Shown here piece by piece: positions 1 through 64,000 of a stretch of DNA of 64,000 nt; position 1 is the first letter of the stretch; each line of letters opens with the position of its first letter. The stretch is from assembly GCA_000002435.2 (NCBI GenBank), contig CM018790.1; one strand, given 5' to 3'. The notes beneath the pieces were generated by a model. That model had not been told where the DNA came from and did not search any database. It saw nothing but the letters and a program-made list of their open reading frames with translations. The position numbers and the translations under genes were made by a program. This stretch comes from Giardia intestinalis. Taxonomy: Eukaryota.

Positions 1-69
1 ATAATAGCCAACCCAGCGCTGACAGTTGCTGGCATAGTACAGCCGATTCAATCTGTACTAACAGAGCAA

Positions 70-786
70 ATGATGATAGCGTCCTCCGATATCTCCCTCC
101 AGATGAAAGAAATGACCATGGCTGCCTCCGGGATTAACTTTTCTAAGCTCTCGGAACAAGAGCGAGACTCACTGGACACACAGTACATAGCGTTTGGGAA
201 AATCGCAAAGCCTCCCAGCGTTACGGCCATAGCACAGCTTAGTGAGGAAGATCTAGCTGAATTTGCTAGGAGAAGAAGTAAGAGCGGAGCACGAGGGAGC
301 TCGGCCAAATCCGCAATGTCTGGGGCGAGTGCTCGCCAGAGAAGCGCTGCTATTCACATGGGATACGCACGCATCTCAGATAAGATCAAGCTAGAAAAGG
401 CCAAGTTACTGAAGCAACAGCAGCACCAAGAGGTCGGCTCTGCTTCGGAGACCAGGACAGGCATAAAGAACACCGTGAGCTATCAGACCGCGACGTCTCT
501 TGATGGAAGCCAGCGCCTCAGGGGGTATTCTGCAGCTGCCGCATCCAATATGCTGTCGAGTACCATGGTATCAGCCCCAGAGCTCAATAGCAATGTTGTC
601 CAAGAGAACGTTGGGCCGATACAAATGAGTCCAGAACAAGAGGAGTTCAGTATGAGGGTTATGGCTAGCTCTGTGCGGCGAGACTCTGGCTTTAGCCCAA
701 TTTATGGGTTCCGCCCCCCGAACATCCTTTCTGACAACTCGTCCAAAGCACGCGTTGACTTAAGTGGGTGTCTCGGTAGTTGCTAA
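70..786 (+). CDS. hypothetical Ser/Ala-rich protein. The reading frame is open from window position 1, so the gene may be 5'-truncated by the window edge.
   Basis: ATG at 70-72 verified, stop TAA at 784-786. The same frame has no stop between nt 1 and 70. Only weakly A-rich upstream of the ATG. No recognisable domain. Confidence 0.45.
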   Translation: MMIASSDISLQMKEMTMAASGINFSKLSEQERDSLDTQYIAFGKIAKPPSVTAIAQLSEEDLAEFARRRSKSGARGSSAKSAMSGASARQRSAAIHMGYARISDKIKLEKAKLLKQQQHQEVGSASETRTGIKNTVSYQTATSLDGSQRLRGYSAAAASNMLSSTMVSAPELNSNVVQENVGPIQMSPEQEEFSMRVMASSVRRDSGFSPIYGFRPPNILSDNSSKARVDLSGCLGSC

Positions 787-1030
787 CATTGAAGAATAAT
801 TGGTCTGGAGTTAAAGGATCCTTTTCTTTTCTTTTCTTTTTTCTCTCTCAGACCTAACAGAATACTTAACTAAATTAACTAGATTCTGACACAATAAAGA
901 AGTGCCTGTAACTTCATTAACCTCGAAACGTCACGCGGACACAGCATACTGGTGTTGTTGTATTGGATGCAAAGGTGGCATCGGTTATAGTTGTTGCACA
1001 GGCTTGTAAAATTGGCTAGTGAAGTTTAAA

Positions 1031-4000
1031 ATGTTGTTTCTTTTAGTATACTTGTGTCTAACTTTATCCACTTTTCCATTTCCGCCTGCACCAGCCTCTC
1101 CAGATCCCAGTCGAAAGTACTTTTCAGTCCTCTCCCCCATCAAGTCCTTCTATGTAATTAGCGATCCAAGTCAGTATCCAGCGGACTTACTGTCCTCTTA
1201 TGTGGCCTCTCTATCGAGCGTTGCAGAGCAGTATAATACCTCATTTGATTCTAAGACACGCACCTGGAGTGATCTAGGTGCGTTGACGAGCGCTTCCAAT
1301 CTTCAAAAGTATATAAACAGAGTGCTGGAAATGGCCATTGCCTATCAGACAGAAGGCACAACCTTATACCAGCAGGCTTTGGTGCGCGAAAATATCCTGA
1401 CAGCGTTTTGTTACCTGTCTCAGTACTATTCATCATCCACAACGTATAGCTCAGACGAATACGCCTGGAGTCTGGTTATTCCCAATAGTCTCATTGATCT
1501 CTTAATTGTCTTGCACGATATTTACAACACCGCGAGTAGTACTGAGCACTATTACTATGTAAGCCTCCGTCTGATTCTAGGGGGTCTATTCACGGTTCCT
1601 GCTCAATCCCAGCTAGTGCAGGAGTGCACAGGAGATCCCACCAAATGGTATGATGATACCAGGTGCCCTGTGAGTGCCGTTCTCATGGAGCTCTATGCAG
1701 CGAAGATTGTGATTTTCAGCTCCTTAATGGTCGGCGACCTCAGCTCCATGACCAAATACTACAACAGAGTGAGCGCACTTCTTGAAGCACGTGACCCTGA
1801 CTACGACGTCGTCCCTCAACCTGTCCTCTATGACGGGTTCCGCACTGATGGCACCTTTATTGAATATTATTCTAGCGTGATTTTTGGATCCACCGGTCAA
1901 TCCCTGCTCTACCTGCTTTCCTGCATCCTTGCCCCGGCCAAGCAGATCGAGGAGGCTCTATTTTCAAACAAGAGCCCGGGCGACGTTGTCAAGATTACAT
2001 CCCAGGTCTCAACCATTTTTCAAGAGGTTGCCACATACTTCACTGGCACAATCCTGCCCTTTGTGGCGAACTGTGGATTTGTCGACTCCTTGTCTGGGGC
2101 AGAGGTGGCATCAGGGGTTGACAATCCGTACAAGCGCCTAGGCAATATATTCATTGGATTGTTTCAGATTGTCTCCGTCGCCAACTCCAGTGGATACAGC
2201 CTCCATGCATCCTACGAGCGCATCTACAAGCACTGCAACTACTTCATACTCAACTGCCCACAACTTAAGACTCATCTGATTTCTCACCTAAACTTTCCTA
2301 CTCTCGGGCTGTGGAACAAGGTCACGGGGGTCTTTCTATCTTCTCCCACGTACCCTGGCGAACTCATGGTTGGGCACTATCCGCTCATTCACGGAGACCA
2401 CTATGCCTACCAGGCAAGGCATTTCTCCCTGATAATCGCCATGAACTCGTATCGTACGCGGAACTTTCAGTGCATCAATGATCTCAACAAGCTCGGGTTC
2501 TATCAGGCGGCAGGGGCAGTCTTTCCCTTTGTCAGAGACCACCCGAAGCAATACGAGGACTATGTTCTGCTGGCATCATCGCATGATTATGCAGGCATTA
2601 TATATGACTCGGGTTATCTGCCAGATTGCTCATCTCAATCTCATCTCTATGGAACACTTTCACCTGGACGCTTTGTCTCTAGCATAACAGATGGCACGCA
2701 TGGGAGCGCAACGATGGATTACTATAATGCCCGCTCCAATACCATCCGTTATAAGACCATTTACCTCATGGAGTCTCTCAGAGAAGGGCTCCATGTGGCT
2801 CAGTTGACCTCCACCACGACGAGCTCTATTACTCTAATGGCAAATCTGGCTACTATTCCATTTGGTGAGCGAGATACGACAGAAGTGTATATTGATGGAA
2901 CTAAACAAACCATCACTGGGACCTATCAGTTCACAGGACCAAGGAGGATTCTTTTCAAGGTAGTTCCATATACTGGCAATGCATACGCTGCAGCTCTTAT
3001 TCTTCCCACAGGTTTGAATGGAGTTATTAAAAATGTGACAGTGCTGCGAGCATACTCTGAGCTTGGTGGCACTTCCGCTAGTCAGGAAACGCTACGCGCC
3101 CTCATTGTCACAACAACCTTACAAAGGGCTTCACCCTCTCCAGGCAGCGGCCAGTGGCAGCCTTTTCAGTCCCTTGTGTATTCCTACTATCCCTATCTTC
3201 CTATAGATACTACAGACGATCAGCTTAATGGTTTTATGAATAGCTACACTCTATCCTTTGGTGGTGGCTCTCAAGCTGAGCACACAGTCGACGACAATAC
3301 TGGAATGCTTTCCTACACACAAGGAAACAATAGGATCATCGCCCTCAATTTCTATAGTGCCGGCACAGCAACACTCTATGGCTCAACTACTATCCAGTCT
3401 AGTGTCATCTCACAAGTGCTCTTTGTGCAGGCTCCAGGAAAGTACACTATCACCGTCAGAAATCCTGTGTCTTCCACAGCTACCGAAATCAGACTAGAAC
3501 TTAACGGCCTTGCAGACATGGCGAGCGTTCAGCACTGGTGCACCACCGGGGGATCTACGGGAGCAAACAATCTGTACGTTGTGGCACGCCTTAGCAGAAT
3601 AGCCACGTGTCAAATAGTTGTCACGCGTGGTGCGTCTCCTGCGCCTCTGCCCTCCAACATTCCTCCTTCCACAGGTCGCCCGCCGTATGTGCCACCTTCT
3701 GAACCGTTAGATGACCTGTTGTATGACACATCTACAGACGTGATTAACATATCAAACAACACCGAAAGTACAAAGCGCATCGATTGGGTAGTAGTAGCCC
3801 CGATCTCCATTGCAGCTGTTCTTATAGCGATTTGTGCGGCAATTGGGATCTGGAAGTTTCTGTCTGTTCGGAAACGCATTGTCAATGTTAAAGAAGAGCT
3901 ACAGTCGTTTAGGCCGATCAACATACCCGATACCATAACCCGTCCCGATAGTCGGGCATCGGACGCTAGCTTAATACAGAGCTCTGTATCTCCCGAGTAC

Positions 4001-4201
4001 AACATTAGCAAGAACTGTATGACTATTGAGGATACAGTAAGAATATCTCAGAGAATGAAGGGGTCCCAGAGCAGAGTGTTTAAGCAGTTCACCAAGAAGG
4101 CCTCTAAGGCACAACAACAGGATGAAGGAGACAGTGATGGGATTGAGAACGACAGCGCCAGCGACATACCGGTCCACTTTGCAGAGAGAATCTTCGATTG
4201 A
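1031..4201 (+). CDS. large type I membrane protein (signal peptide, ~990-aa ectodomain, one C-terminal TM helix, ~110-aa cytoplasmic tail), hypothetical
   Basis: The track ORF starts at GTG 1019. The first in-frame ATG is at 1031 and is preceded by an A/T-rich initiator (gaagtttaaaATG). N-terminus MLFLLVYLCLTLS is signal-peptide-like. C-terminal hydrophobic stretch WVVVAPISIAAVLIAICAAIGIW is followed by KFLSVRKR. Confidence 0.75.
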   Translation: MLFLLVYLCLTLSTFPFPPAPASPDPSRKYFSVLSPIKSFYVISDPSQYPADLLSSYVASLSSVAEQYNTSFDSKTRTWSDLGALTSASNLQKYINRVLEMAIAYQTEGTTLYQQALVRENILTAFCYLSQYYSSSTTYSSDEYAWSLVIPNSLIDLLIVLHDIYNTASSTEHYYYVSLRLILGGLFTVPAQSQLVQECTGDPTKWYDDTRCPVSAVLMELYAAKIVIFSSLMVGDLSSMTKYYNRVSALLEARDPDYDVVPQPVLYDGFRTDGTFIEYYSSVIFGSTGQSLLYLLSCILAPAKQIEEALFSNKSPGDVVKITSQVSTIFQEVATYFTGTILPFVANCGFVDSLSGAEVASGVDNPYKRLGNIFIGLFQIVSVANSSGYSLHASYERIYKHCNYFILNCPQLKTHLISHLNFPTLGLWNKVTGVFLSSPTYPGELMVGHYPLIHGDHYAYQARHFSLIIAMNSYRTRNFQCINDLNKLGFYQAAGAVFPFVRDHPKQYEDYVLLASSHDYAGIIYDSGYLPDCSSQSHLYGTLSPGRFVSSITDGTHGSATMDYYNARSNTIRYKTIYLMESLREGLHVAQLTSTTTSSITLMANLATIPFGERDTTEVYIDGTKQTITGTYQFTGPRRILFKVVPYTGNAYAAALILPTGLNGVIKNVTVLRAYSELGGTSASQETLRALIVTTTLQRASPSPGSGQWQPFQSLVYSYYPYLPIDTTDDQLNGFMNSYTLSFGGGSQAEHTVDDNTGMLSYTQGNNRIIALNFYSAGTATLYGSTTIQSSVISQVLFVQAPGKYTITVRNPVSSTATEIRLELNGLADMASVQHWCTTGGSTGANNLYVVARLSRIATCQIVVTRGASPAPLPSNIPPSTGRPPYVPPSEPLDDLLYDTSTDVINISNNTESTKRIDWVVVAPISIAAVLIAICAAIGIWKFLSVRKRIVNVKEELQSFRPINIPDTITRPDSRASDASLIQSSVSPEYNISKNCMTIEDTVRISQRMKGSQSRVFKQFTKKASKAQQQDEGDSDGIENDSASDIPVHFAERIFD

Positions 4202-4740
4202 TCACATCTGCTCCTCTACTCAGAGGATGCTAGGTGTCTGAAGATGGTATTGCCACCTTCTTAACTCTGGATAACACATGTGTCTATCCAGCTTTCGGTT
4301 GTGAAAGAGCCTATCTGTGTGCTGTTTGCCACATACCACTCTATAACTCATATCTGTGCTTCATCAAATTAACGAAGACGAGACTGCCATCTTGCATCTT
4401 CACAGAAGCTAGTTTAACGGGACTGACGGCTGGCGGTGTCCATCGTTGAGCTGGTTGCTGTCAGAAGCCGTTTGGTTCAGTTTTAACAAACCAAATTGCT
4501 ACAGTATCTTTCAAAAAATATGAAAAAAGTGTGAGATATTGCTAATAAACTTTAAAGCAATCCTAACCTTTTGCGTTAGTGTAGAACATCTACCTTAATT
4601 ATAAACTTCATTATAAACTTTGTGCTTATGCCAGAGCTCCATGCCCACTGCCTGGCCTCTTTGTAGAGGTGCTATAGTGGGAGGTAGAAGATGACCAAAC
4701 ACACCTGTTGCCTCAATATGTTGTTCTAATAATTTCTTTC

Positions 4741-5052
4741 ATGAGCCTCCTTGTCTTGGGTCCACGCTTTCTTCTTGAGAGGGCTGTCGAGGCAGCTGGG
4801 GATGTTTACACAGGTGCTGGTGGTCTTCAGGAGTATGTGGTGCGTCGCGTGGGGACAGGGGTTGGTAGGAACTATGAGAGCATTACGGAGGGGGACCACG
4901 TCTTAGTGCCTGCGTCTGTCGGGCAAGAACTACAAATACCCGGGATCCAGGGACTCGTCCTGGTTGATGAGGAGGACGTACTAATAAAGACTGACAGGGA
5001 AAAGTGTTTACTCGGTGGCTTTTCCGGTACTTTCACTGCATCATCTCATTGA
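4741..5052 (+). CDS. possible small secreted protein (103 aa) in an otherwise ORF-poor spacer. Low confidence.
   Basis: The track ORF starts at TTG 4708. The first ATG is at 4741 with an A/T-rich upstream (ctaataatttctttcATG). N-terminus MSLLVLGPRFLL is hydrophobic. Composition is non-repetitive. The 3' end overlaps the convergent gene 5033..5410 by 20 nt. Confidence 0.25.
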   Translation: MSLLVLGPRFLLERAVEAAGDVYTGAGGLQEYVVRRVGTGVGRNYESITEGDHVLVPASVGQELQIPGIQGLVLVDEEDVLIKTDREKCLLGGFSGTFTASSH

Positions 5053-5410
5053 AGACCTGATCCAGTGTGATGCCATGCTCCTTCATGTAATTGTCTATCA
5101 TCGGTAGCACCTTGTCTTCCAGGAGATCCTTCGGTATGACAAGTCCATTGCAGATTACAAACTTGTGGCCCTTGAGTTCCACTATATCACCAAACTCAGT
5201 TGCATCTTCTCCCAGATCTTCTTCGTCCTGCAAAGTTGGCTCCACAGAGACGGAGGCAGGAGGGTTCATCAGGGAAGAGTGTGTGCCGGAAAGAAGTTCA
5301 ACCGCCCACTGGCACAGAGCAGATGTTGGAATAAGCTTTGCTGTTGCATTTGCCCTACGAATTTCGTTCATTTTCGCCTCGATCTGGGACTGGGTGAACT
5401 GCGATGCCAT
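5033..5410 (-). CDS. hypothetical 125-aa protein
   Basis: ATG (CAT on +) at 5408-5410 verified, preceded on the coding strand by ccaaaatttaaaagatagaATG (A/T-rich initiator). Globular-looking composition. I do not recognise the family. Confidence 0.55.
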   Translation of the reverse strand: MASQFTQSQIEAKMNEIRRANATAKLIPTSALCQWAVELLSGTHSSLMNPPASVSVEPTLQDEEDLGEDATEFGDIVELKGHKFVICNGLVIPKDLLEDKVLPMIDNYMKEHGITLDQVFNEMMQ

Positions 5411-5454
5411 TCTATCTTTTAAATTTTGGATTCCTGTTCCCGACTGTCGGCAAA

Positions 5455-5694
5455 TTATGCATCCCTAGCCTCGGTAAACTCCGCTATTATCTCGTTTTTC
5501 CTAGCAATAAGCGTTCTTTCTTCGGCCTCTATAACTGCAAGCTCCTCGTTGCACTTTTTGATTTCGTCTTGTAACCGAGCCTTGGCGGATTCTATTCCCT
5601 TCTTATCCACCTTTAGTCCGTCAGCCAGTGACGGGTGCATCGCCTGGTAGACCCCCGCGGCCAAGAACTCCCGCTCGTTGAGGCTCTTCTTCAT
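5455..5694 (-). CDS. small (79 aa) coiled-coil/charged protein, hypothetical
   Basis: ATG at 5692-5694 verified, with upstream agaaaaattaagcgcATG. K/E/A-rich heptad-like sequence. Confidence 0.45.
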   Translation of the reverse strand: MKKSLNEREFLAAGVYQAMHPSLADGLKVDKKGIESAKARLQDEIKKCNEELAVIEAEERTLIARKNEIIAEFTEARDA

Positions 5695-5744
5695 GCGCTT
5701 AATTTTTCTGCGACATCAATCTTCCAACTTAATTTACAAAGGAC

Positions 5745-8700
5745 CTATTTGCCTACACCATATGGAACACCCCCTGGCACTCCCGGACCTATTCCAGCGA
5801 CTCCTGGCCGGGACACACCAACAGCAAATGGGGTATACCCCCCTGCGTAAGTAGTGGAAGGAGGCGGCAGCCCTACAGATGGCCGACCACTTGTGGAGAT
5901 AGATCGCTGGGATCCGATCATATCTGTAGATCCAATCAAGGAGCCTGTGGCGGAGCCACCGAGTGATGCCGCAGAGGAGATCATGGCTGGATAAGTCTTC
6001 GGAACCGATGGATTAGATACCGATCGTGAATAACTTGGAACTGCACCCGCAGAGCCAGCAAACCCTAGCCCTGCGCCCAGTCCGTGAAGGTATGATTGAG
6101 CCCCCGGCCCAAGAGGTGGCATCCCACCCACAAGGCCACCCACTGCATTGGGCACAGTGATGTTAGATCCTCCAGTAGAAACAAGTGTACTGGGAACATT
6201 GTATCCCATCGTGCGGGGTACTGACGGAGCGCTTGGAGGCCCACCAATAGTTGGCTTGTAGGTTGCAGAAGCACCGATTGAGAAGTCTGTTCGACCTGGG
6301 TACACCATCCCGGTACCAGAAGGCGTTGTTGCCAGTGTACTATGGCTGCTTTGTGATGTGCCAGAGCCACCGTATCGCATAGAAGCTGTTGTAGAAGGAT
6401 ACATAAGGGTTGTTTGCGGTGAAGAGGGTCTCTGGCTCTGGGCGCGATCTACAGAAGGGTACGTGGAGCCTGCGGTGGAATGCAGTCCTTGATGGATACC
6501 TCCAAACGATCCTACAGATGCGCTTCGCGTGGCAGAGACCGTTGTGGCAAGGTCTCGGTTCTCTATTTGGGCCTTTTGCAGCTCTATATCTAGCTGCATC
6601 TTCTCACGTTCCATAAGTTCTGTCTTTCGCCGCTCGTCGTCGATTTCAGCTTTAAGGCTAGTCATTTCAGTGCGCAGGTGCTTCATCTCCTCATGATCGT
6701 ACTGATATTTGATACCGGCTTTTAGTAATGCACATATTTCCTCTACATCCCTCTCATGGGGGACGTTGACTTGAGCCACCGCATTGAGTGGTGCGGAGTC
6801 GTATGGGCTAGTGCCTGCTATGCGTTCTTCCATGATCATAGAAGGCTCATCATCTAGCAAGAAGCTGCTTTCAGAGGCACGCCCGGCTTTCGATATTAGA
6901 TTGAAGCCCAGATCGGGGCTAAAGACGTTGTACTTGATTTTTCCTTCGGAGCTTTCTGCTATCTTCTCGTATGGCATAGCCAGCGAGATGATCTTTCTCT
7001 TGAATATGCTGAGTATTTTCGTCATTTTGACGAGTCTTGTTTCGTTCTCTGTGGTCACTGCCAGTTTTGTTTTCAGTTCGGAAAGCTGCTTCTCGGCCTC
7101 TGTTTTGTCTATGTAATACCTCTTAATCTCCTCCAATGCTTCTTTGTACCGAGCATCTGCTGCGGTCAGCTGATCTTTATATCTGGTGACCTCGGCACTG
7201 GCGGTTGTCTCCACGGTCGAGAGCTGCTGCTGCATTCGGGTGGTCATGAGCTGATCGTACTCGGATCGGAGTGTCTGCTCCATGGTGGTGTATTGCATTT
7301 CGACTTCACGGAGGCGTGCCGTTAAATCGCAGACTTCCTTTTTATATTGATCGTTTAAGGCATTGTATTCTGCCTTACGCTCACTAAGCGCTTCCTCTAG
7401 ACGAGATACCTCCTTCATGAGACCCTCAGTTGTCGCCCGCCCCTCGGCCGCGGTTGCTTTTGCCTCCATAAGATCCCTTGTCGCATTTGTAGCCTCGTGC
7501 TTCTTGCTTTCTGCATCTTTGCTATATTGTATGAGGCTTGTGTGTGCTTCGTTTAACAGATCTGTCAAATTGCCTATCTCCTGCTCGGCCATAACAAGCT
7601 TTGCGGTCAGCTCACTGCATTTCTTGTCCAGCATGATGTTATTCTCACTCAAGATATTGTACTCCTCTGTGAGGATAGTAAGGTCACTAACAGCACGCTG
7701 TTGTGTAGCCGTGGCGTCTGCTCGATCCTTATTGGCGTTGCTGTAAGCCTCCTTGGCACCGTCTAGCTCCTCTGCCAGCTCTTCCTTTTGCCTCTTAAGC
7801 TTCTCGCATTGTTCCAGAACGCCCTTCCACTCTGTTTCCAGGCGCATCTTCTCTATCTTCAGCTCGCTGTAATTTATTTCTGATGTCTCGTATTTCTTAC
7901 GCAGCTCGTCACATTTCCCAGTGAGTTCTTGGATATCCTTTTCGTACTTGGCCCTTTCCTGATTGTAATTTGTAATGGTAGCGTTTGCTTCTCTGAGCTT
8001 AGACTCTGTGTCTTTCAGGCGTGCACCCATTGTATTGGCCAGTGTGACGAGCTCACGATTACGGTCAATGGCTTCCTTCGCATCTTGTGCTGAAGATACC
8101 GCACTAGAGGTCTGACGATTGAGCTCGTTGACTGCCTTTGCCAAATCTGTTTTCAGTTCACCAATATTTGCCTCCTTCGCCTGAATGATTGTGACAAGCT
8201 TCTTGTTATCTGCACGCAACTCCAACATCTTTCCTTCTAGGTCCTGCTTCTCCGTCAATAGATGACTTACTTGCTGCTTGGACTCCTCTAGTATCTTGTC
8301 CATGGTTGCAACCCTCTGTGCTTCAAGCGCAGAAGCCGCATAACCATCCTTCACACTCAGCATTTCTTTGTGAGCATCGTGGAGCTGATTTTTGCACTTT
8401 TCGAGCTGCTCTTGAGACTCACGGAAGTCTGTGTCTTTTCGTTTCACCTGCTCTTGCAATGAAAGGATTTCCTTGTCCTTGAGATCTATCATTTGACGGA
8501 ATTGATTGTTCTCCTTGTCGACGTTGAGAGTAAGTGTGCTCAGTTGACTAACCGCCTTTGGCACAATATAGTCGTTCTTTGTCGCATCCTCTAATATATG
8601 TGCTAACGACTCTAGCAATGGAAGAAGATCTGCATTTGTCGGAGATATTTGCTGCATTATAGCCACAAGCTTCTTCGAGAACTCGTCGTCTATGAATCCA

Positions 8701-10475
8701 TCCGGTATTTCGACGTTATCGATCATCAGGATCTTCTTCATCAGTAGCTCTGCTGTCTGCATACCAAGATGCTCCTTCATCTTCTCCTTACTGCCCCAGA
8801 GGGTCATCGATAGAAGGGACTGAACGATGGAAAGCATGTTGATGCCCATCTGCTGCATAAATGTCGCCTCGCTGAGAGGAGATGATGTCAAAGAAGAGGA
8901 GCGCTTACTTCTAATACTATCGATACAACCCTCAACTCCGTGTCGAAGAGAAACCACAAGAGCACCTATCTTTTGAAGCTCTTTCAGCGTTGCCGTTGCA
9001 TCATTAGAAATTAACTGATTTGAAGAGATCATCTCTGGTAGAGCAGCAGGCTCTGCTATATGGATGTCGAAGTTAAGTTCTTCTCTCCCCGAGTACTGTT
9101 GCAGCAGGCCAAGCGTTTCATAGAGGACCTCAACGACGCTCGCCGTACGCGTGTGGGGGAACATTACATTATCTGCATACCACTGCCTACTTCCTTGGTT
9201 ACCAGCTACTTTGAGCTCGAAAATACTGTCCTTGATGGATGAAGTATAGTCTGTCAGAGTCTGATCAAATGTACGCTTGAGGATGCTGCTCTCCTCTATC
9301 TTCTCTCTTTGATAGCTTTCAAAGGCAACCTTTATATTCATGTATTCGTTCAGTTGGCTGCTCAGTGCGTGGTTATCATCCTGAAGTTGGCGCATGTGTC
9401 CTTTCAACACAGATAGCTCCTGAGCTCTCTGATTTAATGATGCTCTTGCGCGAGTGATAGCATTATCTACAGCTATATTGAGTTTGTAAACGCACGTTGC
9501 AAGCGAGTCGGTGTCGTTTATGTTCATACTAGGGTCTGAAACTGTATCTGAAATGCGATCGACGTCCATGCGATCAGAGTCTATCTGCTTGAAGAGGTTA
9601 CACTTCGCAACCACTTCCGCAAGAATAGTCATGAGCTGTTGCGAATCCGTGTCCACAATGGGGTTGGGCTGTATGGTCGATCCAAGCATGTTTGGTAAGC
9701 CCTGGACAGGAGAGTAGATGCTGTCGATGTTACTAGTGTCTCTATCCCTCCGTAGTGCGTGTGCAGTCGTGTGAATGGAGGGCTTTGGGATTGTGTAATA
9801 CCCCTCTGAACCCAAGCCGAGGACACCCTCTCCACTAATGGCGCGCTGGACATCTGCCCGGAGGCGAGATATATCTATGGTGTGGGTCTGCTCGTTAGCT
9901 GCTGCCTCTAGGCCCTGCAATATTTTTCTGATATCAGCTTTAGTACGCGCATAGTCTATCTTCAGTGCTGGATCGTTATCCTGCAGCTGCACTTCGAGCT
10001 CGTGTGCCATAATTGTGACCTCCTTCGTTTTCTCCACGAGGCGTTCATACCTCGTCATCAGAAGATTGCACAGCTCTGTCTTGTCTCCGACTGTAGTACC
10101 AATCTTGTGGTGCAAATCCTGCACAAGAGTGTCATAGTTGCGTAGCTCCACAGCAAGCTGCGCTACGAAGTCTGGTCGCGAAGTGTAGGCACCTTGCTGG
10201 TTCTTTTCGCATGCTGCACGCCGATAGATCTTGCAGCGCCGATAAAGGTGCACAGAAAGTGAGCGGAGATACTCTGGATTGTTGGGTGCTTCAAGAACTG
10301 CCCGAATGCTGGTGTCTGCCGTCTCAAAAAGGGGATCCTGCTTGAGAAAGGCCAACTGGGCAAACGCTTCCAGATCATCTATTTCTGGGTCCATCCCGAT
10401 GTGCACTTCAGGAGCATTTATCTGAGAATCGCTCAGATGCGAGTAGGCGAAGCTTCTGCGACCTTGGTCGGCCAT
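5745..10475 (-). CDS. giant coiled-coil protein (1576 aa) with a C-terminal ~330-aa Gly/Ser/Pro/Tyr-rich low-complexity tail
   Basis: ATG at 10473-10475 and stop at 5745-5747 verified. Upstream aaaattttcactcttaATG. Long uninterrupted heptad-rich middle (EELx, LKxx repeats). The tail is G/P/S/Y-rich (…GGVPYGVGK). Confidence 0.8.
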   Translation of the reverse strand: MADQGRRSFAYSHLSDSQINAPEVHIGMDPEIDDLEAFAQLAFLKQDPLFETADTSIRAVLEAPNNPEYLRSLSVHLYRRCKIYRRAACEKNQQGAYTSRPDFVAQLAVELRNYDTLVQDLHHKIGTTVGDKTELCNLLMTRYERLVEKTKEVTIMAHELEVQLQDNDPALKIDYARTKADIRKILQGLEAAANEQTHTIDISRLRADVQRAISGEGVLGLGSEGYYTIPKPSIHTTAHALRRDRDTSNIDSIYSPVQGLPNMLGSTIQPNPIVDTDSQQLMTILAEVVAKCNLFKQIDSDRMDVDRISDTVSDPSMNINDTDSLATCVYKLNIAVDNAITRARASLNQRAQELSVLKGHMRQLQDDNHALSSQLNEYMNIKVAFESYQREKIEESSILKRTFDQTLTDYTSSIKDSIFELKVAGNQGSRQWYADNVMFPHTRTASVVEVLYETLGLLQQYSGREELNFDIHIAEPAALPEMISSNQLISNDATATLKELQKIGALVVSLRHGVEGCIDSIRSKRSSSLTSSPLSEATFMQQMGINMLSIVQSLLSMTLWGSKEKMKEHLGMQTAELLMKKILMIDNVEIPDGFIDDEFSKKLVAIMQQISPTNADLLPLLESLAHILEDATKNDYIVPKAVSQLSTLTLNVDKENNQFRQMIDLKDKEILSLQEQVKRKDTDFRESQEQLEKCKNQLHDAHKEMLSVKDGYAASALEAQRVATMDKILEESKQQVSHLLTEKQDLEGKMLELRADNKKLVTIIQAKEANIGELKTDLAKAVNELNRQTSSAVSSAQDAKEAIDRNRELVTLANTMGARLKDTESKLREANATITNYNQERAKYEKDIQELTGKCDELRKKYETSEINYSELKIEKMRLETEWKGVLEQCEKLKRQKEELAEELDGAKEAYSNANKDRADATATQQRAVSDLTILTEEYNILSENNIMLDKKCSELTAKLVMAEQEIGNLTDLLNEAHTSLIQYSKDAESKKHEATNATRDLMEAKATAAEGRATTEGLMKEVSRLEEALSERKAEYNALNDQYKKEVCDLTARLREVEMQYTTMEQTLRSEYDQLMTTRMQQQLSTVETTASAEVTRYKDQLTAADARYKEALEEIKRYYIDKTEAEKQLSELKTKLAVTTENETRLVKMTKILSIFKRKIISLAMPYEKIAESSEGKIKYNVFSPDLGFNLISKAGRASESSFLLDDEPSMIMEERIAGTSPYDSAPLNAVAQVNVPHERDVEEICALLKAGIKYQYDHEEMKHLRTEMTSLKAEIDDERRKTELMEREKMQLDIELQKAQIENRDLATTVSATRSASVGSFGGIHQGLHSTAGSTYPSVDRAQSQRPSSPQTTLMYPSTTASMRYGGSGTSQSSHSTLATTPSGTGMVYPGRTDFSIGASATYKPTIGGPPSAPSVPRTMGYNVPSTLVSTGGSNITVPNAVGGLVGGMPPLGPGAQSYLHGLGAGLGFAGSAGAVPSYSRSVSNPSVPKTYPAMISSAASLGGSATGSLIGSTDMIGSQRSISTSGRPSVGLPPPSTTYAGGYTPFAVGVSRPGVAGIGPGVPGGVPYGVGK

Positions 10476-10618
10476 TAAGAGTGAAAATTTTACTCTAAGA
10501 AACTAAGAAATTCCCTATTTTGGACATTTTGGACAACTTTCATAGATTATTGCAAACACGCATGAAATATTTATGATAAATTTACAAAAATAGGGAAAAT
10601 AAGTACAGAAGATCCGGG

Positions 10619-13615
10619 TCAGGAGGACTGGGCGAGGGATTGCACGAATTGAAAATCATCAGTGCTGACGCAGTAGTGGGTGCAGCTGCTTCCGTCTGCT
10701 GCGTGCAGATTACACTCTTGTTTATAAAGTATCTGAATACAATCCCGGTGGCTGTATTGGATTGCAAGCATCAGTGCAGTGATACCCTCTGGTGTCTGCA
10801 TGCCGCTCTCTTTGTCGCACAGGATTCTGACCACGGCAGTTTGACCTCGCTGGGCAGCCACCATCAGAGCCGTGCAACCGACCTTGTCGACACACTTTGC
10901 CTCATAGTCAGCTAGAACAGCAACCGACTCGGCTGCTCCGTGTTCTGCGGCAATTATCATGGCTGTGGCTCCGGTGTACCTGTCCCGGCGCATCCCTGCT
11001 TCCTTTGGGGCCAAAAGCCTGACAACCTCGCTCTGATTATTTAGTGCTGCGTACATCAGGGCTGTCCATTGGTCTTCAGACATTTTCCCAGCCTCGTAGT
11101 CCAACAAGAGCTGCACAGTCTCTACGTGCCCCTTTTGACTTGCATACATGAGGGCAGTCACCGTGTTGCGTGCCGGTATCCCCGCCTCCTTTGATAATAG
11201 TAGCTTCACTATCTCGTGATAATTAGAGCGCGCGGCAAGAAGGAGGGCGGAGTGGCCCTTGAGGTGGAATAGACCTGCTTCTTTTGGGGCCAGGATTCGC
11301 GCAGCCTCCAAAAAACCACTATTGGCCGCAAGCAGCAAAGCAGTCGTACCGTCGTCTTTCTGCATACCAGCCTCATAAGGTTCCAAAAGCTCGACAACGG
11401 AGGCGTGTCCTTTCTGAGCCGCCATCATCAGCGCAGTCCATCCGCCCTGCTTGACTCGCTTTGCCTGGAACAAGAGCTTTCTCACTAGGCCTATGTTTCC
11501 GTGGCTGGCAGCATTCATAAGCGGCGTCTGAATTCCCTGCTTAAGGAGCTTCCCCTCAGCCTCAATGAGGCGCGTAGCTATTCCTTCATTGTTATGGAAG
11601 GTTGCCAGTATTAGCGCTGTTATCCCGTTATCCCGCTGATGCCCTGCCTCAATGTCTAGAAGCCCCTCTGCAACAGAAAAATTCTTGGCCTCCAAAGCCA
11701 GCATCAGAGCGGTAGCTCCAGCTTGCTTTCCAGATTGGACGGACATGCCACCCTCTAGTGGGGCTAGTATCTTAAGTACGTCTATGTGTCCTTTGGTAAT
11801 GGGGCTTTGTTGGGCGAGGATCATTAGGGCGGTAAAACCTTCGTTGTTGTAGCACTTCAATTGGCTCATAGCCGTCTTGACTCCAGCAACGTCACCGTTC
11901 TTTGCTGCTTCCATGAGGGTCGTAACTCCATTGTCATCGACAAGCAGCTGTTGCCGAGATGAGCTCCCAACGGACTGACGTGGAGAGGCATTTGATGCGA
12001 GGACGGACGAAGCAGATAGCTCATGTGTTAGTGCTGGAACATGCTCAACAGACGCTCTGAGCGCTATGTCTTGCGGGGATATTGGAGATTGCGTTTGTAC
12101 GCGCGATGCAACAATAAAGTGTGGCGAATGTGTAGATGCCTCTTGCTGCTCCTTTTCGCCTGAGAGACTGCTACGACCAGTAGGAGCATTCGCTCGAGCA
12201 GTTCTGAATGACTTTTGGTCCACTTCCCACGTCGAGGGTGCACCAAGCGCCTGCATTTGTTGGGGCTTGTGCGGCGTTGTATTTCTATTCCGGCTAGTAC
12301 GGCTGGAGATGCTTCGAACAGATTGCATCAATGAGGTAACAATTGGCTCGATAGATGGCCGCGCTAATTGTCTCTGTTGAATGGGGAACCATACATAAAT
12401 TTCCTTATCGCACGTGGATTTCTGAGCTCCTGGCATCCCACCGGCACGCAACTCATCGATTGTTTTTCTAGCAAGATCCAGCGCAGCTTCTAGACTCTTA
12501 ATTTTTTGTTCATATTCCATATTCAATCGGTCCTTATCTGATCGTGTACCTAATATATTTCGCTGCAATTGCGCAAATAGATTAGTTCCTTCTCTAAATG
12601 ATTCAGACATTGCATCTGAGTAACGCTTCAGCTCTAGTTGAGTTTGCCTCACTGATTCCCTGACCTTCTTGAGCTCATCTACTACTAAATCCCAAGCAAT
12701 ACTACGGGCAGCGCTCTGTTCTACGAGAACAGTTATAACTTTGACAAGGTCTTCTGGAGAGGCAATGGAAGTGGGGGTGATAGTGTATGGTAATTTGCTC
12801 AGTTCCAACTGGATTTGCCTGAGTATGGAGCCCAGGGCACAGTCCGTTGTTTGCTGGCGTGCATATTCATCTGCAATTGTGGACTTGAGCTTGTCCTCCT
12901 GCTCTTCAAAGTATGCTATCTTCTCCTGAAGCTTCTGTATGGTCTGCTCCTGCTCTCTATTGACTGCTATTATCCTGTCGAGATCGTTATTGATCATCTC
13001 CACGCACTCGTCATTGATGCTCGCACTGAGGCTTACGGAGGCAGAGTTGGTTTGACTAACAGGAGCACCTCTGCTTCCAGCTTCAGTCTTGAGATAAGAA
13101 CGCATCTCCACATTGTTAGTGACAGTCAGGGAGTAGTAGTATGCTGTTTGTATCTGCTTGGGAGTGAACTTATCGGACTCAATGAGAATTTGCAGGTTAC
13201 GTTGCTTGGAGCCCAAAATTGCATACTCAAGCGCTGTCTTCCAATAAACGTCGTTTTCATTACCGAGATACGCAAGAAGCATTGTAACAAACACAGTATC
13301 GCAATCAGAGGCGGCTAGCATTAAGGCTGTCCGGCCATCAGATGTCGTTAAATCATATTCAAGTGGTGCCAGGCATTTCGCTACAGAGTAGTTCTGCGCC
13401 TGTACAGCCAGTAAAAGGGCCGTGGTGTTCGTTACTATCCTGGATTCAGCCTCCAACAAAAACGTGACAACGTCTAGCCGCCCGTACTTTGCTGCGCACA
13501 TGAGCGCAGTCATCTCTTGCTTGTTTTTCTGGCCCTTCATCATCTGGAAATTTTGCTTGATGAACTCGAGATCCCCCCGCTTGGCAGCTTTAAACCACTG
13601 CAGAGAGTCACCCAT
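10619..13615 (-). CDS. ankyrin-repeat protein with a central coiled coil, Giardia 'Protein 21.1'-like
   Basis: About 20 ANK repeats: TALMxAAxxGHxxxVxxLL motifs occur many times. The track start (GTG 13753) overlaps the upstream gene. The first in-frame ATG is at 13613-13615 (CAT verified), preceded by aaaatctaaaattaATG and lying 18 nt downstream of the neighbouring gene's stop. Stop TGA verified at 10619-10621. Confidence 0.85.
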   Translation of the reverse strand: MGDSLQWFKAAKRGDLEFIKQNFQMMKGQKNKQEMTALMCAAKYGRLDVVTFLLEAESRIVTNTTALLLAVQAQNYSVAKCLAPLEYDLTTSDGRTALMLAASDCDTVFVTMLLAYLGNENDVYWKTALEYAILGSKQRNLQILIESDKFTPKQIQTAYYYSLTVTNNVEMRSYLKTEAGSRGAPVSQTNSASVSLSASINDECVEMINNDLDRIIAVNREQEQTIQKLQEKIAYFEEQEDKLKSTIADEYARQQTTDCALGSILRQIQLELSKLPYTITPTSIASPEDLVKVITVLVEQSAARSIAWDLVVDELKKVRESVRQTQLELKRYSDAMSESFREGTNLFAQLQRNILGTRSDKDRLNMEYEQKIKSLEAALDLARKTIDELRAGGMPGAQKSTCDKEIYVWFPIQQRQLARPSIEPIVTSLMQSVRSISSRTSRNRNTTPHKPQQMQALGAPSTWEVDQKSFRTARANAPTGRSSLSGEKEQQEASTHSPHFIVASRVQTQSPISPQDIALRASVEHVPALTHELSASSVLASNASPRQSVGSSSRQQLLVDDNGVTTLMEAAKNGDVAGVKTAMSQLKCYNNEGFTALMILAQQSPITKGHIDVLKILAPLEGGMSVQSGKQAGATALMLALEAKNFSVAEGLLDIEAGHQRDNGITALILATFHNNEGIATRLIEAEGKLLKQGIQTPLMNAASHGNIGLVRKLLFQAKRVKQGGWTALMMAAQKGHASVVELLEPYEAGMQKDDGTTALLLAANSGFLEAARILAPKEAGLFHLKGHSALLLAARSNYHEIVKLLLSKEAGIPARNTVTALMYASQKGHVETVQLLLDYEAGKMSEDQWTALMYAALNNQSEVVRLLAPKEAGMRRDRYTGATAMIIAAEHGAAESVAVLADYEAKCVDKVGCTALMVAAQRGQTAVVRILCDKESGMQTPEGITALMLAIQYSHRDCIQILYKQECNLHAADGSSCTHYCVSTDDFQFVQSLAQSS

Positions 13616-13632
13616 TAATTTTAGATTTTCGG

Positions 13633-16600
13633 TTACATTCTTGTCATAGAGCCAACTTTCGCTGTCAGGGGACGGATGTTGACGACAATATCTTTTTCGA
13701 TAGTGCTGGGCAGACGCAATTTTCCGGCGCTGCTGACACGAAATCCGCGGCACGGTATGAACCGTTCTGCCTCGTCACGAAGAGTCCCACGAACATCATA
13801 CGGATCCTTAATGATGCGGTCCGGTGATTGAACTGCAAGGGGCTTGGCCATGATAGAAATCGGCTCTAGGCCTAGATCAGCCTTTTGTAGAAGCAAAGAT
13901 GCGCCGGAGTCATCTGCTTCGTTATCTGCGGCCACAGCTGTAATCTTGGAGATAGACTCGCGTGCAGAAGATGCTATGGCACTCCGAGGTCTCTTTGAGA
14001 GAAGGGATTTGGAGGCAGCCGGGCTTGTAACTATGGAGCTGGTAACAGATTGGCGGCCATATCTATCGCGAGTTGTTTGCTTCGGTGTGTTTACCGATGC
14101 CTTACGTGTTATGCTTATCACCATATTTCTTGTGGCCGGAGAAGGAACTGCTACTACCATGTCGTCAACTGATCTGAAGAGAGCCGAGCCACCATAATAA
14201 GGACGAGCATCACCATGTGAGCTGCTTGCTAAAAGCTCCTGATTCTGGCGACCAATCCGTACATCTGCCACCTTCATCAATTTGCCTGGTCGTGATGTTC
14301 CCGAGTCTGGCCTTCCAGGAAGTGTCTCAGATAGCTTCCTAGTAGAAACAGGTGTAACACGCATGGAGGAGGAAGCGTCATTGGTTGTCTTCAGCGCAAC
14401 AGGACGTTCAGGATGAAGGGTACGTGTCCTTATTCTTGCACTGCTCCCTATGCGTACCATTTGTGCTTCATAAGTAGCCTTGGAGGACAATAACCGAGGT
14501 TGCTGGTTTGTCGTGCCGCCAAACCCAGATGATATGAACGTACTGCCCCTCGGATTGCCCACTGCTCGAATTGCTTGAGGCTCTGACACATCACTGATAG
14601 CACTACAACTATTTTGTGGCTCTACAAATCCACTGATTGATTCGCTAAGGGGCTCACTCTGCACCGCTGAAGGGACTCTGCTTGCTTTCTGCTTAGGTTT
14701 TTCTAGAAGCAGAGAGGCCTTTTCAAGCTTCTCATTGTACCTAGAAGTATTCCGTGGCAACAGATTATCCCGAGAAGATTCTAGTCTTGCTTTGCTGTAC
14801 CCGAGCTTGGCTAAGTTTTCGGCTGTTGTGCTATTAACAGATGTAATTTGTTCGACTAGCTTTGAAATGGCAGCAGATCTTATCCGAGTTGGACGACTTG
14901 CCATTTTAGAAGTTGTCGATTGCACAGCTGATGCACTGAGCATGGATCCATGAGAGTGTTTAGACTCTAGGTTGTGTGCCGACTCCGATAGTGCTGTCTT
15001 TCCTCTAGATACCGACAAGTGATCTGCTCTTGATGGTGTACCACTGAAGGAGGTGTAGAGCTCTATGTTAGAACTCTTCATGCTACTCTTCTCTGGGGTC
15101 TGGACCACGTCCAGTTGATCTAGCGTGCCTGATTTGTCCAAGTCTTGCGTTAACAACAGAGATTTGGTGCAGCTTGCTACGTGATTAAACTGATCCTTGA
15201 CGGCTTCAAATTGGATTGGAAGGGTGCCATTAGTACATAATTGTCTAGATGCAGAAATGTCGGTAACAATAGAGTGGTTGAGTGCAGATAAGCCTAAGCT
15301 ATTATTGTCCTGGTCTGCCCTAAAAGTGTAAGATATGGAGGTTGAGGAAAGAAATTGTCTGGGTGTGAACCTCTCAAACTTGTTGTAAGGTTTCTGTTTT
15401 TTCTGCTGGGAATCGGATTTCGTGGATTGAGACACCGCAGACGTAGCTAATGCACTTGTGTAACTGCCAGTACGTTTGTGACCTTGTTCTGTACTGGCAA
15501 CAGAGGATCCTTGGCCGGCAAACATGCGCCAGTTCCAGCTTACTGCCTTATCCAGTTGTCTACACTCATTGGAAGCAGTCTCATATCTCTCTTCATTATC
15601 ATCGAGTACCGTGTCTGCCCATTTCACCTCCGATCCTTTGCCCTCACGTGAGTTATTCTCTATGGCCTTTTCTTCTTGGGACCTTCCACTCATGGAGCAG
15701 GTCTTTCTAGGGACGGTGGGATAGCTATCAAGATGCACGCTTCTTTTTTGTGCTGCGTCTATTGTGAGCTTCTTGTAGTTTGCTAAGATGACATCTTTCT
15801 CTCCCGTTGGGTCTATCCCCAATTCACCTTCTTCTAATATGGGGAAATTTGCATCCAGCTCGTAATCGTCCAAAACCATCTTTGCTTCATAATCGACTGG
15901 CAGTTCTGACAGCTGATCTTTATTCACTGATGCCTGCAAGCTGGTATTGAGCCTTTTGGCTTCTTTGAGAAGCTTATCAATGTGAGCAAGTTCCTTGATC
16001 TCTGATGGCTTGGTGCTCAGCTCTAACTCTCGATACGAATCAAGCATATGATAATTTGCATGTGTGGCTAAGTTGATGCTACTATGTACATCCTCATATA
16101 ACTCTGGGTGTTCTAAATCTATTACATGAACGACTGTTTGTCGGGGCTCAAGGGGGTACAATGGGCTTTCAGGATGGCTGATGTCAACGCATGGCTTTTG
16201 GGTGTCACTGCGTGAAACAGCAACCCGCTCCACGCCTTTCAGTGCCGCCATATCTGTTAAATTTGATGAGTCATCAGAACCGTGAACCTTAGGGCATTGA
16301 GCATGCTCAATCATAGTACTGAAGTCACCTGGTCGCGGAGTCTCTTGTCGTGAATACAGGGTTTCCATGGTTGGCGTCGCCGCCCGATCATCAGTTTTAT
16401 CAGTATCTATTTCTATATAATTGGCAAGAGTGTCGGACTCATCAGCTGGGAGCCTGGGCTTTTTGTTCATGGCAGCCGCAATGGCTTCGTCGAGGCGCTT
16501 TTGAAGGGGTATCACGGCAGTGTCTATAAAAGTCTGCGGTGGTAGATCTTCGAAATCCGCAGGAATATTCAACGATGAGCGAGGCTTGGCCGCCAGAGCA

Positions 16601-19326
16601 GAAAGAGACGCTTGCTGAGAAAGCTCTTGCTTGACTGTTTCTCTAAAGTCGTGCATACGTTCATACAGGCTTTGATCTCTTGACGTCCTGTCTGTATTAG
16701 AGGTCCGTCGTGCTGAGCTATCCTTCTGTCCGCTTCCTCTCCGCAATACGATTTTGTCACGCTGGCTTAAGTCATCACTGTACATGCTGGGCTCTCCAGC
16801 CAGTGATCCCAACAGATCCGCCGACTGTTCAAGGTGCTTTACCATGTCCATGCGAGGAATCACGAGCGATGTCTCCAAATCACTCCGTTGCAGCTGAGAA
16901 TTGATAAGACACGAGATGCTCTGCACATTGCTGGACTCTTCTGGTAGATCAACGACATCCTCCATGTCTTCCTTCTTGCCGGAGTACTCTAAACTGCCGT
17001 GTATGGGATATGCATCTAGTTGAGAACATTGCGGCGGAGTTGGATGCGCAAGCGTCTGGAGCCTCTCTTCTATGTCCTGGACATTTCTAACGTTCTGCTC
17101 TGCAGGCGCTATGGCCTCCGAAGATTCGTCAAGGAGCTGCTCTGCTGGTTGCTTCTGAAGATGCTGGTTAGTAGTGTATGGTACAGTAGCCTTGACAGTC
17201 ATCAACGGAGCAGAGTTTTCAGTAGAGAACGAGCTTTTATCTATGGCGAACCCGCTATAAACCTTCTTTAAGTCCACAATATGCTCTGAGATAGAGGTAG
17301 CTTTAATGTCTCTCTCACCCAGTTCCTTGTTCCTGCTGGCAATGGCACGCTGGTAAGAAGTAATGACTGATCCCTTAAATCCCTGGCGTTCGGGGACTAT
17401 AACCCTACGATCTAATCTGCTAACGGAATCAGTAACAGTGTCCAGTTGCTCGCTGTGGCAAATATCAGAAGCTGATCTAACCAGTTCCCTCACTGCACCC
17501 AGGTTATCAGTTTGAGGAGTGGGTACAGGACGCCCTGTTGAATGAGGCGTTCGCCAGATACGTCTTACTTCTATTGGGCCTTCGCTAATATCAAGAGTTG
17601 AATGACTAGCAGCGACATGCGTTGTCCGTGGCTGAAATGATGCGGGAAATTTCTTATCACTGTGCAATATTTGGCGAAAGTTGGACTCTTCAGAAACTGT
17701 AATTGCAGGTGCAGGTGCATTTCTCTGATCTTGGGATTGAACCTTAGAACGGGGTTTTTGATGAGGCTTAGACCTGGTAGCGCTTCGGGAAGCTGAAAGT
17801 TTTGTAAGGCTTGCGTTGAGGCTGCTTTCTATGGCAGATGATTGCGTACTGTGTTGAGAGCATATGGTTTCGAAGATTTCTTCGTCTAGTATAACCTCAC
17901 CGTGATCCTCTGCTGTGTCGTTTGCAAGAGTAGACATGGACACATTCTGACTCTGCTTATCAAGACGAGCTTCTGTTGAAACACGAGAAGGTGTCTTTTT
18001 CTTCCCAATAACTGCATAGATATTTCCCTCTGAGTCAATGCTTAATTCATCCGTTGTGGAGGTCAAGCGTTCTGACTTAGCATGGGAATAGCTGGAATCC
18101 CTGGAGCCTGTAGCAGAGCTGTATTTCTTCTCAAGAGCATCGTTATTACAGGGCACATAAGCGTGGTGTGTCACTGGCATCAAGGAAGGAGCAGTATGAG
18201 TCTTTGAATGGATTGAATTGCCGGTTGGATCATCGTCTGACTTGAGAGCAACCATATCCACATGCACAGTATCATGTTGCGATGGCTCCTGGTCTAGCAT
18301 AGTTTTGGATTCCGGTTTAACTATATTCTCGTCTTGCTGGATGGCTGAAGCGGCCACGGTATCAGTGAAGGGTTGAACACTTAAATTCATTGGTTGTTCG
18401 CAACTAATAGTGACAGGATGATGTCCTTGAGTAATGCTGTTATATGTATCGCCAAAGCAACACCTACTTTGTGTCCAGTTGGTTGTAAATTCATGAAGCC
18501 TGTCTTGAAGGTCTCGCACACTAGTGATACTTGTTCGACGCATGGATGCTGGCCTGGAAGTTGTTTTGCCGTGCTGGATGGGAAGGCTTGTGTTGTGTGG
18601 AGAAAGAAGCCCGCGGGTTGGTATGGAATGCGCAGAGGCAGGCCGCCTGCGCCTATATCTAGAAAGTACATCCTCAGTCATGCCGTGGGTTGCTGCCTCC
18701 AGGTCCATGCCCCTGTTGATGAAGTTAATGGACTCATTGAGCTCTTTCTGGGCCTTTTCATTGCTGAATAGACTGAAGTCGACCCTCATATTAGAGTCTA
18801 ACAAGTCGCGCTGGGCCTCTGGAAGAAGCTCATAGAAATTGTTGTTTCGCAACAGCTGCATGTCTCTAATAGTATACTTTCCCATGGTATTGTCAAGTCC
18901 GGTGCCAGCGCTTACTGGTCGCTTTCGCACCAAGTGCTCTAGCCTCCGGTACGTTTCACTTGACTTGTCGTTGACGCCGTCCTTGAGAAGGAGCTGCCCA
19001 TCCTTATCTATTAGAGATGCTCGTATGAACTTTAGGTCATCAACCATCGTCTCTGTGTCTAGAGTGTTTTGATCTGCATCCCCCATCTCCTTGTAGTCGT
19101 TTCTGGAAGAGCCTAGGGGCTTTGCTGATCCAGGCCGCTTGACTAATGTTCCTGGATGTGCGTTGCTGGAGCGGGATATCATTGCATTGCGTTGCAGGTT
19201 GACCTGGCTCAGCAGAGAACTATGCATAAACTGTGATGCTTCTGCTTCGGTCAAAAAGTCCCCTTGGTAGTACACGTGTATATTGCTCAACATGTTTGGA
19301 GAGGGGATAAGGTGCTGGGATCGCAT
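13633..19326 (-). CDS. giant (≈1,900 aa) Ser/Thr-rich low-complexity protein, hypothetical
   Basis: The track start at 19353 is TTG. The first in-frame ATG is at 19324-19326 (verified). Stop TAA at 13633-13635 verified. Composition is dominated by S, T, P, Q, D with no recognisable domain. Confidence 0.7.
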   Translation of the reverse strand: MRSQHLIPSPNMLSNIHVYYQGDFLTEAEASQFMHSSLLSQVNLQRNAMISRSSNAHPGTLVKRPGSAKPLGSSRNDYKEMGDADQNTLDTETMVDDLKFIRASLIDKDGQLLLKDGVNDKSSETYRRLEHLVRKRPVSAGTGLDNTMGKYTIRDMQLLRNNNFYELLPEAQRDLLDSNMRVDFSLFSNEKAQKELNESINFINRGMDLEAATHGMTEDVLSRYRRRRPASAHSIPTRGLLSPHNTSLPIQHGKTTSRPASMRRTSITSVRDLQDRLHEFTTNWTQSRCCFGDTYNSITQGHHPVTISCEQPMNLSVQPFTDTVAASAIQQDENIVKPESKTMLDQEPSQHDTVHVDMVALKSDDDPTGNSIHSKTHTAPSLMPVTHHAYVPCNNDALEKKYSSATGSRDSSYSHAKSERLTSTTDELSIDSEGNIYAVIGKKKTPSRVSTEARLDKQSQNVSMSTLANDTAEDHGEVILDEEIFETICSQHSTQSSAIESSLNASLTKLSASRSATRSKPHQKPRSKVQSQDQRNAPAPAITVSEESNFRQILHSDKKFPASFQPRTTHVAASHSTLDISEGPIEVRRIWRTPHSTGRPVPTPQTDNLGAVRELVRSASDICHSEQLDTVTDSVSRLDRRVIVPERQGFKGSVITSYQRAIASRNKELGERDIKATSISEHIVDLKKVYSGFAIDKSSFSTENSAPLMTVKATVPYTTNQHLQKQPAEQLLDESSEAIAPAEQNVRNVQDIEERLQTLAHPTPPQCSQLDAYPIHGSLEYSGKKEDMEDVVDLPEESSNVQSISCLINSQLQRSDLETSLVIPRMDMVKHLEQSADLLGSLAGEPSMYSDDLSQRDKIVLRRGSGQKDSSARRTSNTDRTSRDQSLYERMHDFRETVKQELSQQASLSALAAKPRSSLNIPADFEDLPPQTFIDTAVIPLQKRLDEAIAAAMNKKPRLPADESDTLANYIEIDTDKTDDRAATPTMETLYSRQETPRPGDFSTMIEHAQCPKVHGSDDSSNLTDMAALKGVERVAVSRSDTQKPCVDISHPESPLYPLEPRQTVVHVIDLEHPELYEDVHSSINLATHANYHMLDSYRELELSTKPSEIKELAHIDKLLKEAKRLNTSLQASVNKDQLSELPVDYEAKMVLDDYELDANFPILEEGELGIDPTGEKDVILANYKKLTIDAAQKRSVHLDSYPTVPRKTCSMSGRSQEEKAIENNSREGKGSEVKWADTVLDDNEERYETASNECRQLDKAVSWNWRMFAGQGSSVASTEQGHKRTGSYTSALATSAVSQSTKSDSQQKKQKPYNKFERFTPRQFLSSTSISYTFRADQDNNSLGLSALNHSIVTDISASRQLCTNGTLPIQFEAVKDQFNHVASCTKSLLLTQDLDKSGTLDQLDVVQTPEKSSMKSSNIELYTSFSGTPSRADHLSVSRGKTALSESAHNLESKHSHGSMLSASAVQSTTSKMASRPTRIRSAAISKLVEQITSVNSTTAENLAKLGYSKARLESSRDNLLPRNTSRYNEKLEKASLLLEKPKQKASRVPSAVQSEPLSESISGFVEPQNSCSAISDVSEPQAIRAVGNPRGSTFISSGFGGTTNQQPRLLSSKATYEAQMVRIGSSARIRTRTLHPERPVALKTTNDASSSMRVTPVSTRKLSETLPGRPDSGTSRPGKLMKVADVRIGRQNQELLASSSHGDARPYYGGSALFRSVDDMVVAVPSPATRNMVISITRKASVNTPKQTTRDRYGRQSVTSSIVTSPAASKSLLSKRPRSAIASSARESISKITAVAADNEADDSGASLLLQKADLGLEPISIMAKPLAVQSPDRIIKDPYDVRGTLRDEAERFIPCRGFRVSSAGKLRLPSTIEKDIVVNIRPLTAKVGSMTRM

Positions 19327-19844
19327 CAAGGAGGAATTTCGATGATCTAGCAATTTTTGAGTGATGATTCACTTCGCCGTCGGCTGGCTCCAGCGCTATG
19401 CTACCGGGCCTCCACATGCAGGCCTGGCCCAGGAGTCACACGAATGAGCTCACTGCTGGCCATGTTCAGAGCCAGAAGAGCCGGTGCTTGACTTCGAGGC
19501 CATCATTTGTAGGGAGAGGATCTGCCCCTGCATGCTTTCTTCCACCCACCCTCAGCTGGTGTGGTGGCATACCATTTGCATATGCACAGGGTGCTTGCAG
19601 AAGAGAAGGCGTCAGAGAAAAATGGCCCGACTGCGTACTGGGCCTCTTTTGGTCTCTATTCACAAGGGATCACAGGCAGGAAGTATAGGTCAGTTGCTAC
19701 GCATCCACTCGCGTACGTTATAGCACGATTCCAGTCGCAGAGGAAGACCTGCAATATTCACACTAGCTTCACCGTAACGGTGCAGTGCATAGAATGTAGT
19801 TGGGAAACTTGTGTTATCCACACTTGTATTTGATTGCGGAGTCA

Positions 19845-20531
19845 ATGTTTGCAGGGCTTATCTTCGCAAGCCTCGTTCTGCAGTTGGCTGCGGCGACACG
19901 GCCAGCAGAAAGGAGCAGATCTGACACCCCGTGCACGGAGTCGGGGAACGACACGTGCCAGACGTGCAGCGGAAGCGGCAGCAATGAGATCTGCCTCACG
20001 TGTAAGAACAACGATCACTTCCTGACGACAAACAAGAAGGGCTGCAAAGCCGCCTGCGACGCGACGGGGGAGATAGAGACCCCGGGCGCTAACCCGAAGG
20101 CCTGCAAGTGCGACGACGCCAGCGGGTACCAGCTCCAGGGCGACGGGACGTGCGCCAAGGGGCAGGACACCCCGTGCACGGAGTCGGGGAACGACACGTG
20201 CCAGACGTGCAGCGGAAGCGGCAGCAATGAGATCTGCCTCACGTGTAAGAACAACGATCACTTCCTGACGACAAACAAGAAGGGCTGCAAAGCCGCCTGC
20301 GACGCGACGGGGGAGATAGAGACCCCGGGCGCTAACCCGAAGGCCTGCAAGTGCGACGACGCCAGCGGGTACCAGCTCCAGGGCGACGGGACGTGCGCAG
20401 TTTCTAACACAAACAAGAGTAGCGGCCTTTCTACCGGTGCCATCGCAGGCATCGCTGTGGCCGCTGTTATTGTCGTGGGGGGCCTCGTCGGATTCCTTTG
20501 CTGGTGGTTCCTCTGCCGCGGTAAGGCGTAG
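19845..20531 (+). CDS. variant-specific surface protein (VSP), small (228 aa), containing two identical 81-aa repeats
   Basis: The track start (TTG 19800) is rejected. ATG at 19845 gives a signal peptide MFAGLIFASLVLQLAAA. Multiple CXXC motifs are present (CQTC, CLTC, CKC). C-terminal TM GAIAGIAVAAVIVVGGLVGFLCWWFL is followed by the VSP-defining tail CRGKA and stop TAG at 20529-20531. AGTAAAC follows 20 nt downstream. Confidence 0.85.
   Translation: MFAGLIFASLVLQLAAATRPAERSRSDTPCTESGNDTCQTCSGSGSNEICLTCKNNDHFLTTNKKGCKAACDATGEIETPGANPKACKCDDASGYQLQGDGTCAKGQDTPCTESGNDTCQTCSGSGSNEICLTCKNNDHFLTTNKKGCKAACDATGEIETPGANPKACKCDDASGYQLQGDGTCAVSNTNKSSGLSTGAIAGIAVAAVIVVGGLVGFLCWWFLCRGKA
19923..20408 (+). 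repeat. perfect tandem duplication, 2 x 243 bp, inside the VSP coding region
   Basis: gacaccccgtgcacggagtcgggg… begins at 19923 and again at 20166. The ~235 bp I compared by eye are identical. The period is 243 bp, a multiple of 3. This explains the mirror-image spurious minus-strand ORFs in the track. Confidence 0.9.
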
Positions 20532-20550
20532 ACTCAGCTGTGTACTTAGG

Positions 20551-20557
20551 TAGTAAA
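20551..20557 (+). promoter_or_regulatory. putative polyadenylation signal AGTAAAC (Giardia AGTRAAY class) for the VSP gene
   Basis: Sequence match 20 nt after the VSP stop codon. Confidence 0.5.
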
Positions 20558-20826
20558 CGCGTTCACGTGCTGCGTCGCGGACCCAGGAGCCCTTATCAGT
20601 ATTACCGTTTGCTCATTGGCGCTGTTGAGTTATTTTGGTCCGCCTCTATGTCAGATGTGGCCAAGAAAGAACAGATGCTCTTCGCCTCGTAAAGCAGTCA
20701 CCAATGCAATATGCATGATACAGTAGCAAGGACGGGCTTATATTCACAATAATACGTAGTAAGCAGTGGGCGGTATTACTTGCCAGCATTTTCTTTCGTT
20801 GAGTAAATCTTCGTTCAACTTCAAAA

Positions 20827-22530
20827 ATGGATCCCAGTTACTCCAGTTATTCCACTTATTCCAGCTACTCCAGCTACTCTAGCTATTCCTATAGCTTTGT
20901 AGATGATCAGGATGACTATCCAAATCCGGTGACTACAGCCACTCAGCCCTTTCATGTTGCATCGTCTCCTCAAGCGCATTACATTGCTCCAGCGCCTGAG
21001 AGTCCCAAGAGGGAAGACAAGAAGACATCCCCGCTTGCTGAGAAATTGTCGCCAAAACAGAAGAGGACTAGCCCTGGTAAGAGTGGATTTGAGTTCGATA
21101 CTAACTCTCTCAATTTCTTCTCAGCCCAAACGGCGGCGGCCGTTTCTGCGGCTGTTTCTGCAGCGATAAATCACCAGATCAACCAGAATATACTATTAGC
21201 ACCTTCAACATCGGCAGTAGCGCAGCCTCCCCCGATCTTGTCGCAACAGGCCTCTGTCGACACAGCCCCTGACACAGCTCACCAAGAACAATCATTACCA
21301 GATGCTGCTCAGCCGCCCACCACCGTCGATTCCGGGGAGAAGGCAGTGGACACATACACTATCTATTCCCCAAATCGCGCTAAGAATGCAACGTCAGAAG
21401 ACTTCGTACTTATTTCACCAGCGCAGTCGCGCCACGTCCTACGTCAGGCAGCTAAAGAGCAATCATCACCATCTGAAAACTCAATTGAGAAGACAAACCT
21501 CGCTTTGGCAGAGTTGAAAGATAAGTATATGTCGCTTTCCGCCGAATTCAGAGACTACAAGCTCAAGAAGGAGAGTGAAATTAAGGATCTGATGGCACAT
21601 GAAGCAGAGTTGCGGCAAGAGGCCCGTATTTATCAACGTGATCTACAAAAGTTAGAAAAGGATTATGCTTCAGTGATAGCAAAATTGGCCGACAAAGAAG
21701 ACAAGATTGTAGAGCTGAAGGGTGCCCTGAAGAAACTGGAGAGTACGCTCCAGCAAAAACCCCCTTTTGACATGGCTCCATCTAGAGAACAACCCACTCA
21801 GCAAGGATACAATAGAAAAGAAGTGTCTCAGCAGAAGGAAAACTATTCTCCCCCCGTGGCCCAATCCGCTGCAGTGCCTTACAAGCCAGTTGATAGCATA
21901 AGCAAAATTTTCGGTCCCACTTATGCTGAGAGTAACCCGGTAGATTCAGTCAAGCACAACCCGGCTGGTAAGGAGCCAGACCACACATTAGAACCAAAAG
22001 CATCTCATCATCCTCCAGATCCTCCCCTGGCTACTTCCAACGATGTTCCGATCATGTCCTTTGAGGAATTCCTGAGGCAACGAGCACGCAATGCTGCAAT
22101 AGAAGAGCTACAGCAGCGCGACACACAGGCCAAGAGGGCCATGGATGCCAAGATAGCTTCTCTGCAGGAACAGCTAGGATCTCTACTTACTGACGCGCAA
22201 CCCGATCATGCTACTGCACAACCTGAGGCGACATTTAGTGAAGGCGGAGAGAAGGCGTCTCACACCAAGACGACTTTCACGCTAGAGGATGTGGACAAGA
22301 CAGATCCTAATTACAAGCTGCTACAGACCATGGAGACAGACTACACAGCTATGTGTCAGCAGTTGATGCTTAATCGTGATGAGCTAGCTAATCTTGAAAA
22401 CCGCAGTGGAAAGCGCACACACAAAGAAATGATGCGCATGCGGTTTCTTGAGGCGCAGATAAGCAAACTGGATAGCGAGGCAAACCAGCTCCGCTCCAGG
22501 CTGCGAGCATTGGCCAAAGCTAAAAATTGA
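20827..22530 (+). CDS. hypothetical protein (567 aa): N-terminal Ser-Tyr repeat, Q/A/P-rich middle, C-terminal coiled coil
   Basis: ATG at 20827 verified, after cttcgttcaacttcaaaaATG. N-terminus MDPSYSSYSTYSSYSSYSSYSYS is encoded by a 9-bp tandem repeat. The C-terminal ~250 aa are heptad-rich. Confidence 0.7.
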   Translation: MDPSYSSYSTYSSYSSYSSYSYSFVDDQDDYPNPVTTATQPFHVASSPQAHYIAPAPESPKREDKKTSPLAEKLSPKQKRTSPGKSGFEFDTNSLNFFSAQTAAAVSAAVSAAINHQINQNILLAPSTSAVAQPPPILSQQASVDTAPDTAHQEQSLPDAAQPPTTVDSGEKAVDTYTIYSPNRAKNATSEDFVLISPAQSRHVLRQAAKEQSSPSENSIEKTNLALAELKDKYMSLSAEFRDYKLKKESEIKDLMAHEAELRQEARIYQRDLQKLEKDYASVIAKLADKEDKIVELKGALKKLESTLQQKPPFDMAPSREQPTQQGYNRKEVSQQKENYSPPVAQSAAVPYKPVDSISKIFGPTYAESNPVDSVKHNPAGKEPDHTLEPKASHHPPDPPLATSNDVPIMSFEEFLRQRARNAAIEELQQRDTQAKRAMDAKIASLQEQLGSLLTDAQPDHATAQPEATFSEGGEKASHTKTTFTLEDVDKTDPNYKLLQTMETDYTAMCQQLMLNRDELANLENRSGKRTHKEMMRMRFLEAQISKLDSEANQLRSRLRALAKAKN

Positions 22531-22531
22531 G

Positions 22532-23851
22532 ATGAGCTCCCAGGATGGCGTTACCACCGACAATCAAAATACTCTGACACTATCAACTCATCACATCACT
22601 CACGCACATGATCATGCTGACATTGCCTTGACTCGATACCAATCGTTTGTCGATATGTTAGACCACCCGATGAACTATCAGTCCGTGAACCCCGGCTCCT
22701 ACTCGGGCTATCATCATCGACAGATGCAGTTTATGGCTGTGAAGATGATGCGGAGCCAACAGGAAAGAGAGCGAAACGTTCAACGGAAACTTGGAATAGG
22801 CATAGAGCTGCTCACTGACGTGGATTTGGCAGCTATTCAAGGTTTTCAGAAGGAAGCCAGAGAGGCGATGCTGGATTACAAGAGGCAGCTCGATTCTCGG
22901 CCCGCATTTACGTCCGAATATTTTCCAGAGGTACCGGCAGGATGGAGCGGCAACTCCAAGCAGCCAGATAGAGTTGTAGTCTCTGCAGATTGTGTAGAAA
23001 AGCGAGCAGATGCACAGTCATCCGTTGTGCTGACCAAAACTATCGAGGCTCGGCCCTTTCAGCGGCAAGACCCATCTTATCTGAACAGTGCGGAGCGAAA
23101 GCTTCTCGCAAAAAAGCAAGCAGAGCATAACGCAGCACAGGCGGCACAAGACGCGAACCAGTCTAAGAACAAGAAGCCTCCCCAGTCTGCTCCAAAAGAC
23201 ACTTTAAAGCAAGTGACCCTCTCCCCTGATGAACGAATCTCTGAGGAACCAGAGCCCCTTGTGCGAGACACTTCTGGCTTCACGCCCACGCCACAGTCTC
23301 TTATTGTGCAGAGAATGGATAATTTGCAACGATTGCGTAACGCAGTGAATATAGTTGTCATGCGGAACAGGGCACAAAGAGCTTTGCGCCAGATACAAAG
23401 TGCTTACGCAGAATTTCTGCCCATATATCTGCGCAATAATCAGCAACTTCGGGATAAATCGGCAATCTCTTCTACCTCTCAGCAGAGACGGCTTGTGGGG
23501 CTGACACTGGAAAAGAAATGCCCAGAAAATGTCGCACAAGCATACCACGAGCTTCTTTCATTAGTTGATAGACACAGCAATCAAGCTGAGGGCCAAAACG
23601 ACACAGAGCATCCTGTCTTGACCTTTAACACATGCTTAACGTTTCGCCCACCCCCAATGACAGTTCTGTCTTCAGTTTCGTTGGCGAACACTGACAAGTC
23701 TGATTTGCAAATGGGTCCTTCTATGAGTAGAAGTATTCCAGAACTACTTTTCTATCGTTTTAGTTCCACAAAAGGATGTAATGACAAGCTCCACGTAGAT
23801 GGAAAGGCAGTAAGAGAAGAACAGATCTCTATCATCCTCGACTTCATCTAA
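22532..23851 (+). CDS. hypothetical protein (439 aa)
   Basis: ATG at 22532-22534 lies 1 nt after the TGA of the upstream gene, in a different frame (…aaaaatTGAgATGagc). No recognisable domain. Confidence 0.6.
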   Translation: MSSQDGVTTDNQNTLTLSTHHITHAHDHADIALTRYQSFVDMLDHPMNYQSVNPGSYSGYHHRQMQFMAVKMMRSQQERERNVQRKLGIGIELLTDVDLAAIQGFQKEAREAMLDYKRQLDSRPAFTSEYFPEVPAGWSGNSKQPDRVVVSADCVEKRADAQSSVVLTKTIEARPFQRQDPSYLNSAERKLLAKKQAEHNAAQAAQDANQSKNKKPPQSAPKDTLKQVTLSPDERISEEPEPLVRDTSGFTPTPQSLIVQRMDNLQRLRNAVNIVVMRNRAQRALRQIQSAYAEFLPIYLRNNQQLRDKSAISSTSQQRRLVGLTLEKKCPENVAQAYHELLSLVDRHSNQAEGQNDTEHPVLTFNTCLTFRPPPMTVLSSVSLANTDKSDLQMGPSMSRSIPELLFYRFSSTKGCNDKLHVDGKAVREEQISIILDFI

Positions 23852-24014
23852 CACCTGTGGATCTTCGCGGGACACCCCTGCAGGCTCACAATCCGTGTCT
23901 CCAAGCGTTTACTCGGTTCAAGCAAGAAGAGGTTGTCCACCCACAGCGCAAGCCGCGGGATAGTGAACTATATTGTATCTCACTGAAGAGCCAGCGTCTA
24001 AGAGCAAGCAAGGA

Positions 24015-24959
24015 TCACAGCTTCTTTTCCGGCAGAGCAACCCCGCCAAGGATGGCCTTGTTCGACTCCTTTTTGTCATTAGATGGATCCTCCATTCCTA
24101 GCAATTTTGTCTTCTGCAGAGTTGGGTCGTCGGCAGGGGCCTTATCGTCACTATCGGAGTTTTCGGCAACATCGTCCATCGGGTTCTTCTCCTGCTGGAG
24201 CCCAGATGTCGCATTGCCCTTTGCATTTATTGTCTTGCCAAGGATGTCCGCAACATCCTTCACAGAGGAGAGCGCAAATGTATTTAGAGTAGACATCGGA
24301 GAGCAGAGGTAGGCCTCCCGAAGCGCTGCATCCTCGTACTTCGCAGTAATATAGTTCCTGTAGCGACTATAATGCTGTTGAGACACCACAAGGTCGTACT
24401 TCACGAGCTTTAGGAAGGAGTGTTCTGCCCTGGCCAGCACGTTCTGCGGTATGTTCACAACCCTTGCATAGTCCTTGAGAGAATAATGGAAGTCATCGTA
24501 CATCTTCTGCACTGTGATGAGGCACATGACGGTGACCAGCAGCCAGTTCTGCCGGGTAACAACTATGCCGCTCGCATCAACGATTCTGTCGAGATAGACC
24601 AGGGCGCCGACCAGAGCCTCGTTGCGCATGCGTGTCCTGTATGCAAAGTTGTGGACAAACTTCTTAATGCGTGCCTGCACAATGTCAAGAGTTGTCTGCG
24701 TAAACTCTGCCGTGTTCGCGGTCAGAGAAAGCTCCGGGTCCGGCATCATGAAGAAGGATATCATCTTTGGGCAGCGGTACTGTGGCTGGTTCGGGTGGAT
24801 CGATCTGAGATACTGCTCGTTCTGCTGGATAACGCGCGCAAAGATGACTGCGACTGCGTCGACTGTTTTGTTTGGATGGGGAGACGTCGGCGAGTCGAGG
24901 GGGAGCATGTAGTTGTTCTTATGGTTTGGGATGTCGAAGTTGAGCGCCGGAACAGCCAT
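24015..24959 (-). CDS. PHO80-like (cyclin U/P family) cyclin
   Basis: ATG at 24957-24959 verified. The cyclin-box region …ALVGALVYLDRIVD…TRQNWLLVTVMCLITVQKMYDDFHYSLKDYARV matches the PHO80/PCL consensus (…YLDR… / …HRLLITxVMVAAKFxDD…). Acidic low-complexity C-terminal tail. Confidence 0.7.
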   Translation of the reverse strand: MAVPALNFDIPNHKNNYMLPLDSPTSPHPNKTVDAVAVIFARVIQQNEQYLRSIHPNQPQYRCPKMISFFMMPDPELSLTANTAEFTQTTLDIVQARIKKFVHNFAYRTRMRNEALVGALVYLDRIVDASGIVVTRQNWLLVTVMCLITVQKMYDDFHYSLKDYARVVNIPQNVLARAEHSFLKLVKYDLVVSQQHYSRYRNYITAKYEDAALREAYLCSPMSTLNTFALSSVKDVADILGKTINAKGNATSGLQQEKNPMDDVAENSDSDDKAPADDPTLQKTKLLGMEDPSNDKKESNKAILGGVALPEKKL

Positions 24960-25140
24960 GGATGTCTCACGATACCTTGCTGGAGTAAATTTTATCTTTT
25001 AAGCTGGCAAATTTCTCTAAAGTTTATAAAGTTTCGGTGGGATCTTTTAAGATTTCATGTCTTATGACAATCTTTCATTTCATTATAACACATAAAAATC
25101 TCACTCGTCTTCAGTTACCTGCTTTTATCCCAGTGGCGCC

Positions 25141-28095
25141 ATGCTAGTCGATCTTGACATGCTACTTGTGGCGGAGTTTTGCCAAATACAAGGCCCCACT
25201 GTAATAAGCTCTCTTCCAGACTACCCGTGCATATCCGGCTATACCTACAGAGAGACAGAGCGAATCATCTCTACACTCTTGCTTAAAGTTATGAGCATGA
25301 ACTATCCAGCCGACCTGGACCAGAACCCGCTACCTCACATGTACAATGCTGACTCCTACGTAAGTGTCTCCTACCCTCTACTCTCTCTGGTGGACCAGAC
25401 AGATCCAGATTTCTTTCCGGATCACCATCAGCTGGAGCAGAGAATCATACACATTCTTCACCTCTCTACATTTTTACCAGATATCAGTGCCAGAGGATAT
25501 GTTAGAAAGCTCAGCCTCCTGTATCTGTCTTTCGACCCTAAGAAACTGGACCACATGCGCTTTAATATTTTATTTGCTCTGAACGAAGCCCTCGCACTGT
25601 TAAAGTATGCTGCTACAATCAGCACCAAAATAGATCTGGCGCGGTATATAGTTGGCCTGAACAAATCTATCTCTGATCTGGACCGTGTCGGCAAGATTGT
25701 CGCTAATGTACAATTAAATGAAAAAACGCTGAAATCCCGTCTTTCAGATGAGGGGTTTCCCGATGGTTTTATTTCATCTGTGCTATTTTACTCATCACAC
25801 AGCGCTCTTACAGATATGATATCATCCCTGAAGGGATTTCGCAAGGAGGCCATCACAAGATTCACCCTACTTCGGTCAAAAACGCTTCCTTCTGTAATCA
25901 TTGCAGCGTTAAATCCCCAACACGCTAAGTACTTTTCCCGCCCCTATTTACAACTATTTGACCAAAGAGAAGTAGCAAAGCTCATGCTAGAAACTCTTGT
26001 CCTCAGCGAGGATACAACTAGTGAAGATGTGGACGCCGTCTATTCACCCTATCTCACACGGACCATCGCCAGTATTCTTGAGCACTCTCCACACTTGGTC
26101 TTGTGTAATTCTCACGATCTCTATGTTACTGCCAAGCAGCCACTTAGACGACTTGAAGAGTACTTGAGCCCCCCTTTTCTAGCCTTATTCAAGGAGATCA
26201 TAGAGAAAATCTATGGGTTCTATCGGTTATCTCTCATTGACATTTTAACCACAGAACAGTGCCAGAACTCGCCAGTAGTTCTTAAGTTTGGAGAGGTGTT
26301 TCTGTTCCCTGCCGGTGAGCTGGAGGATTCCCTTGTTCTTCCAAGGAGCTCGTTGCACAACAATGCCAACATTCTGATGGATAGTTACATTGACAGCCTC
26401 CCGTCTCAATTTAACTCCCTCACTAAGCCGACGCGCTTCCTCTATACCCCAAATGTGTGTGCAGATACCTATAGTACTCTGTTGATGACCAAATGGCTCT
26501 TCCTGCATCAGTATAATCCAGACCTTGTACTGAGCTCCATAGCATGGAAGGATCTAGCTAGAGAAGCAGACCTAACTCGAAGTCTACTGGATGATCTCCG
26601 CAGGCCATGTATCCACACATTTATGCACTATAATCACGAGTCAAAGATAGGGCACCTTCTTTTCTTTCTTTATGTGCTGCTGTCGCCCCGTATCTTCAAT
26701 AACACGTGCACGTCTCTTTTGCAAGGCAAACTTCTTGTGGTACTTTGCAACAAGCTCATTGTTGCACAGATATTAGTATCTGCACTATCGGTTTTTTCTG
26801 CAGAAATACTTGTTCAGCCTGTCGCCACGAGAGGAAGCAACCCTTATATCCACAAGGAGCGTGAGTCTATAGATTGCTTAAAAATTTCAGTTGAATTGTT
26901 CCGAGACTTATCCAGTTTCAAAGAGTATTGCTTATCAATTTCTAAGCGCAGAGGAGCCAAGCGGGCTGCAATAGTGGTGTTCTGCAATGATGCGTACATA
27001 CCGTTTTCCGCGGGTGCCTCATTCTCTTCACGAAGTCGCATGACTGTGAATACTTTGACTGGAGCAGACTCACTCATAGATGCTCCCTCTCATCTTCCTT
27101 CTCACCCTTCATCATCGCTGCCCACTCAAGTGAGTAGACTGACCAATGACCCTACCCATGACTGTCGGGGTCATGACCTCTATCTTCAGGACCTAGCAAC
27201 CAGCTCCACAAATCCAGCCATGAAAGCTGCTCATCCCAGACACCCCCCGATTGAAGCAGGAACTAAAACGGTTGGTCCGTCGCAGAGCATTTTTGCAGAT
27301 GCCTCTGCCTTTGTAGAGACAGAGAATTCAGAGTACTCTTCAAAGGATTCAGTAGACTTCTTTGATGATTTGTTTGAGAAGCTATTTATTGATAAAGAAG
27401 ACGAGCTTTGCGCTGCGCTTTTAGCAACAGGCGACGTAAAGGGACTCATGATTCTGGACAGCCAAATTAGATATTGGCCGAATGAAAAGATCAATTGTTC
27501 CGTTGTAAGGTCTATCACTGTGTACTTCCCAGGAAAAGGAGATCGTAATGCTGCAAGCAAGGTAGGTGTCAGTACTGATTTTATTTCGCGCAGATTGCAG
27601 AACGGTCTGTCCAAATTTTTCAGTCCTTTTCTTTCAGGACGGCACCAGAGCCAGAAGAGCTTGAACAAACAACCAGGCACAACCAGTCACGACACCGGAA
27701 TCTCAGAGAGCAGACACGACGATGAGACTGAAGCAGTCAGTCCCCGATTGCAAATGACAGATGCTGGCGCATCGCAAAGAGCACAAATGCGGATAAAAAG
27801 CGGGGATGAGCGGATTCTACCACGATTCAAGGCTGCATTCATGCAAGTAGATGGAGCAAGTCCTGAAGATATTGAACGTGTGTGGAATTCCGATCACTAT
27901 TCTAGGAATGATGGCGAACTATTCATAGAGCCTCCCTCAATGATATCGTCAATTGGCGACTTTCAGGCTATGCCAACTCTTTCTGTTAATAGCGGCCGTA
28001 ATAGAGCGATTGACGACCAGACAATATACAGAAATAATCTAGATTTACAAAGAATTATGATAGACACAGGTATTGACCCTATTGACTACACATAA
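25141..28095 (+). CDS. large hypothetical protein (984 aa) with an N-terminal folliculin/SMCR8-like longin (uDENN-like) signature. The family assignment is tentative.
   Basis: ATG at 25141 verified. N-terminus MLVDLDMLLVAEFCQIQGPTVIS resembles the motif that opens the longin domain of FLCN (ALCHFCELHGP) and SMCR8 (ILISEFSEQVGP). The rest of the protein is not assignable by eye. Confidence 0.7.
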   Translation: MLVDLDMLLVAEFCQIQGPTVISSLPDYPCISGYTYRETERIISTLLLKVMSMNYPADLDQNPLPHMYNADSYVSVSYPLLSLVDQTDPDFFPDHHQLEQRIIHILHLSTFLPDISARGYVRKLSLLYLSFDPKKLDHMRFNILFALNEALALLKYAATISTKIDLARYIVGLNKSISDLDRVGKIVANVQLNEKTLKSRLSDEGFPDGFISSVLFYSSHSALTDMISSLKGFRKEAITRFTLLRSKTLPSVIIAALNPQHAKYFSRPYLQLFDQREVAKLMLETLVLSEDTTSEDVDAVYSPYLTRTIASILEHSPHLVLCNSHDLYVTAKQPLRRLEEYLSPPFLALFKEIIEKIYGFYRLSLIDILTTEQCQNSPVVLKFGEVFLFPAGELEDSLVLPRSSLHNNANILMDSYIDSLPSQFNSLTKPTRFLYTPNVCADTYSTLLMTKWLFLHQYNPDLVLSSIAWKDLAREADLTRSLLDDLRRPCIHTFMHYNHESKIGHLLFFLYVLLSPRIFNNTCTSLLQGKLLVVLCNKLIVAQILVSALSVFSAEILVQPVATRGSNPYIHKERESIDCLKISVELFRDLSSFKEYCLSISKRRGAKRAAIVVFCNDAYIPFSAGASFSSRSRMTVNTLTGADSLIDAPSHLPSHPSSSLPTQVSRLTNDPTHDCRGHDLYLQDLATSSTNPAMKAAHPRHPPIEAGTKTVGPSQSIFADASAFVETENSEYSSKDSVDFFDDLFEKLFIDKEDELCAALLATGDVKGLMILDSQIRYWPNEKINCSVVRSITVYFPGKGDRNAASKVGVSTDFISRRLQNGLSKFFSPFLSGRHQSQKSLNKQPGTTSHDTGISESRHDDETEAVSPRLQMTDAGASQRAQMRIKSGDERILPRFKAAFMQVDGASPEDIERVWNSDHYSRNDGELFIEPPSMISSIGDFQAMPTLSVNSGRNRAIDDQTIYRNNLDLQRIMIDTGIDPIDYT

Positions 28096-28109
28096 ACGCA
28101 CAGCCCATC

Positions 28110-29195
28110 CTATTTACTGACAAGCCTACTAAGGAGCTCCCGAAGATCCTCCCTAGAAGATCCCTTAAGATTATCGAGAGGAGGTAGAAGCACCTGGACC
28201 TCTATCAAGAGATCTCCGCGTCTACCTAGGCGATCACCCATGATAGGCATCCCTTCCCCTACCATCTTGATCACTTCCCCGGGCTGTGTTATATTATCTT
28301 TCTTCACTTCTATTGCGCGGTCGTCTAGGTGGATAATCCTTTTAGAGAATCCGAAGAAGGCCTCATATAAATTGATGACCAACTTGTACTTTAAATTATT
28401 TCCTTCTCGTGTAAATTTAGGATGTTTTCTTTCGCGAATAACATAAATGAGGTCTCCTGGAAGGTAGCGAAAGTCGAGCCCTTGGTCTCCCATGCCCTCG
28501 AAGACGAGCTGATGCCCATTCGGGGCCCCTGCGGGTATCTCCAGGAAAACGAAGTCTTCTGCGCTTTTAATTGTTGCTGCATGGCAAACGTGGCAGCTCT
28601 TCTGTATTATGCGACCCTCACCGCCACACTTCCAACAGTTATGTTGATACTGCTGATAATACCCATTTCCTAGATCATGGCGTTCTATCGTATACCCTCT
28701 TCCGTTACACCTGTCGCATATGGGATAGTCTGCATCCGAGTCTGCCCCTGTCCCGTGACAATGTGGGCATTTGATCTTGTGAGTGATTTTCTGATTCTGC
28801 GTCTTCCCAGAAAACAGAGTCTCTAGGCTTAAGCTCAGCTCTACAACTGTCGATTGCCCCTTTGGCTGCTGTCCACCGTGCCAATTGTTAAACATGGCTT
28901 GTTGTTGGTTAGGATTATTATTGCTTTCATGCTCTGTAAGGGCCTTTTCACCGCCTTTGTCGTATATTTTCCGCTTCTCATCGCTCGACAGAACCTCATA
29001 TGCCCGCGTGATGTCCTGGAAAGTCTTTGTACAGGCTGCCCGCTCTGACTCTTTACATCTGTCAGGATGCTTTGCTACTGACTGTTTGTGGTAGGCCTTC
29101 TTAAGTTCAGCAGCAGTTGCTGTCTTCGAGACCCCCAGAATAGCGTAGAAATCCCTCTCGTTAAGGATCAAAGCGAGAAGAAGGAACAAAATCAT
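28110..29195 (-). CDS. DnaJ/Hsp40 chaperone, class I/II with CxxCxGxG zinc finger, predicted ER-luminal (N-terminal signal peptide)
   Basis: The track start (GTG 29318) is rejected. ATG at 29193-29195 is verified and preceded by gaactacgtgaaaaaATG. The resulting N-terminus MILFLLLALILNE is a signal peptide. J domain: DFYAILGVSKTATAAELKKAYHKQSVAKHPDR. Four CxxCxGxG-type repeats (CPHCHGTGA, CDRCNGRG, CWKCGGEG, CHVCH). Confidence 0.9.
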   Translation of the reverse strand: MILFLLLALILNERDFYAILGVSKTATAAELKKAYHKQSVAKHPDRCKESERAACTKTFQDITRAYEVLSSDEKRKIYDKGGEKALTEHESNNNPNQQQAMFNNWHGGQQPKGQSTVVELSLSLETLFSGKTQNQKITHKIKCPHCHGTGADSDADYPICDRCNGRGYTIERHDLGNGYYQQYQHNCWKCGGEGRIIQKSCHVCHAATIKSAEDFVFLEIPAGAPNGHQLVFEGMGDQGLDFRYLPGDLIYVIRERKHPKFTREGNNLKYKLVINLYEAFFGFSKRIIHLDDRAIEVKKDNITQPGEVIKMVGEGMPIMGDRLGRRGDLLIEVQVLLPPLDNLKGSSREDLRELLSRLVSK

Positions 29196-29283
29196 TTTTT
29201 CACGTAGTTCACAAAATGACGTCAGACGTTTACGGAGAACACGGTTAAAAGAAAAAGGTGAACATAAAAGCACAAATAGCGAC

Positions 29284-32200
29284 CTAGTAAGTTTCAACGT
29301 CTGGGAGAAACGCGCCACCAGTGACGCTCCCAGCTTCTAGCTTGCGTATCAGAGCGCGGAGCTTTAGAATCTCCTGCTTTCTCGACTCATATTCTTGTAG
29401 AAGACGTGGATCAATCTTAGACTCTGCGTTAGAATTAACCTGGGCAACATGCAGCTCTCTGCGCAGGTGATTTATCTCTTGGAGAAGCATAGCGTTCTGC
29501 TGCACCACGGTCGATGTCGACGACTTCTTTGTTGTCTTGGTATTTGCAAGCTTCCTCTCCAAGTTGCAGATGGTCTTTTCAAGGTGGCTAAAGTTACCCT
29601 CCTCTCTCTTCTTGTCCTTCTCTTCAGTGTATGCATTCGGTTTGAAGGTTAGAGCCATGTACGCATATTTGATTGCTTTGACCAGACGCTTGTATGTCAA
29701 GTTCTCTCCCGGCACCGCAATAGAACGTGTGTAATAATTTCCCTCCCCGCTCTTTGGAGGCTTTAGCGCAGAGCTCGGCGTCCGTCCCGATACGCCACTC
29801 GGTAAGGATTTCGCAGAGTGCCCCGATGGATAAGATCTTATCGACCTGGCAGACTTCCTGTTTGATGCACTTGTTCCTATGCGTGGGAGAGTTGTTGCAC
29901 TCTCTGCCTCCTCACTAACAGTACTAGAGCCGCTCTCTTGGGGCTTCCCCATCACGATAGCATTAAGTCCCCCATGGCTCCCTGAGCTGATATCTGCGCT
30001 GCCCGAAAAGAGCGCAGCAAGTACCGGCGGCTTATTTTCAGCGTCCTCGTATGCAATTAGGCCCAATTCATTAATAAAAGGCCTCATTTCTTCCATGCGC
30101 TTGTTAGTTGCAGCACTGCTTTCTTGCACATCGGTGATTTGCTTCTTCAAGGTAAGGTTCCGCCGCTCGAGGTCCTTTTGTGTGGACTTCAACTGGAGGA
30201 GCGACGTTCGGTAGTTTTGAAGCTCCGTATTCATTTCATTGAGACGTACCTTGAGAGACGCTAGCTGCACATCACGGGGCTCCACTTGACGGCTGTACTC
30301 CCGTATTTTATAGTCTAGCACAAAGCGTACTTTCACCAGCTCGCGGATCTGCTTCCTGAGCTCAAAGACTCTCCTCTCACGGTTGCTGATGGTGTCATCA
30401 CGACTAGAAATCTCAAGCCGTATGTTGCCCATATCCTTACGCTGAGATGAGATGAACGCCTTCAGATCAGCGATCTCCTTCTCCTTTGCTAGGAGGAAAC
30501 GCTTCTGATCAAGAAGCTGCGACTCTAGCTCTGAGTACCGCTCCTTTACCTCTGCATTATATCGTTCTACGTCTGCATAATTGTTATACGCCTTCTGTAT
30601 TTTACGCTCGTAGACGGCTGTAAGTTGGTCTGACTCGTGGTAGAGTTCATTTTCTGATAGATTGAAAAGCATTTCATCCGCCTTCCGTTGTGACTCTATG
30701 TCGTTCTCAATGGACTCCATGATTCTCTTGAGCTTAGATAGATCGGCCTCCTTTGCATTCTTCAGATCAGCTACCATCTGTTCTGTTTCTTGCTTAAACG
30801 CTGCTATCTTCTCCTCTATTTCCTTATCGAACGATAGCTTCTGGCCAGCAAGAACGGCAAGATTATCATTTATGAGAACTAGGCGTCGTTGATATTGCTC
30901 TTGAAGGGCTTCAAGGGAGTTCTTGAATAAATTCTCGTTACTGGTGATCTGCCTCTTTAGGAGGATGGCCTTCCCATCGTGCTCAGCCTCTATTCTACTA
31001 TACTCGCTGAGATAGCTCGAAATATTCTCGCTGGTCTTCTGCCTTATTTGGTTAAGCGTTCTGGAAAACTCTGTCTCCAAATACGTGACCTTTTCTTCTA
31101 GCTTGCGCTTCGCTATGGAAATATTATCTCTAGTCTTCGTGATCCGAGTGAGCACGTCCATGAGGGCGGTGCGCTTGACATAGATGGGCATGTGCTTAGG
31201 CACCATCTGCAAGGACTCCTCTCCAGAAATGCCGCCAAGACCTATCGATATCTTGCTTCCCGTGTTGCCTTTCGATAAGACGATTGTCCTGGGGGGCATT
31301 GTCTTATTTATCAGCACGGAGTAGACGACTCCATCCATGGTCCCCACTATAAATCCATTATTGCTTGGATTGGGCACCAAAGATGTTATAGACCCACTAG
31401 AGACGGGTATGACGATCTCCTTGCTGCCCTCTCCTGGTGCTTCTCCGTTCATAATGTTCGTGATGGAGCGGATAGCCACACAACCAAACTCATATCCCAC
31501 AACAATGTAATTCATCACATTAATAAGACAGAGGGCCCTTCCTTTCGTGTACTGGATGCCAGTGGCCCCGGTTATCGTGCTTCCATTGTTAGTGTTTAAA
31601 TATGAACTGTACTTCGGACACTCTGCCATGTTGCTTGAAATGACAATGATATTACCATCAGATGTAATAGCGAAGAAAACAGGAGTTTCTGGTAGAAGAG
31701 CAGAGCTGTTTGGACTCGCTACTGCCGCAGATCGCGAAATTGTGGAAACAATCCCTTGGGTTGCAGACGCGTGTATGGAAGAGCTCAAGTAATGCGCAGC
31801 AGATATTGGTGCTGCATGAATAAAGTGTACAGAGCGGATAGCTGTTGCGGACTCCTTAGTGAGGGTTGTCAAGTTGTAGCGGCAGACAGCCCCGTCTGAG
31901 CACGTGATAATCACATCTGAAGAGTAACGCATACTGGTGAAGTCCCTTGTCACTGGTGAAATAGAGACTATGCGTCCAGAGAAGTCCGTTGCCTTGGCTA
32001 CTTCAGCACGTGTGTACACGTCATATACATAAAGATAGCTACCAGATCCTGCAACCAACAGATTTCCTGCATTAGTGAAGCACAGGGACTTGCAAAATGG
32101 TATTGGAAACTGATGGATCTTCTCCACCCGATCATAGTAGATCACACAGAACAGCACATACTCCGACGAAGCAATGGCTACGTAATTACCAGAGGGGTGT

Positions 32201-33942
32201 ATAGCACAGACACCAAGAACTTCGTTGAACTTACTATATGATTTCTCAACGAGGGTACTGGCATGGAAGAGCCTCACAATGCGATCCGTGGTCACTATGA
32301 TAAGGTTGTCCGAGGAGGGACATGTCGCCATGGCAAATATGTTTCCATTGGTCATGACTGGCTTCAAGAGATAGAGCTCCTGATTAGTGGATGCGTAGGG
32401 GTCTAGTAGAAAATTATGCAACTCCAGATGCTCATTATGGTTGAGAACGCCCACTGCATCAAAATTGATAGCCATTTCATTATAGTCCACTATTTCCCCT
32501 AGCAATCGGGTGGAATCGGTAGTGAGTGTCTTCTTATCTTCTCCTGCTCCTACTGCAGCGACAGCGGCGACAGTGCCAGATTTATCGGCCTTCTGTGCGA
32601 CTTGACATGCCCTTTGTCTGTCCAGCTCATCAATTCGCTTGGTAATCGCTTGCATATTGACAGCGAAAATGATCTTAAACATGTCCGATCCACCGAGACA
32701 GAGTACACTCCGCTCGTTGGTTGTCAGGTGGACAGAGTGGAAGTGGAACGGTGGGCTGACCCGAGAGAGGATGTGATCGATAATAGCCCCTGCTGAGTAA
32801 GAAAGGAGATGCTTGAAGACATGCTCTAGGTTCAACTTTCCCTCTATCTTTGCAGAATTCCCATAGACAACAGATGTGATGAAGTTGCAGATAGGACTCA
32901 TAAGGACTCCGTAAATGTTCAGTATGCCTCCATAGCAGAATGTGGCAAGATAGCAGACGCTACGTTCTTCCTGCTTTACCTCTTCTGCTATCCTATCGAA
33001 GATTCGGACAGAGTTCATTGTGCCAGTTGTGACAGAAGAGCCTGTTGCAGACTCTGCGGAGCGAAGGCCATTTGGGCCATTGCCACCGGGGAAAATTAGG
33101 GCAATATTAGAAATACTGATGTCTTTAAACGCTCTACATTTGAACTCAGAGATGACGGTGTTGTTATACATGATCAGAATGGTACCTTCTGAAGTGCTAA
33201 TAAATATAAGCCTGTCCGTGTCCAGAGGAAGCAGAGGAAATCTTTTCTTTAAGTGGATATTTATGTAATTCAAGTCTGTGAATGTGCGCTTCCCCGGGAG
33301 CAAGGACAGCCCCGAAGGAGGGAGGATCTTTGCACTGGAGTCCCCCAGCTTGATGCATCGCAACACCGGACCAGAGCAGATGACCAGATCCTTGTCGGAT
33401 AATTTAAGGACTTTAATCTTAGAGAAGATGCGCATCTGTGCCATTTGATTCCCCCCTCCACCGACTCCCACAGCCGAGTCGCTAAAGAGATTTTCATGGC
33501 AAATGGTTAGGCTAAAACTAGGTGTGGCTGACTTGCTTTCGTTGTCGAAAATGCAAAAGGCATAGTCTGGAGAGCCAGTGATAACAAGCAACCTAGTGTC
33601 TGTTAAGAGATCTGCATAAAAAAGCGACGCACCAGGCTTGTCAGACACAACCATTCGATGCTTGAACACATAATTTAGCTGGCCCTTTAGCTCATAGAAC
33701 GCTACACTTGTTCCGTCCCGACGCTCTTCCGACACAATGAGTTTATCTCGGGACTCGCTGAAGACAAAGCATACGATGTTTTTCACTCCCTCTCCAAGGG
33801 GCAGCACTTTAACAGTGGACCCGTCAGTGATGTTCTGAAAGACGATGTGGAACCCAGAGAGATAAGCTGCAACCTCTCCTCCCAAATAGTATATGGACTG
33901 TGCTGTCCCAGAGTGTACGCCAAACGTTGTTGTGATAGACAT
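29284..33942 (-). CDS. WD-repeat/beta-propeller plus long coiled-coil protein (1552 aa). Possibly a CFAP57/WDR65-like flagellar protein; identity uncertain.
   Basis: ATG at 33940-33942 verified. The N-terminal ~900 aa have recurring beta-strand-rich blocks typical of WD propellers. Residues ~900-1300 are heptad-rich coiled coil. The C-terminus is Ser/Gly-rich. Confidence 0.8.
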   Translation of the reverse strand: MSITTTFGVHSGTAQSIYYLGGEVAAYLSGFHIVFQNITDGSTVKVLPLGEGVKNIVCFVFSESRDKLIVSEERRDGTSVAFYELKGQLNYVFKHRMVVSDKPGASLFYADLLTDTRLLVITGSPDYAFCIFDNESKSATPSFSLTICHENLFSDSAVGVGGGGNQMAQMRIFSKIKVLKLSDKDLVICSGPVLRCIKLGDSSAKILPPSGLSLLPGKRTFTDLNYINIHLKKRFPLLPLDTDRLIFISTSEGTILIMYNNTVISEFKCRAFKDISISNIALIFPGGNGPNGLRSAESATGSSVTTGTMNSVRIFDRIAEEVKQEERSVCYLATFCYGGILNIYGVLMSPICNFITSVVYGNSAKIEGKLNLEHVFKHLLSYSAGAIIDHILSRVSPPFHFHSVHLTTNERSVLCLGGSDMFKIIFAVNMQAITKRIDELDRQRACQVAQKADKSGTVAAVAAVGAGEDKKTLTTDSTRLLGEIVDYNEMAINFDAVGVLNHNEHLELHNFLLDPYASTNQELYLLKPVMTNGNIFAMATCPSSDNLIIVTTDRIVRLFHASTLVEKSYSKFNEVLGVCAIHPSGNYVAIASSEYVLFCVIYYDRVEKIHQFPIPFCKSLCFTNAGNLLVAGSGSYLYVYDVYTRAEVAKATDFSGRIVSISPVTRDFTSMRYSSDVIITCSDGAVCRYNLTTLTKESATAIRSVHFIHAAPISAAHYLSSSIHASATQGIVSTISRSAAVASPNSSALLPETPVFFAITSDGNIIVISSNMAECPKYSSYLNTNNGSTITGATGIQYTKGRALCLINVMNYIVVGYEFGCVAIRSITNIMNGEAPGEGSKEIVIPVSSGSITSLVPNPSNNGFIVGTMDGVVYSVLINKTMPPRTIVLSKGNTGSKISIGLGGISGEESLQMVPKHMPIYVKRTALMDVLTRITKTRDNISIAKRKLEEKVTYLETEFSRTLNQIRQKTSENISSYLSEYSRIEAEHDGKAILLKRQITSNENLFKNSLEALQEQYQRRLVLINDNLAVLAGQKLSFDKEIEEKIAAFKQETEQMVADLKNAKEADLSKLKRIMESIENDIESQRKADEMLFNLSENELYHESDQLTAVYERKIQKAYNNYADVERYNAEVKERYSELESQLLDQKRFLLAKEKEIADLKAFISSQRKDMGNIRLEISSRDDTISNRERRVFELRKQIRELVKVRFVLDYKIREYSRQVEPRDVQLASLKVRLNEMNTELQNYRTSLLQLKSTQKDLERRNLTLKKQITDVQESSAATNKRMEEMRPFINELGLIAYEDAENKPPVLAALFSGSADISSGSHGGLNAIVMGKPQESGSSTVSEEAESATTLPRIGTSASNRKSARSIRSYPSGHSAKSLPSGVSGRTPSSALKPPKSGEGNYYTRSIAVPGENLTYKRLVKAIKYAYMALTFKPNAYTEEKDKKREEGNFSHLEKTICNLERKLANTKTTKKSSTSTVVQQNAMLLQEINHLRRELHVAQVNSNAESKIDPRLLQEYESRKQEILKLRALIRKLEAGSVTGGAFLPDVETY

Positions 33943-34196
33943 TCCGGCCTTGCAGTGACTAAACTGGCACTCCTACAAGCGGATTTAATCTTTAGATTCC
34001 CTAAAATTGTCTGGCATTTATCTGGCATCAGAATTTGCCATAAATATTAAATTTCAGCATTTCACTTCACATGTCATATAAAATTTAAAAATATAAGTCA
34101 TGAAGTCATGTATCATCAAAATAGAAGAAATTAGTGTTATGCAACGCTCGGAAAAACCTGAAAAAACTAAAAACTGCGGCAGCGGTCTGGCGATCC

Positions 34197-35219
34197 ATGG
34201 CTACTCATCCACTGCCTAAGGACTACGAATTTATCTCGCAGATTGGCGAGGGGACCTACGGGACTGTTAGTAAGTGTTCTCTCCACGGGCAGTTGCTTGC
34301 GGTGAAACGTATCAAGATGGATTCGTCCTCCAAAGGGGTTCCGGCTACGACGCTCCGCGAGGTGGCGATTCTGAAGGCCCTCAATGCGAAACAGCGTGAG
34401 TTGGTGGAGCAAGGAAAGCTTGAAAGTCTGTCACAGGCGAATGTGGTTAATCTTTTAGACGTTGTTTATGACTTGAGCAACATATTTCTAGTTTTTGAGT
34501 ACTGTCACGTTGACCTAGATCAGTATCTCAAACACAATGTCCTGTCTCCTTACCAGATAAAAAAGTTCATGTACCAGCTCCTCCAGGGCCTCAGTTTGGT
34601 TCATAAGAACGAGATCTTGCATCGTGACATCAAGCCCAACAACATCTTGTTGGCCTTTCGCGGAGATGCAGGGGAACAATTGGCCGCCAATGCGTCTGTG
34701 ACTACGCCGAATCCGGACGCAGACAATTGTGTTTTGAAGATTACGGACTTCGGCCTTGCACGGTCATACGGCATAAACGTGACGTCCATCTCGGCCAATG
34801 TCGTCTCCCTGTGGTACCGGGCTCCCGAGCTTGTTCTAGCCTCGAAGACGTACTCCACGGCTGTCGACATGTGGTCCATGGGGTGCATAATGTACTTCCT
34901 TGCGAATAAGAGGGCCCTGTTTCAGGTTCGAAAGGATGCAGATCTGCTGCAGCTGGCGTTTAGCTACTTCTATGTCGACTCCTCTTCTATTTCTGACCTC
35001 ATTTCTCTGCCCAACTGGAATATGTACGTTGGAGAGAACCAGGTCATCGACTTAGCGGCGCTCAATGCCCCGGGGCGCAAGCCCCGTGAGGTAGACATTA
35101 ACATAGATGACGTCGGTAAAGACCTCTTCTACAAGCTCCTGATGCTGAACCCCAGCAAGCGAATTTCGTGCGACGAAGCTCTCCAGCATCCGTGGTTCGA
35201 CGACCTAAAGAAGGGCTAG
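34197..35219 (+). CDS. cyclin-dependent kinase family Ser/Thr protein kinase
   Basis: The track start is GTG 34134; ATG at 34197 gives MATHPLPKDYEFISQIGEGTYGTVSK (Gly loop). A PSTAIRE-like helix PATTLREVAILKAL is present, together with HRDIKPNNILL, DFGLARS and WYRAPE, all in canonical order. Confidence 0.9.
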   Translation: MATHPLPKDYEFISQIGEGTYGTVSKCSLHGQLLAVKRIKMDSSSKGVPATTLREVAILKALNAKQRELVEQGKLESLSQANVVNLLDVVYDLSNIFLVFEYCHVDLDQYLKHNVLSPYQIKKFMYQLLQGLSLVHKNEILHRDIKPNNILLAFRGDAGEQLAANASVTTPNPDADNCVLKITDFGLARSYGINVTSISANVVSLWYRAPELVLASKTYSTAVDMWSMGCIMYFLANKRALFQVRKDADLLQLAFSYFYVDSSSISDLISLPNWNMYVGENQVIDLAALNAPGRKPREVDINIDDVGKDLFYKLLMLNPSKRISCDEALQHPWFDDLKKG

Positions 35220-35451
35220 TGGACTTGGCCAGTAGGTATGATCGGGGCCGTGAAAGCTCTAGATATGCTGCTGTGTTTACTAGCGTGGCGCTACCTGGCA
35301 CCACACAAGTCACCTATACGCTTTCACTTAATACAGTGAATTGGCTCCATCACCCCGTTTTTGTCTAGCCCCTTCCCGACTTGCGCCGTCTCTTGACGTT
35401 CTGGACCGGCTGGGTCGATAGTGCTGACGGGTGCTGCTCACCAAAGACGGA

Positions 35452-36006
35452 TCACTGGTTGAGGAGCTCGTAGTGGTCGATGTTGTCCGCATATCGCAGG
35501 ATCTTCCGCTTGATGCTGCTGTTGTTGGTCCAGGTAACAAAGTCCTCGTGTCCTCGCGTCACATGCAGCGCCGGATTCACCACGACATTCGGGCCCACTC
35601 GAACGTGCCCCTGCTTAACAAACCTGACTCCGTCTTGAATCTTTTGGACCATCTTGAGCTTCATCATTATGCAGGGCAACCGGCGGAGAAGCAGTGCAGA
35701 CGAGTTCAGTTTGGATATATCGTCAAGGCTGGCCTGGGCGTTATCCACGACCCCCATGTCATACAGGATACGAGATAAACGCCTGGTGAGCTCGATGCGC
35801 ACATTGTTGTCCTGTGGAAGCTGGGTCAAGAGCTCGACCATGTGACGGATCTTTCGCATAGTCTGACGGTAGGTAATAAGTTCGCGCCTATCATACACGC
35901 CATACTTGTTCATTGTTGCGCTGTCGATGATGCTATATGAATCCTTCCAGTCGTAGAGGCTTGTCTTCTTTAGAAGCTTCTCTTCATGGTACTTGAGGGC
36001 ACGCAT
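35452..36006 (-). CDS. IMP3: U3 small nucleolar ribonucleoprotein IMP3 (S4-domain protein)
   Basis: ATG at 36004-36006 verified, preceded by gcaattaaaaaATG. [14 protein letters not shown]…[43 protein letters not shown] is collinear with eukaryotic IMP3 (MVRKLKFHEQKLLKQ…[39 protein letters not shown]). Confidence 0.85.
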   Translation of the reverse strand: [184 protein letters not shown]

Positions 36007-36016
36007 TTTTTAATTG

Positions 36017-36409
36017 CTACTCCGTCTCTGGGCTACGCATGGCAAGCTGAGCCGTTATTGCCTCCATCTCGGCCCGATCTTCTTCGAAAAACTGACTGTC
36101 CAATGCATCTTGTTGCATATAAACGGCCAGCCTGGAGAGGCCGTGACACTCTCCCACTGGAGCCAGCAACGCACTGTAAAACGCCGGCTCTGTAAGCTTC
36201 TCGAGCATGTACAGTGCCCGTGGGTACTTTACGTAACACGAGTACTCAGGCCGTCTAACATATTGCAGATAGCGTAGATAGGCGCGAAAACTCTCATCTT
36301 CAAAGTATTGCGCATCTAACAGACTTTGGACGTATTCAAGGTTTGCTAGCAAATGCACAAACTCCAAGTCCGCCTGAAGCCTGATGTGATCCGGGGGAAG
36401 TGTCGCCAT
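36017..36409 (-). CDS. MED31: Mediator complex subunit Med31 (SOH1)
   Basis: ATG at 36407-36409 verified, preceded by ccaacaattaATG. RLQADLEFVHLLANLEYVQSLLDAQYFEDESFRAYLRYLQYVRRPEYSCYVKYPRALYMLEKL is collinear with the Med31 core ([63 protein letters not shown]). Confidence 0.75.
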   Translation of the reverse strand: MATLPPDHIRLQADLEFVHLLANLEYVQSLLDAQYFEDESFRAYLRYLQYVRRPEYSCYVKYPRALYMLEKLTEPAFYSALLAPVGECHGLSRLAVYMQQDALDSQFFEEDRAEMEAITAQLAMRSPETE

Positions 36410-36470
36410 TAATTGTTGGAAACCTTTCAGTTATAAATAAGGTTGCAAATATAGAAATATTAGGTTGAAG
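36410..36470. promoter_or_regulatory. 61-bp A/T-rich divergent promoter region shared by MED31 (-) and the copine-like gene (+)
   Basis: taattgttggaaacctttcagttataaataaggttgcaaatatagaaatattaggttgaag lies between the two verified ATGs. This matches Giardia's short bidirectional A/T-rich promoter architecture. Confidence 0.5.
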
Positions 36471-37265
36471 ATGGGCAAGGCGAAGTTGGCGCGCGACATT
36501 AAATCACTGATAAAGAACTACTACAAGACCTACGAAGAACTTGAAGCGGGCCTGCGTAAGGCAGGAGTCGAGTCCATGCAGATGGTCGTGGGCATAGATT
36601 TCTCGAAGTCAAACGAGTGGACTGGCGAAAAGAGCTATCGTAGAGCACTTCATGATGCTAGAGGAGGGGAGACGCCATACTCCAAGGCCATGCGCATTAT
36701 GTCTCGAGTAATCAGCAGATTCGACGACGACGACATCTACCCCGTGTACCGCTTCGGGTGCATTAACACTAAGGACAAGTCTGTCCTTCCTCTCCTGTAT
36801 CCTGATCAAGAAGACCCCCACTTCGAAGGCTTTGACGCCGTGAAGAGGGCGTACGAACACATCGCGCCCCAGATCGAGATGTCCGGCCCGACCACCTTTG
36901 CTCCGATGATCCGCCAGGCGATAGAGATATCTAAGGAATCCAATGGTCAATACATGATTCTCGTCCTGCTCACAGACGGTGACGTTTCAGACATGGTTGA
37001 GGATATGAAGGCGCTCCAAGAAGCGTCCAACTACCCCCTGAGTATCGTTGCTGTTGGTTTAGGCGATGGTCCGTTCGACAAAATGCACATTTTCGATGAC
37101 GATGTCCGTGGTCGCAAGTTCGACAACTTCCAGTTCGTGAACTTCACAGAGGTTGAAATGAAAGCAGGGAAGTGCGAGAACCCAGAACTGGTGCTTGCCA
37201 CCGCCATGATGCAGGAGATCCCCAGCCAGTTTGCTTTCATTAAGAAGCTAGGGTATCTCAACTAG
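36471..37265 (+). CDS. copine-family vWA-domain protein (A domain only, no C2 domains)
   Basis: The track start is TTG 36465; ATG is at 36471. VGIDFSKSNEWTGEKSYRRALHD… and …ILVLLTDGDVSDM… match the copine/RGLG von Willebrand A domain (MIDAS-type DxSxS…T…D spacing). Confidence 0.85.
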   Translation: MGKAKLARDIKSLIKNYYKTYEELEAGLRKAGVESMQMVVGIDFSKSNEWTGEKSYRRALHDARGGETPYSKAMRIMSRVISRFDDDDIYPVYRFGCINTKDKSVLPLLYPDQEDPHFEGFDAVKRAYEHIAPQIEMSGPTTFAPMIRQAIEISKESNGQYMILVLLTDGDVSDMVEDMKALQEASNYPLSIVAVGLGDGPFDKMHIFDDDVRGRKFDNFQFVNFTEVEMKAGKCENPELVLATAMMQEIPSQFAFIKKLGYLN

Positions 37266-37269
37266 CCGG

Positions 37270-37276
37270 AGTGAAT
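37270..37276 (+). promoter_or_regulatory. putative polyadenylation signal AGTGAAT for the copine-like gene
   Basis: AGTRAAY match 5 nt after the TAG stop. Confidence 0.4.
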
Positions 37277-37301
37277 GGTGGGAGAGCTTTATGCAAACTA
37301 C

Positions 37302-40300
37302 TTAATGTGCTACCGTTCGCTTGATCTTGAGCCTCACGGTCATTGTTTCTTTTGTGGTCGTCTTCTCCTGTGTAACCAGGTAAGACTGCCGCCTGTCGGG
37401 CTTTGGTATTGAATCTTTTGCATCTGTGCGGTGCTCTTCTTGCTGTCTGTGCTCGTACTCCTCCTGCTCATCCTCCACAGAGAAGAGGGCTAGGTGCTTC
37501 ACAGGCTTTTCGTGCCTAGTTGTCTTCCATATGTACTCCTCTATGCTGGCCACTGATTGGGGAGAGTCCCCGTGAATAAAGTGGACTTCACAAACTGTGT
37601 ATGACCTCATGGCCTTTTTGACCTCTGTCCAGACAACCTTGGCAGCCAGAAGGGTTTGTGAGCCCGGAGAAATGATGGTGAAAAGATCCGTGGAGCCAGT
37701 CCCCACCAGGTACACGTCGTCGACGTTTGTGGAGAGCTTGTAGACGAAGAGAGCGTTATAATTATGGCAGTACACAAGTGCAAGTTCGTTTTGAGGATCT
37801 ACAGAGATGAAGGATATGCAGGGGAGGATCTTGCCATAAGTCTTGTACTTATTAGAAGAGATTCCTAACAAAGGGTCATTCAGCTGGCTAAATGGCGGTA
37901 GCATGCTCAGCTTATAGCGCTCCGCCTTGTGCTCCAGGAAGTAATTGTATGCCTGCTCAAGAACCAGAGGCTTCTGCAGATTGAGGGCCTGGGTGGAGGA
38001 TTCGAGGAACTTAATCGTGAGGAAGCCAGGAGTGAAGCCATGAAGGACGGAAATATCGTTGCCTGTGGTTAGGCGAACCAGCACAATCGGGGATAAAGAA
38101 TAGGAAAAGTCGAAGAGACACTCACGCAGAGAAGCCAGGAGGGATTTCCGGTTAAGAACAGAGTTCTCAAGCGGAAGGGTGGTCAGAGGGCCTGCTCCGA
38201 TCAAGCTGTCTGTTGTCCGATCCAGTGTAGAAAGCCTCTGCATCTGGCAGACCAGCAGCTGTATGAACCGGGTGGAGTGGTGCCTCCAGACGTTCTGCTC
38301 ATGCCTCCTGACGTATTTAACAAACACGTAGATGGACCGAATGGAGAGCGTGGTCGGCGACTCAGATAAAATCTTCTGAGCATCCTCGAAGAAGCACTCG
38401 TGCAGATGGCATTGGCAAGCAGGGCCCTCACCCTTCTGTGCTCGGCTGGTGGTGCCTATACTGTTGTTAGATGCGTAAAGGCCCCTGTAGTACCCCGAGA
38501 TTCCTTTACAGCTAGAGACAAGAGCCGATGAGGCACCAACCAGCTCTTGCAGGGCAGTGGTCTTCAGCAGGATATGGCTGCACTGGGCTGGCATCAGCGT
38601 GGGTACTGCCGATGCATAGGTGCAGACCGTGCGGAGCAAGAAGGCCAGGTTAGTCAAAAAGTATGAGGCAAAGCCGGGAGAAAGACGCTTGAAGTCGGCA
38701 TCGGCAAAGTTGTTCCTAAAGTAGCACGCTATGGCTGTGGATTCATCTAGGGTTGCATCGAGAAGGGCTGTCACATGCTCTTCCAGACCTAGCTGTTCGC
38801 TTAGGTTCAAGTTCTTTATGAATGCCAGGGCTTCAAAAGCGAGCACAGCCTTGTAGAAGATCTCACGGTGAATGACCAGGATGTGTATAGGTGGGAGCTG
38901 CGTGCACAGCGTAAGCTTAAAGCTGAGCTCGCACACCTCGGTTGTTGCAAGTACCAGCGTGTTAAGGGTGTTCTTAGGGATGGCTTCTTCGAGAAGAAGC
39001 TTGGAGAGGCGTGCAGTGAGTAGCCGTAAAAATGCAACGGCCGCAAACTTAGAGAACGGCGAGCTAATAGCCAAGAACGGGAACACGAGACGCATAGAAG
39101 GAAGACGCCCCGGATTCGCCAACAAATAGCTTTCAATTGCAAACCCCAAAGCTGCGTCAATAGCTGATAGGAAGGGCCTTCGATCGGCCTCCTGGAGGAA
39201 CCTGTAGAGCACGCCTGCCATCACCAACACAGAGAGGCAACTGAGAGTGAAAGAGAGCTTGTGATTATAAAGGTGGTCCGGAGTAAGCTCTGTGAGCAGG
39301 CAATTGACAACTTCGCGGCAGTTGAGTAGGTCTGACGCGAAGAAGTCAAGGTGCTGACAGGCTGACGTTGAGGCGCGCCCAAGCTTGAGCCGGCTCCGTA
39401 GGCCCTCTGTTATGAACCCGTCTTTCTGAGCCATCACCATAAAGATGTTGTGGTAGAGCCTTTTCAACGGGGTAATTAGGATGGTCGCCAGAATTCGTTG
39501 TGTACTGTTATAGACCTGGAGGAACCCAAGGGAGTCCAGAGAGTAGTAGTCCGAGGGAAGATATGCCTCAACAACGGCCTCGAGCAAACTCGGTGTGGGG
39601 CTTGCAGCTGCATCATACATGACACTTAACATCTGACTAGTCGTCGAATACTTCGATGGAAGCCGTGGAGTAGCACTTATATGGTCAGCGATACTTTCGT
39701 TAGAACTAGACTCATTGTCGTCACTCTCCAATGCTGGCTGCAACTCATCAGATAGTACATGTGTGATAGCACTGCGCTCTTGCTGGAGCATCTCCGGAAC
39801 AACTGTGCTGCCAGCGTGTTGATGAGCGCGTGGAGACGTAGGGGCTTCCACGGAAACTCCCGCTGCTGGATACTCAAAAGCAAACCTGCTGATCATCGCA
39901 TCGACCCATGCCGGTGTCATAGGGACGCTGAGGCTGGCACTTGCACCAATAGTGTGATCTAGGCTGGGTGAGACAGCAAGCTCCTTCAGGATATTGTCTA
40001 TGCTCTCTAACTCAGCCCTATAGTCTATACTCTGCTTGCTTGTTGCCGAGGAGATGTTTATGCAGAGGCGAAGAAAGCGGTGCACCCTTCCTTTCATCGG
40101 CCGGATCGCATACTCTCCTGCATAGCCTTCTCTTCTCTTGAATGTGTCCAACTTCCTCTTCAAGGAGATTGCACTCGTCATGCCATCGTCGTGGAACTGG
40201 GAGCCGTGGGCAGACAGTGCGTAACTTCTGGTCGCGCTGGATTCAGAGAGGAGGTCGTCGGACATGTCGGTGTCATTATCAACGGAAACGTAGAGGGAGC

Positions 40301-49285: not shown

Positions 49286-50695
49286 TTACCCTACCCTATT
49301 AAGAATAGAGTCCACGCGCTCCACGATGAAAGAATAAATCCTGTCACGAAGCTCTACCAGTTCTATGGGGTCTGTCTCCTGGGGCAGATGAAGATCTACG
49401 CAATGGCCGCAATCCTTGCAACGGATAAAGCCGATATTATCTTTCTGGCCGCCCATGTCGTCGGTCATGCTACACATGTGCCAAGGGTCTTGCCAGAAGT
49501 TACTGAAGAAGACGTCGTCAGCCTTGACGTGCTCGCCGCCGTAGAATTCGTTGGTCTTGATTGTCGGGTTTCCCAGGTCCAGGCCATCAAAGATCTTTTT
49601 GCACATATCGAGGTGCCACTGAGTAGTGATCTTCTCCGAGCGAAGACTATTGATCAGTGGCGCAGGCTGGTAGTATGCGACTTCTGTGCACGTCTGCCAC
49701 CACCACTGCCTAAAGGCATCTGAGTGCTTGGCCGTGTCGGAGGCTAGATTGATGGAGTCGTAGGAGTCAAAGGAGGAGGTTGACAAGTAGTCCACAAGGG
49801 CGTCTAAGATGTCTCCGTGCCCCTCCCATGCTTTTGACAAGCGGCTGTCGCAACATGACTTGGATTTCCCGTACTGGAAGCACATAAGCATGGTGTCTGC
49901 AATAAAGTAGTGAATATCGCTCTTGTCTGCGTCTGTACGGATTCCAAGCCTCTCATAAACTATGTTGTCTTCTCCTGCTTCTACCTGGCGCGTAGCCTCG
50001 TGCTGTGCTTGGTAGAGTGCGTCAGAACACGGTGCACCGGGAACCATGAGCGTGTGTGTGTCAAATTCTGGGATTTCGTAGCGTGCATTAACGACGCCAG
50101 AGCTGCTCAGGCCCGCTGCAAAGAGATTGGGGTGGCGCTGGTAAATCCAACCCGTCACCGCACCCGGATAGGAGCCTCCGACGATAACCCACTGGAAACA
50201 TGTACGCCCCTCAATGCGCTTGAAGGAGCCGTCCTTGCTGTTAGCTGGACATAGCCTATCATCCATAACAGAAATAAAGTACAGGAGGTCGCTTTGGGCT
50301 TGTTTGCTGGAGAGATAGCGGAGCTTGTCAGTTCCGACATCGTACTTCTCTGAGGTATGCTGGAAAGGATGGGATATGCCATAGAATCTGTGCTCAAGAA
50401 CAAAGATGTGCGCTCCATAGTTGTCCGCTATTCTCCCCAGGATATCCGGGTTTGACTTTGTGCCACCAGGGGCAGAGTTGATTTCCCCTTCTCCTCCTAT
50501 CTCTAATATGGCCACGTGCGAGCCGTCTCTAACGAATTCTGAATTGTAATAGTATCTCTGCCTGAATACATCCTGATTAAAGGGGTTGAAGTGATCGACC
50601 CTATTCTCGATGAATAGCTGGGTAGACGGCCCGACGCGCTCACGCTGGACAAAGCGGCCGAGCGTGGCCACCAGGATGCAGAGAGCCAAGAGCAT
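49286..50695 (-). CDS. secreted S28-family serine peptidase (lysosomal Pro-X carboxypeptidase / DPP7-like)
   Basis: ATG at 50693-50695 verified after gaagtaaaaaaaccgatctATG. Signal peptide MLLALCILVATLG. Nucleophile elbow VIVGGSYPGAVTGWIYQRHPNLF (GGSYxG). Overall length and layout fit the S28 family. Confidence 0.8.
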   Translation of the reverse strand: MLLALCILVATLGRFVQRERVGPSTQLFIENRVDHFNPFNQDVFRQRYYYNSEFVRDGSHVAILEIGGEGEINSAPGGTKSNPDILGRIADNYGAHIFVLEHRFYGISHPFQHTSEKYDVGTDKLRYLSSKQAQSDLLYFISVMDDRLCPANSKDGSFKRIEGRTCFQWVIVGGSYPGAVTGWIYQRHPNLFAAGLSSSGVVNARYEIPEFDTHTLMVPGAPCSDALYQAQHEATRQVEAGEDNIVYERLGIRTDADKSDIHYFIADTMLMCFQYGKSKSCCDSRLSKAWEGHGDILDALVDYLSTSSFDSYDSINLASDTAKHSDAFRQWWWQTCTEVAYYQPAPLINSLRSEKITTQWHLDMCKKIFDGLDLGNPTIKTNEFYGGEHVKADDVFFSNFWQDPWHMCSMTDDMGGQKDNIGFIRCKDCGHCVDLHLPQETDPIELVELRDRIYSFIVERVDSILNRVG

Positions 50696-50793
50696 AGATC
50701 GGTTTTTTTACTTCGATTCGACACGTGCATTAAAATATTCAAATATTACAAATTAAACTATGGACAAGTCAGATAAAAAGCGGGCGGAGCCAA

Positions 50794-51783
50794 ATGTACC
50801 AGAATGCGCTCATTGCAGATGCACCTTCGATAGCTCTGTCATCACAGAACAGCAGCACCATCCGTGCGCACTCTATAGGGTGTCTTCCTCGGTATACATC
50901 GTTCAACAGTGGTTCAAATGGGATTTGCCTTAACGCCGTATACCCCAAGTGGATGTATAACCCACCTGTGATCAAGCGCAAAAAGCAGAAGATTGCAAGG
51001 GACTTTATAAAAGAGAACAAGTGGCTTGCAGCTCACCCAGACCTCATCCATGAAGTCCCTCCGTCCACACACGCGGCAGCAGAGGCCATGGACGCAGCGG
51101 AAGCAGCATACGCTAACTTCATATCCACAATGCGTAACAGAGAGCAAGGGTCTCCGGTAAAAGTGCGGCATCGATGGAGCACACGCGATTGCACTCCTCC
51201 GAGAGACGATCGGTGTGCGATACAACTCGACGCAGCAGAACGACAACTTCTTGCATTTGCAGATAGAGTTAGTAAGCAAAACGTCGATAACGTAGATGAA
51301 CCCCGAAAGGGTACAGAAGTGGGAGTAGAAATGAAAGTAGACAGTGATAATGATTCACGCATTAACGCATGCGCTGATGCGGACCAGGACGATGCAGAGC
51401 CACACGATCCAAAGACATTCGTCGACGAACTGCTCGAGGACTCTGATTTCATTGACGAGATGACCCATGCAAAGGACAAGGTAGACGATAAAATGAACCC
51501 GGCAGCTGCAAAGCCCAATTTGGCGGAATCCCCCTTTGACCGCCCCATCACAGTTGAGCCCACGTTTCGATATGAAAGGGGTCCTGGTGGCGAGACACTG
51601 GTGCTTGTTCACCCTGAGAACTTCCAGCAGCCTTGTGCTGAATCAAAATTCTTGTATAGTGAAGAAGAGCTCGCTAAGATAGCTGCCACATCAATATATG
51701 GCAATTACATGCTCCGGAAGCGAGAAGATATGTATAGCGCGCCATATTTAATACCCTATACATTCCGTTCATCCCGTATTTAA
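50794..51783 (+). CDS. hypothetical acidic protein (329 aa)
   Basis: ATG at 50794 verified. The central region is D/E-rich. No family recognised. Confidence 0.55.
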   Translation: MYQNALIADAPSIALSSQNSSTIRAHSIGCLPRYTSFNSGSNGICLNAVYPKWMYNPPVIKRKKQKIARDFIKENKWLAAHPDLIHEVPPSTHAAAEAMDAAEAAYANFISTMRNREQGSPVKVRHRWSTRDCTPPRDDRCAIQLDAAERQLLAFADRVSKQNVDNVDEPRKGTEVGVEMKVDSDNDSRINACADADQDDAEPHDPKTFVDELLEDSDFIDEMTHAKDKVDDKMNPAAAKPNLAESPFDRPITVEPTFRYERGPGGETLVLVHPENFQQPCAESKFLYSEEELAKIAATSIYGNYMLRKREDMYSAPYLIPYTFRSSRI

Positions 51784-51827
51784 TCGAACGGAGATGTTAT
51801 GCTTACCATCGATAGTTTTCCGTCCAC

Positions 51828-52769
51828 CTACTTCATACCTAGAACCAGCGTCTTTAGCACGTGAACCCTGTGTGCAGAGATCTTCTGCTGGTCCTGGGTT
51901 GAAATTTTCAAGATTTGCTCGCATACCATATGCATCTTGTCGACAGGAATGGCAGAAAAGTCCAGTATGAGGTCTTTGTTTCCGTCCAGTTCAAGCCCCG
52001 CCGTGTCGAGCAAGAAGTCCTCTAGCTCGTTGACCTGCTCCTCTGTAAACTCTTGCAGAAGCATGATGAGCGCCTGCTGATGTTCAATTGGAACGATTGG
52101 CCCTGCAAAGCGCACAGACCGGTTGAGGGATGGCTCCAAGGTTGCCAGCTCAGCGTCAAATGCGTCCCTCGATTCAAGATAATCTGCCAAGAGCTCCAAA
52201 TTAGTTTTATGCTCCCTTCCCTTTCGAAGCTGGGCAAGGAAGGCAACATCAATGGAGGACGCGATCTCCTTGAAGACTTCGGGGGAAAACTCAAACAGAG
52301 GATAGAGGGAAAGCACCTGAGAAACAACAGGAAGAGATCCAAGGCTTTTGCAGAAAAGATTCACGATGCGGGGAAGAATATCGAGCGAGAGTTTGAACAG
52401 AGCAGAAACATACTTGTAGTGAGAAAAAACAAGAAAGATATCATAAACCAGGGCACCCATGCACGTGTACCCGCGACACATTGCCTTGGCACGGACATAC
52501 AACACATCATAAGCCGTGACAGGCACGTTTGGTGGATACTCTTTGGAGACAAGCTTGAAGTACTCTGCACCCAGGTCTGCTTGGTAGCTGAGATACTTAA
52601 GCACTTGGCCCAGGCCAGAGTCCCCGCGCTCCACTATGCTTTCTGCAGAGAGCTCCTGAACAATCTTGGAGATTGTAAAGATGGAAACTATATCCGTGAT
52701 TGAAAGGGTAATGAATGCACGGTACGCCTCGGGGAGGTCTCTCAAGGGCTGGTTTTCAGAGGCATCCAT
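51828..52769 (-). CDS. hypothetical protein (313 aa)
   Basis: The track start is GTG 52793. The first ATG at 52767-52769 is verified and gives MDASENQPLRDLPEAYRAF…. No family recognised. Confidence 0.55.
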   Translation of the reverse strand: MDASENQPLRDLPEAYRAFITLSITDIVSIFTISKIVQELSAESIVERGDSGLGQVLKYLSYQADLGAEYFKLVSKEYPPNVPVTAYDVLYVRAKAMCRGYTCMGALVYDIFLVFSHYKYVSALFKLSLDILPRIVNLFCKSLGSLPVVSQVLSLYPLFEFSPEVFKEIASSIDVAFLAQLRKGREHKTNLELLADYLESRDAFDAELATLEPSLNRSVRFAGPIVPIEHQQALIMLLQEFTEEQVNELEDFLLDTAGLELDGNKDLILDFSAIPVDKMHMVCEQILKISTQDQQKISAHRVHVLKTLVLGMK

Positions 52770-52892
52770 GGAGTGGGGAGTATGCCCAGACACTTTTTAC
52801 GTCTTTATTTCATTTGTCCAATTAATAATATAAATTATAGTTAAAGCATTTTAATTTGATATTATGTCAGAGTGGTAGTTTTCCAGGCGACA

Positions 52893-53441
52893 ATGCCCCC
52901 CAGAGCTGATCCTAACGCAGAGATAGTTCTGTATTTGCGCGTCAAGGGCGGGATAATCCCCGCGCCAAATGCCCTTGGTCCAAAGATCGGGCCCTACGGT
53001 CTTCCGCCCAAAGTTGTTGGTGAGAAGATCCACGAGGCTACACAAGGCTACAAGGGGATCCGCGTGAAAGTCCGCATCGTCTCAAAGAACAGACAGCCGA
53101 CAGTCTCTGTTGTGCCCACAGCCTCCTCGCTTCTTGTCAAGGCTCTGGGCGAGGGTCCTCGCACGATTCCCAAGGGTCAGCCCCTTCTGCACACAGGCAC
53201 AGTGAAGTTCGACACGGTCCTAGACATCGCAAAGGAGCTCCGCGCTAACTCCTTCGCTCTGAAGTACGCCGGCACGGTCCTCGAGGTCCTGGGTTCTGCC
53301 CGCTCCGTTGGCTGCAAGGTGGAGTACAAGGGCACTGTATATTCTCCCGCTGAGATCACGGAGATGGTGAAGGCCGGGGACATAGAGATCCCAGAATATA
53401 ATGTACCCTACCAGCTTGCTGAGGAGCAAGAGACAGAGTAA
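52893..53441 (+). CDS. RPL12: 60S ribosomal protein uL11 (RPL12)
   Basis: The track start is GTG 52872; ATG at 52893 gives MPPRADPNAEIVLYLRVKGGIIPAPNALGPKIGPYGLPPKVVGEKI… This parallels eukaryotic RPL12 ([46 protein letters not shown]…). Confidence 0.9.
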   Translation: MPPRADPNAEIVLYLRVKGGIIPAPNALGPKIGPYGLPPKVVGEKIHEATQGYKGIRVKVRIVSKNRQPTVSVVPTASSLLVKALGEGPRTIPKGQPLLHTGTVKFDTVLDIAKELRANSFALKYAGTVLEVLGSARSVGCKVEYKGTVYSPAEITEMVKAGDIEIPEYNVPYQLAEEQETE

Positions 53442-53519
53442 ACAAGGTGCCCTGCGTGTCACGGATCGGTCCCTATCTGCTTGGGACTGTTTTCGCCTAC
53501 GGGGGCTTAAAATATTTCG

Positions 53520-56105
53520 ATGGCCGAGGCGGCGGAGTCCTTTGCCGATGCAGTCGTCCGTGTAGAAGACGAGACAGGGATACGCGCTCCTTGGAGGGTG
53601 TGGCCTCAGATGCGCCATGACTCGACCAAGCTCGGCGTTCCCCTTTCACTCGTATATACTCCACTCAAAGCGGTGGCTAATCCCTACCGTGCCTCGTATG
53701 CACCCGTGAGGTGTTCAGGCTGCTCTGCCGTTCTCTCCCCGTTCACATACGTCGACTATCAAAAGAAGAGCTACGTTTGTTCTTTCTGTTCACTGATGCA
53801 ACCATTGCCCCCCAGCTATGCACAGATTACCCCGGAGTACCGTCCAGCTGAGCTCCATGACGTTTACAAGACCATCGAATATAACCTTTCGGCTACTCAA
53901 GCGGCCGCAGGAGGTCACGCCACTCCTCAAGTTGCTCCCGACTATGCCCCCATCTTTGCTATCGTTGTGGACACGTGCTGCGAAGATGCCGAGCAGTTTG
54001 CAAAGATGAAGGAGTCACTTCAATGGATTGTAGATGTTCTTCCTTCTAACAGCAAGATCTGCCTGGTCTCTTTCGGTTCTGTTGTTACTGTTCATGAATT
54101 GGTATTTGACTTCTGTCCTCGAAAAGTTGTCCTTAGGGGTCTTGTGGATATTCCCCCCGCGCAGCTAGAGCAGTATCTTGGATTGAAAACAACTACCCAG
54201 CGTTTCTTGCAACCTCTGAGCTTGTGCCAGAACAGTCTGGTTCAGATACTGGAAGACCTTATGAAGGACCCGTGGGTGCCCCCTCCCAAGTGCAGACCTC
54301 ACAGATGCCTTGGGGCCGCTCTATCTATTGCGACTTCTATTCTGCAAAGCCTATCTCTTCCCGCAGGCATACCAATTACTATGGACACCACAAACGCCAC
54401 AGCAGTGAGACCAACGACAGGATTTGCAGGGCGTGTTGTTCTATTGACTTCCGGCCCATGTACTGCAGGACCCGGAACCGTTGTAGACATCGATCTTTCT
54501 ATGCACTTGCGCCACTGGCCGGACATTGAGAAGAAGACAGACGTAGCTAAGCACGTGAAGGATGCCCAGCGTTTCTACACATCTCTAGGTGAACGTGCTG
54601 CAACAAATGGAATATCTTACCACGTTTTCAGCTGCTCGGTGGAGCAGGTTGGTCTTTATGAGATGTACCAGATGGTTAGCATGACTGGTGGGCATATGAT
54701 GATCTCTGAGTCGTACAGCTATCAGGCTTTTGTACGAAGCTGGCGGTGCTTCTTTGATCAACTTGTTCAGGCTGCCCGACAAGAGGAAACGGAGACCACG
54801 GGTAGAGGCGAGATTAACGAGGACGAGGAGGAGGGTGATGAGCCAGAGCTTGTCCCACTTCAGTTTGGGTCCCGCGCTATTATCGAGGCATCGATCGGTT
54901 CTGGAGGAAAAATCACAGGGTGTGTTGGACATGTCGTCCCGCTTCCTCCTACTGTGAGCACAAAGGGCTCTCAGCAGGCCCCCACATGTAGCAATCCTGC
55001 CTTTGTTGCAGGCACATTCTATGAGGGAGGCTCGAAGGTGCTAAGTCTAGGAGGACAAGATAATGAGATTGGCCACGGGTTTACGAACAGATGGCTGGCA
55101 AGCCACATAGACTCTGAGAGCACCTTCTGCTTTTGCTATGAGGCTAATCACGACCCGAAGAATGCGATGGCATTGACTCTTCCCGCTTACATACCCGTTC
55201 AATTCCGCACTTTATACATTGATAATGTCACTGGAGACCAGATTTTGAGGGTCACGACGTACGTCTTCCAAGGGGCCAATCCTCTTTCAGATTGGGCAAA
55301 AATCAGTTCCGAGTTTGACCAAGAGGCTGCTGCAGTTGTGCTAGCAAAGATCACAATGTTCAACTTGATGCATCGACCCGGAATCACTACAGACGAAGTT
55401 ATGCGCTATATAGACAGGTCAATTATCAAGCTTTCACAGGCTTTTTCGTCCTATCAGCTTCAGAATGCTGCTACACTTGTATTTCAGCCAAACTTCGAAT
55501 TTTTCCCACAGTTCCTTTACCACTTCAGAAGATCAGAGTTTATACAATTGTTTGGACAGTCCCCTGACGAAACAGCGATGAAGCGCTTCCAGCTGTTAAG
55601 GCAAACAACTGCAAACGTTCTGACCATGATGCAGCCGGTTCTCTACGCATACACAGTGACAAACCCCGAACCAACACCAGTGTTCCTAGATTCCAGTGAG
55701 GCTACTCAGGATCGAATCTTGCTATTTGATTCATTCTTCAACGTGCTGGTTTGGACGGGTTCATCTGTGGCAGCGTGGCGTAAAGCCGAGTACCATCTCA
55801 AGCCAGAATATGCGAACGTCGCGACGCTGCTAGACGCGCCGAACTATGAAGTGGAGGATATACTCAACGAACGCTTTCCATCGCCGCGGTATGATAACGC
55901 AGACCAGGGAACGTCACAGGCACGCATATTATTGGCTCGCGTGAATCCAACTACAACACATAAAAGCAACCAGACATTAGGAGGGTTCACACTCGGGAAC
56001 GGAGGTCAGCCAGAAGCAGTGGGTGAAGTTGTCGCCACCGATGATGTCAGCCTACAGAAGTTTTTAGCGGCTTTGAAGGAGAGCGTAGTGCAACAAGGGA
56101 AGTAG
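53520..56105 (+). CDS. SEC23: COPII coat protein Sec23
   Basis: ATG at 53520 verified after gcttaaaatatttcgATG. Zinc finger RCSGCSAVLSPFTYVDYQKKSYVCSFCS. An 861-aa length with trunk, beta-barrel and helical regions, and gelsolin-like C-terminal order, consistent with Sec23. Sec24 would be longer and carry a Q/P-rich N-terminus. Confidence 0.85.
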   Translation: MAEAAESFADAVVRVEDETGIRAPWRVWPQMRHDSTKLGVPLSLVYTPLKAVANPYRASYAPVRCSGCSAVLSPFTYVDYQKKSYVCSFCSLMQPLPPSYAQITPEYRPAELHDVYKTIEYNLSATQAAAGGHATPQVAPDYAPIFAIVVDTCCEDAEQFAKMKESLQWIVDVLPSNSKICLVSFGSVVTVHELVFDFCPRKVVLRGLVDIPPAQLEQYLGLKTTTQRFLQPLSLCQNSLVQILEDLMKDPWVPPPKCRPHRCLGAALSIATSILQSLSLPAGIPITMDTTNATAVRPTTGFAGRVVLLTSGPCTAGPGTVVDIDLSMHLRHWPDIEKKTDVAKHVKDAQRFYTSLGERAATNGISYHVFSCSVEQVGLYEMYQMVSMTGGHMMISESYSYQAFVRSWRCFFDQLVQAARQEETETTGRGEINEDEEEGDEPELVPLQFGSRAIIEASIGSGGKITGCVGHVVPLPPTVSTKGSQQAPTCSNPAFVAGTFYEGGSKVLSLGGQDNEIGHGFTNRWLASHIDSESTFCFCYEANHDPKNAMALTLPAYIPVQFRTLYIDNVTGDQILRVTTYVFQGANPLSDWAKISSEFDQEAAAVVLAKITMFNLMHRPGITTDEVMRYIDRSIIKLSQAFSSYQLQNAATLVFQPNFEFFPQFLYHFRRSEFIQLFGQSPDETAMKRFQLLRQTTANVLTMMQPVLYAYTVTNPEPTPVFLDSSEATQDRILLFDSFFNVLVWTGSSVAAWRKAEYHLKPEYANVATLLDAPNYEVEDILNERFPSPRYDNADQGTSQARILLARVNPTTTHKSNQTLGGFTLGNGGQPEAVGEVVATDDVSLQKFLAALKESVVQQGK

Positions 56106-56110
56106 ATGTA

Positions 56111-56117
56111 AGTGAAT
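56111..56117 (+). promoter_or_regulatory. putative polyadenylation signal AGTGAAT for SEC23
   Basis: AGTRAAY match 6 nt after the TAG stop. Confidence 0.4.
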
Positions 56118-56177
56118 CAATTAGTGTCAATCCCAGCATGTGGCCTGTGCATAGTTGAGTCGGGGAAAGCCTGGTAA

Positions 56178-57122
56178 TCAATTTAGCCTTGTCTTGGTCA
56201 TAAGGTAAATGGAGTTAACAAAGCTCTCATCTATCGATGGAAAGTATCGGGTGAAGTTTAGAGACAATAGCGGACGAGTGTAGTATGCGAGTTGGAAGCC
56301 CGCCTTTGACGCTATCAGGTCCGTGAATTCTCTGCTTACGTTGTCAAAGAAGGTCGTGACCATCTCTACAATGTAAGCACTGAAGCTGTTTGCCTTAGCA
56401 AGAGGATCCGCAGCATTCTCGACAAGTATGTCCTTAAGAATTAACAGGGGAAGATAGAGGATAGAGGACGGATTGAGCTCGTCTATAGTGGTCTGGATAG
56501 ACGTGAGGAGCTGGGAGAGTATTATGGCGATGAGTTCAGTAGTTAGGAAAGACTGGAGAAACTGCATGAATGCTGCAGGAGATGTGGCAACCCTGAGGTT
56601 CGCTTTAGTATATGCAGTGAGGCTTTCTCGTACTTCCTGCTCGACGACCCCGAACGCATCCATACTAACGGCAAGCTTGTTAAGCTCCATCAAAATGCTT
56701 GTGTGCACTGGTGCAATGAGTTTACGCCTCTTGAGCCTAGCTATGGTCTCTATAGAGCATAGAACAGATACAGCTAAAAAGGTGTTGACAGATACTACAA
56801 CAGGAACGGCTAAAGCACGGACGGATGCATTGGAGAGTATCTGTACAACGGCCTCCTCTTTTTCCTCATCTGTGCTGAGGGTCTGGACGGTGTAATGTGT
56901 GCGTGCAATACTGTCCTCAAGGACTAGTATCTGCTGTTTCTCAACATCAGAGGCGATGGCATGCTGAAGGACCTTGTAGGGGCTAACATGGAATTGGTAG
57001 TTACGCACCATGCGATAAACGCCATATCCCAGCCCTGCTAGGCCACCAGCAATGAGTGTGGCAGAAGCGATCGCTGCAGCACTGGTGCGAAGGGATGATC
57101 GGCTGTGTCTGTGAGCCGGCAT
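56178..57122 (-). CDS. hypothetical membrane protein with an N-terminal TM anchor (314 aa)
   Basis: The track start is GTG 57161. ATG at 57120-57122 is verified after cgggatttaattATG. N-terminus MPAHRHSRSSLRTSAAAIASATLIAGGLAGLGYGVY is a basic stretch plus a hydrophobic helix. The remainder is helical/amphipathic. Confidence 0.6.
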   Translation of the reverse strand: MPAHRHSRSSLRTSAAAIASATLIAGGLAGLGYGVYRMVRNYQFHVSPYKVLQHAIASDVEKQQILVLEDSIARTHYTVQTLSTDEEKEEAVVQILSNASVRALAVPVVVSVNTFLAVSVLCSIETIARLKRRKLIAPVHTSILMELNKLAVSMDAFGVVEQEVRESLTAYTKANLRVATSPAAFMQFLQSFLTTELIAIILSQLLTSIQTTIDELNPSSILYLPLLILKDILVENAADPLAKANSFSAYIVEMVTTFFDNVSREFTDLIASKAGFQLAYYTRPLLSLNFTRYFPSIDESFVNSIYLMTKTRLN

Positions 57123-57473
57123 AATTAAATCCCGATTCTCTGGGCAGCACAACCTTTGCACGAGTCTTCTACTGTACGCTCTCTCTTTGCCACCTTGTGA
57201 TTACTGTGCTCTCCAATGTAGACACGTATGGATCCCGCTTTTCTTACATTGTCTCCATACACATCCATGTGGTACAGGGGTCGCCTGTCTTGACGAGGAA
57301 ACCTGAACAGCTGGTCGTATCGAGCCACCACCGATTCTAAATACCATATTGTCTAACAAAGGGATTCACTCTAGTTATACTATTCACAAACGGACAGCTA
57401 ATTGAACATAACTATTAAAGCATCGCATCTGCCACCCGATTACCACGAGGACAGCGTGTATGTGCCTCATGAA

Positions 57474-59444
57474 TCAAACAGCTGCTCGACTCTTTATCTG
57501 TTCACGCTGCTTCTGCTCTATCTGGGCAGCAGTGTTCTGCTCAAGGGGTGGCTTCACAAAGCACAGAAGGAGGAGCGACGTAAAGCCATAGAGCAAGAAG
57601 AAGATCGACCCATTGCGCCAGTTCCAGTTGTAGAGCTCACCACCTATGAGCGCCCCTCCAAACCTCCCGATGCTATTTCCGATCTGGAAGAGCCCGAGAA
57701 GCGTCCCGCGGTTCTTCGGTGTCGTATACAGCGTTGCAAACTGGATGAAGAGGGCATCTCCAAGACTAAGCGCAATTGTGTTGAAGGGGAGGAACATTAT
57801 CCACTTGGGAATGGGTGGATCTATTGCCCAACGTAGCAAAGAAGGAAGCATTGCAAAGTAGATAGAAATGACGATGACGCGGAGCTCTCCAATCTTGTTG
57901 GCTATGAGACGAGTCAAGCCAAACGTAAAGCACACAGCGATGATTACAACGACAATGTTCGATAGGGCATTTAGTTGCTTGGATTGTTGTGCATTTGTAA
58001 ACCCGTAGAACTTCGCAATTAGAAAACTCTGGGTGGCAACAGGAAGCTGAGTACAGAAGATCTGGAAGACATATGCAAACCAGAGCAGAATTAGCTCTTT
58101 GTTCTTCAGAATATCTTTGAATGTCACACAGAAGCTATCCCGCCTTACGTTGGCCTTATATGCCTGGGAGTCCGTTTTGCCCATCTTCTTGGCAGCTTTG
58201 CGGGCTATAACGCCTGCAGAAGACTCCTTGAAGAAGCAGGAGAAAACGAGGCCGGCCACTAACAGAGCAATTGCAAGATAGAACGTATGAAGGAACGATT
58301 TCACAGTATCATTTGCGTAGGTCCCGGTGGTGAAGGCAAAAGCAACCACCACAGAAGCTATCCCAGTACCAATTTGTGTCACAATATTGACTGCAATCAG
58401 AGCCATTGGACGCGCACGGGGGCTAGCGAGATCAGCGACAGTAACAAAGCTAATGGGGACAGCATACGCGAAAATACCTGTGGCGAAGCGTATTCCAAGG
58501 ATATAGTTGATCTGTTCTTGGGAATTGATGGAAATATTAGTTGTTGCTTTAAAAATAATCGGTGTGAGTGTAGTTAATCCAAAAGTAAGTATGTACCCTG
58601 CAAAGAGAACTATATAAACTGGCTTGCGGCCAATTATCTCCGATAGCCAGAGCCAGAGTGGACAGAAGAACAGTTGCCCAAGGTTGAAAAATGCCTGTGC
58701 GTTGGCCGTTTGAGATGCATTGGCTCCTAAATTTGTCAAGTAGAATGGAACGGTGAGAGATAATAGACTCAGTGATGTACCAAGGAAGAAGCTCAAAATC
58801 ATGACGTACCATACCTTGTTTGCGCACCAGTTTGGCTTGCTTTGAAGATCCTTATTGTTGTCCATGGCGCTAATGGCCTCTGCGTCAAGGTTGATGACCA
58901 GCTTGACCTCGTCTGGACAGGGCTTGTAGTCCAGGGTGAAGTGGTCTGCGTTCCAGTCGATCTTCGGGGTGCCCATGAGCTTCTCCACATAGACCAAGGA
59001 GGAGAAAAGGTGATCGACGAGCTTGAAGTATGTCTCCGTGGTCGCCAGTTCGGGCGCGGGGTGCAGCGGATCCGGATGCACCCTGTTCATCTCAGTGCAG
59101 TAGTTCTGGTAGCGACGGTGGGCCTCTGCCGGGTCCGCTGCTGGGAGGACCGCTTCGCTAGCTCCCATGGCCTCTGGCAGGTGTAAGTCCATCTTGGGAG
59201 AATCGGCATCCAGGGGCGCGCTGGGTGGCCCGGCTGCTGCGCACCCTGCAGCGCAGACGACGAGCTCCAAGATGTCTGTGCACTGGATACAGTCGCCGAG
59301 GTAGCGGTCTCGGTTGCTGTCTCCGAGTCCGTACGCGTCGAAAGCGTGCCCCGCCGCAGCCACAAGGAGCCTCAGGTACTCGAAGCAGCGATACTGTGTG
59401 CGCGCCCTGGCCTCCCCGGCCGGGTTCAGAACGAGATTTGCCAT
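57474..59444 (-). CDS. major facilitator superfamily (MFS) transporter with a ~170-aa hydrophilic N-terminal extension
   Basis: ATG at 59442-59444 verified after ttcagcttttaaatactaATG. About 12 hydrophobic helices are present. The loop 2-3 motif LWLSEIIGRKPVYIVLF (xxGRKP) is MFS-like. Confidence 0.75.
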   Translation of the reverse strand: MANLVLNPAGEARARTQYRCFEYLRLLVAAAGHAFDAYGLGDSNRDRYLGDCIQCTDILELVVCAAGCAAAGPPSAPLDADSPKMDLHLPEAMGASEAVLPAADPAEAHRRYQNYCTEMNRVHPDPLHPAPELATTETYFKLVDHLFSSLVYVEKLMGTPKIDWNADHFTLDYKPCPDEVKLVINLDAEAISAMDNNKDLQSKPNWCANKVWYVMILSFFLGTSLSLLSLTVPFYLTNLGANASQTANAQAFFNLGQLFFCPLWLWLSEIIGRKPVYIVLFAGYILTFGLTTLTPIIFKATTNISINSQEQINYILGIRFATGIFAYAVPISFVTVADLASPRARPMALIAVNIVTQIGTGIASVVVAFAFTTGTYANDTVKSFLHTFYLAIALLVAGLVFSCFFKESSAGVIARKAAKKMGKTDSQAYKANVRRDSFCVTFKDILKNKELILLWFAYVFQIFCTQLPVATQSFLIAKFYGFTNAQQSKQLNALSNIVVVIIAVCFTFGLTRLIANKIGELRVIVISIYFAMLPSLLRWAIDPPIPKWIMFLPFNTIALSLGDALFIQFATLYTTPKNRGTLLGLFQIGNSIGRFGGALIGGELYNWNWRNGSIFFLLYGFTSLLLLCFVKPPLEQNTAAQIEQKQREQIKSRAAV

Positions 59445-59589
59445 TAGTATTTAAAAGCTGAATTTTTGTAAAACGAACAGTCATATGTATGAGATTTTTA
59501 TGAATAGTCGGAGTGTTTTTCAAAGTACAGAAGATATTTAGTCTCCTGTATATGGAAATTCAAGGATTGCCCACGCAATAATTTACAGC

Positions 59590-59613
59590 ATGTGTAGCTG
59601 ATCAGCTACACAT
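59590..59613. repeat. 24-bp perfect palindrome ATGTGTAGCTGATCAGCTACACAT in the spacer between the LRR gene 3' end and the MFS gene 5' end
   Basis: Read directly from the sequence. The first 12 nt are the exact reverse complement of the last 12. Confidence 0.9.
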
Positions 59614-59642
59614 TGTCTTGAAGTAATTTGTGCGGCTGTAAG

Positions 59643-61472
59643 CTACTGCAGAAGGAGACGCCGCACAATACTGGAGCGGCTACTGCTCACAAAGGACCGG
59701 CGAACATCGACCGACAAAGGGGCCAACGAGGGAAACTCGTCTGCATTATCTGGCGGTATCACTGGTGGATCCATGAATCTAAGAAGACACGTGTTTGGAG
59801 ACGATTGCTTTTGGGTTTTCTCCCGCAGATAAGTGTCTGATGGGAGAGAGATGGCCCTCTTGCTCACATTCTGGAGAGAGTCTGGCCGTTCATGATTGAT
59901 TAGCTGTGGAGGATTTCTACGTCGCACCATGCCACCACTTGCCGGAGAAATTATGCCGTACTGATGCTCAGGGGGCACATAATGTTGGCCCTCAACACTA
60001 TGACCGCTTGTAGACAGCTCAGCTAGCTCCAACAAACTTTTCCTCTCTCGCAATACCCCTAGGTTCTCAGAGCCTGACAAAGAACTATGCGTGCTCCCTC
60101 TCTCAACAATACCATCAACAGGAGAAGTCGCTAAAAGCTTTCGAACAAATTCGGGAGCCACGTAGCTACTATCATTGTCGTCAAAGGATGGGTCTATCAA
60201 CGGATAGGCAGGAAGGCTGGCATGTTCTGGGGACATAATGACTTCCTGGTAGTCGTCATCGGTGATCTCAGCCTGCTCGTCATCAACCCTCTTCTGCTCG
60301 GTTCTCTGATTTCTAAAAGCCACCGCTGCCTGAAGTGAATGGACCATGTTGGTATTGCGACTCAAGTCATCGTTGACCGTATCCTGAAACGCGTCTAAAA
60401 TCCATCCGGAACTGTCTACTGACTTTTGAAAAACAGGAACAGCCTGATTGTTACTTTCATCATTGTTCTTAACGATATTCTCCGCCTCTCCGCTGACCAG
60501 TACAGTTGAAAGAGCGTCCAGTTTGTGAATCCTATGCTCCTCTTTATGCGACTGGACTTGAAGACGTGGGCTTCTGCGGGCTTTCTTCTCGTCGACCGGA
60601 GAGGTGTAGGCGGATACACCCGAGGAAGCAAAGTTACACACATAGAGATCCGGCTGACGCATGCACTGGGAGTCTGTGGTAAGGAGACCACTCTCAGTGT
60701 CAATGCATCGGATGACCCGTGCCCCTAGAAGGAGGCTTAGCGTACGCCTACTGTCAAACAAAAGCCGCTCCCCATACAGGTCCGAAAGGTCCATTCCTAA
60801 GTAGCCAATAGAATTGAAGCGCAATAGCTTTTGTACCAAAGAGAGTGTCATCATCGTGCGTGTGCCGCAAAGATTAATCATCTCCAAGAACAGCGTAGAG
60901 TGTACGTATGATGCTTTAAAGAGATTCTCCAGCAGATAGCAGACACCAGGAGTTGAGAAGGTGTTGCCGTGATAGCTAGGGACTTTCCGTTGCGTCTGCA
61001 TGAACAGCAGCCCAGAGTCGTCAGCCTCAAAGCAAACTGGCTGTAGTAGCGACTTTATTCGGAGGAGACTCACGGTGGAGTCGTGAGAGAATGAGTGGAG
61101 GCTATAAATGCAGTTTCCTATGTTCAATCTTGTGATAGGGGGCCTGTTTTGAATAATGAAGAGAGCTAGGGAGGTAAGGGCCTTGTTGGTAAGCCTGTTA
61201 CATTCCAATGACAAATGTCTTATTCGCGCACGAGAAGGAGAAAATCGCAGCGCACCAAGCAGCTCTTCCAGCAAGGTATCTGTTATGCAGCATCGCACAA
61301 AGGAAAGCTGCTCTAGACGAGCGGATCCCTTGAGGATCTTCAAGAGTGGCCGTAGGGTGGAATGACTGAACGGCAGGTCTATGTCAGAAATGTATAGCTG
61401 CTTTACCTCAATGGGTTTTATCTTCAAATGCCCAAGTCCATCGCAAATGGCTCCGTTGACAAGATAGACCAT
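59643..61472 (-). CDS. leucine-rich-repeat (RNI-like) protein, hypothetical
   Basis: ATG at 61470-61472 verified. The N-terminal 250 aa contain LxxLxLxxNxL-type repeats (LEQLSFVRCCITDTLLEELLGALRFSPSRARIRHLSLECNRLTNKALTSLALFI). C-terminal Ser-rich region. Confidence 0.65.
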   Translation of the reverse strand: MVYLVNGAICDGLGHLKIKPIEVKQLYISDIDLPFSHSTLRPLLKILKGSARLEQLSFVRCCITDTLLEELLGALRFSPSRARIRHLSLECNRLTNKALTSLALFIIQNRPPITRLNIGNCIYSLHSFSHDSTVSLLRIKSLLQPVCFEADDSGLLFMQTQRKVPSYHGNTFSTPGVCYLLENLFKASYVHSTLFLEMINLCGTRTMMTLSLVQKLLRFNSIGYLGMDLSDLYGERLLFDSRRTLSLLLGARVIRCIDTESGLLTTDSQCMRQPDLYVCNFASSGVSAYTSPVDEKKARRSPRLQVQSHKEEHRIHKLDALSTVLVSGEAENIVKNNDESNNQAVPVFQKSVDSSGWILDAFQDTVNDDLSRNTNMVHSLQAAVAFRNQRTEQKRVDDEQAEITDDDYQEVIMSPEHASLPAYPLIDPSFDDNDSSYVAPEFVRKLLATSPVDGIVERGSTHSSLSGSENLGVLRERKSLLELAELSTSGHSVEGQHYVPPEHQYGIISPASGGMVRRRNPPQLINHERPDSLQNVSKRAISLPSDTYLREKTQKQSSPNTCLLRFMDPPVIPPDNADEFPSLAPLSVDVRRSFVSSSRSSIVRRLLLQ

Positions 61473-61567
61473 CTTGTATCACGCAAGGTGTCCGCGTTTT
61501 TTAATAAACTATTTGCAATTTATCGCTAAACTTGGTTCGCTTGAGCTGAGGCTTCGTTCTGTCTTGA

Positions 61568-62767
61568 ATGGGGCCACGATTCATGTTCACAAACCCAGGC
61601 TATTCGTCGCACACTGTAAAGGAAGAAAGTGCGATCGATGCTTGTTGCACGGCAGAGCTTTTACACAACGAAGATATAACTTCTCTCCCCGTAAAGGATC
61701 TCTGTGACTTCACCTCCAGGGAGCTTGAGAAGCCTCTTCTCTCCATACAAGACCTATCCATGAGCATGCAGCTATATTGGCTTTATTGTACGCTTGCTAT
61801 CATCAGCCCTCAAACAGCGGAGAAGTTTCACCAGAGTGTTGCCAACACGCTCCAATCTTGGGTTAGCCCTCACTCTAGCCTTGTGGCTCCACATAGCGGG
61901 TACCAAACGCATGTACTGATCATCTTTGGGGCTACACTATCAGCAGCAACTGCAAGACACTACAGCCTGATGAGTAGAGAAGTTGTGCGTTCCTATCTTA
62001 TCAGCTGTTTCAATAAGACGCTAGGCTGTTTCTGCAGTGACGATCAGTCTCAAGAGAATGACATGCGCGTGGCATATACATGCGTGTCTGTGGGGTACTG
62101 CTATAATTTACTAGAAGATAAAGCCCTATTTGGGGAACCACTCATTTCGTACTTTTTACAGGCTCAAGCATACGATGGGGGATCATGCTCAAACAATTTT
62201 GGCGGAGAATCACATGGTGCATACACGTTCTGCAGCCTTGCTGGCCTGTACATCCTTCTTGGGTGTTCCTCTGCTGCTCTTAGGGATAGGCTTGGAGAGC
62301 GGAGGGTTCTAGACCTCCTTCTATACATACACGCCAAGCAAACGAATCAGGGGGGCTTTGCGGGGCGTAACAACAAACTCGTTGACGGGTGCTACACATA
62401 CTGGATGATGGGCAGTCTATACCTTCTAGTAGGGGATGGGGAGTTCGAAGACTTCATGGTCATAGATGCAGACGCGCTCTATAAGTATGTGTTGCGCTGC
62501 TCCTATGATCGAGGGGCACCAGATGGAAAGAGGGGCATGAGGGACAAACCAGGAGTGCCTAGTGACGCGTATCACAACATGTACACCACTGCTGGATACC
62601 TAATACTATTGAGACTTGCTAGCTTGGACAAGGACAAGACTCGATATTCTCCTGAGCTTCTAGCTGAAGTGGAGGCTCAGAAAGAACTATTTATGCGGCA
62701 CGACCCCTTGTTTAACATCCCGGCAGGATCTGCAAGCGCCATGAGAAACTTTTTCTCTCTGCACTAA
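61568..62767 (+). CDS. protein prenyltransferase beta subunit (FTase/GGTase-I beta-like)
   Basis: ATG at 61568 verified. Several prenyltransferase alpha-alpha toroid repeats are present (GGFAGRNNKLVDGCYTYWMMGSLYLL; QAYDGGSCSNNFGGESHGAYTFCSLAGLYIL). The Zn ligands are arranged as in FNTB: D-x-C-Y (DGCYTYW) and a downstream His (DAYHNMYT). Confidence 0.8.
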   Translation: MGPRFMFTNPGYSSHTVKEESAIDACCTAELLHNEDITSLPVKDLCDFTSRELEKPLLSIQDLSMSMQLYWLYCTLAIISPQTAEKFHQSVANTLQSWVSPHSSLVAPHSGYQTHVLIIFGATLSAATARHYSLMSREVVRSYLISCFNKTLGCFCSDDQSQENDMRVAYTCVSVGYCYNLLEDKALFGEPLISYFLQAQAYDGGSCSNNFGGESHGAYTFCSLAGLYILLGCSSAALRDRLGERRVLDLLLYIHAKQTNQGGFAGRNNKLVDGCYTYWMMGSLYLLVGDGEFEDFMVIDADALYKYVLRCSYDRGAPDGKRGMRDKPGVPSDAYHNMYTTAGYLILLRLASLDKDKTRYSPELLAEVEAQKELFMRHDPLFNIPAGSASAMRNFFSLH

Positions 62768-62780
62768 GGCCTGGGTCCAG

Positions 62781-63884
62781 CTAGTCCAACACATTAGACT
62801 TACTTCTTGCAGAACTATGGCGTGATGGCCTGGATGTTCTGGGAGTAGAAGACATATGGGATCGCTCTCGCTTATTCATAGCTTCCATCCGTTTTTGTAA
62901 GCGAGCAGCTTTTTGCTCCTCTGCACTGAGCCTCTGCCTTTTCTTCTCAAAGTTGATGAGATCGTCGAGCTCGTTATCCAGTTCGTCTCTGTAAGCTTTA
63001 CGTATTTGGTCCCATTCAGTTTGGTTGATGGCAGAGCCTCCTTCCCCGTCTTCATCATTGTAAATTACTCCTTCTCTATCTTCTGGAATAGCCAGTGTAA
63101 TCTGAGCCATGGGGTTTCTTGTCAGCCTACTTGCATGAGAGTGCGAGGAAATCCCTGAAACGGGTCTACTCCGGCCCTGGTTATTCAAAAGTTCTTGCCT
63201 GATGTGCATTAGGCGCCGAGTGGAAGATAACGTATCGTGTGTTCTATTGCTGGTAACAGACACCCCTGAACGTGCCGTTAAGGGCATTTCGTCGAAACTG
63301 GCGTTTCTGATGGACTCTGCAAGCTCAGTCACCATCGTGTTTTCCTGTATTTTACTAGTTATGTCAGAATTAGGCCTGTCCTCTTCCAAGTCATCTATCA
63401 GACCCAGCTGTGCATCTAAGCTATGGGTCAGTATTCGGTATTCCTCGACAGCGGCGAAATACTTGTACTTCAGAATGTAGTACACGAAGAAGATAATTCC
63501 CAGTGCGCCTACGACCCCCTCTCCCAGAGCAAGGATGAAACTGCAGTCGACATCGTCCTGAATGAAGCTAGAGGTTATTGAGACCATTACCATAGATGCT
63601 ACAGTTCTAGTCGTAGAAAGCACGCTGGAAATGGCTATCTTCTTTTCAATTGTAGAAAGAATAATAACAATGTAGTAGGGAGACATCCAAATGCAGGACA
63701 AAATTGCCATTTGGAAAAACTTTTGAAGACTGGGCAAATAGGATTGGAAAATTAGATAGTCCTCGGTGGAAAGAACGTTTTTCATGTTTGGCTGAAGAAA
63801 CGATATGAGCTGCTTTTGAAAGACCAGGGACACAGCAGCTAAGGCACCAGTAAGGACCGTGCTCCAAAGGGCTGTTGCCATCAT
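62781..63884 (-). CDS. polytopic membrane protein with a charged/coiled C-terminal tail. The frame stays open to the window end, so the true 5' end may lie beyond nt 64000.
   Basis: MM start (CATCAT) at 63879-63884 verified, but no stop occurs in-frame between 63885 and 64000. Several hydrophobic helices in the first 150 aa. The C-terminal 120 aa are K/R/E-rich. Confidence 0.55.
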   Translation of the reverse strand: MMATALWSTVLTGALAAVSLVFQKQLISFLQPNMKNVLSTEDYLIFQSYLPSLQKFFQMAILSCIWMSPYYIVIILSTIEKKIAISSVLSTTRTVASMVMVSITSSFIQDDVDCSFILALGEGVVGALGIIFFVYYILKYKYFAAVEEYRILTHSLDAQLGLIDDLEEDRPNSDITSKIQENTMVTELAESIRNASFDEMPLTARSGVSVTSNRTHDTLSSTRRLMHIRQELLNNQGRSRPVSGISSHSHASRLTRNPMAQITLAIPEDREGVIYNDEDGEGGSAINQTEWDQIRKAYRDELDNELDDLINFEKKRQRLSAEEQKAARLQKRMEAMNKRERSHMSSTPRTSRPSRHSSARSKSNVLD

Positions 63885-64000
63885 TATTTCGCTAGCACGG
63901 CCATAGCGCTTGGTGGCTATATTGTAGGAGACAACTGCCGAAAATCCTTTAATAAAGGCTTCTGTGACTGAGCCGTATAGGTCAAGGAAGCGAGCGTAAG

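What the first reader, a model, noticed from the sequence alone, without database searches (positions are those of the whole stretch)
19845..20531. Compact VSP gene carrying a perfect 243-bp in-frame tandem duplication
The protein has a signal peptide, CXXC-rich ectodomain, TM helix and the invariant CRGKA tail, which is diagnostic of Giardia variant-specific surface proteins. Its ectodomain is essentially two identical 81-aa modules. The two DNA copies (19923-20165 and 20166-20408) look identical at every position I compared. This implies a very recent unequal-crossover or replication-slippage event, or ongoing gene conversion. Perfect intragenic repeats of this kind are a route to rapid size and antigenic variation of VSPs. 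The gene is unusually short for a VSP and lacks an obvious GGCY motif.
Basis: partly seen in the sequence, partly recalled or inferred. Interest (0 to 1): 0.6.

Follow-up and report, generated by a model that had tools for sequence, protein, structure and literature searches.

The report
Known Giardia VSP with repeated module
This is an already annotated surface-antigen (VSP) gene of the Giardia reference strain WB, and its two identical 81-residue modules are the homogenised remnant of an older repeat array whose copy number differs between isolates, which is an ordinary, well-known behaviour of this gene family.

Summary
The ORF at 19845-20531 (+) is real. It is exactly the protein KAE8302436.1 / XP_001703858.1, gene GL50803_0015400, vsp266 of Adam et al. 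2010, in Giardia intestinalis WB C6.

It has every VSP hallmark: Pfam PF03302, CRGKA tail, CAATGTT initiator and the extended VSP poly(A) signal.

The repeat is real but is 233 perfect bases at period 243 (19923-20155 = 20166-20398).

It is not a fresh duplication. The syntenic gene of isolate DH (assemblage A2) carries three 243-bp modules in the same register with a homologous linker. Modules differ by 0-5/233 within an isolate and 33-36/233 between isolates. That pattern indicates an old array kept uniform by unequal recombination or gene conversion.

Copy number varies. More than 20 WB-like short-read assemblies break exactly k-1 bases into the repeat, which implies at least 2 modules. At least three read straight through a single module. 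A 147-aa form (vsp34) is also listed for WB.

Short length and absence of GGCY are not unusual for VSPs. Tandem-repeat VSPs with copy-number variation have been known since 1994. The only small novelty is that two published catalogues did not flag this gene's repeat. Low interest.

The parts
19843..19849 (+). Candidate VSP initiator element CAatgTT around the start codon
   Evidence: The sequence is CAATGTT at 19843-19849. Adam 2010 defines PyAatgTT as the candidate Inr, and its table lists vsp266 with CAATGTT.
19845..20531 (+). Complete VSP coding sequence: 228 aa plus stop, gene GL50803_0015400 / vsp266
   Evidence: The protein is an exact match to KAE8302436.1 / XP_001703858.1 / A8C0R2, annotated 'VSP'.
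19845..19895 (+). N-terminal hydrophobic leader MFAGLIFASLVLQLAAA (presumed signal peptide)
   Evidence: Kyte-Doolittle hydropathy peak at residue 1 and a modelled helix at 3-18. The cleavage site is inferred, not computed.
19923..20155 (+). Module copy 1, perfect part (233 nt; aa 27-104 plus 2 nt; 10 Cys, 2 CXXC)
20156..20165 (+). 10-nt inter-module linker CAAGGGGCAG (encodes part of AKGQ). It is homologous to the DH linker CAAGGCGCCG and is not derived from either flank.
20166..20398 (+). Module copy 2, identical to copy 1 at all 233 positions
20399..20432 (+). Membrane-proximal segment (A)VSNTNKSSGLS. The 3' region conserved among VSPs begins here.
   Evidence: One-module short-read contigs branch at 20434/20435.
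20433..20513 (+). Transmembrane segment TGAIAGIAVAAVIVVGGLVGFLCWWFL
   Evidence: Hydropathy above 2 over aa 193-206 windows, a modelled helix at 205-224, and invariant columns in the alignment of 58 VSPs.
20514..20531 (+). CRGKA cytoplasmic tail and TAG stop
   Evidence: This is the only CRGKA-ending ORF in the window.
20543..20562 (+). Extended VSP polyadenylation signal TACTTAGGTAGTAAACGCGT (AGTAAA at 20552-20557)
   Evidence: The same 20-mer is listed for GL50803_0015400 in the supplement of Rodriguez-Walker 2022. That paper reports the motif as almost exclusive to VSPs and pVSPs, 323 of 327 hits.

Best explanation
The feature is the annotated variant-specific surface protein gene GL50803_0015400 (vsp266) on the 1.54-Mb chromosome of Giardia intestinalis WB C6, between GL50803_0017401 and GL50803_0011328.

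Its ectodomain is a short array of an 81-residue, 10-cysteine module. The array is old. The syntenic gene in the A2 isolate DH has three modules with the same 243-bp period, register and linker.

The modules are kept identical within each lineage by unequal homologous recombination or gene conversion between copies (concerted evolution). Between lineages they diverge quickly. Because the unit is 81 codons, every gain or loss stays in frame. This produces 1-, 2- and 3-module alleles that change the length and epitope valency of the coat protein.

Shown here: gene identity, repeat structure, orthologous array, within- versus between-lineage divergence, and 1-module versus at-least-2-module assemblies.

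Inferred: the recombination mechanism, surface expression, and any antigenic consequence.
For: Identity:
- Pfam VSP E = 7e-18.
- Exact match to KAE8302436.1 / XP_001703858.1.
- The neighbouring ORFs are exact WB proteins.
- vsp266 in Adam 2010 has the same length, mass (23.3 kDa), 22 Cys, 4 CXXC and CAATGTT.

Repeat: 233/233 identical at period 243.

Old array:
- DH contig AHGT01000024.1 has, next to the 17401 orthologue and in the same orientation, a 588-aa VSP with the same leader and 3.0 copies of a 243-bp unit at 99% identity.
- The linker is GTGCGCCAAGGCGCCG in DH and GTGCGCCAAGGGGCAG in WB.

Concerted evolution:
- WB copies differ by 0/233 and DH copies by 2-5/233, whereas WB and DH copies differ by 33-36/233. 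The upstream flank differs by only 22/568.
- Module dN/dS is about 0.9-1.0 with dS about 0.17. The neighbouring gene has dN/dS 0.16 with dS 0.05.

Copy-number variation:
- Logan k=31 contigs from more than 20 WB-identical samples end at 19952, exactly 30 nt into the repeat.
- Contigs from SRR10209741, SRR10662889 and SRR10662879 run from the flank through one module straight into AGTTTCTAAC.
- vsp34 (147 aa, 15.0 kDa, 12 Cys, 2 CXXC, chromosome 2, no gene id) matches the one-module protein in every listed descriptor.

Generality:
- Seven other homologues have 100%-identical internal modules of 36-88 aa. One of them was checked at DNA level and has 285 perfect nt at period 264.
- Adam 2010 reports 30 tandem-repeat VSPs and allelic copy-number variation.
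Against: - The copy-number inference rests on where de Bruijn-graph contigs break, not on reads. Sample identities are unknown.
- The 3' end and downstream flank of the Logan contig L001 differ from the window. That part may be a chimeric walk through the conserved VSP 3' region.
- The DH assembly is inconsistent at this locus. Contig 24 leaves synteny after the VSP, and contig 78 starts inside a 97.6%-identical VSP 3' part. One-to-one orthology of the whole gene is therefore not proven.
- Independent duplication at identical boundaries in two lineages is improbable but not formally excluded.
- No direct evidence here that the protein reaches the surface. A supplementary expression table of Rodriguez-Walker 2022 (file 8, columns not identified) lists values of about 6-176.
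Confidence: 0.8

Rival explanations
1. A very recent, one-step de novo tandem duplication (replication slippage or unequal crossover) of a single-module gene in the WB lineage.
For: There are no differences in 233 nt between the copies. A single-module form with identical sequence exists.
Against: - A one-step duplication of flank-R-tail would make the junction out of the present flanks. The 10-nt junction matches neither flank, with 9/10 mismatches to the 3' side.
- The junction is instead homologous to the linker of the DH array, which has the same period and register.
- The one-module form is derivable from the two-module form by simple recombination between the repeats, but the reverse is not possible.
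Confidence: 0.1
2. The copy number of 2 is an assembly artefact. Either a single module was wrongly expanded or a longer array was collapsed.
For: Perfect repeats are error-prone to assemble. Adam 2010 warns that repeat numbers are approximate. A 147-aa form exists in one Logan contig and as vsp34.
Against: - The same 228-aa protein carries accessions from both annotation generations of WB, the XP_0017… series at unchanged version .1 and the KAE83… series. That these correspond to the 2007 Sanger assembly and the later long-read chromosome-scale assembly is from my own knowledge, not a tool result.
- More than 20 independent short-read assemblies break exactly k-1 nt into the repeat, as expected if the linker-to-repeat junction exists in the reads.
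- The 476-bp array is shorter than a Sanger or long read. An array longer than 2 is not excluded by the graph evidence alone.
Confidence: 0.04
3. The WB gene is a decaying remnant: a truncated derivative of a long VSP that is not used as a coat antigen. On this view the repeat has no functional meaning.
For: The DH counterpart continues for about 300 more ectodomain residues. The WB form has no GGCY and only 4 CXXC. Its module evolves with dN/dS of about 1. A supplementary expression table of Rodriguez-Walker 2022 (file 8, columns not identified) lists modest values.
Against: - The ORF is intact, with leader, TM, CRGKA, Inr and extended poly(A) signal.
- All copy-number forms stay in frame.
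- Rodriguez-Walker 2022 class it among the 136 complete VSPs.
- Many small clade III VSPs with the same architecture are conserved across assemblages.
- dN/dS near 1 is also what diversifying selection on an antigen gives.
Confidence: 0.12

Closest known systems
Tandem-repeat VSPs of WB: vspA6/CRP170 with its low-copy relative A6-S1, vspC5 and CRP136 (Adam 2010 and the references it cites)
   Same: - In-frame tandem repeats make up much of the ectodomain.
- Copies are near-identical.
- Copy number differs between alleles, related genes and isolates.
- They share the leader, TM, CRGKA and Inr.
   Different: Those have 105-201-bp units in about 20 or more copies and are large proteins. This gene has a 243-bp unit in only about 2 copies and a 228-aa product.
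Small two-module clade III VSPs: vsp128 (GL50803_112207, TR216 x2, 205 aa, apparently P0016) and vsp51 (GL50803_112693, TR207, 258 aa)
   Same: The architecture is the same: leader, 2-3 perfect copies of a module of about 70-80 aa with 10 Cys, then TM-CRGKA. They share about 40% identity with this protein.
   Different: The module sequence and period differ. Those genes are flagged as tandem-repeat genes in Adam 2010, whereas vsp266 is not.
DH (assemblage A2) VSP next to DHA2_152667 on AHGT01000024.1
   Same: - The 5' flank is syntenic at 96% identity.
- The leader is the same.
- The 243-bp module, register and AK-linker are the same.
   Different: - It has three modules instead of two.
- Its modules are about 15% diverged from the WB modules.
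- It is followed by about 300 aa of typical long-VSP ectodomain.
- Its 3' flank in that contig is not syntenic.
vsp97 / GL50803_10562 (XP_001706456.1), the closest WB paralogue
   Same: It has a single module of the same type and an identical C-terminal 40 residues, and is 67% identical.
   Different: It has one module only and lies at a different locus. Its annotated N-terminus is extended upstream of the MFAKLIF leader.

Membership tests
Giardia variant-specific surface protein (VSP, Pfam PF03302) | Profile match above the curated threshold | tested here: met
   PF03302 at 65.1 bits against a cut-off of 31.4, E = 7.3e-18, covering aa 110-228. All 183 database homologues are VSPs.
Giardia variant-specific surface protein (VSP, Pfam PF03302) | Invariant C-terminal cytoplasmic pentapeptide CRGKA preceded by a single conserved TM segment | tested here: met
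   The protein ends ...GLVGFLCWWFLCRGKA*. There is a hydropathy peak, and these columns are invariant in the 58-sequence alignment.
Giardia variant-specific surface protein (VSP, Pfam PF03302) | N-terminal signal peptide | tested here: inconclusive
   The hydrophobic leader MFAGLIFASLVLQLAAA is typical of VSPs. No signal-peptide predictor is available here. Rodriguez-Walker 2022 required a predicted SP for their 136 complete VSPs, and this gene is in that list.
Giardia variant-specific surface protein (VSP, Pfam PF03302) | Cysteine-rich ectodomain with multiple CXXC motifs | tested here: met
   22 Cys (9.6%) and 4 CXXC. The published range for VSPs starts at 2 CXXC.
Giardia variant-specific surface protein (VSP, Pfam PF03302) | GGCY motif (frequent but not universal) | tested here: not met
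   GGCY is absent. It is not defining: 83% (Adam 2010) and 117/136 (Rodriguez-Walker 2022) of VSPs have it.
Giardia variant-specific surface protein (VSP, Pfam PF03302) | VSP-type gene signals: PyAatgTT initiator and extended poly(A) signal ACTYAGRTAGTRAAY | tested here: met
   CAATGTT at 19843-19849 and ACTTAGGTAGTAAAC at 20544-20558. Both are listed for this gene in published tables. The degenerate form of the consensus is from my own knowledge.
Giardia variant-specific surface protein (VSP, Pfam PF03302) | Surface coat localisation and mutually exclusive, switching expression | not testable with these tools
   Only indirect evidence is available. A supplementary expression table lists non-zero values for this gene.
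Tandem-repeat-containing VSP subclass | In-frame, near-identical tandem repeats within the ectodomain | tested here: met
   Period 243 nt (81 codons), 1.96 copies, 233/233 identical.
Tandem-repeat-containing VSP subclass | Repeat copy number varies between alleles or isolates | tested here: met
   There are one-module contigs in at least 3 samples, at least 2 modules in more than 20 samples, and 3 modules in DH. The evidence is indirect (assembly-graph breakpoints), with no read-level data.

The most novel reading that the evidence does not exclude
Within the clonal WB C6 line, the four genome copies are heterozygous for one- and two-module alleles. This would explain why the WB catalogue of Adam 2010 lists both vsp34 (147 aa) and vsp266 (228 aa).

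The locus would then change size at a measurable rate by recombination between the two perfect 233-bp repeats. It would be a very small natural reporter for mitotic or inter-nuclear recombination and concerted evolution in a tetraploid organism with no observed sexual cycle (both descriptors from my own knowledge), with module divergence driven by diversifying selection.
Probability: 0.3. Interest if true: 0.35.

Novelty: already known. Interest (0 to 1): 0.2.

Why it matters
It matters little beyond bookkeeping. The gene is annotated and the phenomenon is textbook for VSPs: in-frame tandem repeats, copy-number variation and concerted evolution.

There are two modest points of value.

1. Both published WB VSP catalogues list this gene without flagging its repeat. 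Their counts of 30 and 36 repeat-containing VSPs are therefore slight underestimates.
2. The locus offers a compact, PCR-sized example (444, 687 or 930-bp ORFs) of an array that is 1, 2 or 3 modules long in closely related assemblage A parasites. This could serve as a simple marker for WB sublines or for measuring intragenic recombination.

Tried and rejected
- **Exact-product look-up of the 228-aa protein** in the gene-position index found nothing. The cluster look-up did find it.
- **Literature searches** for GL50803_15400, vsp266 and the SRA run ids returned nothing. The Be-2 / WB comparison paper and the supplement of the nanopore structural-variant paper do not mention this gene.
- **The downstream part of L001** (after window 20454) matches nothing in the window or in the other loci. 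I treat it as unreliable or chimeric rather than as evidence of a second locus.
- **The 27-aa stretch shared identically with P0005** (NKKGCKAACDATGEIETPGANPKACKC) looked like recent gene conversion. It carries synonymous differences at DNA level, with 75% nt identity overall, so that idea was dropped.
- **Structure.** The AlphaFold2 model has mean pLDDT 70.6 and pTM 0.39. Foldseek against PDB gave no significant match; the best was E = 0.02. The weak hits are all disulphide-rich EGF, furin-like or TNFR repeats (Pfs25, HER2, R-spondin). This is suggestive only.
- **The apparent 8/9 match** between the linker and the sequence upstream of copy 1 requires a 4-nt out-of-frame gap. I judged it coincidental.
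- **The antisense ORF 19842-20261 (139 aa)** is a by-product of the GC-rich repeat and was not pursued.

Full report
**What is in the sequence**

The + strand carries an ORF from the ATG at 19845 to the TAG at 20529-20531, encoding 228 aa. The product has these features:
- It starts with a hydrophobic leader, MFAGLIFASLVLQLAAA.
- It contains 22 cysteines (9.6%) with four CXXC motifs.
- It has one strongly hydrophobic segment near the C-terminus and ends in CRGKA.

Tandem Repeats Finder reports one array at 19923-20398: period 243, 2.0 copies, 100% matches, score 952. A base-by-base comparison gives 19923-20155 identical to 20166-20398 at all 233 positions. The next 10 positions differ at 9. 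The linker has no counterpart after copy 2. At protein level 78 of 81 residues match. The ORF is 62% G+C against 49% for the window.

**What it is**

The protein matches Pfam PF03302 (Giardia VSP) at 65.1 bits against a cut-off of 31.4. All 183 database homologues are Giardia VSPs. Five neighbouring ORFs are exact matches to proteins of Giardia intestinalis WB clone C6 on a 1,539,535-bp chromosome. The 228-aa product is exactly KAE8302436.1 / XP_001703858.1 / UniProt A8C0R2, annotated "VSP".

The gene lies between GL50803_0017401 (KAE8302435.1) and GL50803_0011328 (KAE8302437.1). Rodriguez-Walker et al. 2022 (bioRxiv 10.1101/2022.03.07.483299) list it as GL50803_0015400, chromosome 2, 687 nt, among their 136 complete VSPs. 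In Adam et al. 2010 (PMC2996952) it is vsp266: clade III, gene 15400, 228 aa, 23.3 kDa, 22 Cys, 4 CXXC, CAATGTT. My own calculation gives 23.27 kDa.

The gene signals typical of VSPs are present:
- the candidate initiator CAatgTT at 19843-19849;
- the extended poly(A) signal TACTTAGGTAGTAAACGCGT at 20543-20562.

It is the only CRGKA-ending ORF in the window.

**Is it unusual for a VSP?**

It is not.
- Published WB VSP genes range from 222 to 6777 bp, and clade III holds many proteins of 74-330 aa.
- GGCY is missing from 17% and 14% of complete VSPs in the two surveys.
- Thirty (Adam 2010) or 36 (Rodriguez-Walker 2022) WB VSPs carry tandem repeats of 105-516 bp in 2 to more than 20 copies. Allelic copy-number differences are documented for vspA6 and vspC5.

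Among the 120 best homologues here, seven others contain 100%-identical internal modules of 36-88 aa. For one of them (P0004, contig L011) the DNA is also perfect, with 285 nt at period 264.

One small curiosity remains. Neither catalogue flags this gene's repeat. The Features column is blank in Adam 2010, and all 30 repeat columns are empty in S2 of Rodriguez-Walker 2022.

**Origin of the repeat**

A one-step duplication of a single-module gene would build the junction from the present flanks. The 10-nt junction matches neither flank.

The explanation comes from the A2 isolate DH. Next to the orthologue of 17401, in the same orientation, contig AHGT01000024.1 encodes a 588-aa VSP. It has the same start context (TCAATGTTT) and leader (MFTGLIFASLVLQLAAATRPAEKSRS). 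It carries 3.0 copies of a 243-bp unit at 99% identity, in the same register as WB. Its linker, GTGCGCCAAGGCGCCG, is homologous to the WB linker, GTGCGCCAAGGGGCAG.

The divergence figures are as follows.

| Comparison | Differences |
|---|---|
| WB copy 1 vs copy 2 | 0/233 |
| DH copies among themselves | 2-5/233 |
| WB copies vs DH copies | 33-36/233 (about 15%) |
| Upstream flank, WB vs DH | 22/568 (3.9%) |

Between WB and DH the module has dS of about 0.17 and dN/dS of about 0.9-1.0. The neighbouring gene 17401 has dS 0.05 and dN/dS 0.16.

This is the classical signature of an array that predates the A1/A2 split. It is homogenised within each lineage by unequal recombination or gene conversion, and it evolves fast between lineages. 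The perfect identity reflects a recent homogenising event, not a recent birth of the duplication.

Two metagenome-assembled relatives (L012, MEGAHIT k141; L013, SPAdes) are 96.5-97% identical to WB. Their contigs end 144 and 58 nt into the module (window 20066 and 19980). That is roughly k-1 for L012's k of 141; for L013 it would fit a k of about 55, which I assume from SPAdes defaults rather than read from the record. These breaks suggest that the module is repeated there too.

**Copy-number variation**

The best database hit is a 147-aa protein (P0001). It is identical to the window protein except that it has one module. Its Logan contig (SRR10662879) is 100% identical to window 19099-20155 and then continues directly with the sequence that follows copy 2.

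I recovered Logan (k=31) contigs carrying the 17401 gene and compared where they end.
- L016-L022, one of which is seen in "20 or more" samples, all stop at window 19952. That is exactly 30 nt (k-1) into the repeat. This is the expected break if a second path, linker into repeat, enters there.
- L015 (SRR10209741) and L024 (SRR10662889) run without a break from the flank through one module into AGTTTCTAAC..., translating to ...GDGTCAVSNTNKSSGLS.

So at least three WB-identical samples appear to have one module, and most have at least two.

In addition, Adam 2010 lists an un-numbered chromosome-2 gene, vsp34: 147 aa, 15.0 kDa, 12 Cys, 2 CXXC, CAATGTT. Every descriptor equals that of the one-module protein, for which I calculate 15.01 kDa and 12 Cys.

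In the original XP numbering the two flanking genes are consecutive (XP_001708633 and XP_001708632). The 228-aa VSP has an unrelated number, XP_001703858. This fits a scenario in which the earlier WB assembly held the one-module form at the chromosomal locus and the two-module form on a separate small contig. That last step is inference.

The one-module form is what recombination between the two perfect 233-bp copies would yield.

**Caveats**

- The graph argument is indirect, and the sample identities are unknown.
- The 3' end of L001 beyond 20454 differs at synonymous sites, and its downstream flank is unrelated to the window. It is probably a chimeric walk through the conserved VSP 3' region.
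- In DH, contig 24 leaves synteny right after the VSP. Contig 78, which carries the 11328 orthologue and the WB-like 3' flank, begins inside a VSP 3' part that is only 97.6% identical. Whether WB's short gene arose by deleting about 1 kb of a DH-like long gene, or DH has two related genes here, is unresolved.
- The AlphaFold2 model is of moderate confidence (pLDDT 70.6). It has no significant PDB neighbour. The weak hits are EGF, furin-like or TNFR disulphide-rich repeats.

**How it most likely works**

As a VSP, the protein would be one of the alternative coat antigens of the trophozoite. This rests on family knowledge and was not tested here.

Its exposed part is essentially the module array. 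The unit is 81 codons and the copies share 233 perfect bases. Homologous misalignment can therefore add or remove whole modules in frame and keeps the copies identical. This changes protein length and epitope valency. Adam 2010 notes that VSP repeats can be immunodominant.

A supplementary expression table lists non-zero values for the gene: about 6-12 in seven columns and 65-176 in seven others. I did not read the column headings.

**Verdict**

The gene and the phenomenon are already known. The "recent duplication" reading should be replaced by concerted evolution of an old, copy-number-variable array. Interest is low.

Noticed in passing
window 20834-20889 (5' end of GL50803_0011328, ORF 20827-22530 +): There is a 9-bp tandem repeat encoding (S/T)YS units (MDPSYSSYSTYSSYSSYSSYSYS...; TRF). 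Cluster members from other samples differ here. One 565-aa form lacks one SYS unit, and others swap S and T. This is a small coding microsatellite polymorphism.
   Followed up: partly
L014 (DH contig AHGT01000024.1) 1743-3554 and L003 (AHGT01000078.1) 1-466: The two DH contigs both end or continue in a VSP C-terminal part that is 97.6% identical, but they have different downstream flanks. Either there are two related VSPs or there is a misjoin at this locus in the DH assembly. The WB gene combines the 5' part of one with the 3' flank of the other.
   Followed up: partly
L001 1114-1764 (Logan SRR10662879 contig): After 56 nt shared with the window downstream of the module, the contig switches to a VSP 3' end. 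That end codes the same amino acids with 15 nucleotide differences and is followed by an unrelated GC-rich flank. It is either a chimeric assembly through the conserved VSP 3' region or a real 3'-end exchange.
   Followed up: partly
window 19842-20261 (- strand): A 139-aa antisense ORF spans the repeat, with two further antisense ORFs of 64-79 aa. It looks like a by-product of the GC-rich, stop-poor repeat rather than a gene.
   Followed up: no
window 19845-20531 vs published catalogues: GL50803_0015400 / vsp266 is listed without a tandem-repeat flag both in Adam 2010 Additional file 1 and in Rodriguez-Walker 2022 S2 table. Other two-copy repeats (TR216 x2, TR207 x2) are flagged in Adam 2010.
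   Followed up: yes
window 10619-13753 and 13633-19353 (- strand): The mechanical ORFs of the ankyrin-repeat gene and GL50803_0017401 overlap by about 120 nt. This is only because the ORF lister extends to upstream GTG or TTG codons. The annotated 17401 protein starts at the ATG at 19326 (1897 aa), and the Logan gene calls start at 19293 (1886 aa).
   Followed up: partly

Follow-up and report, generated by a model that had tools for sequence, protein, structure and literature searches.

The window, that is, the whole 64,000-nucleotide stretch of Giardia intestinalis DNA that was analysed, contains an ATG-initiated open reading frame on the plus strand (25141..28095) that encodes 984 amino acids followed by a stop codon. 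This gene had been singled out in an earlier note, and both the ORF listing of the window and the database identity of its product bear it out. The protein, which starts MLVDLDMLLVAEFCQIQGPTVISSLP, is 100% identical to GL50803_15399 (also GL50803_0015399) of G. intestinalis WB C6, a 'hypothetical protein' recorded as KAE8302440.1, XP_037901753.1 and UniProt D3KGK9; the gene carries the 'hypothetical' label in GenBank, RefSeq and UniProt and in all Giardia strains, and a literature search found no paper naming it. Full-length orthologs are present in the assemblage E strain P15 (87 % identity by alignment, 86 % by BLASTP), in assemblage B (75 %), in two further Giardia lineages (69-71 %), in G. 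muris (33 %) and in a diplomonad-like organism (23 %), which shows that GL50803_15399 is genuine and conserved. With a Giardia profile, an exhaustive HMMER search over 1.84 billion representatives recovered only such orthologs (P15, G. muris and one diplomonad-like sequence), with neither paralogs nor any bridge to other eukaryotes. The nearby genes encode a PHO80-type cyclin, a DnaJ protein, a WD40/coiled-coil protein, a kinase and a Sec1 protein; deducing a function from this neighbourhood was rejected, and no synteny was found with the locus around the relative P0035. The features of the locus are the following:

25141..28095, plus strand: complete ORF, 984 aa (ORF listing, identity to GL50803_15399, orthologs)
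25141..25668, plus strand: FLCN/SMCR8-type longin (uDENN) domain, aa 1-176
25174..25197, plus strand: GP motif EFCQIQGP, aa 12-19, in the turn between strands 1 and 2 (26-sequence alignment)
25276..25305, plus strand: second common motif LLLKVMSMNY, aa 46-55, aligned to SMCR8 SLRIMSVDYQ (alignments)
25480..25506, plus strand: Arg-finger motif DISARGYVR, aa 114-122, with the R118 codon at 25492-25494 (alignments)
25669..26634, plus strand: helical linker and conserved middle region, aa 177-498 (AF2, conservation)
26635..26991, plus strand: candidate DENN core, first part, aa 499-617
26992..27339, plus strand: variable insert within the DENN candidate, aa 618-733, probably disordered (pLDDT about 30)
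27340..27480, plus strand: candidate DENN, second part, aa 734-780 (AF2 pLDDT 59-82)
27481..28092, plus strand: C-terminal tail, aa 781-984 (AF2, conservation)

The earlier note had read the N-terminus as a folliculin/SMCR8-type longin start, by comparison with short strings quoted from both families. These strings are correct, as FLCN P0111 starts MNAIVALCHFCELHGP and SMCR8 P0038 contains FILISEFSEQVGP, and the reading itself stands. A diplomonad N-terminal profile matches the SMCR8 longin alignment across 147 columns, with an hhalign probability of 98.3 % and P = 2.6e-14; among 60 shuffled controls none did better than P = 0.004, and the reversed controls were negative. Three collinear motifs are common to both proteins, EF[CS][EQ]xxGP, MS[VM][DN]Y and DxxARG[FY]VR, which in their extended forms read [IL][IL]x[SA]EF[SC][EQ]xxGP, L[RK][IV]MS[VM][DN]Y and DxxARG[FY]VRxxxxxY[IL][ST]xDxxK[IL]. 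Across an alignment of 26 diplomonad and SMCR8 sequences, E12, G18 and P19 of the first motif and D114, A117, R118, G119 and R122 of the third are invariant. The G18-P19 pair, kept in all diplomonad orthologs, aligns to SMCR8 G68-P69, whilst R118 aligns to the Arg fingers of SMCR8 (R147, whose catalytic role is described in PMC8213707) and FLCN (R164). The predicted secondary structure (strands 7-14 and 18-25, helix 36-51, strands 72-79, 102-113 and 121-130, and a helix from 133) follows the beta-beta-alpha-beta-beta-beta-alpha order of the longin fold. Altogether, the profile comparison demonstrates, at the level of sequence, that residues 1 to ~176 and the SMCR8 longin domain are homologs.

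Conventional searches miss this relationship. Pfam hmmscan of the whole protein, its first 250 aa and its first 600 aa gave no match at E <= 10, including none to uDENN, DENN or dDENN; the Pfam checks that had been proposed came out empty. Searches of the PDB with the protein (phmmer) and with a Giardia-only profile (hmmsearch) returned nothing relevant; the only sequence match there is SMCR8 itself, with a best E of 0.085 that is not significant by itself. The gathering score of the Folliculin family PF11704 (23.3 bits) is not reached either, the window protein giving no match at E <= 10, P0035 scoring 19.6 bits and the G. muris protein 12.4 bits. Failing this cut-off is weak evidence against membership, because an authentic SMCR8 from an arthropod scores under it as well (21.7 bits) and because the model, which begins at FLCN residue 105, past the GP strand, omits that strand.

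The blank Pfam result, together with a first AF2 run on Giardia sequences that failed, would be the points in favour of a short chance match at the N-terminus of a lineage-specific protein with an unrelated fold, the chance match being what the earlier note had held out as its refutation. This reading has a negligible probability, as it is already refuted by the hhalign match over 147 columns and its negative shuffled and reversed controls. The shared motifs argue against it as well: translated in all six frames, the 64-kb window contains EF[CS][EQ]xxGP and DxxARG[FY]xR once each, both within ORF 25141..28095 and in the same order as in SMCR8 and FLCN. In a proteome of 2 million residues, about 0.14 and 0.08 chance occurrences of these motifs are expected, respectively, and their ordered co-occurrence within one protein about 1e-9.

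Both FLCN and SMCR8 are the Arg-finger subunits of dimeric longin GAP complexes. Within the C9orf72-SMCR8-WDR41 complex, a GAP for Arf and Rab8a/11a, SMCR8 is the catalytic subunit, and folliculin (FLCN/Lst7) is a GAP for RagC/D that pairs with FNIP/Lst4. When single sequences are compared, the Giardia protein matches SMCR8 with P = 2.2e-8 and FLCN with P = 0.0082, the latter value lying within the range of the shuffled controls, spanning the Arg-finger stretch only and resting on an amniote-only set of FLCN sequences (>= 83 % identity) rather than on a deep FLCN profile. In sequence, GL50803_15399 is thus nearer to SMCR8 than to FLCN, mainly on the basis of this single-sequence comparison. 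Besides the homologous longin domain and its motifs, both SMCR8 and the Giardia protein show a long helix after the longin domain, the motif SLLxG[RK]xxVVL of the DENN core (a candidate one in Giardia) and a big insert in the C-terminal half that is disordered, in Giardia probably so. On the other hand, their identity is only about 18-20 %, the SMCR8 VRPFC after the Arg finger is replaced by VRKLS in Giardia (with loss of the proline and the cysteine), the Giardia DENN and dDENN are undetectable by sequence statistics, and a C-terminal tail of ~200 aa has no counterpart in SMCR8. Neither NPRL2/NPRL3 (GATOR1), which have winged-helix domains and no full DENN, nor the Asgard FLCN/SMCR8-type longins, which are single-domain or roadblock-longin proteins, show a sequence-level match to GL50803_15399.

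These comparisons also bear on whether GL50803_15399 could be the Giardia folliculin ortholog, whose GAP activity would target a strongly diverged GTPase of the Rag type upstream of TOR. Such an assignment seems unlikely, given a FLCN match no better than shuffled sequences against the much stronger one to SMCR8, the absence from the Giardia protein of the ~80-residue insert that follows the GP strand of FLCN, and the reported lack in Giardia of both GATOR1 and RAG GTPases (PMC5745459), the latter being the substrates of folliculin.

Beyond the longin domain the evidence becomes thinner. The first helices of the middle region (aa 177-498) align to the post-longin helix of SMCR8 by hhalign, but the region has no assignable fold and the AF2 confidence is low past about residue 245. 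Residues ~499-780 would probably form a DENN domain broken by a disordered insert of ~115 aa. The first part of this candidate comprises helix 499-527, strand 531-536 (LLVVLC), helix 539-558, strand 583-587, helix 590-603 and strand 610-615, and has SLLQGKLLVVLC, similar to SMCR8 SLLSGRTLVVLG; the second part comprises helices 733-749 and 755-763 and strands 766-771 (GLMILD) and 776-779 (IRYW), with 81-93 % identity between G. intestinalis lineages. The intervening insert is the least conserved region of the whole protein in the ortholog alignment, with many indels. Against a DENN-core HMM, the window protein reaches 1.9 bits at the site where the domain is expected, above the 95th percentile of the null (-1.4) and below the maximum of 500 shuffles (3.1); the HMM fails in G. 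muris and P0035, and a DENN-core profile found no match in the PDB. Similarly, hhalign comparisons of the DENN candidate or the C-terminal half with the SMCR8/FLCN DENN were not significant (P = 0.038 at a wrong position, 0.41 and 0.26). The tail shows one conserved helix (812-831), which could be a remnant of dDENN, the remainder being weakly conserved and of low confidence.

With respect to structure, AF2 with only six Giardia sequences gave an unusable model (pLDDT 29), and the successful model was built from an alignment that included SMCR8 sequences, so its fold matches are not independent. As to the structural check that had been proposed, longin topology is seen in the SMCR8-informed model, but Foldseek against the PDB gave no match at E <= 1e-3, and the DENN part was not significant in the profile and HMM tests. 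The weak Foldseek PDB matches are enriched in FLCN, NPRL, Lst4 and SMCR8.

A longin-DENN architecture could also serve in a protein devoid of GAP action, either a scaffold, a DENN-type Rab GEF or an effector, whose Arg and GP motifs would have been retained for the sake of the fold. This seems even less probable than a folliculin assignment, as neither the GP motif nor the flanked Arg finger (DxxARG[FY]VR) varies between Giardia and vertebrates, and the Pfam DENN-type models stay silent. Moreover, in PMC12290439, where the GP motif is defined, it is given as a hallmark of GAP-type longins that DENND-family and other non-GAP longins lack.

The most probable reading (about 0.78) is that GL50803_15399 is a highly divergent diplomonad longin-DENN protein of the FLCN/SMCR8 family, a putative Arg-finger GAP subunit for Arf/Rab. 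In the proposed mechanism, a small GTPase would be held on a longin-longin platform made of GL50803_15399 and a putative second subunit, C9orf72- or FNIP-like, for which the 64-kb window holds no candidate, and R118 would insert into the nucleotide pocket and stimulate GTP hydrolysis. The substrates would most likely be endomembrane GTPases of Giardia, from the Arf family or the Rabs, instead of a Rag/TOR amino-acid sensor, because Rag and GATOR1 are reportedly absent from this organism and because the sequence is nearer to SMCR8. Of the two options in the earlier note, a TOR-Rag or a Rab module, the former thus loses ground and an Arf/Rab one is favoured. A bolder and more doubtful possibility is that Giardiinae retain an SMCR8-type GAP, catalytically intact as judged from its residues, despite lacking Rag, GATOR1, a canonical lysosome and possibly C9orf72/WDR41. 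It would work as a minimal CSW-like complex, homodimeric or with an unrecognisable partner, on Arf/Rab at peripheral vacuoles or encystation vesicles.

A last point concerns what was already known. In Zhang, Iyer, He and Aravind 2012 (PMC3521125), the C9ORF72 and FLCN-SMCR8 clades are detected in parabasalids and diplomonads, and a Giardia lamblia P15 protein (gi:308158833) is named, for the FLCN-SMCR8 clade only and without residue-level analysis in the text of the paper. This protein most probably corresponds to EFO61395.1/GLP15_4475, the P15 ortholog of GL50803_15399 (87 % identity), because the exhaustive profile search found no Giardia paralog. In a 2025 pan-eukaryotic survey (PMC12290439), Trichomonas is among the non-metazoan C9orf72 finds of Zhang et al. 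as summarized there, the legend to its concatenated CSW tree does not list metamonads, and the CSW and folliculin complexes are described as rare in parasites. An FLCN/SMCR8-like protein in Giardia was therefore already stated in 2012, and the present result refines the picture of a known family rather than changing known biology. In any case, GL50803_15399 now has a defensible annotation, with a candidate catalytic residue (R118) and a domain map, for a protein that Pfam and single-sequence searches overlook. Owing to the rarity of the CSW and folliculin complexes in parasites, according to PMC12290439, and to the reported absence of GATOR1 and Rag from Giardia (PMC5745459), the conserved subunit of an SMCR8-type GAP would make this parasite a convenient minimal system for the role of the family outside TOR-Rag. 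If a minimal CSW-like GAP does operate in these organisms, the ancestral job of the family would be the control of membrane traffic, and not TOR nutrient sensing.

The open reading frame at 25141..28095 (plus strand) starts with ATG and encodes 984 aa beginning with MLVDLDMLLVAEFCQIQGPTVISSLP (ORF listing of the window). Its product is a 100% match to GL50803_0015399 of Giardia intestinalis WB C6 (UniProt D3KGK9), which is labelled "hypothetical protein" in GenBank, RefSeq and UniProt. Alignments revealed full-length orthologs in assemblage E strain P15 (GLP15_4475, 87% identity), assemblage B (GL50581_1541, 75%) and two Giardia-like lineages present in Logan assemblies only (P0004 and P0005, 69-71% identity to WB), together with orthologs in G. 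muris (GMRT_15494, 33%) and in a diplomonad-like organism (P0035, 1338 aa, 23%). The ORF listing, the exact database match and the orthologs confirm the ORF and N-terminus described in the earlier note, and GL50803_15399 is a real, conserved gene. A word-indexed search plus exhaustive HMMER over 1.84 billion cluster representatives returned orthologs only, and no paralogs. Relative to assemblages B and E, the P0004 and P0005 lineages lie further from WB, and they could be assemblages or species that have not been sampled so far. Across the longin domain, P0035 (Logan SRR31929897, L001:6001-10017 of a 45-kb contig) is 43% identical to the window protein; it also has several long inserts of low complexity. 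Its contig is gene-dense, with eukaryote-type domains in the called genes (kelch beta-propeller, DEAD helicase, FSH1, ArfGap, CCCH zinc finger) and no synteny with the Giardia locus; the source is probably a not yet sequenced diplomonad that does not belong to Giardia.

Genes and ORFs around GL50803_15399 in the window
13633-19353, minus strand: ORF of 1906 aa, no Pfam match at E <= 1e-3
20827-22530, plus strand: ORF of 567 aa, no Pfam match at E <= 1e-3
22532-23851, plus strand: ORF of 439 aa, no Pfam match at E <= 1e-3
24015-24959, minus strand: PHO80-type cyclin (PF08613, E = 4e-14)
24420-25067, plus strand: GTG-started ORF of 215 aa, antisense to the cyclin gene
27231-27680, minus strand: GTG-started ORF of 149 aa, antisense to GL50803_15399
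28110-29318, minus strand: type-I DnaJ (J domain, CXXCXGXG zinc finger, C-terminal domain)
29284-33942, minus strand: WD40/EML-like beta-propeller plus coiled-coil gene, 1552 aa
34134-35219, plus strand: protein kinase (PF00069, E = 2e-58)
37302-42908, minus strand: ORF of 1868 aa, no Pfam match at E <= 1e-3
43572-45389, minus strand: Sec1/Munc18-family protein (PF00995, E = 1e-36)

A 181-bp AT-rich spacer separates GL50803_15399 from the divergently transcribed cyclin gene, and the convergent DnaJ gene ends 14 bp past its stop codon. As mechanically called from a GTG, the DnaJ ORF reaches into the 3′ end of the WD40/EML-like gene upstream of it, so its true start is probably an internal ATG. 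The two antisense ORFs are probably spurious products of mechanical ORF listing. The four ORFs lacking Pfam matches may be further divergent Giardia proteins. The nearby Sec1/Munc18 and kinase genes look like ordinary genes, and no evidence connects them functionally with GL50803_15399.

The Pfam search proposed in the earlier note gave nothing for the whole protein or N-terminal fragments, even at E <= 10 (hmmscan), and phmmer against the PDB found no match. The Folliculin model PF11704 reached E = 8.8e-4 (19.6 bits) with P0035 and E = 0.14 with the G. muris ortholog. The first FLCN residue covered by this model is 105, which leaves out the GP-motif strand noticed in the earlier note; moreover, genuine arthropod SMCR8s score 21.7 and 30.2 bits against a cut-off of 23.3 bits, which together explain why the diplomonad proteins are still "hypothetical". 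The gathering cut-off is the only family test that the window protein fails, and some genuine SMCR8s fail it as well.

A profile of diplomonad N-termini (aa 1-176) had a sole match in the entire PDB, SMCR8 (6lt0_B, E = 0.085), where fLPDisARGyvRklsllYlsfDakKl aligned with LYDLEARGFVRPFCMAYISADQHKI and Giardia R118 lay opposite SMCR8 R147; the full-length profile added a second collinear SMCR8 stretch (SLLQGKLLVVLCNKLIVAQILVSALSVF versus SLLSGRTLVVLGEDEAIVRKLVTALAIF). SMCR8 sequences were gathered from vertebrates, a hemichordate, insects and mites, along with several JGI/ENA sequences rich in low complexity and possibly amoebozoan. In hhalign, the same N-terminal profile matched a 15-sequence alignment of SMCR8 longin domains across 147 columns, with a probability of 98.3% and P = 2.6e-14. 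As controls, a single human-type SMCR8 gave P = 2.2e-8 and the SMCR8 alignment compared with just the window protein P = 3.4e-12; the best of 60 column-shuffled profiles reached P = 0.0038 and the reversed profile P = 0.47. Three collinear motifs are common with SMCR8, [IL][IL]x[SA]EF[SC][EQ]xxGP, L[RK][IV]MS[VM][DN]Y and DxxARG[FY]VRxxxxxY[IL][ST]xDxxK[IL], and a 26-sequence alignment reaching from Giardia to vertebrates shows no variation at D6, E12, G18, P19, P26, D114, A117, R118, G119, R122 and K155. Both signature patterns occur once each in the window's six-frame translation, within ORF 25141..28095, and the chance of finding both, in order, in one protein is ~1e-9. Chance similarity of the N-terminus is rejected by the hhalign P-value relative to its controls, the collinear motifs and these pattern odds, and the FLCN/SMCR8-type longin signature proposed for this N-terminus is supported. 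As judged from sequence, the longin domain is demonstrably homologous to that of SMCR8, with the GP turn and Arg-finger motif kept.

FLCN, as a single sequence or five amniotes, matched the N-terminal profile at only P = 0.0082, along the Arg-finger stretch alone, with R118 opposite FLCN R164. Since this value lies inside the shuffled-control range, GL50803_15399 is in sequence clearly nearer SMCR8 than FLCN, the FLCN sample being shallow and limited to amniotes. Given this shallow set, the protein is best labelled "FLCN/SMCR8-type, SMCR8-like" rather than a proven SMCR8 ortholog, a filing consistent with Zhang et al. (PMC3521125).

The longin domain is the best-conserved part of the protein; conservation is high also at aa 269-400, 481-621 and 735-835, and lowest at aa 622-734 and 836-984. 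Sequence statistics lend a DENN domain no support: a diplomonad DENN-core profile matched SMCR8 DENN at P = 0.038, at the wrong position, and FLCN DENN at P = 0.41, and the C-terminal half matched the SMCR8 C-terminus at P = 0.26 (hhalign). A DENN-core HMM gave 1.9 bits at the expected site of the window protein (null 95th percentile -1.4, maximum 3.1, 500 shuffles) and no match in the G. muris ortholog or P0035. Unguided MAFFT of full-length arthropod SMCR8s and diplomonad proteins aligned them at the DENN-core motif SLLxG[RK]xxVL. AF2 on six Giardia sequences gave no usable fold (pLDDT 29); a hybrid alignment of diplomonads plus SMCR8s yielded a model of mean pLDDT 50, which is a compatibility test and not independent proof because SMCR8 sequences are in its alignment. 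It contains a confident longin domain and, beyond it, a moderately confident alpha/beta unit.

Elements of the hybrid AF2 model
Longin domain (pLDDT 70-86): strands 7-14, 18-25; helix 36-51; strands 72-79, 102-113, 121-130; long helix
Alpha/beta unit (pLDDT 60-83), first part: strand 531-536, helix 539-558, strand 583-587, helix 590-603, strand 610-615
Disordered stretch inside the unit: aa 618-733
Alpha/beta unit, second part: helices 733-749, 755-763; strands 766-771, 776-779

Foldseek against the PDB was enriched in FLCN, NPRL, Lst4 and SMCR8, at weak E-values. A DENN domain interrupted by an insert of ~115 aa is rated as probable but unproven; long low-complexity inserts within these domains are a family trait (PMC3521125).

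In the ARF1 complex, the GTPase is cradled between the longin domains of SMCR8 and C9orf72, and the catalytic finger SMCR8 Arg147 points at BeF3 (PMC8213707). Among longins, the GP motif is restricted to the GAP type (FLCN, SMCR8, C9orf72, NPRL2), where it adjoins the Arg finger (PMC12290439). GL50803_15399 would pair with a putative second subunit into a longin dimer and offer R118 to the small GTPase held there. RAG, GATOR1, RHEB and TSC are reported absent from Giardia (PMC5745459), so an Arf-family or Rab GTPase is a more likely substrate than Rag. Of the idea in the earlier note, the TOR-Rag side is consequently the weaker one.

Of the features that define FLCN/SMCR8 longin GAPs and can be tested, GL50803_15399 has a significant profile match, the longin fold, the GP motif and the Arg finger, and its interpretation in the earlier note is supported. 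As early as 2012, a protein of this family had been described from Giardia (Zhang et al., PMC3521125), very likely the P15 ortholog, as the exhaustive search found no paralogs. Family membership was therefore already known, the gene is still unannotated in databases and nothing here is categorically new. In the 2025 survey, CSW (C9orf72-SMCR8-WDR41) and folliculin proteins are rare in parasites, and Metamonada is not among the groups in the legend of the concatenated CSW tree (PMC12290439). In this light, useful refinements are the assignment as SMCR8-like, the map at residue level and the probable split DENN.
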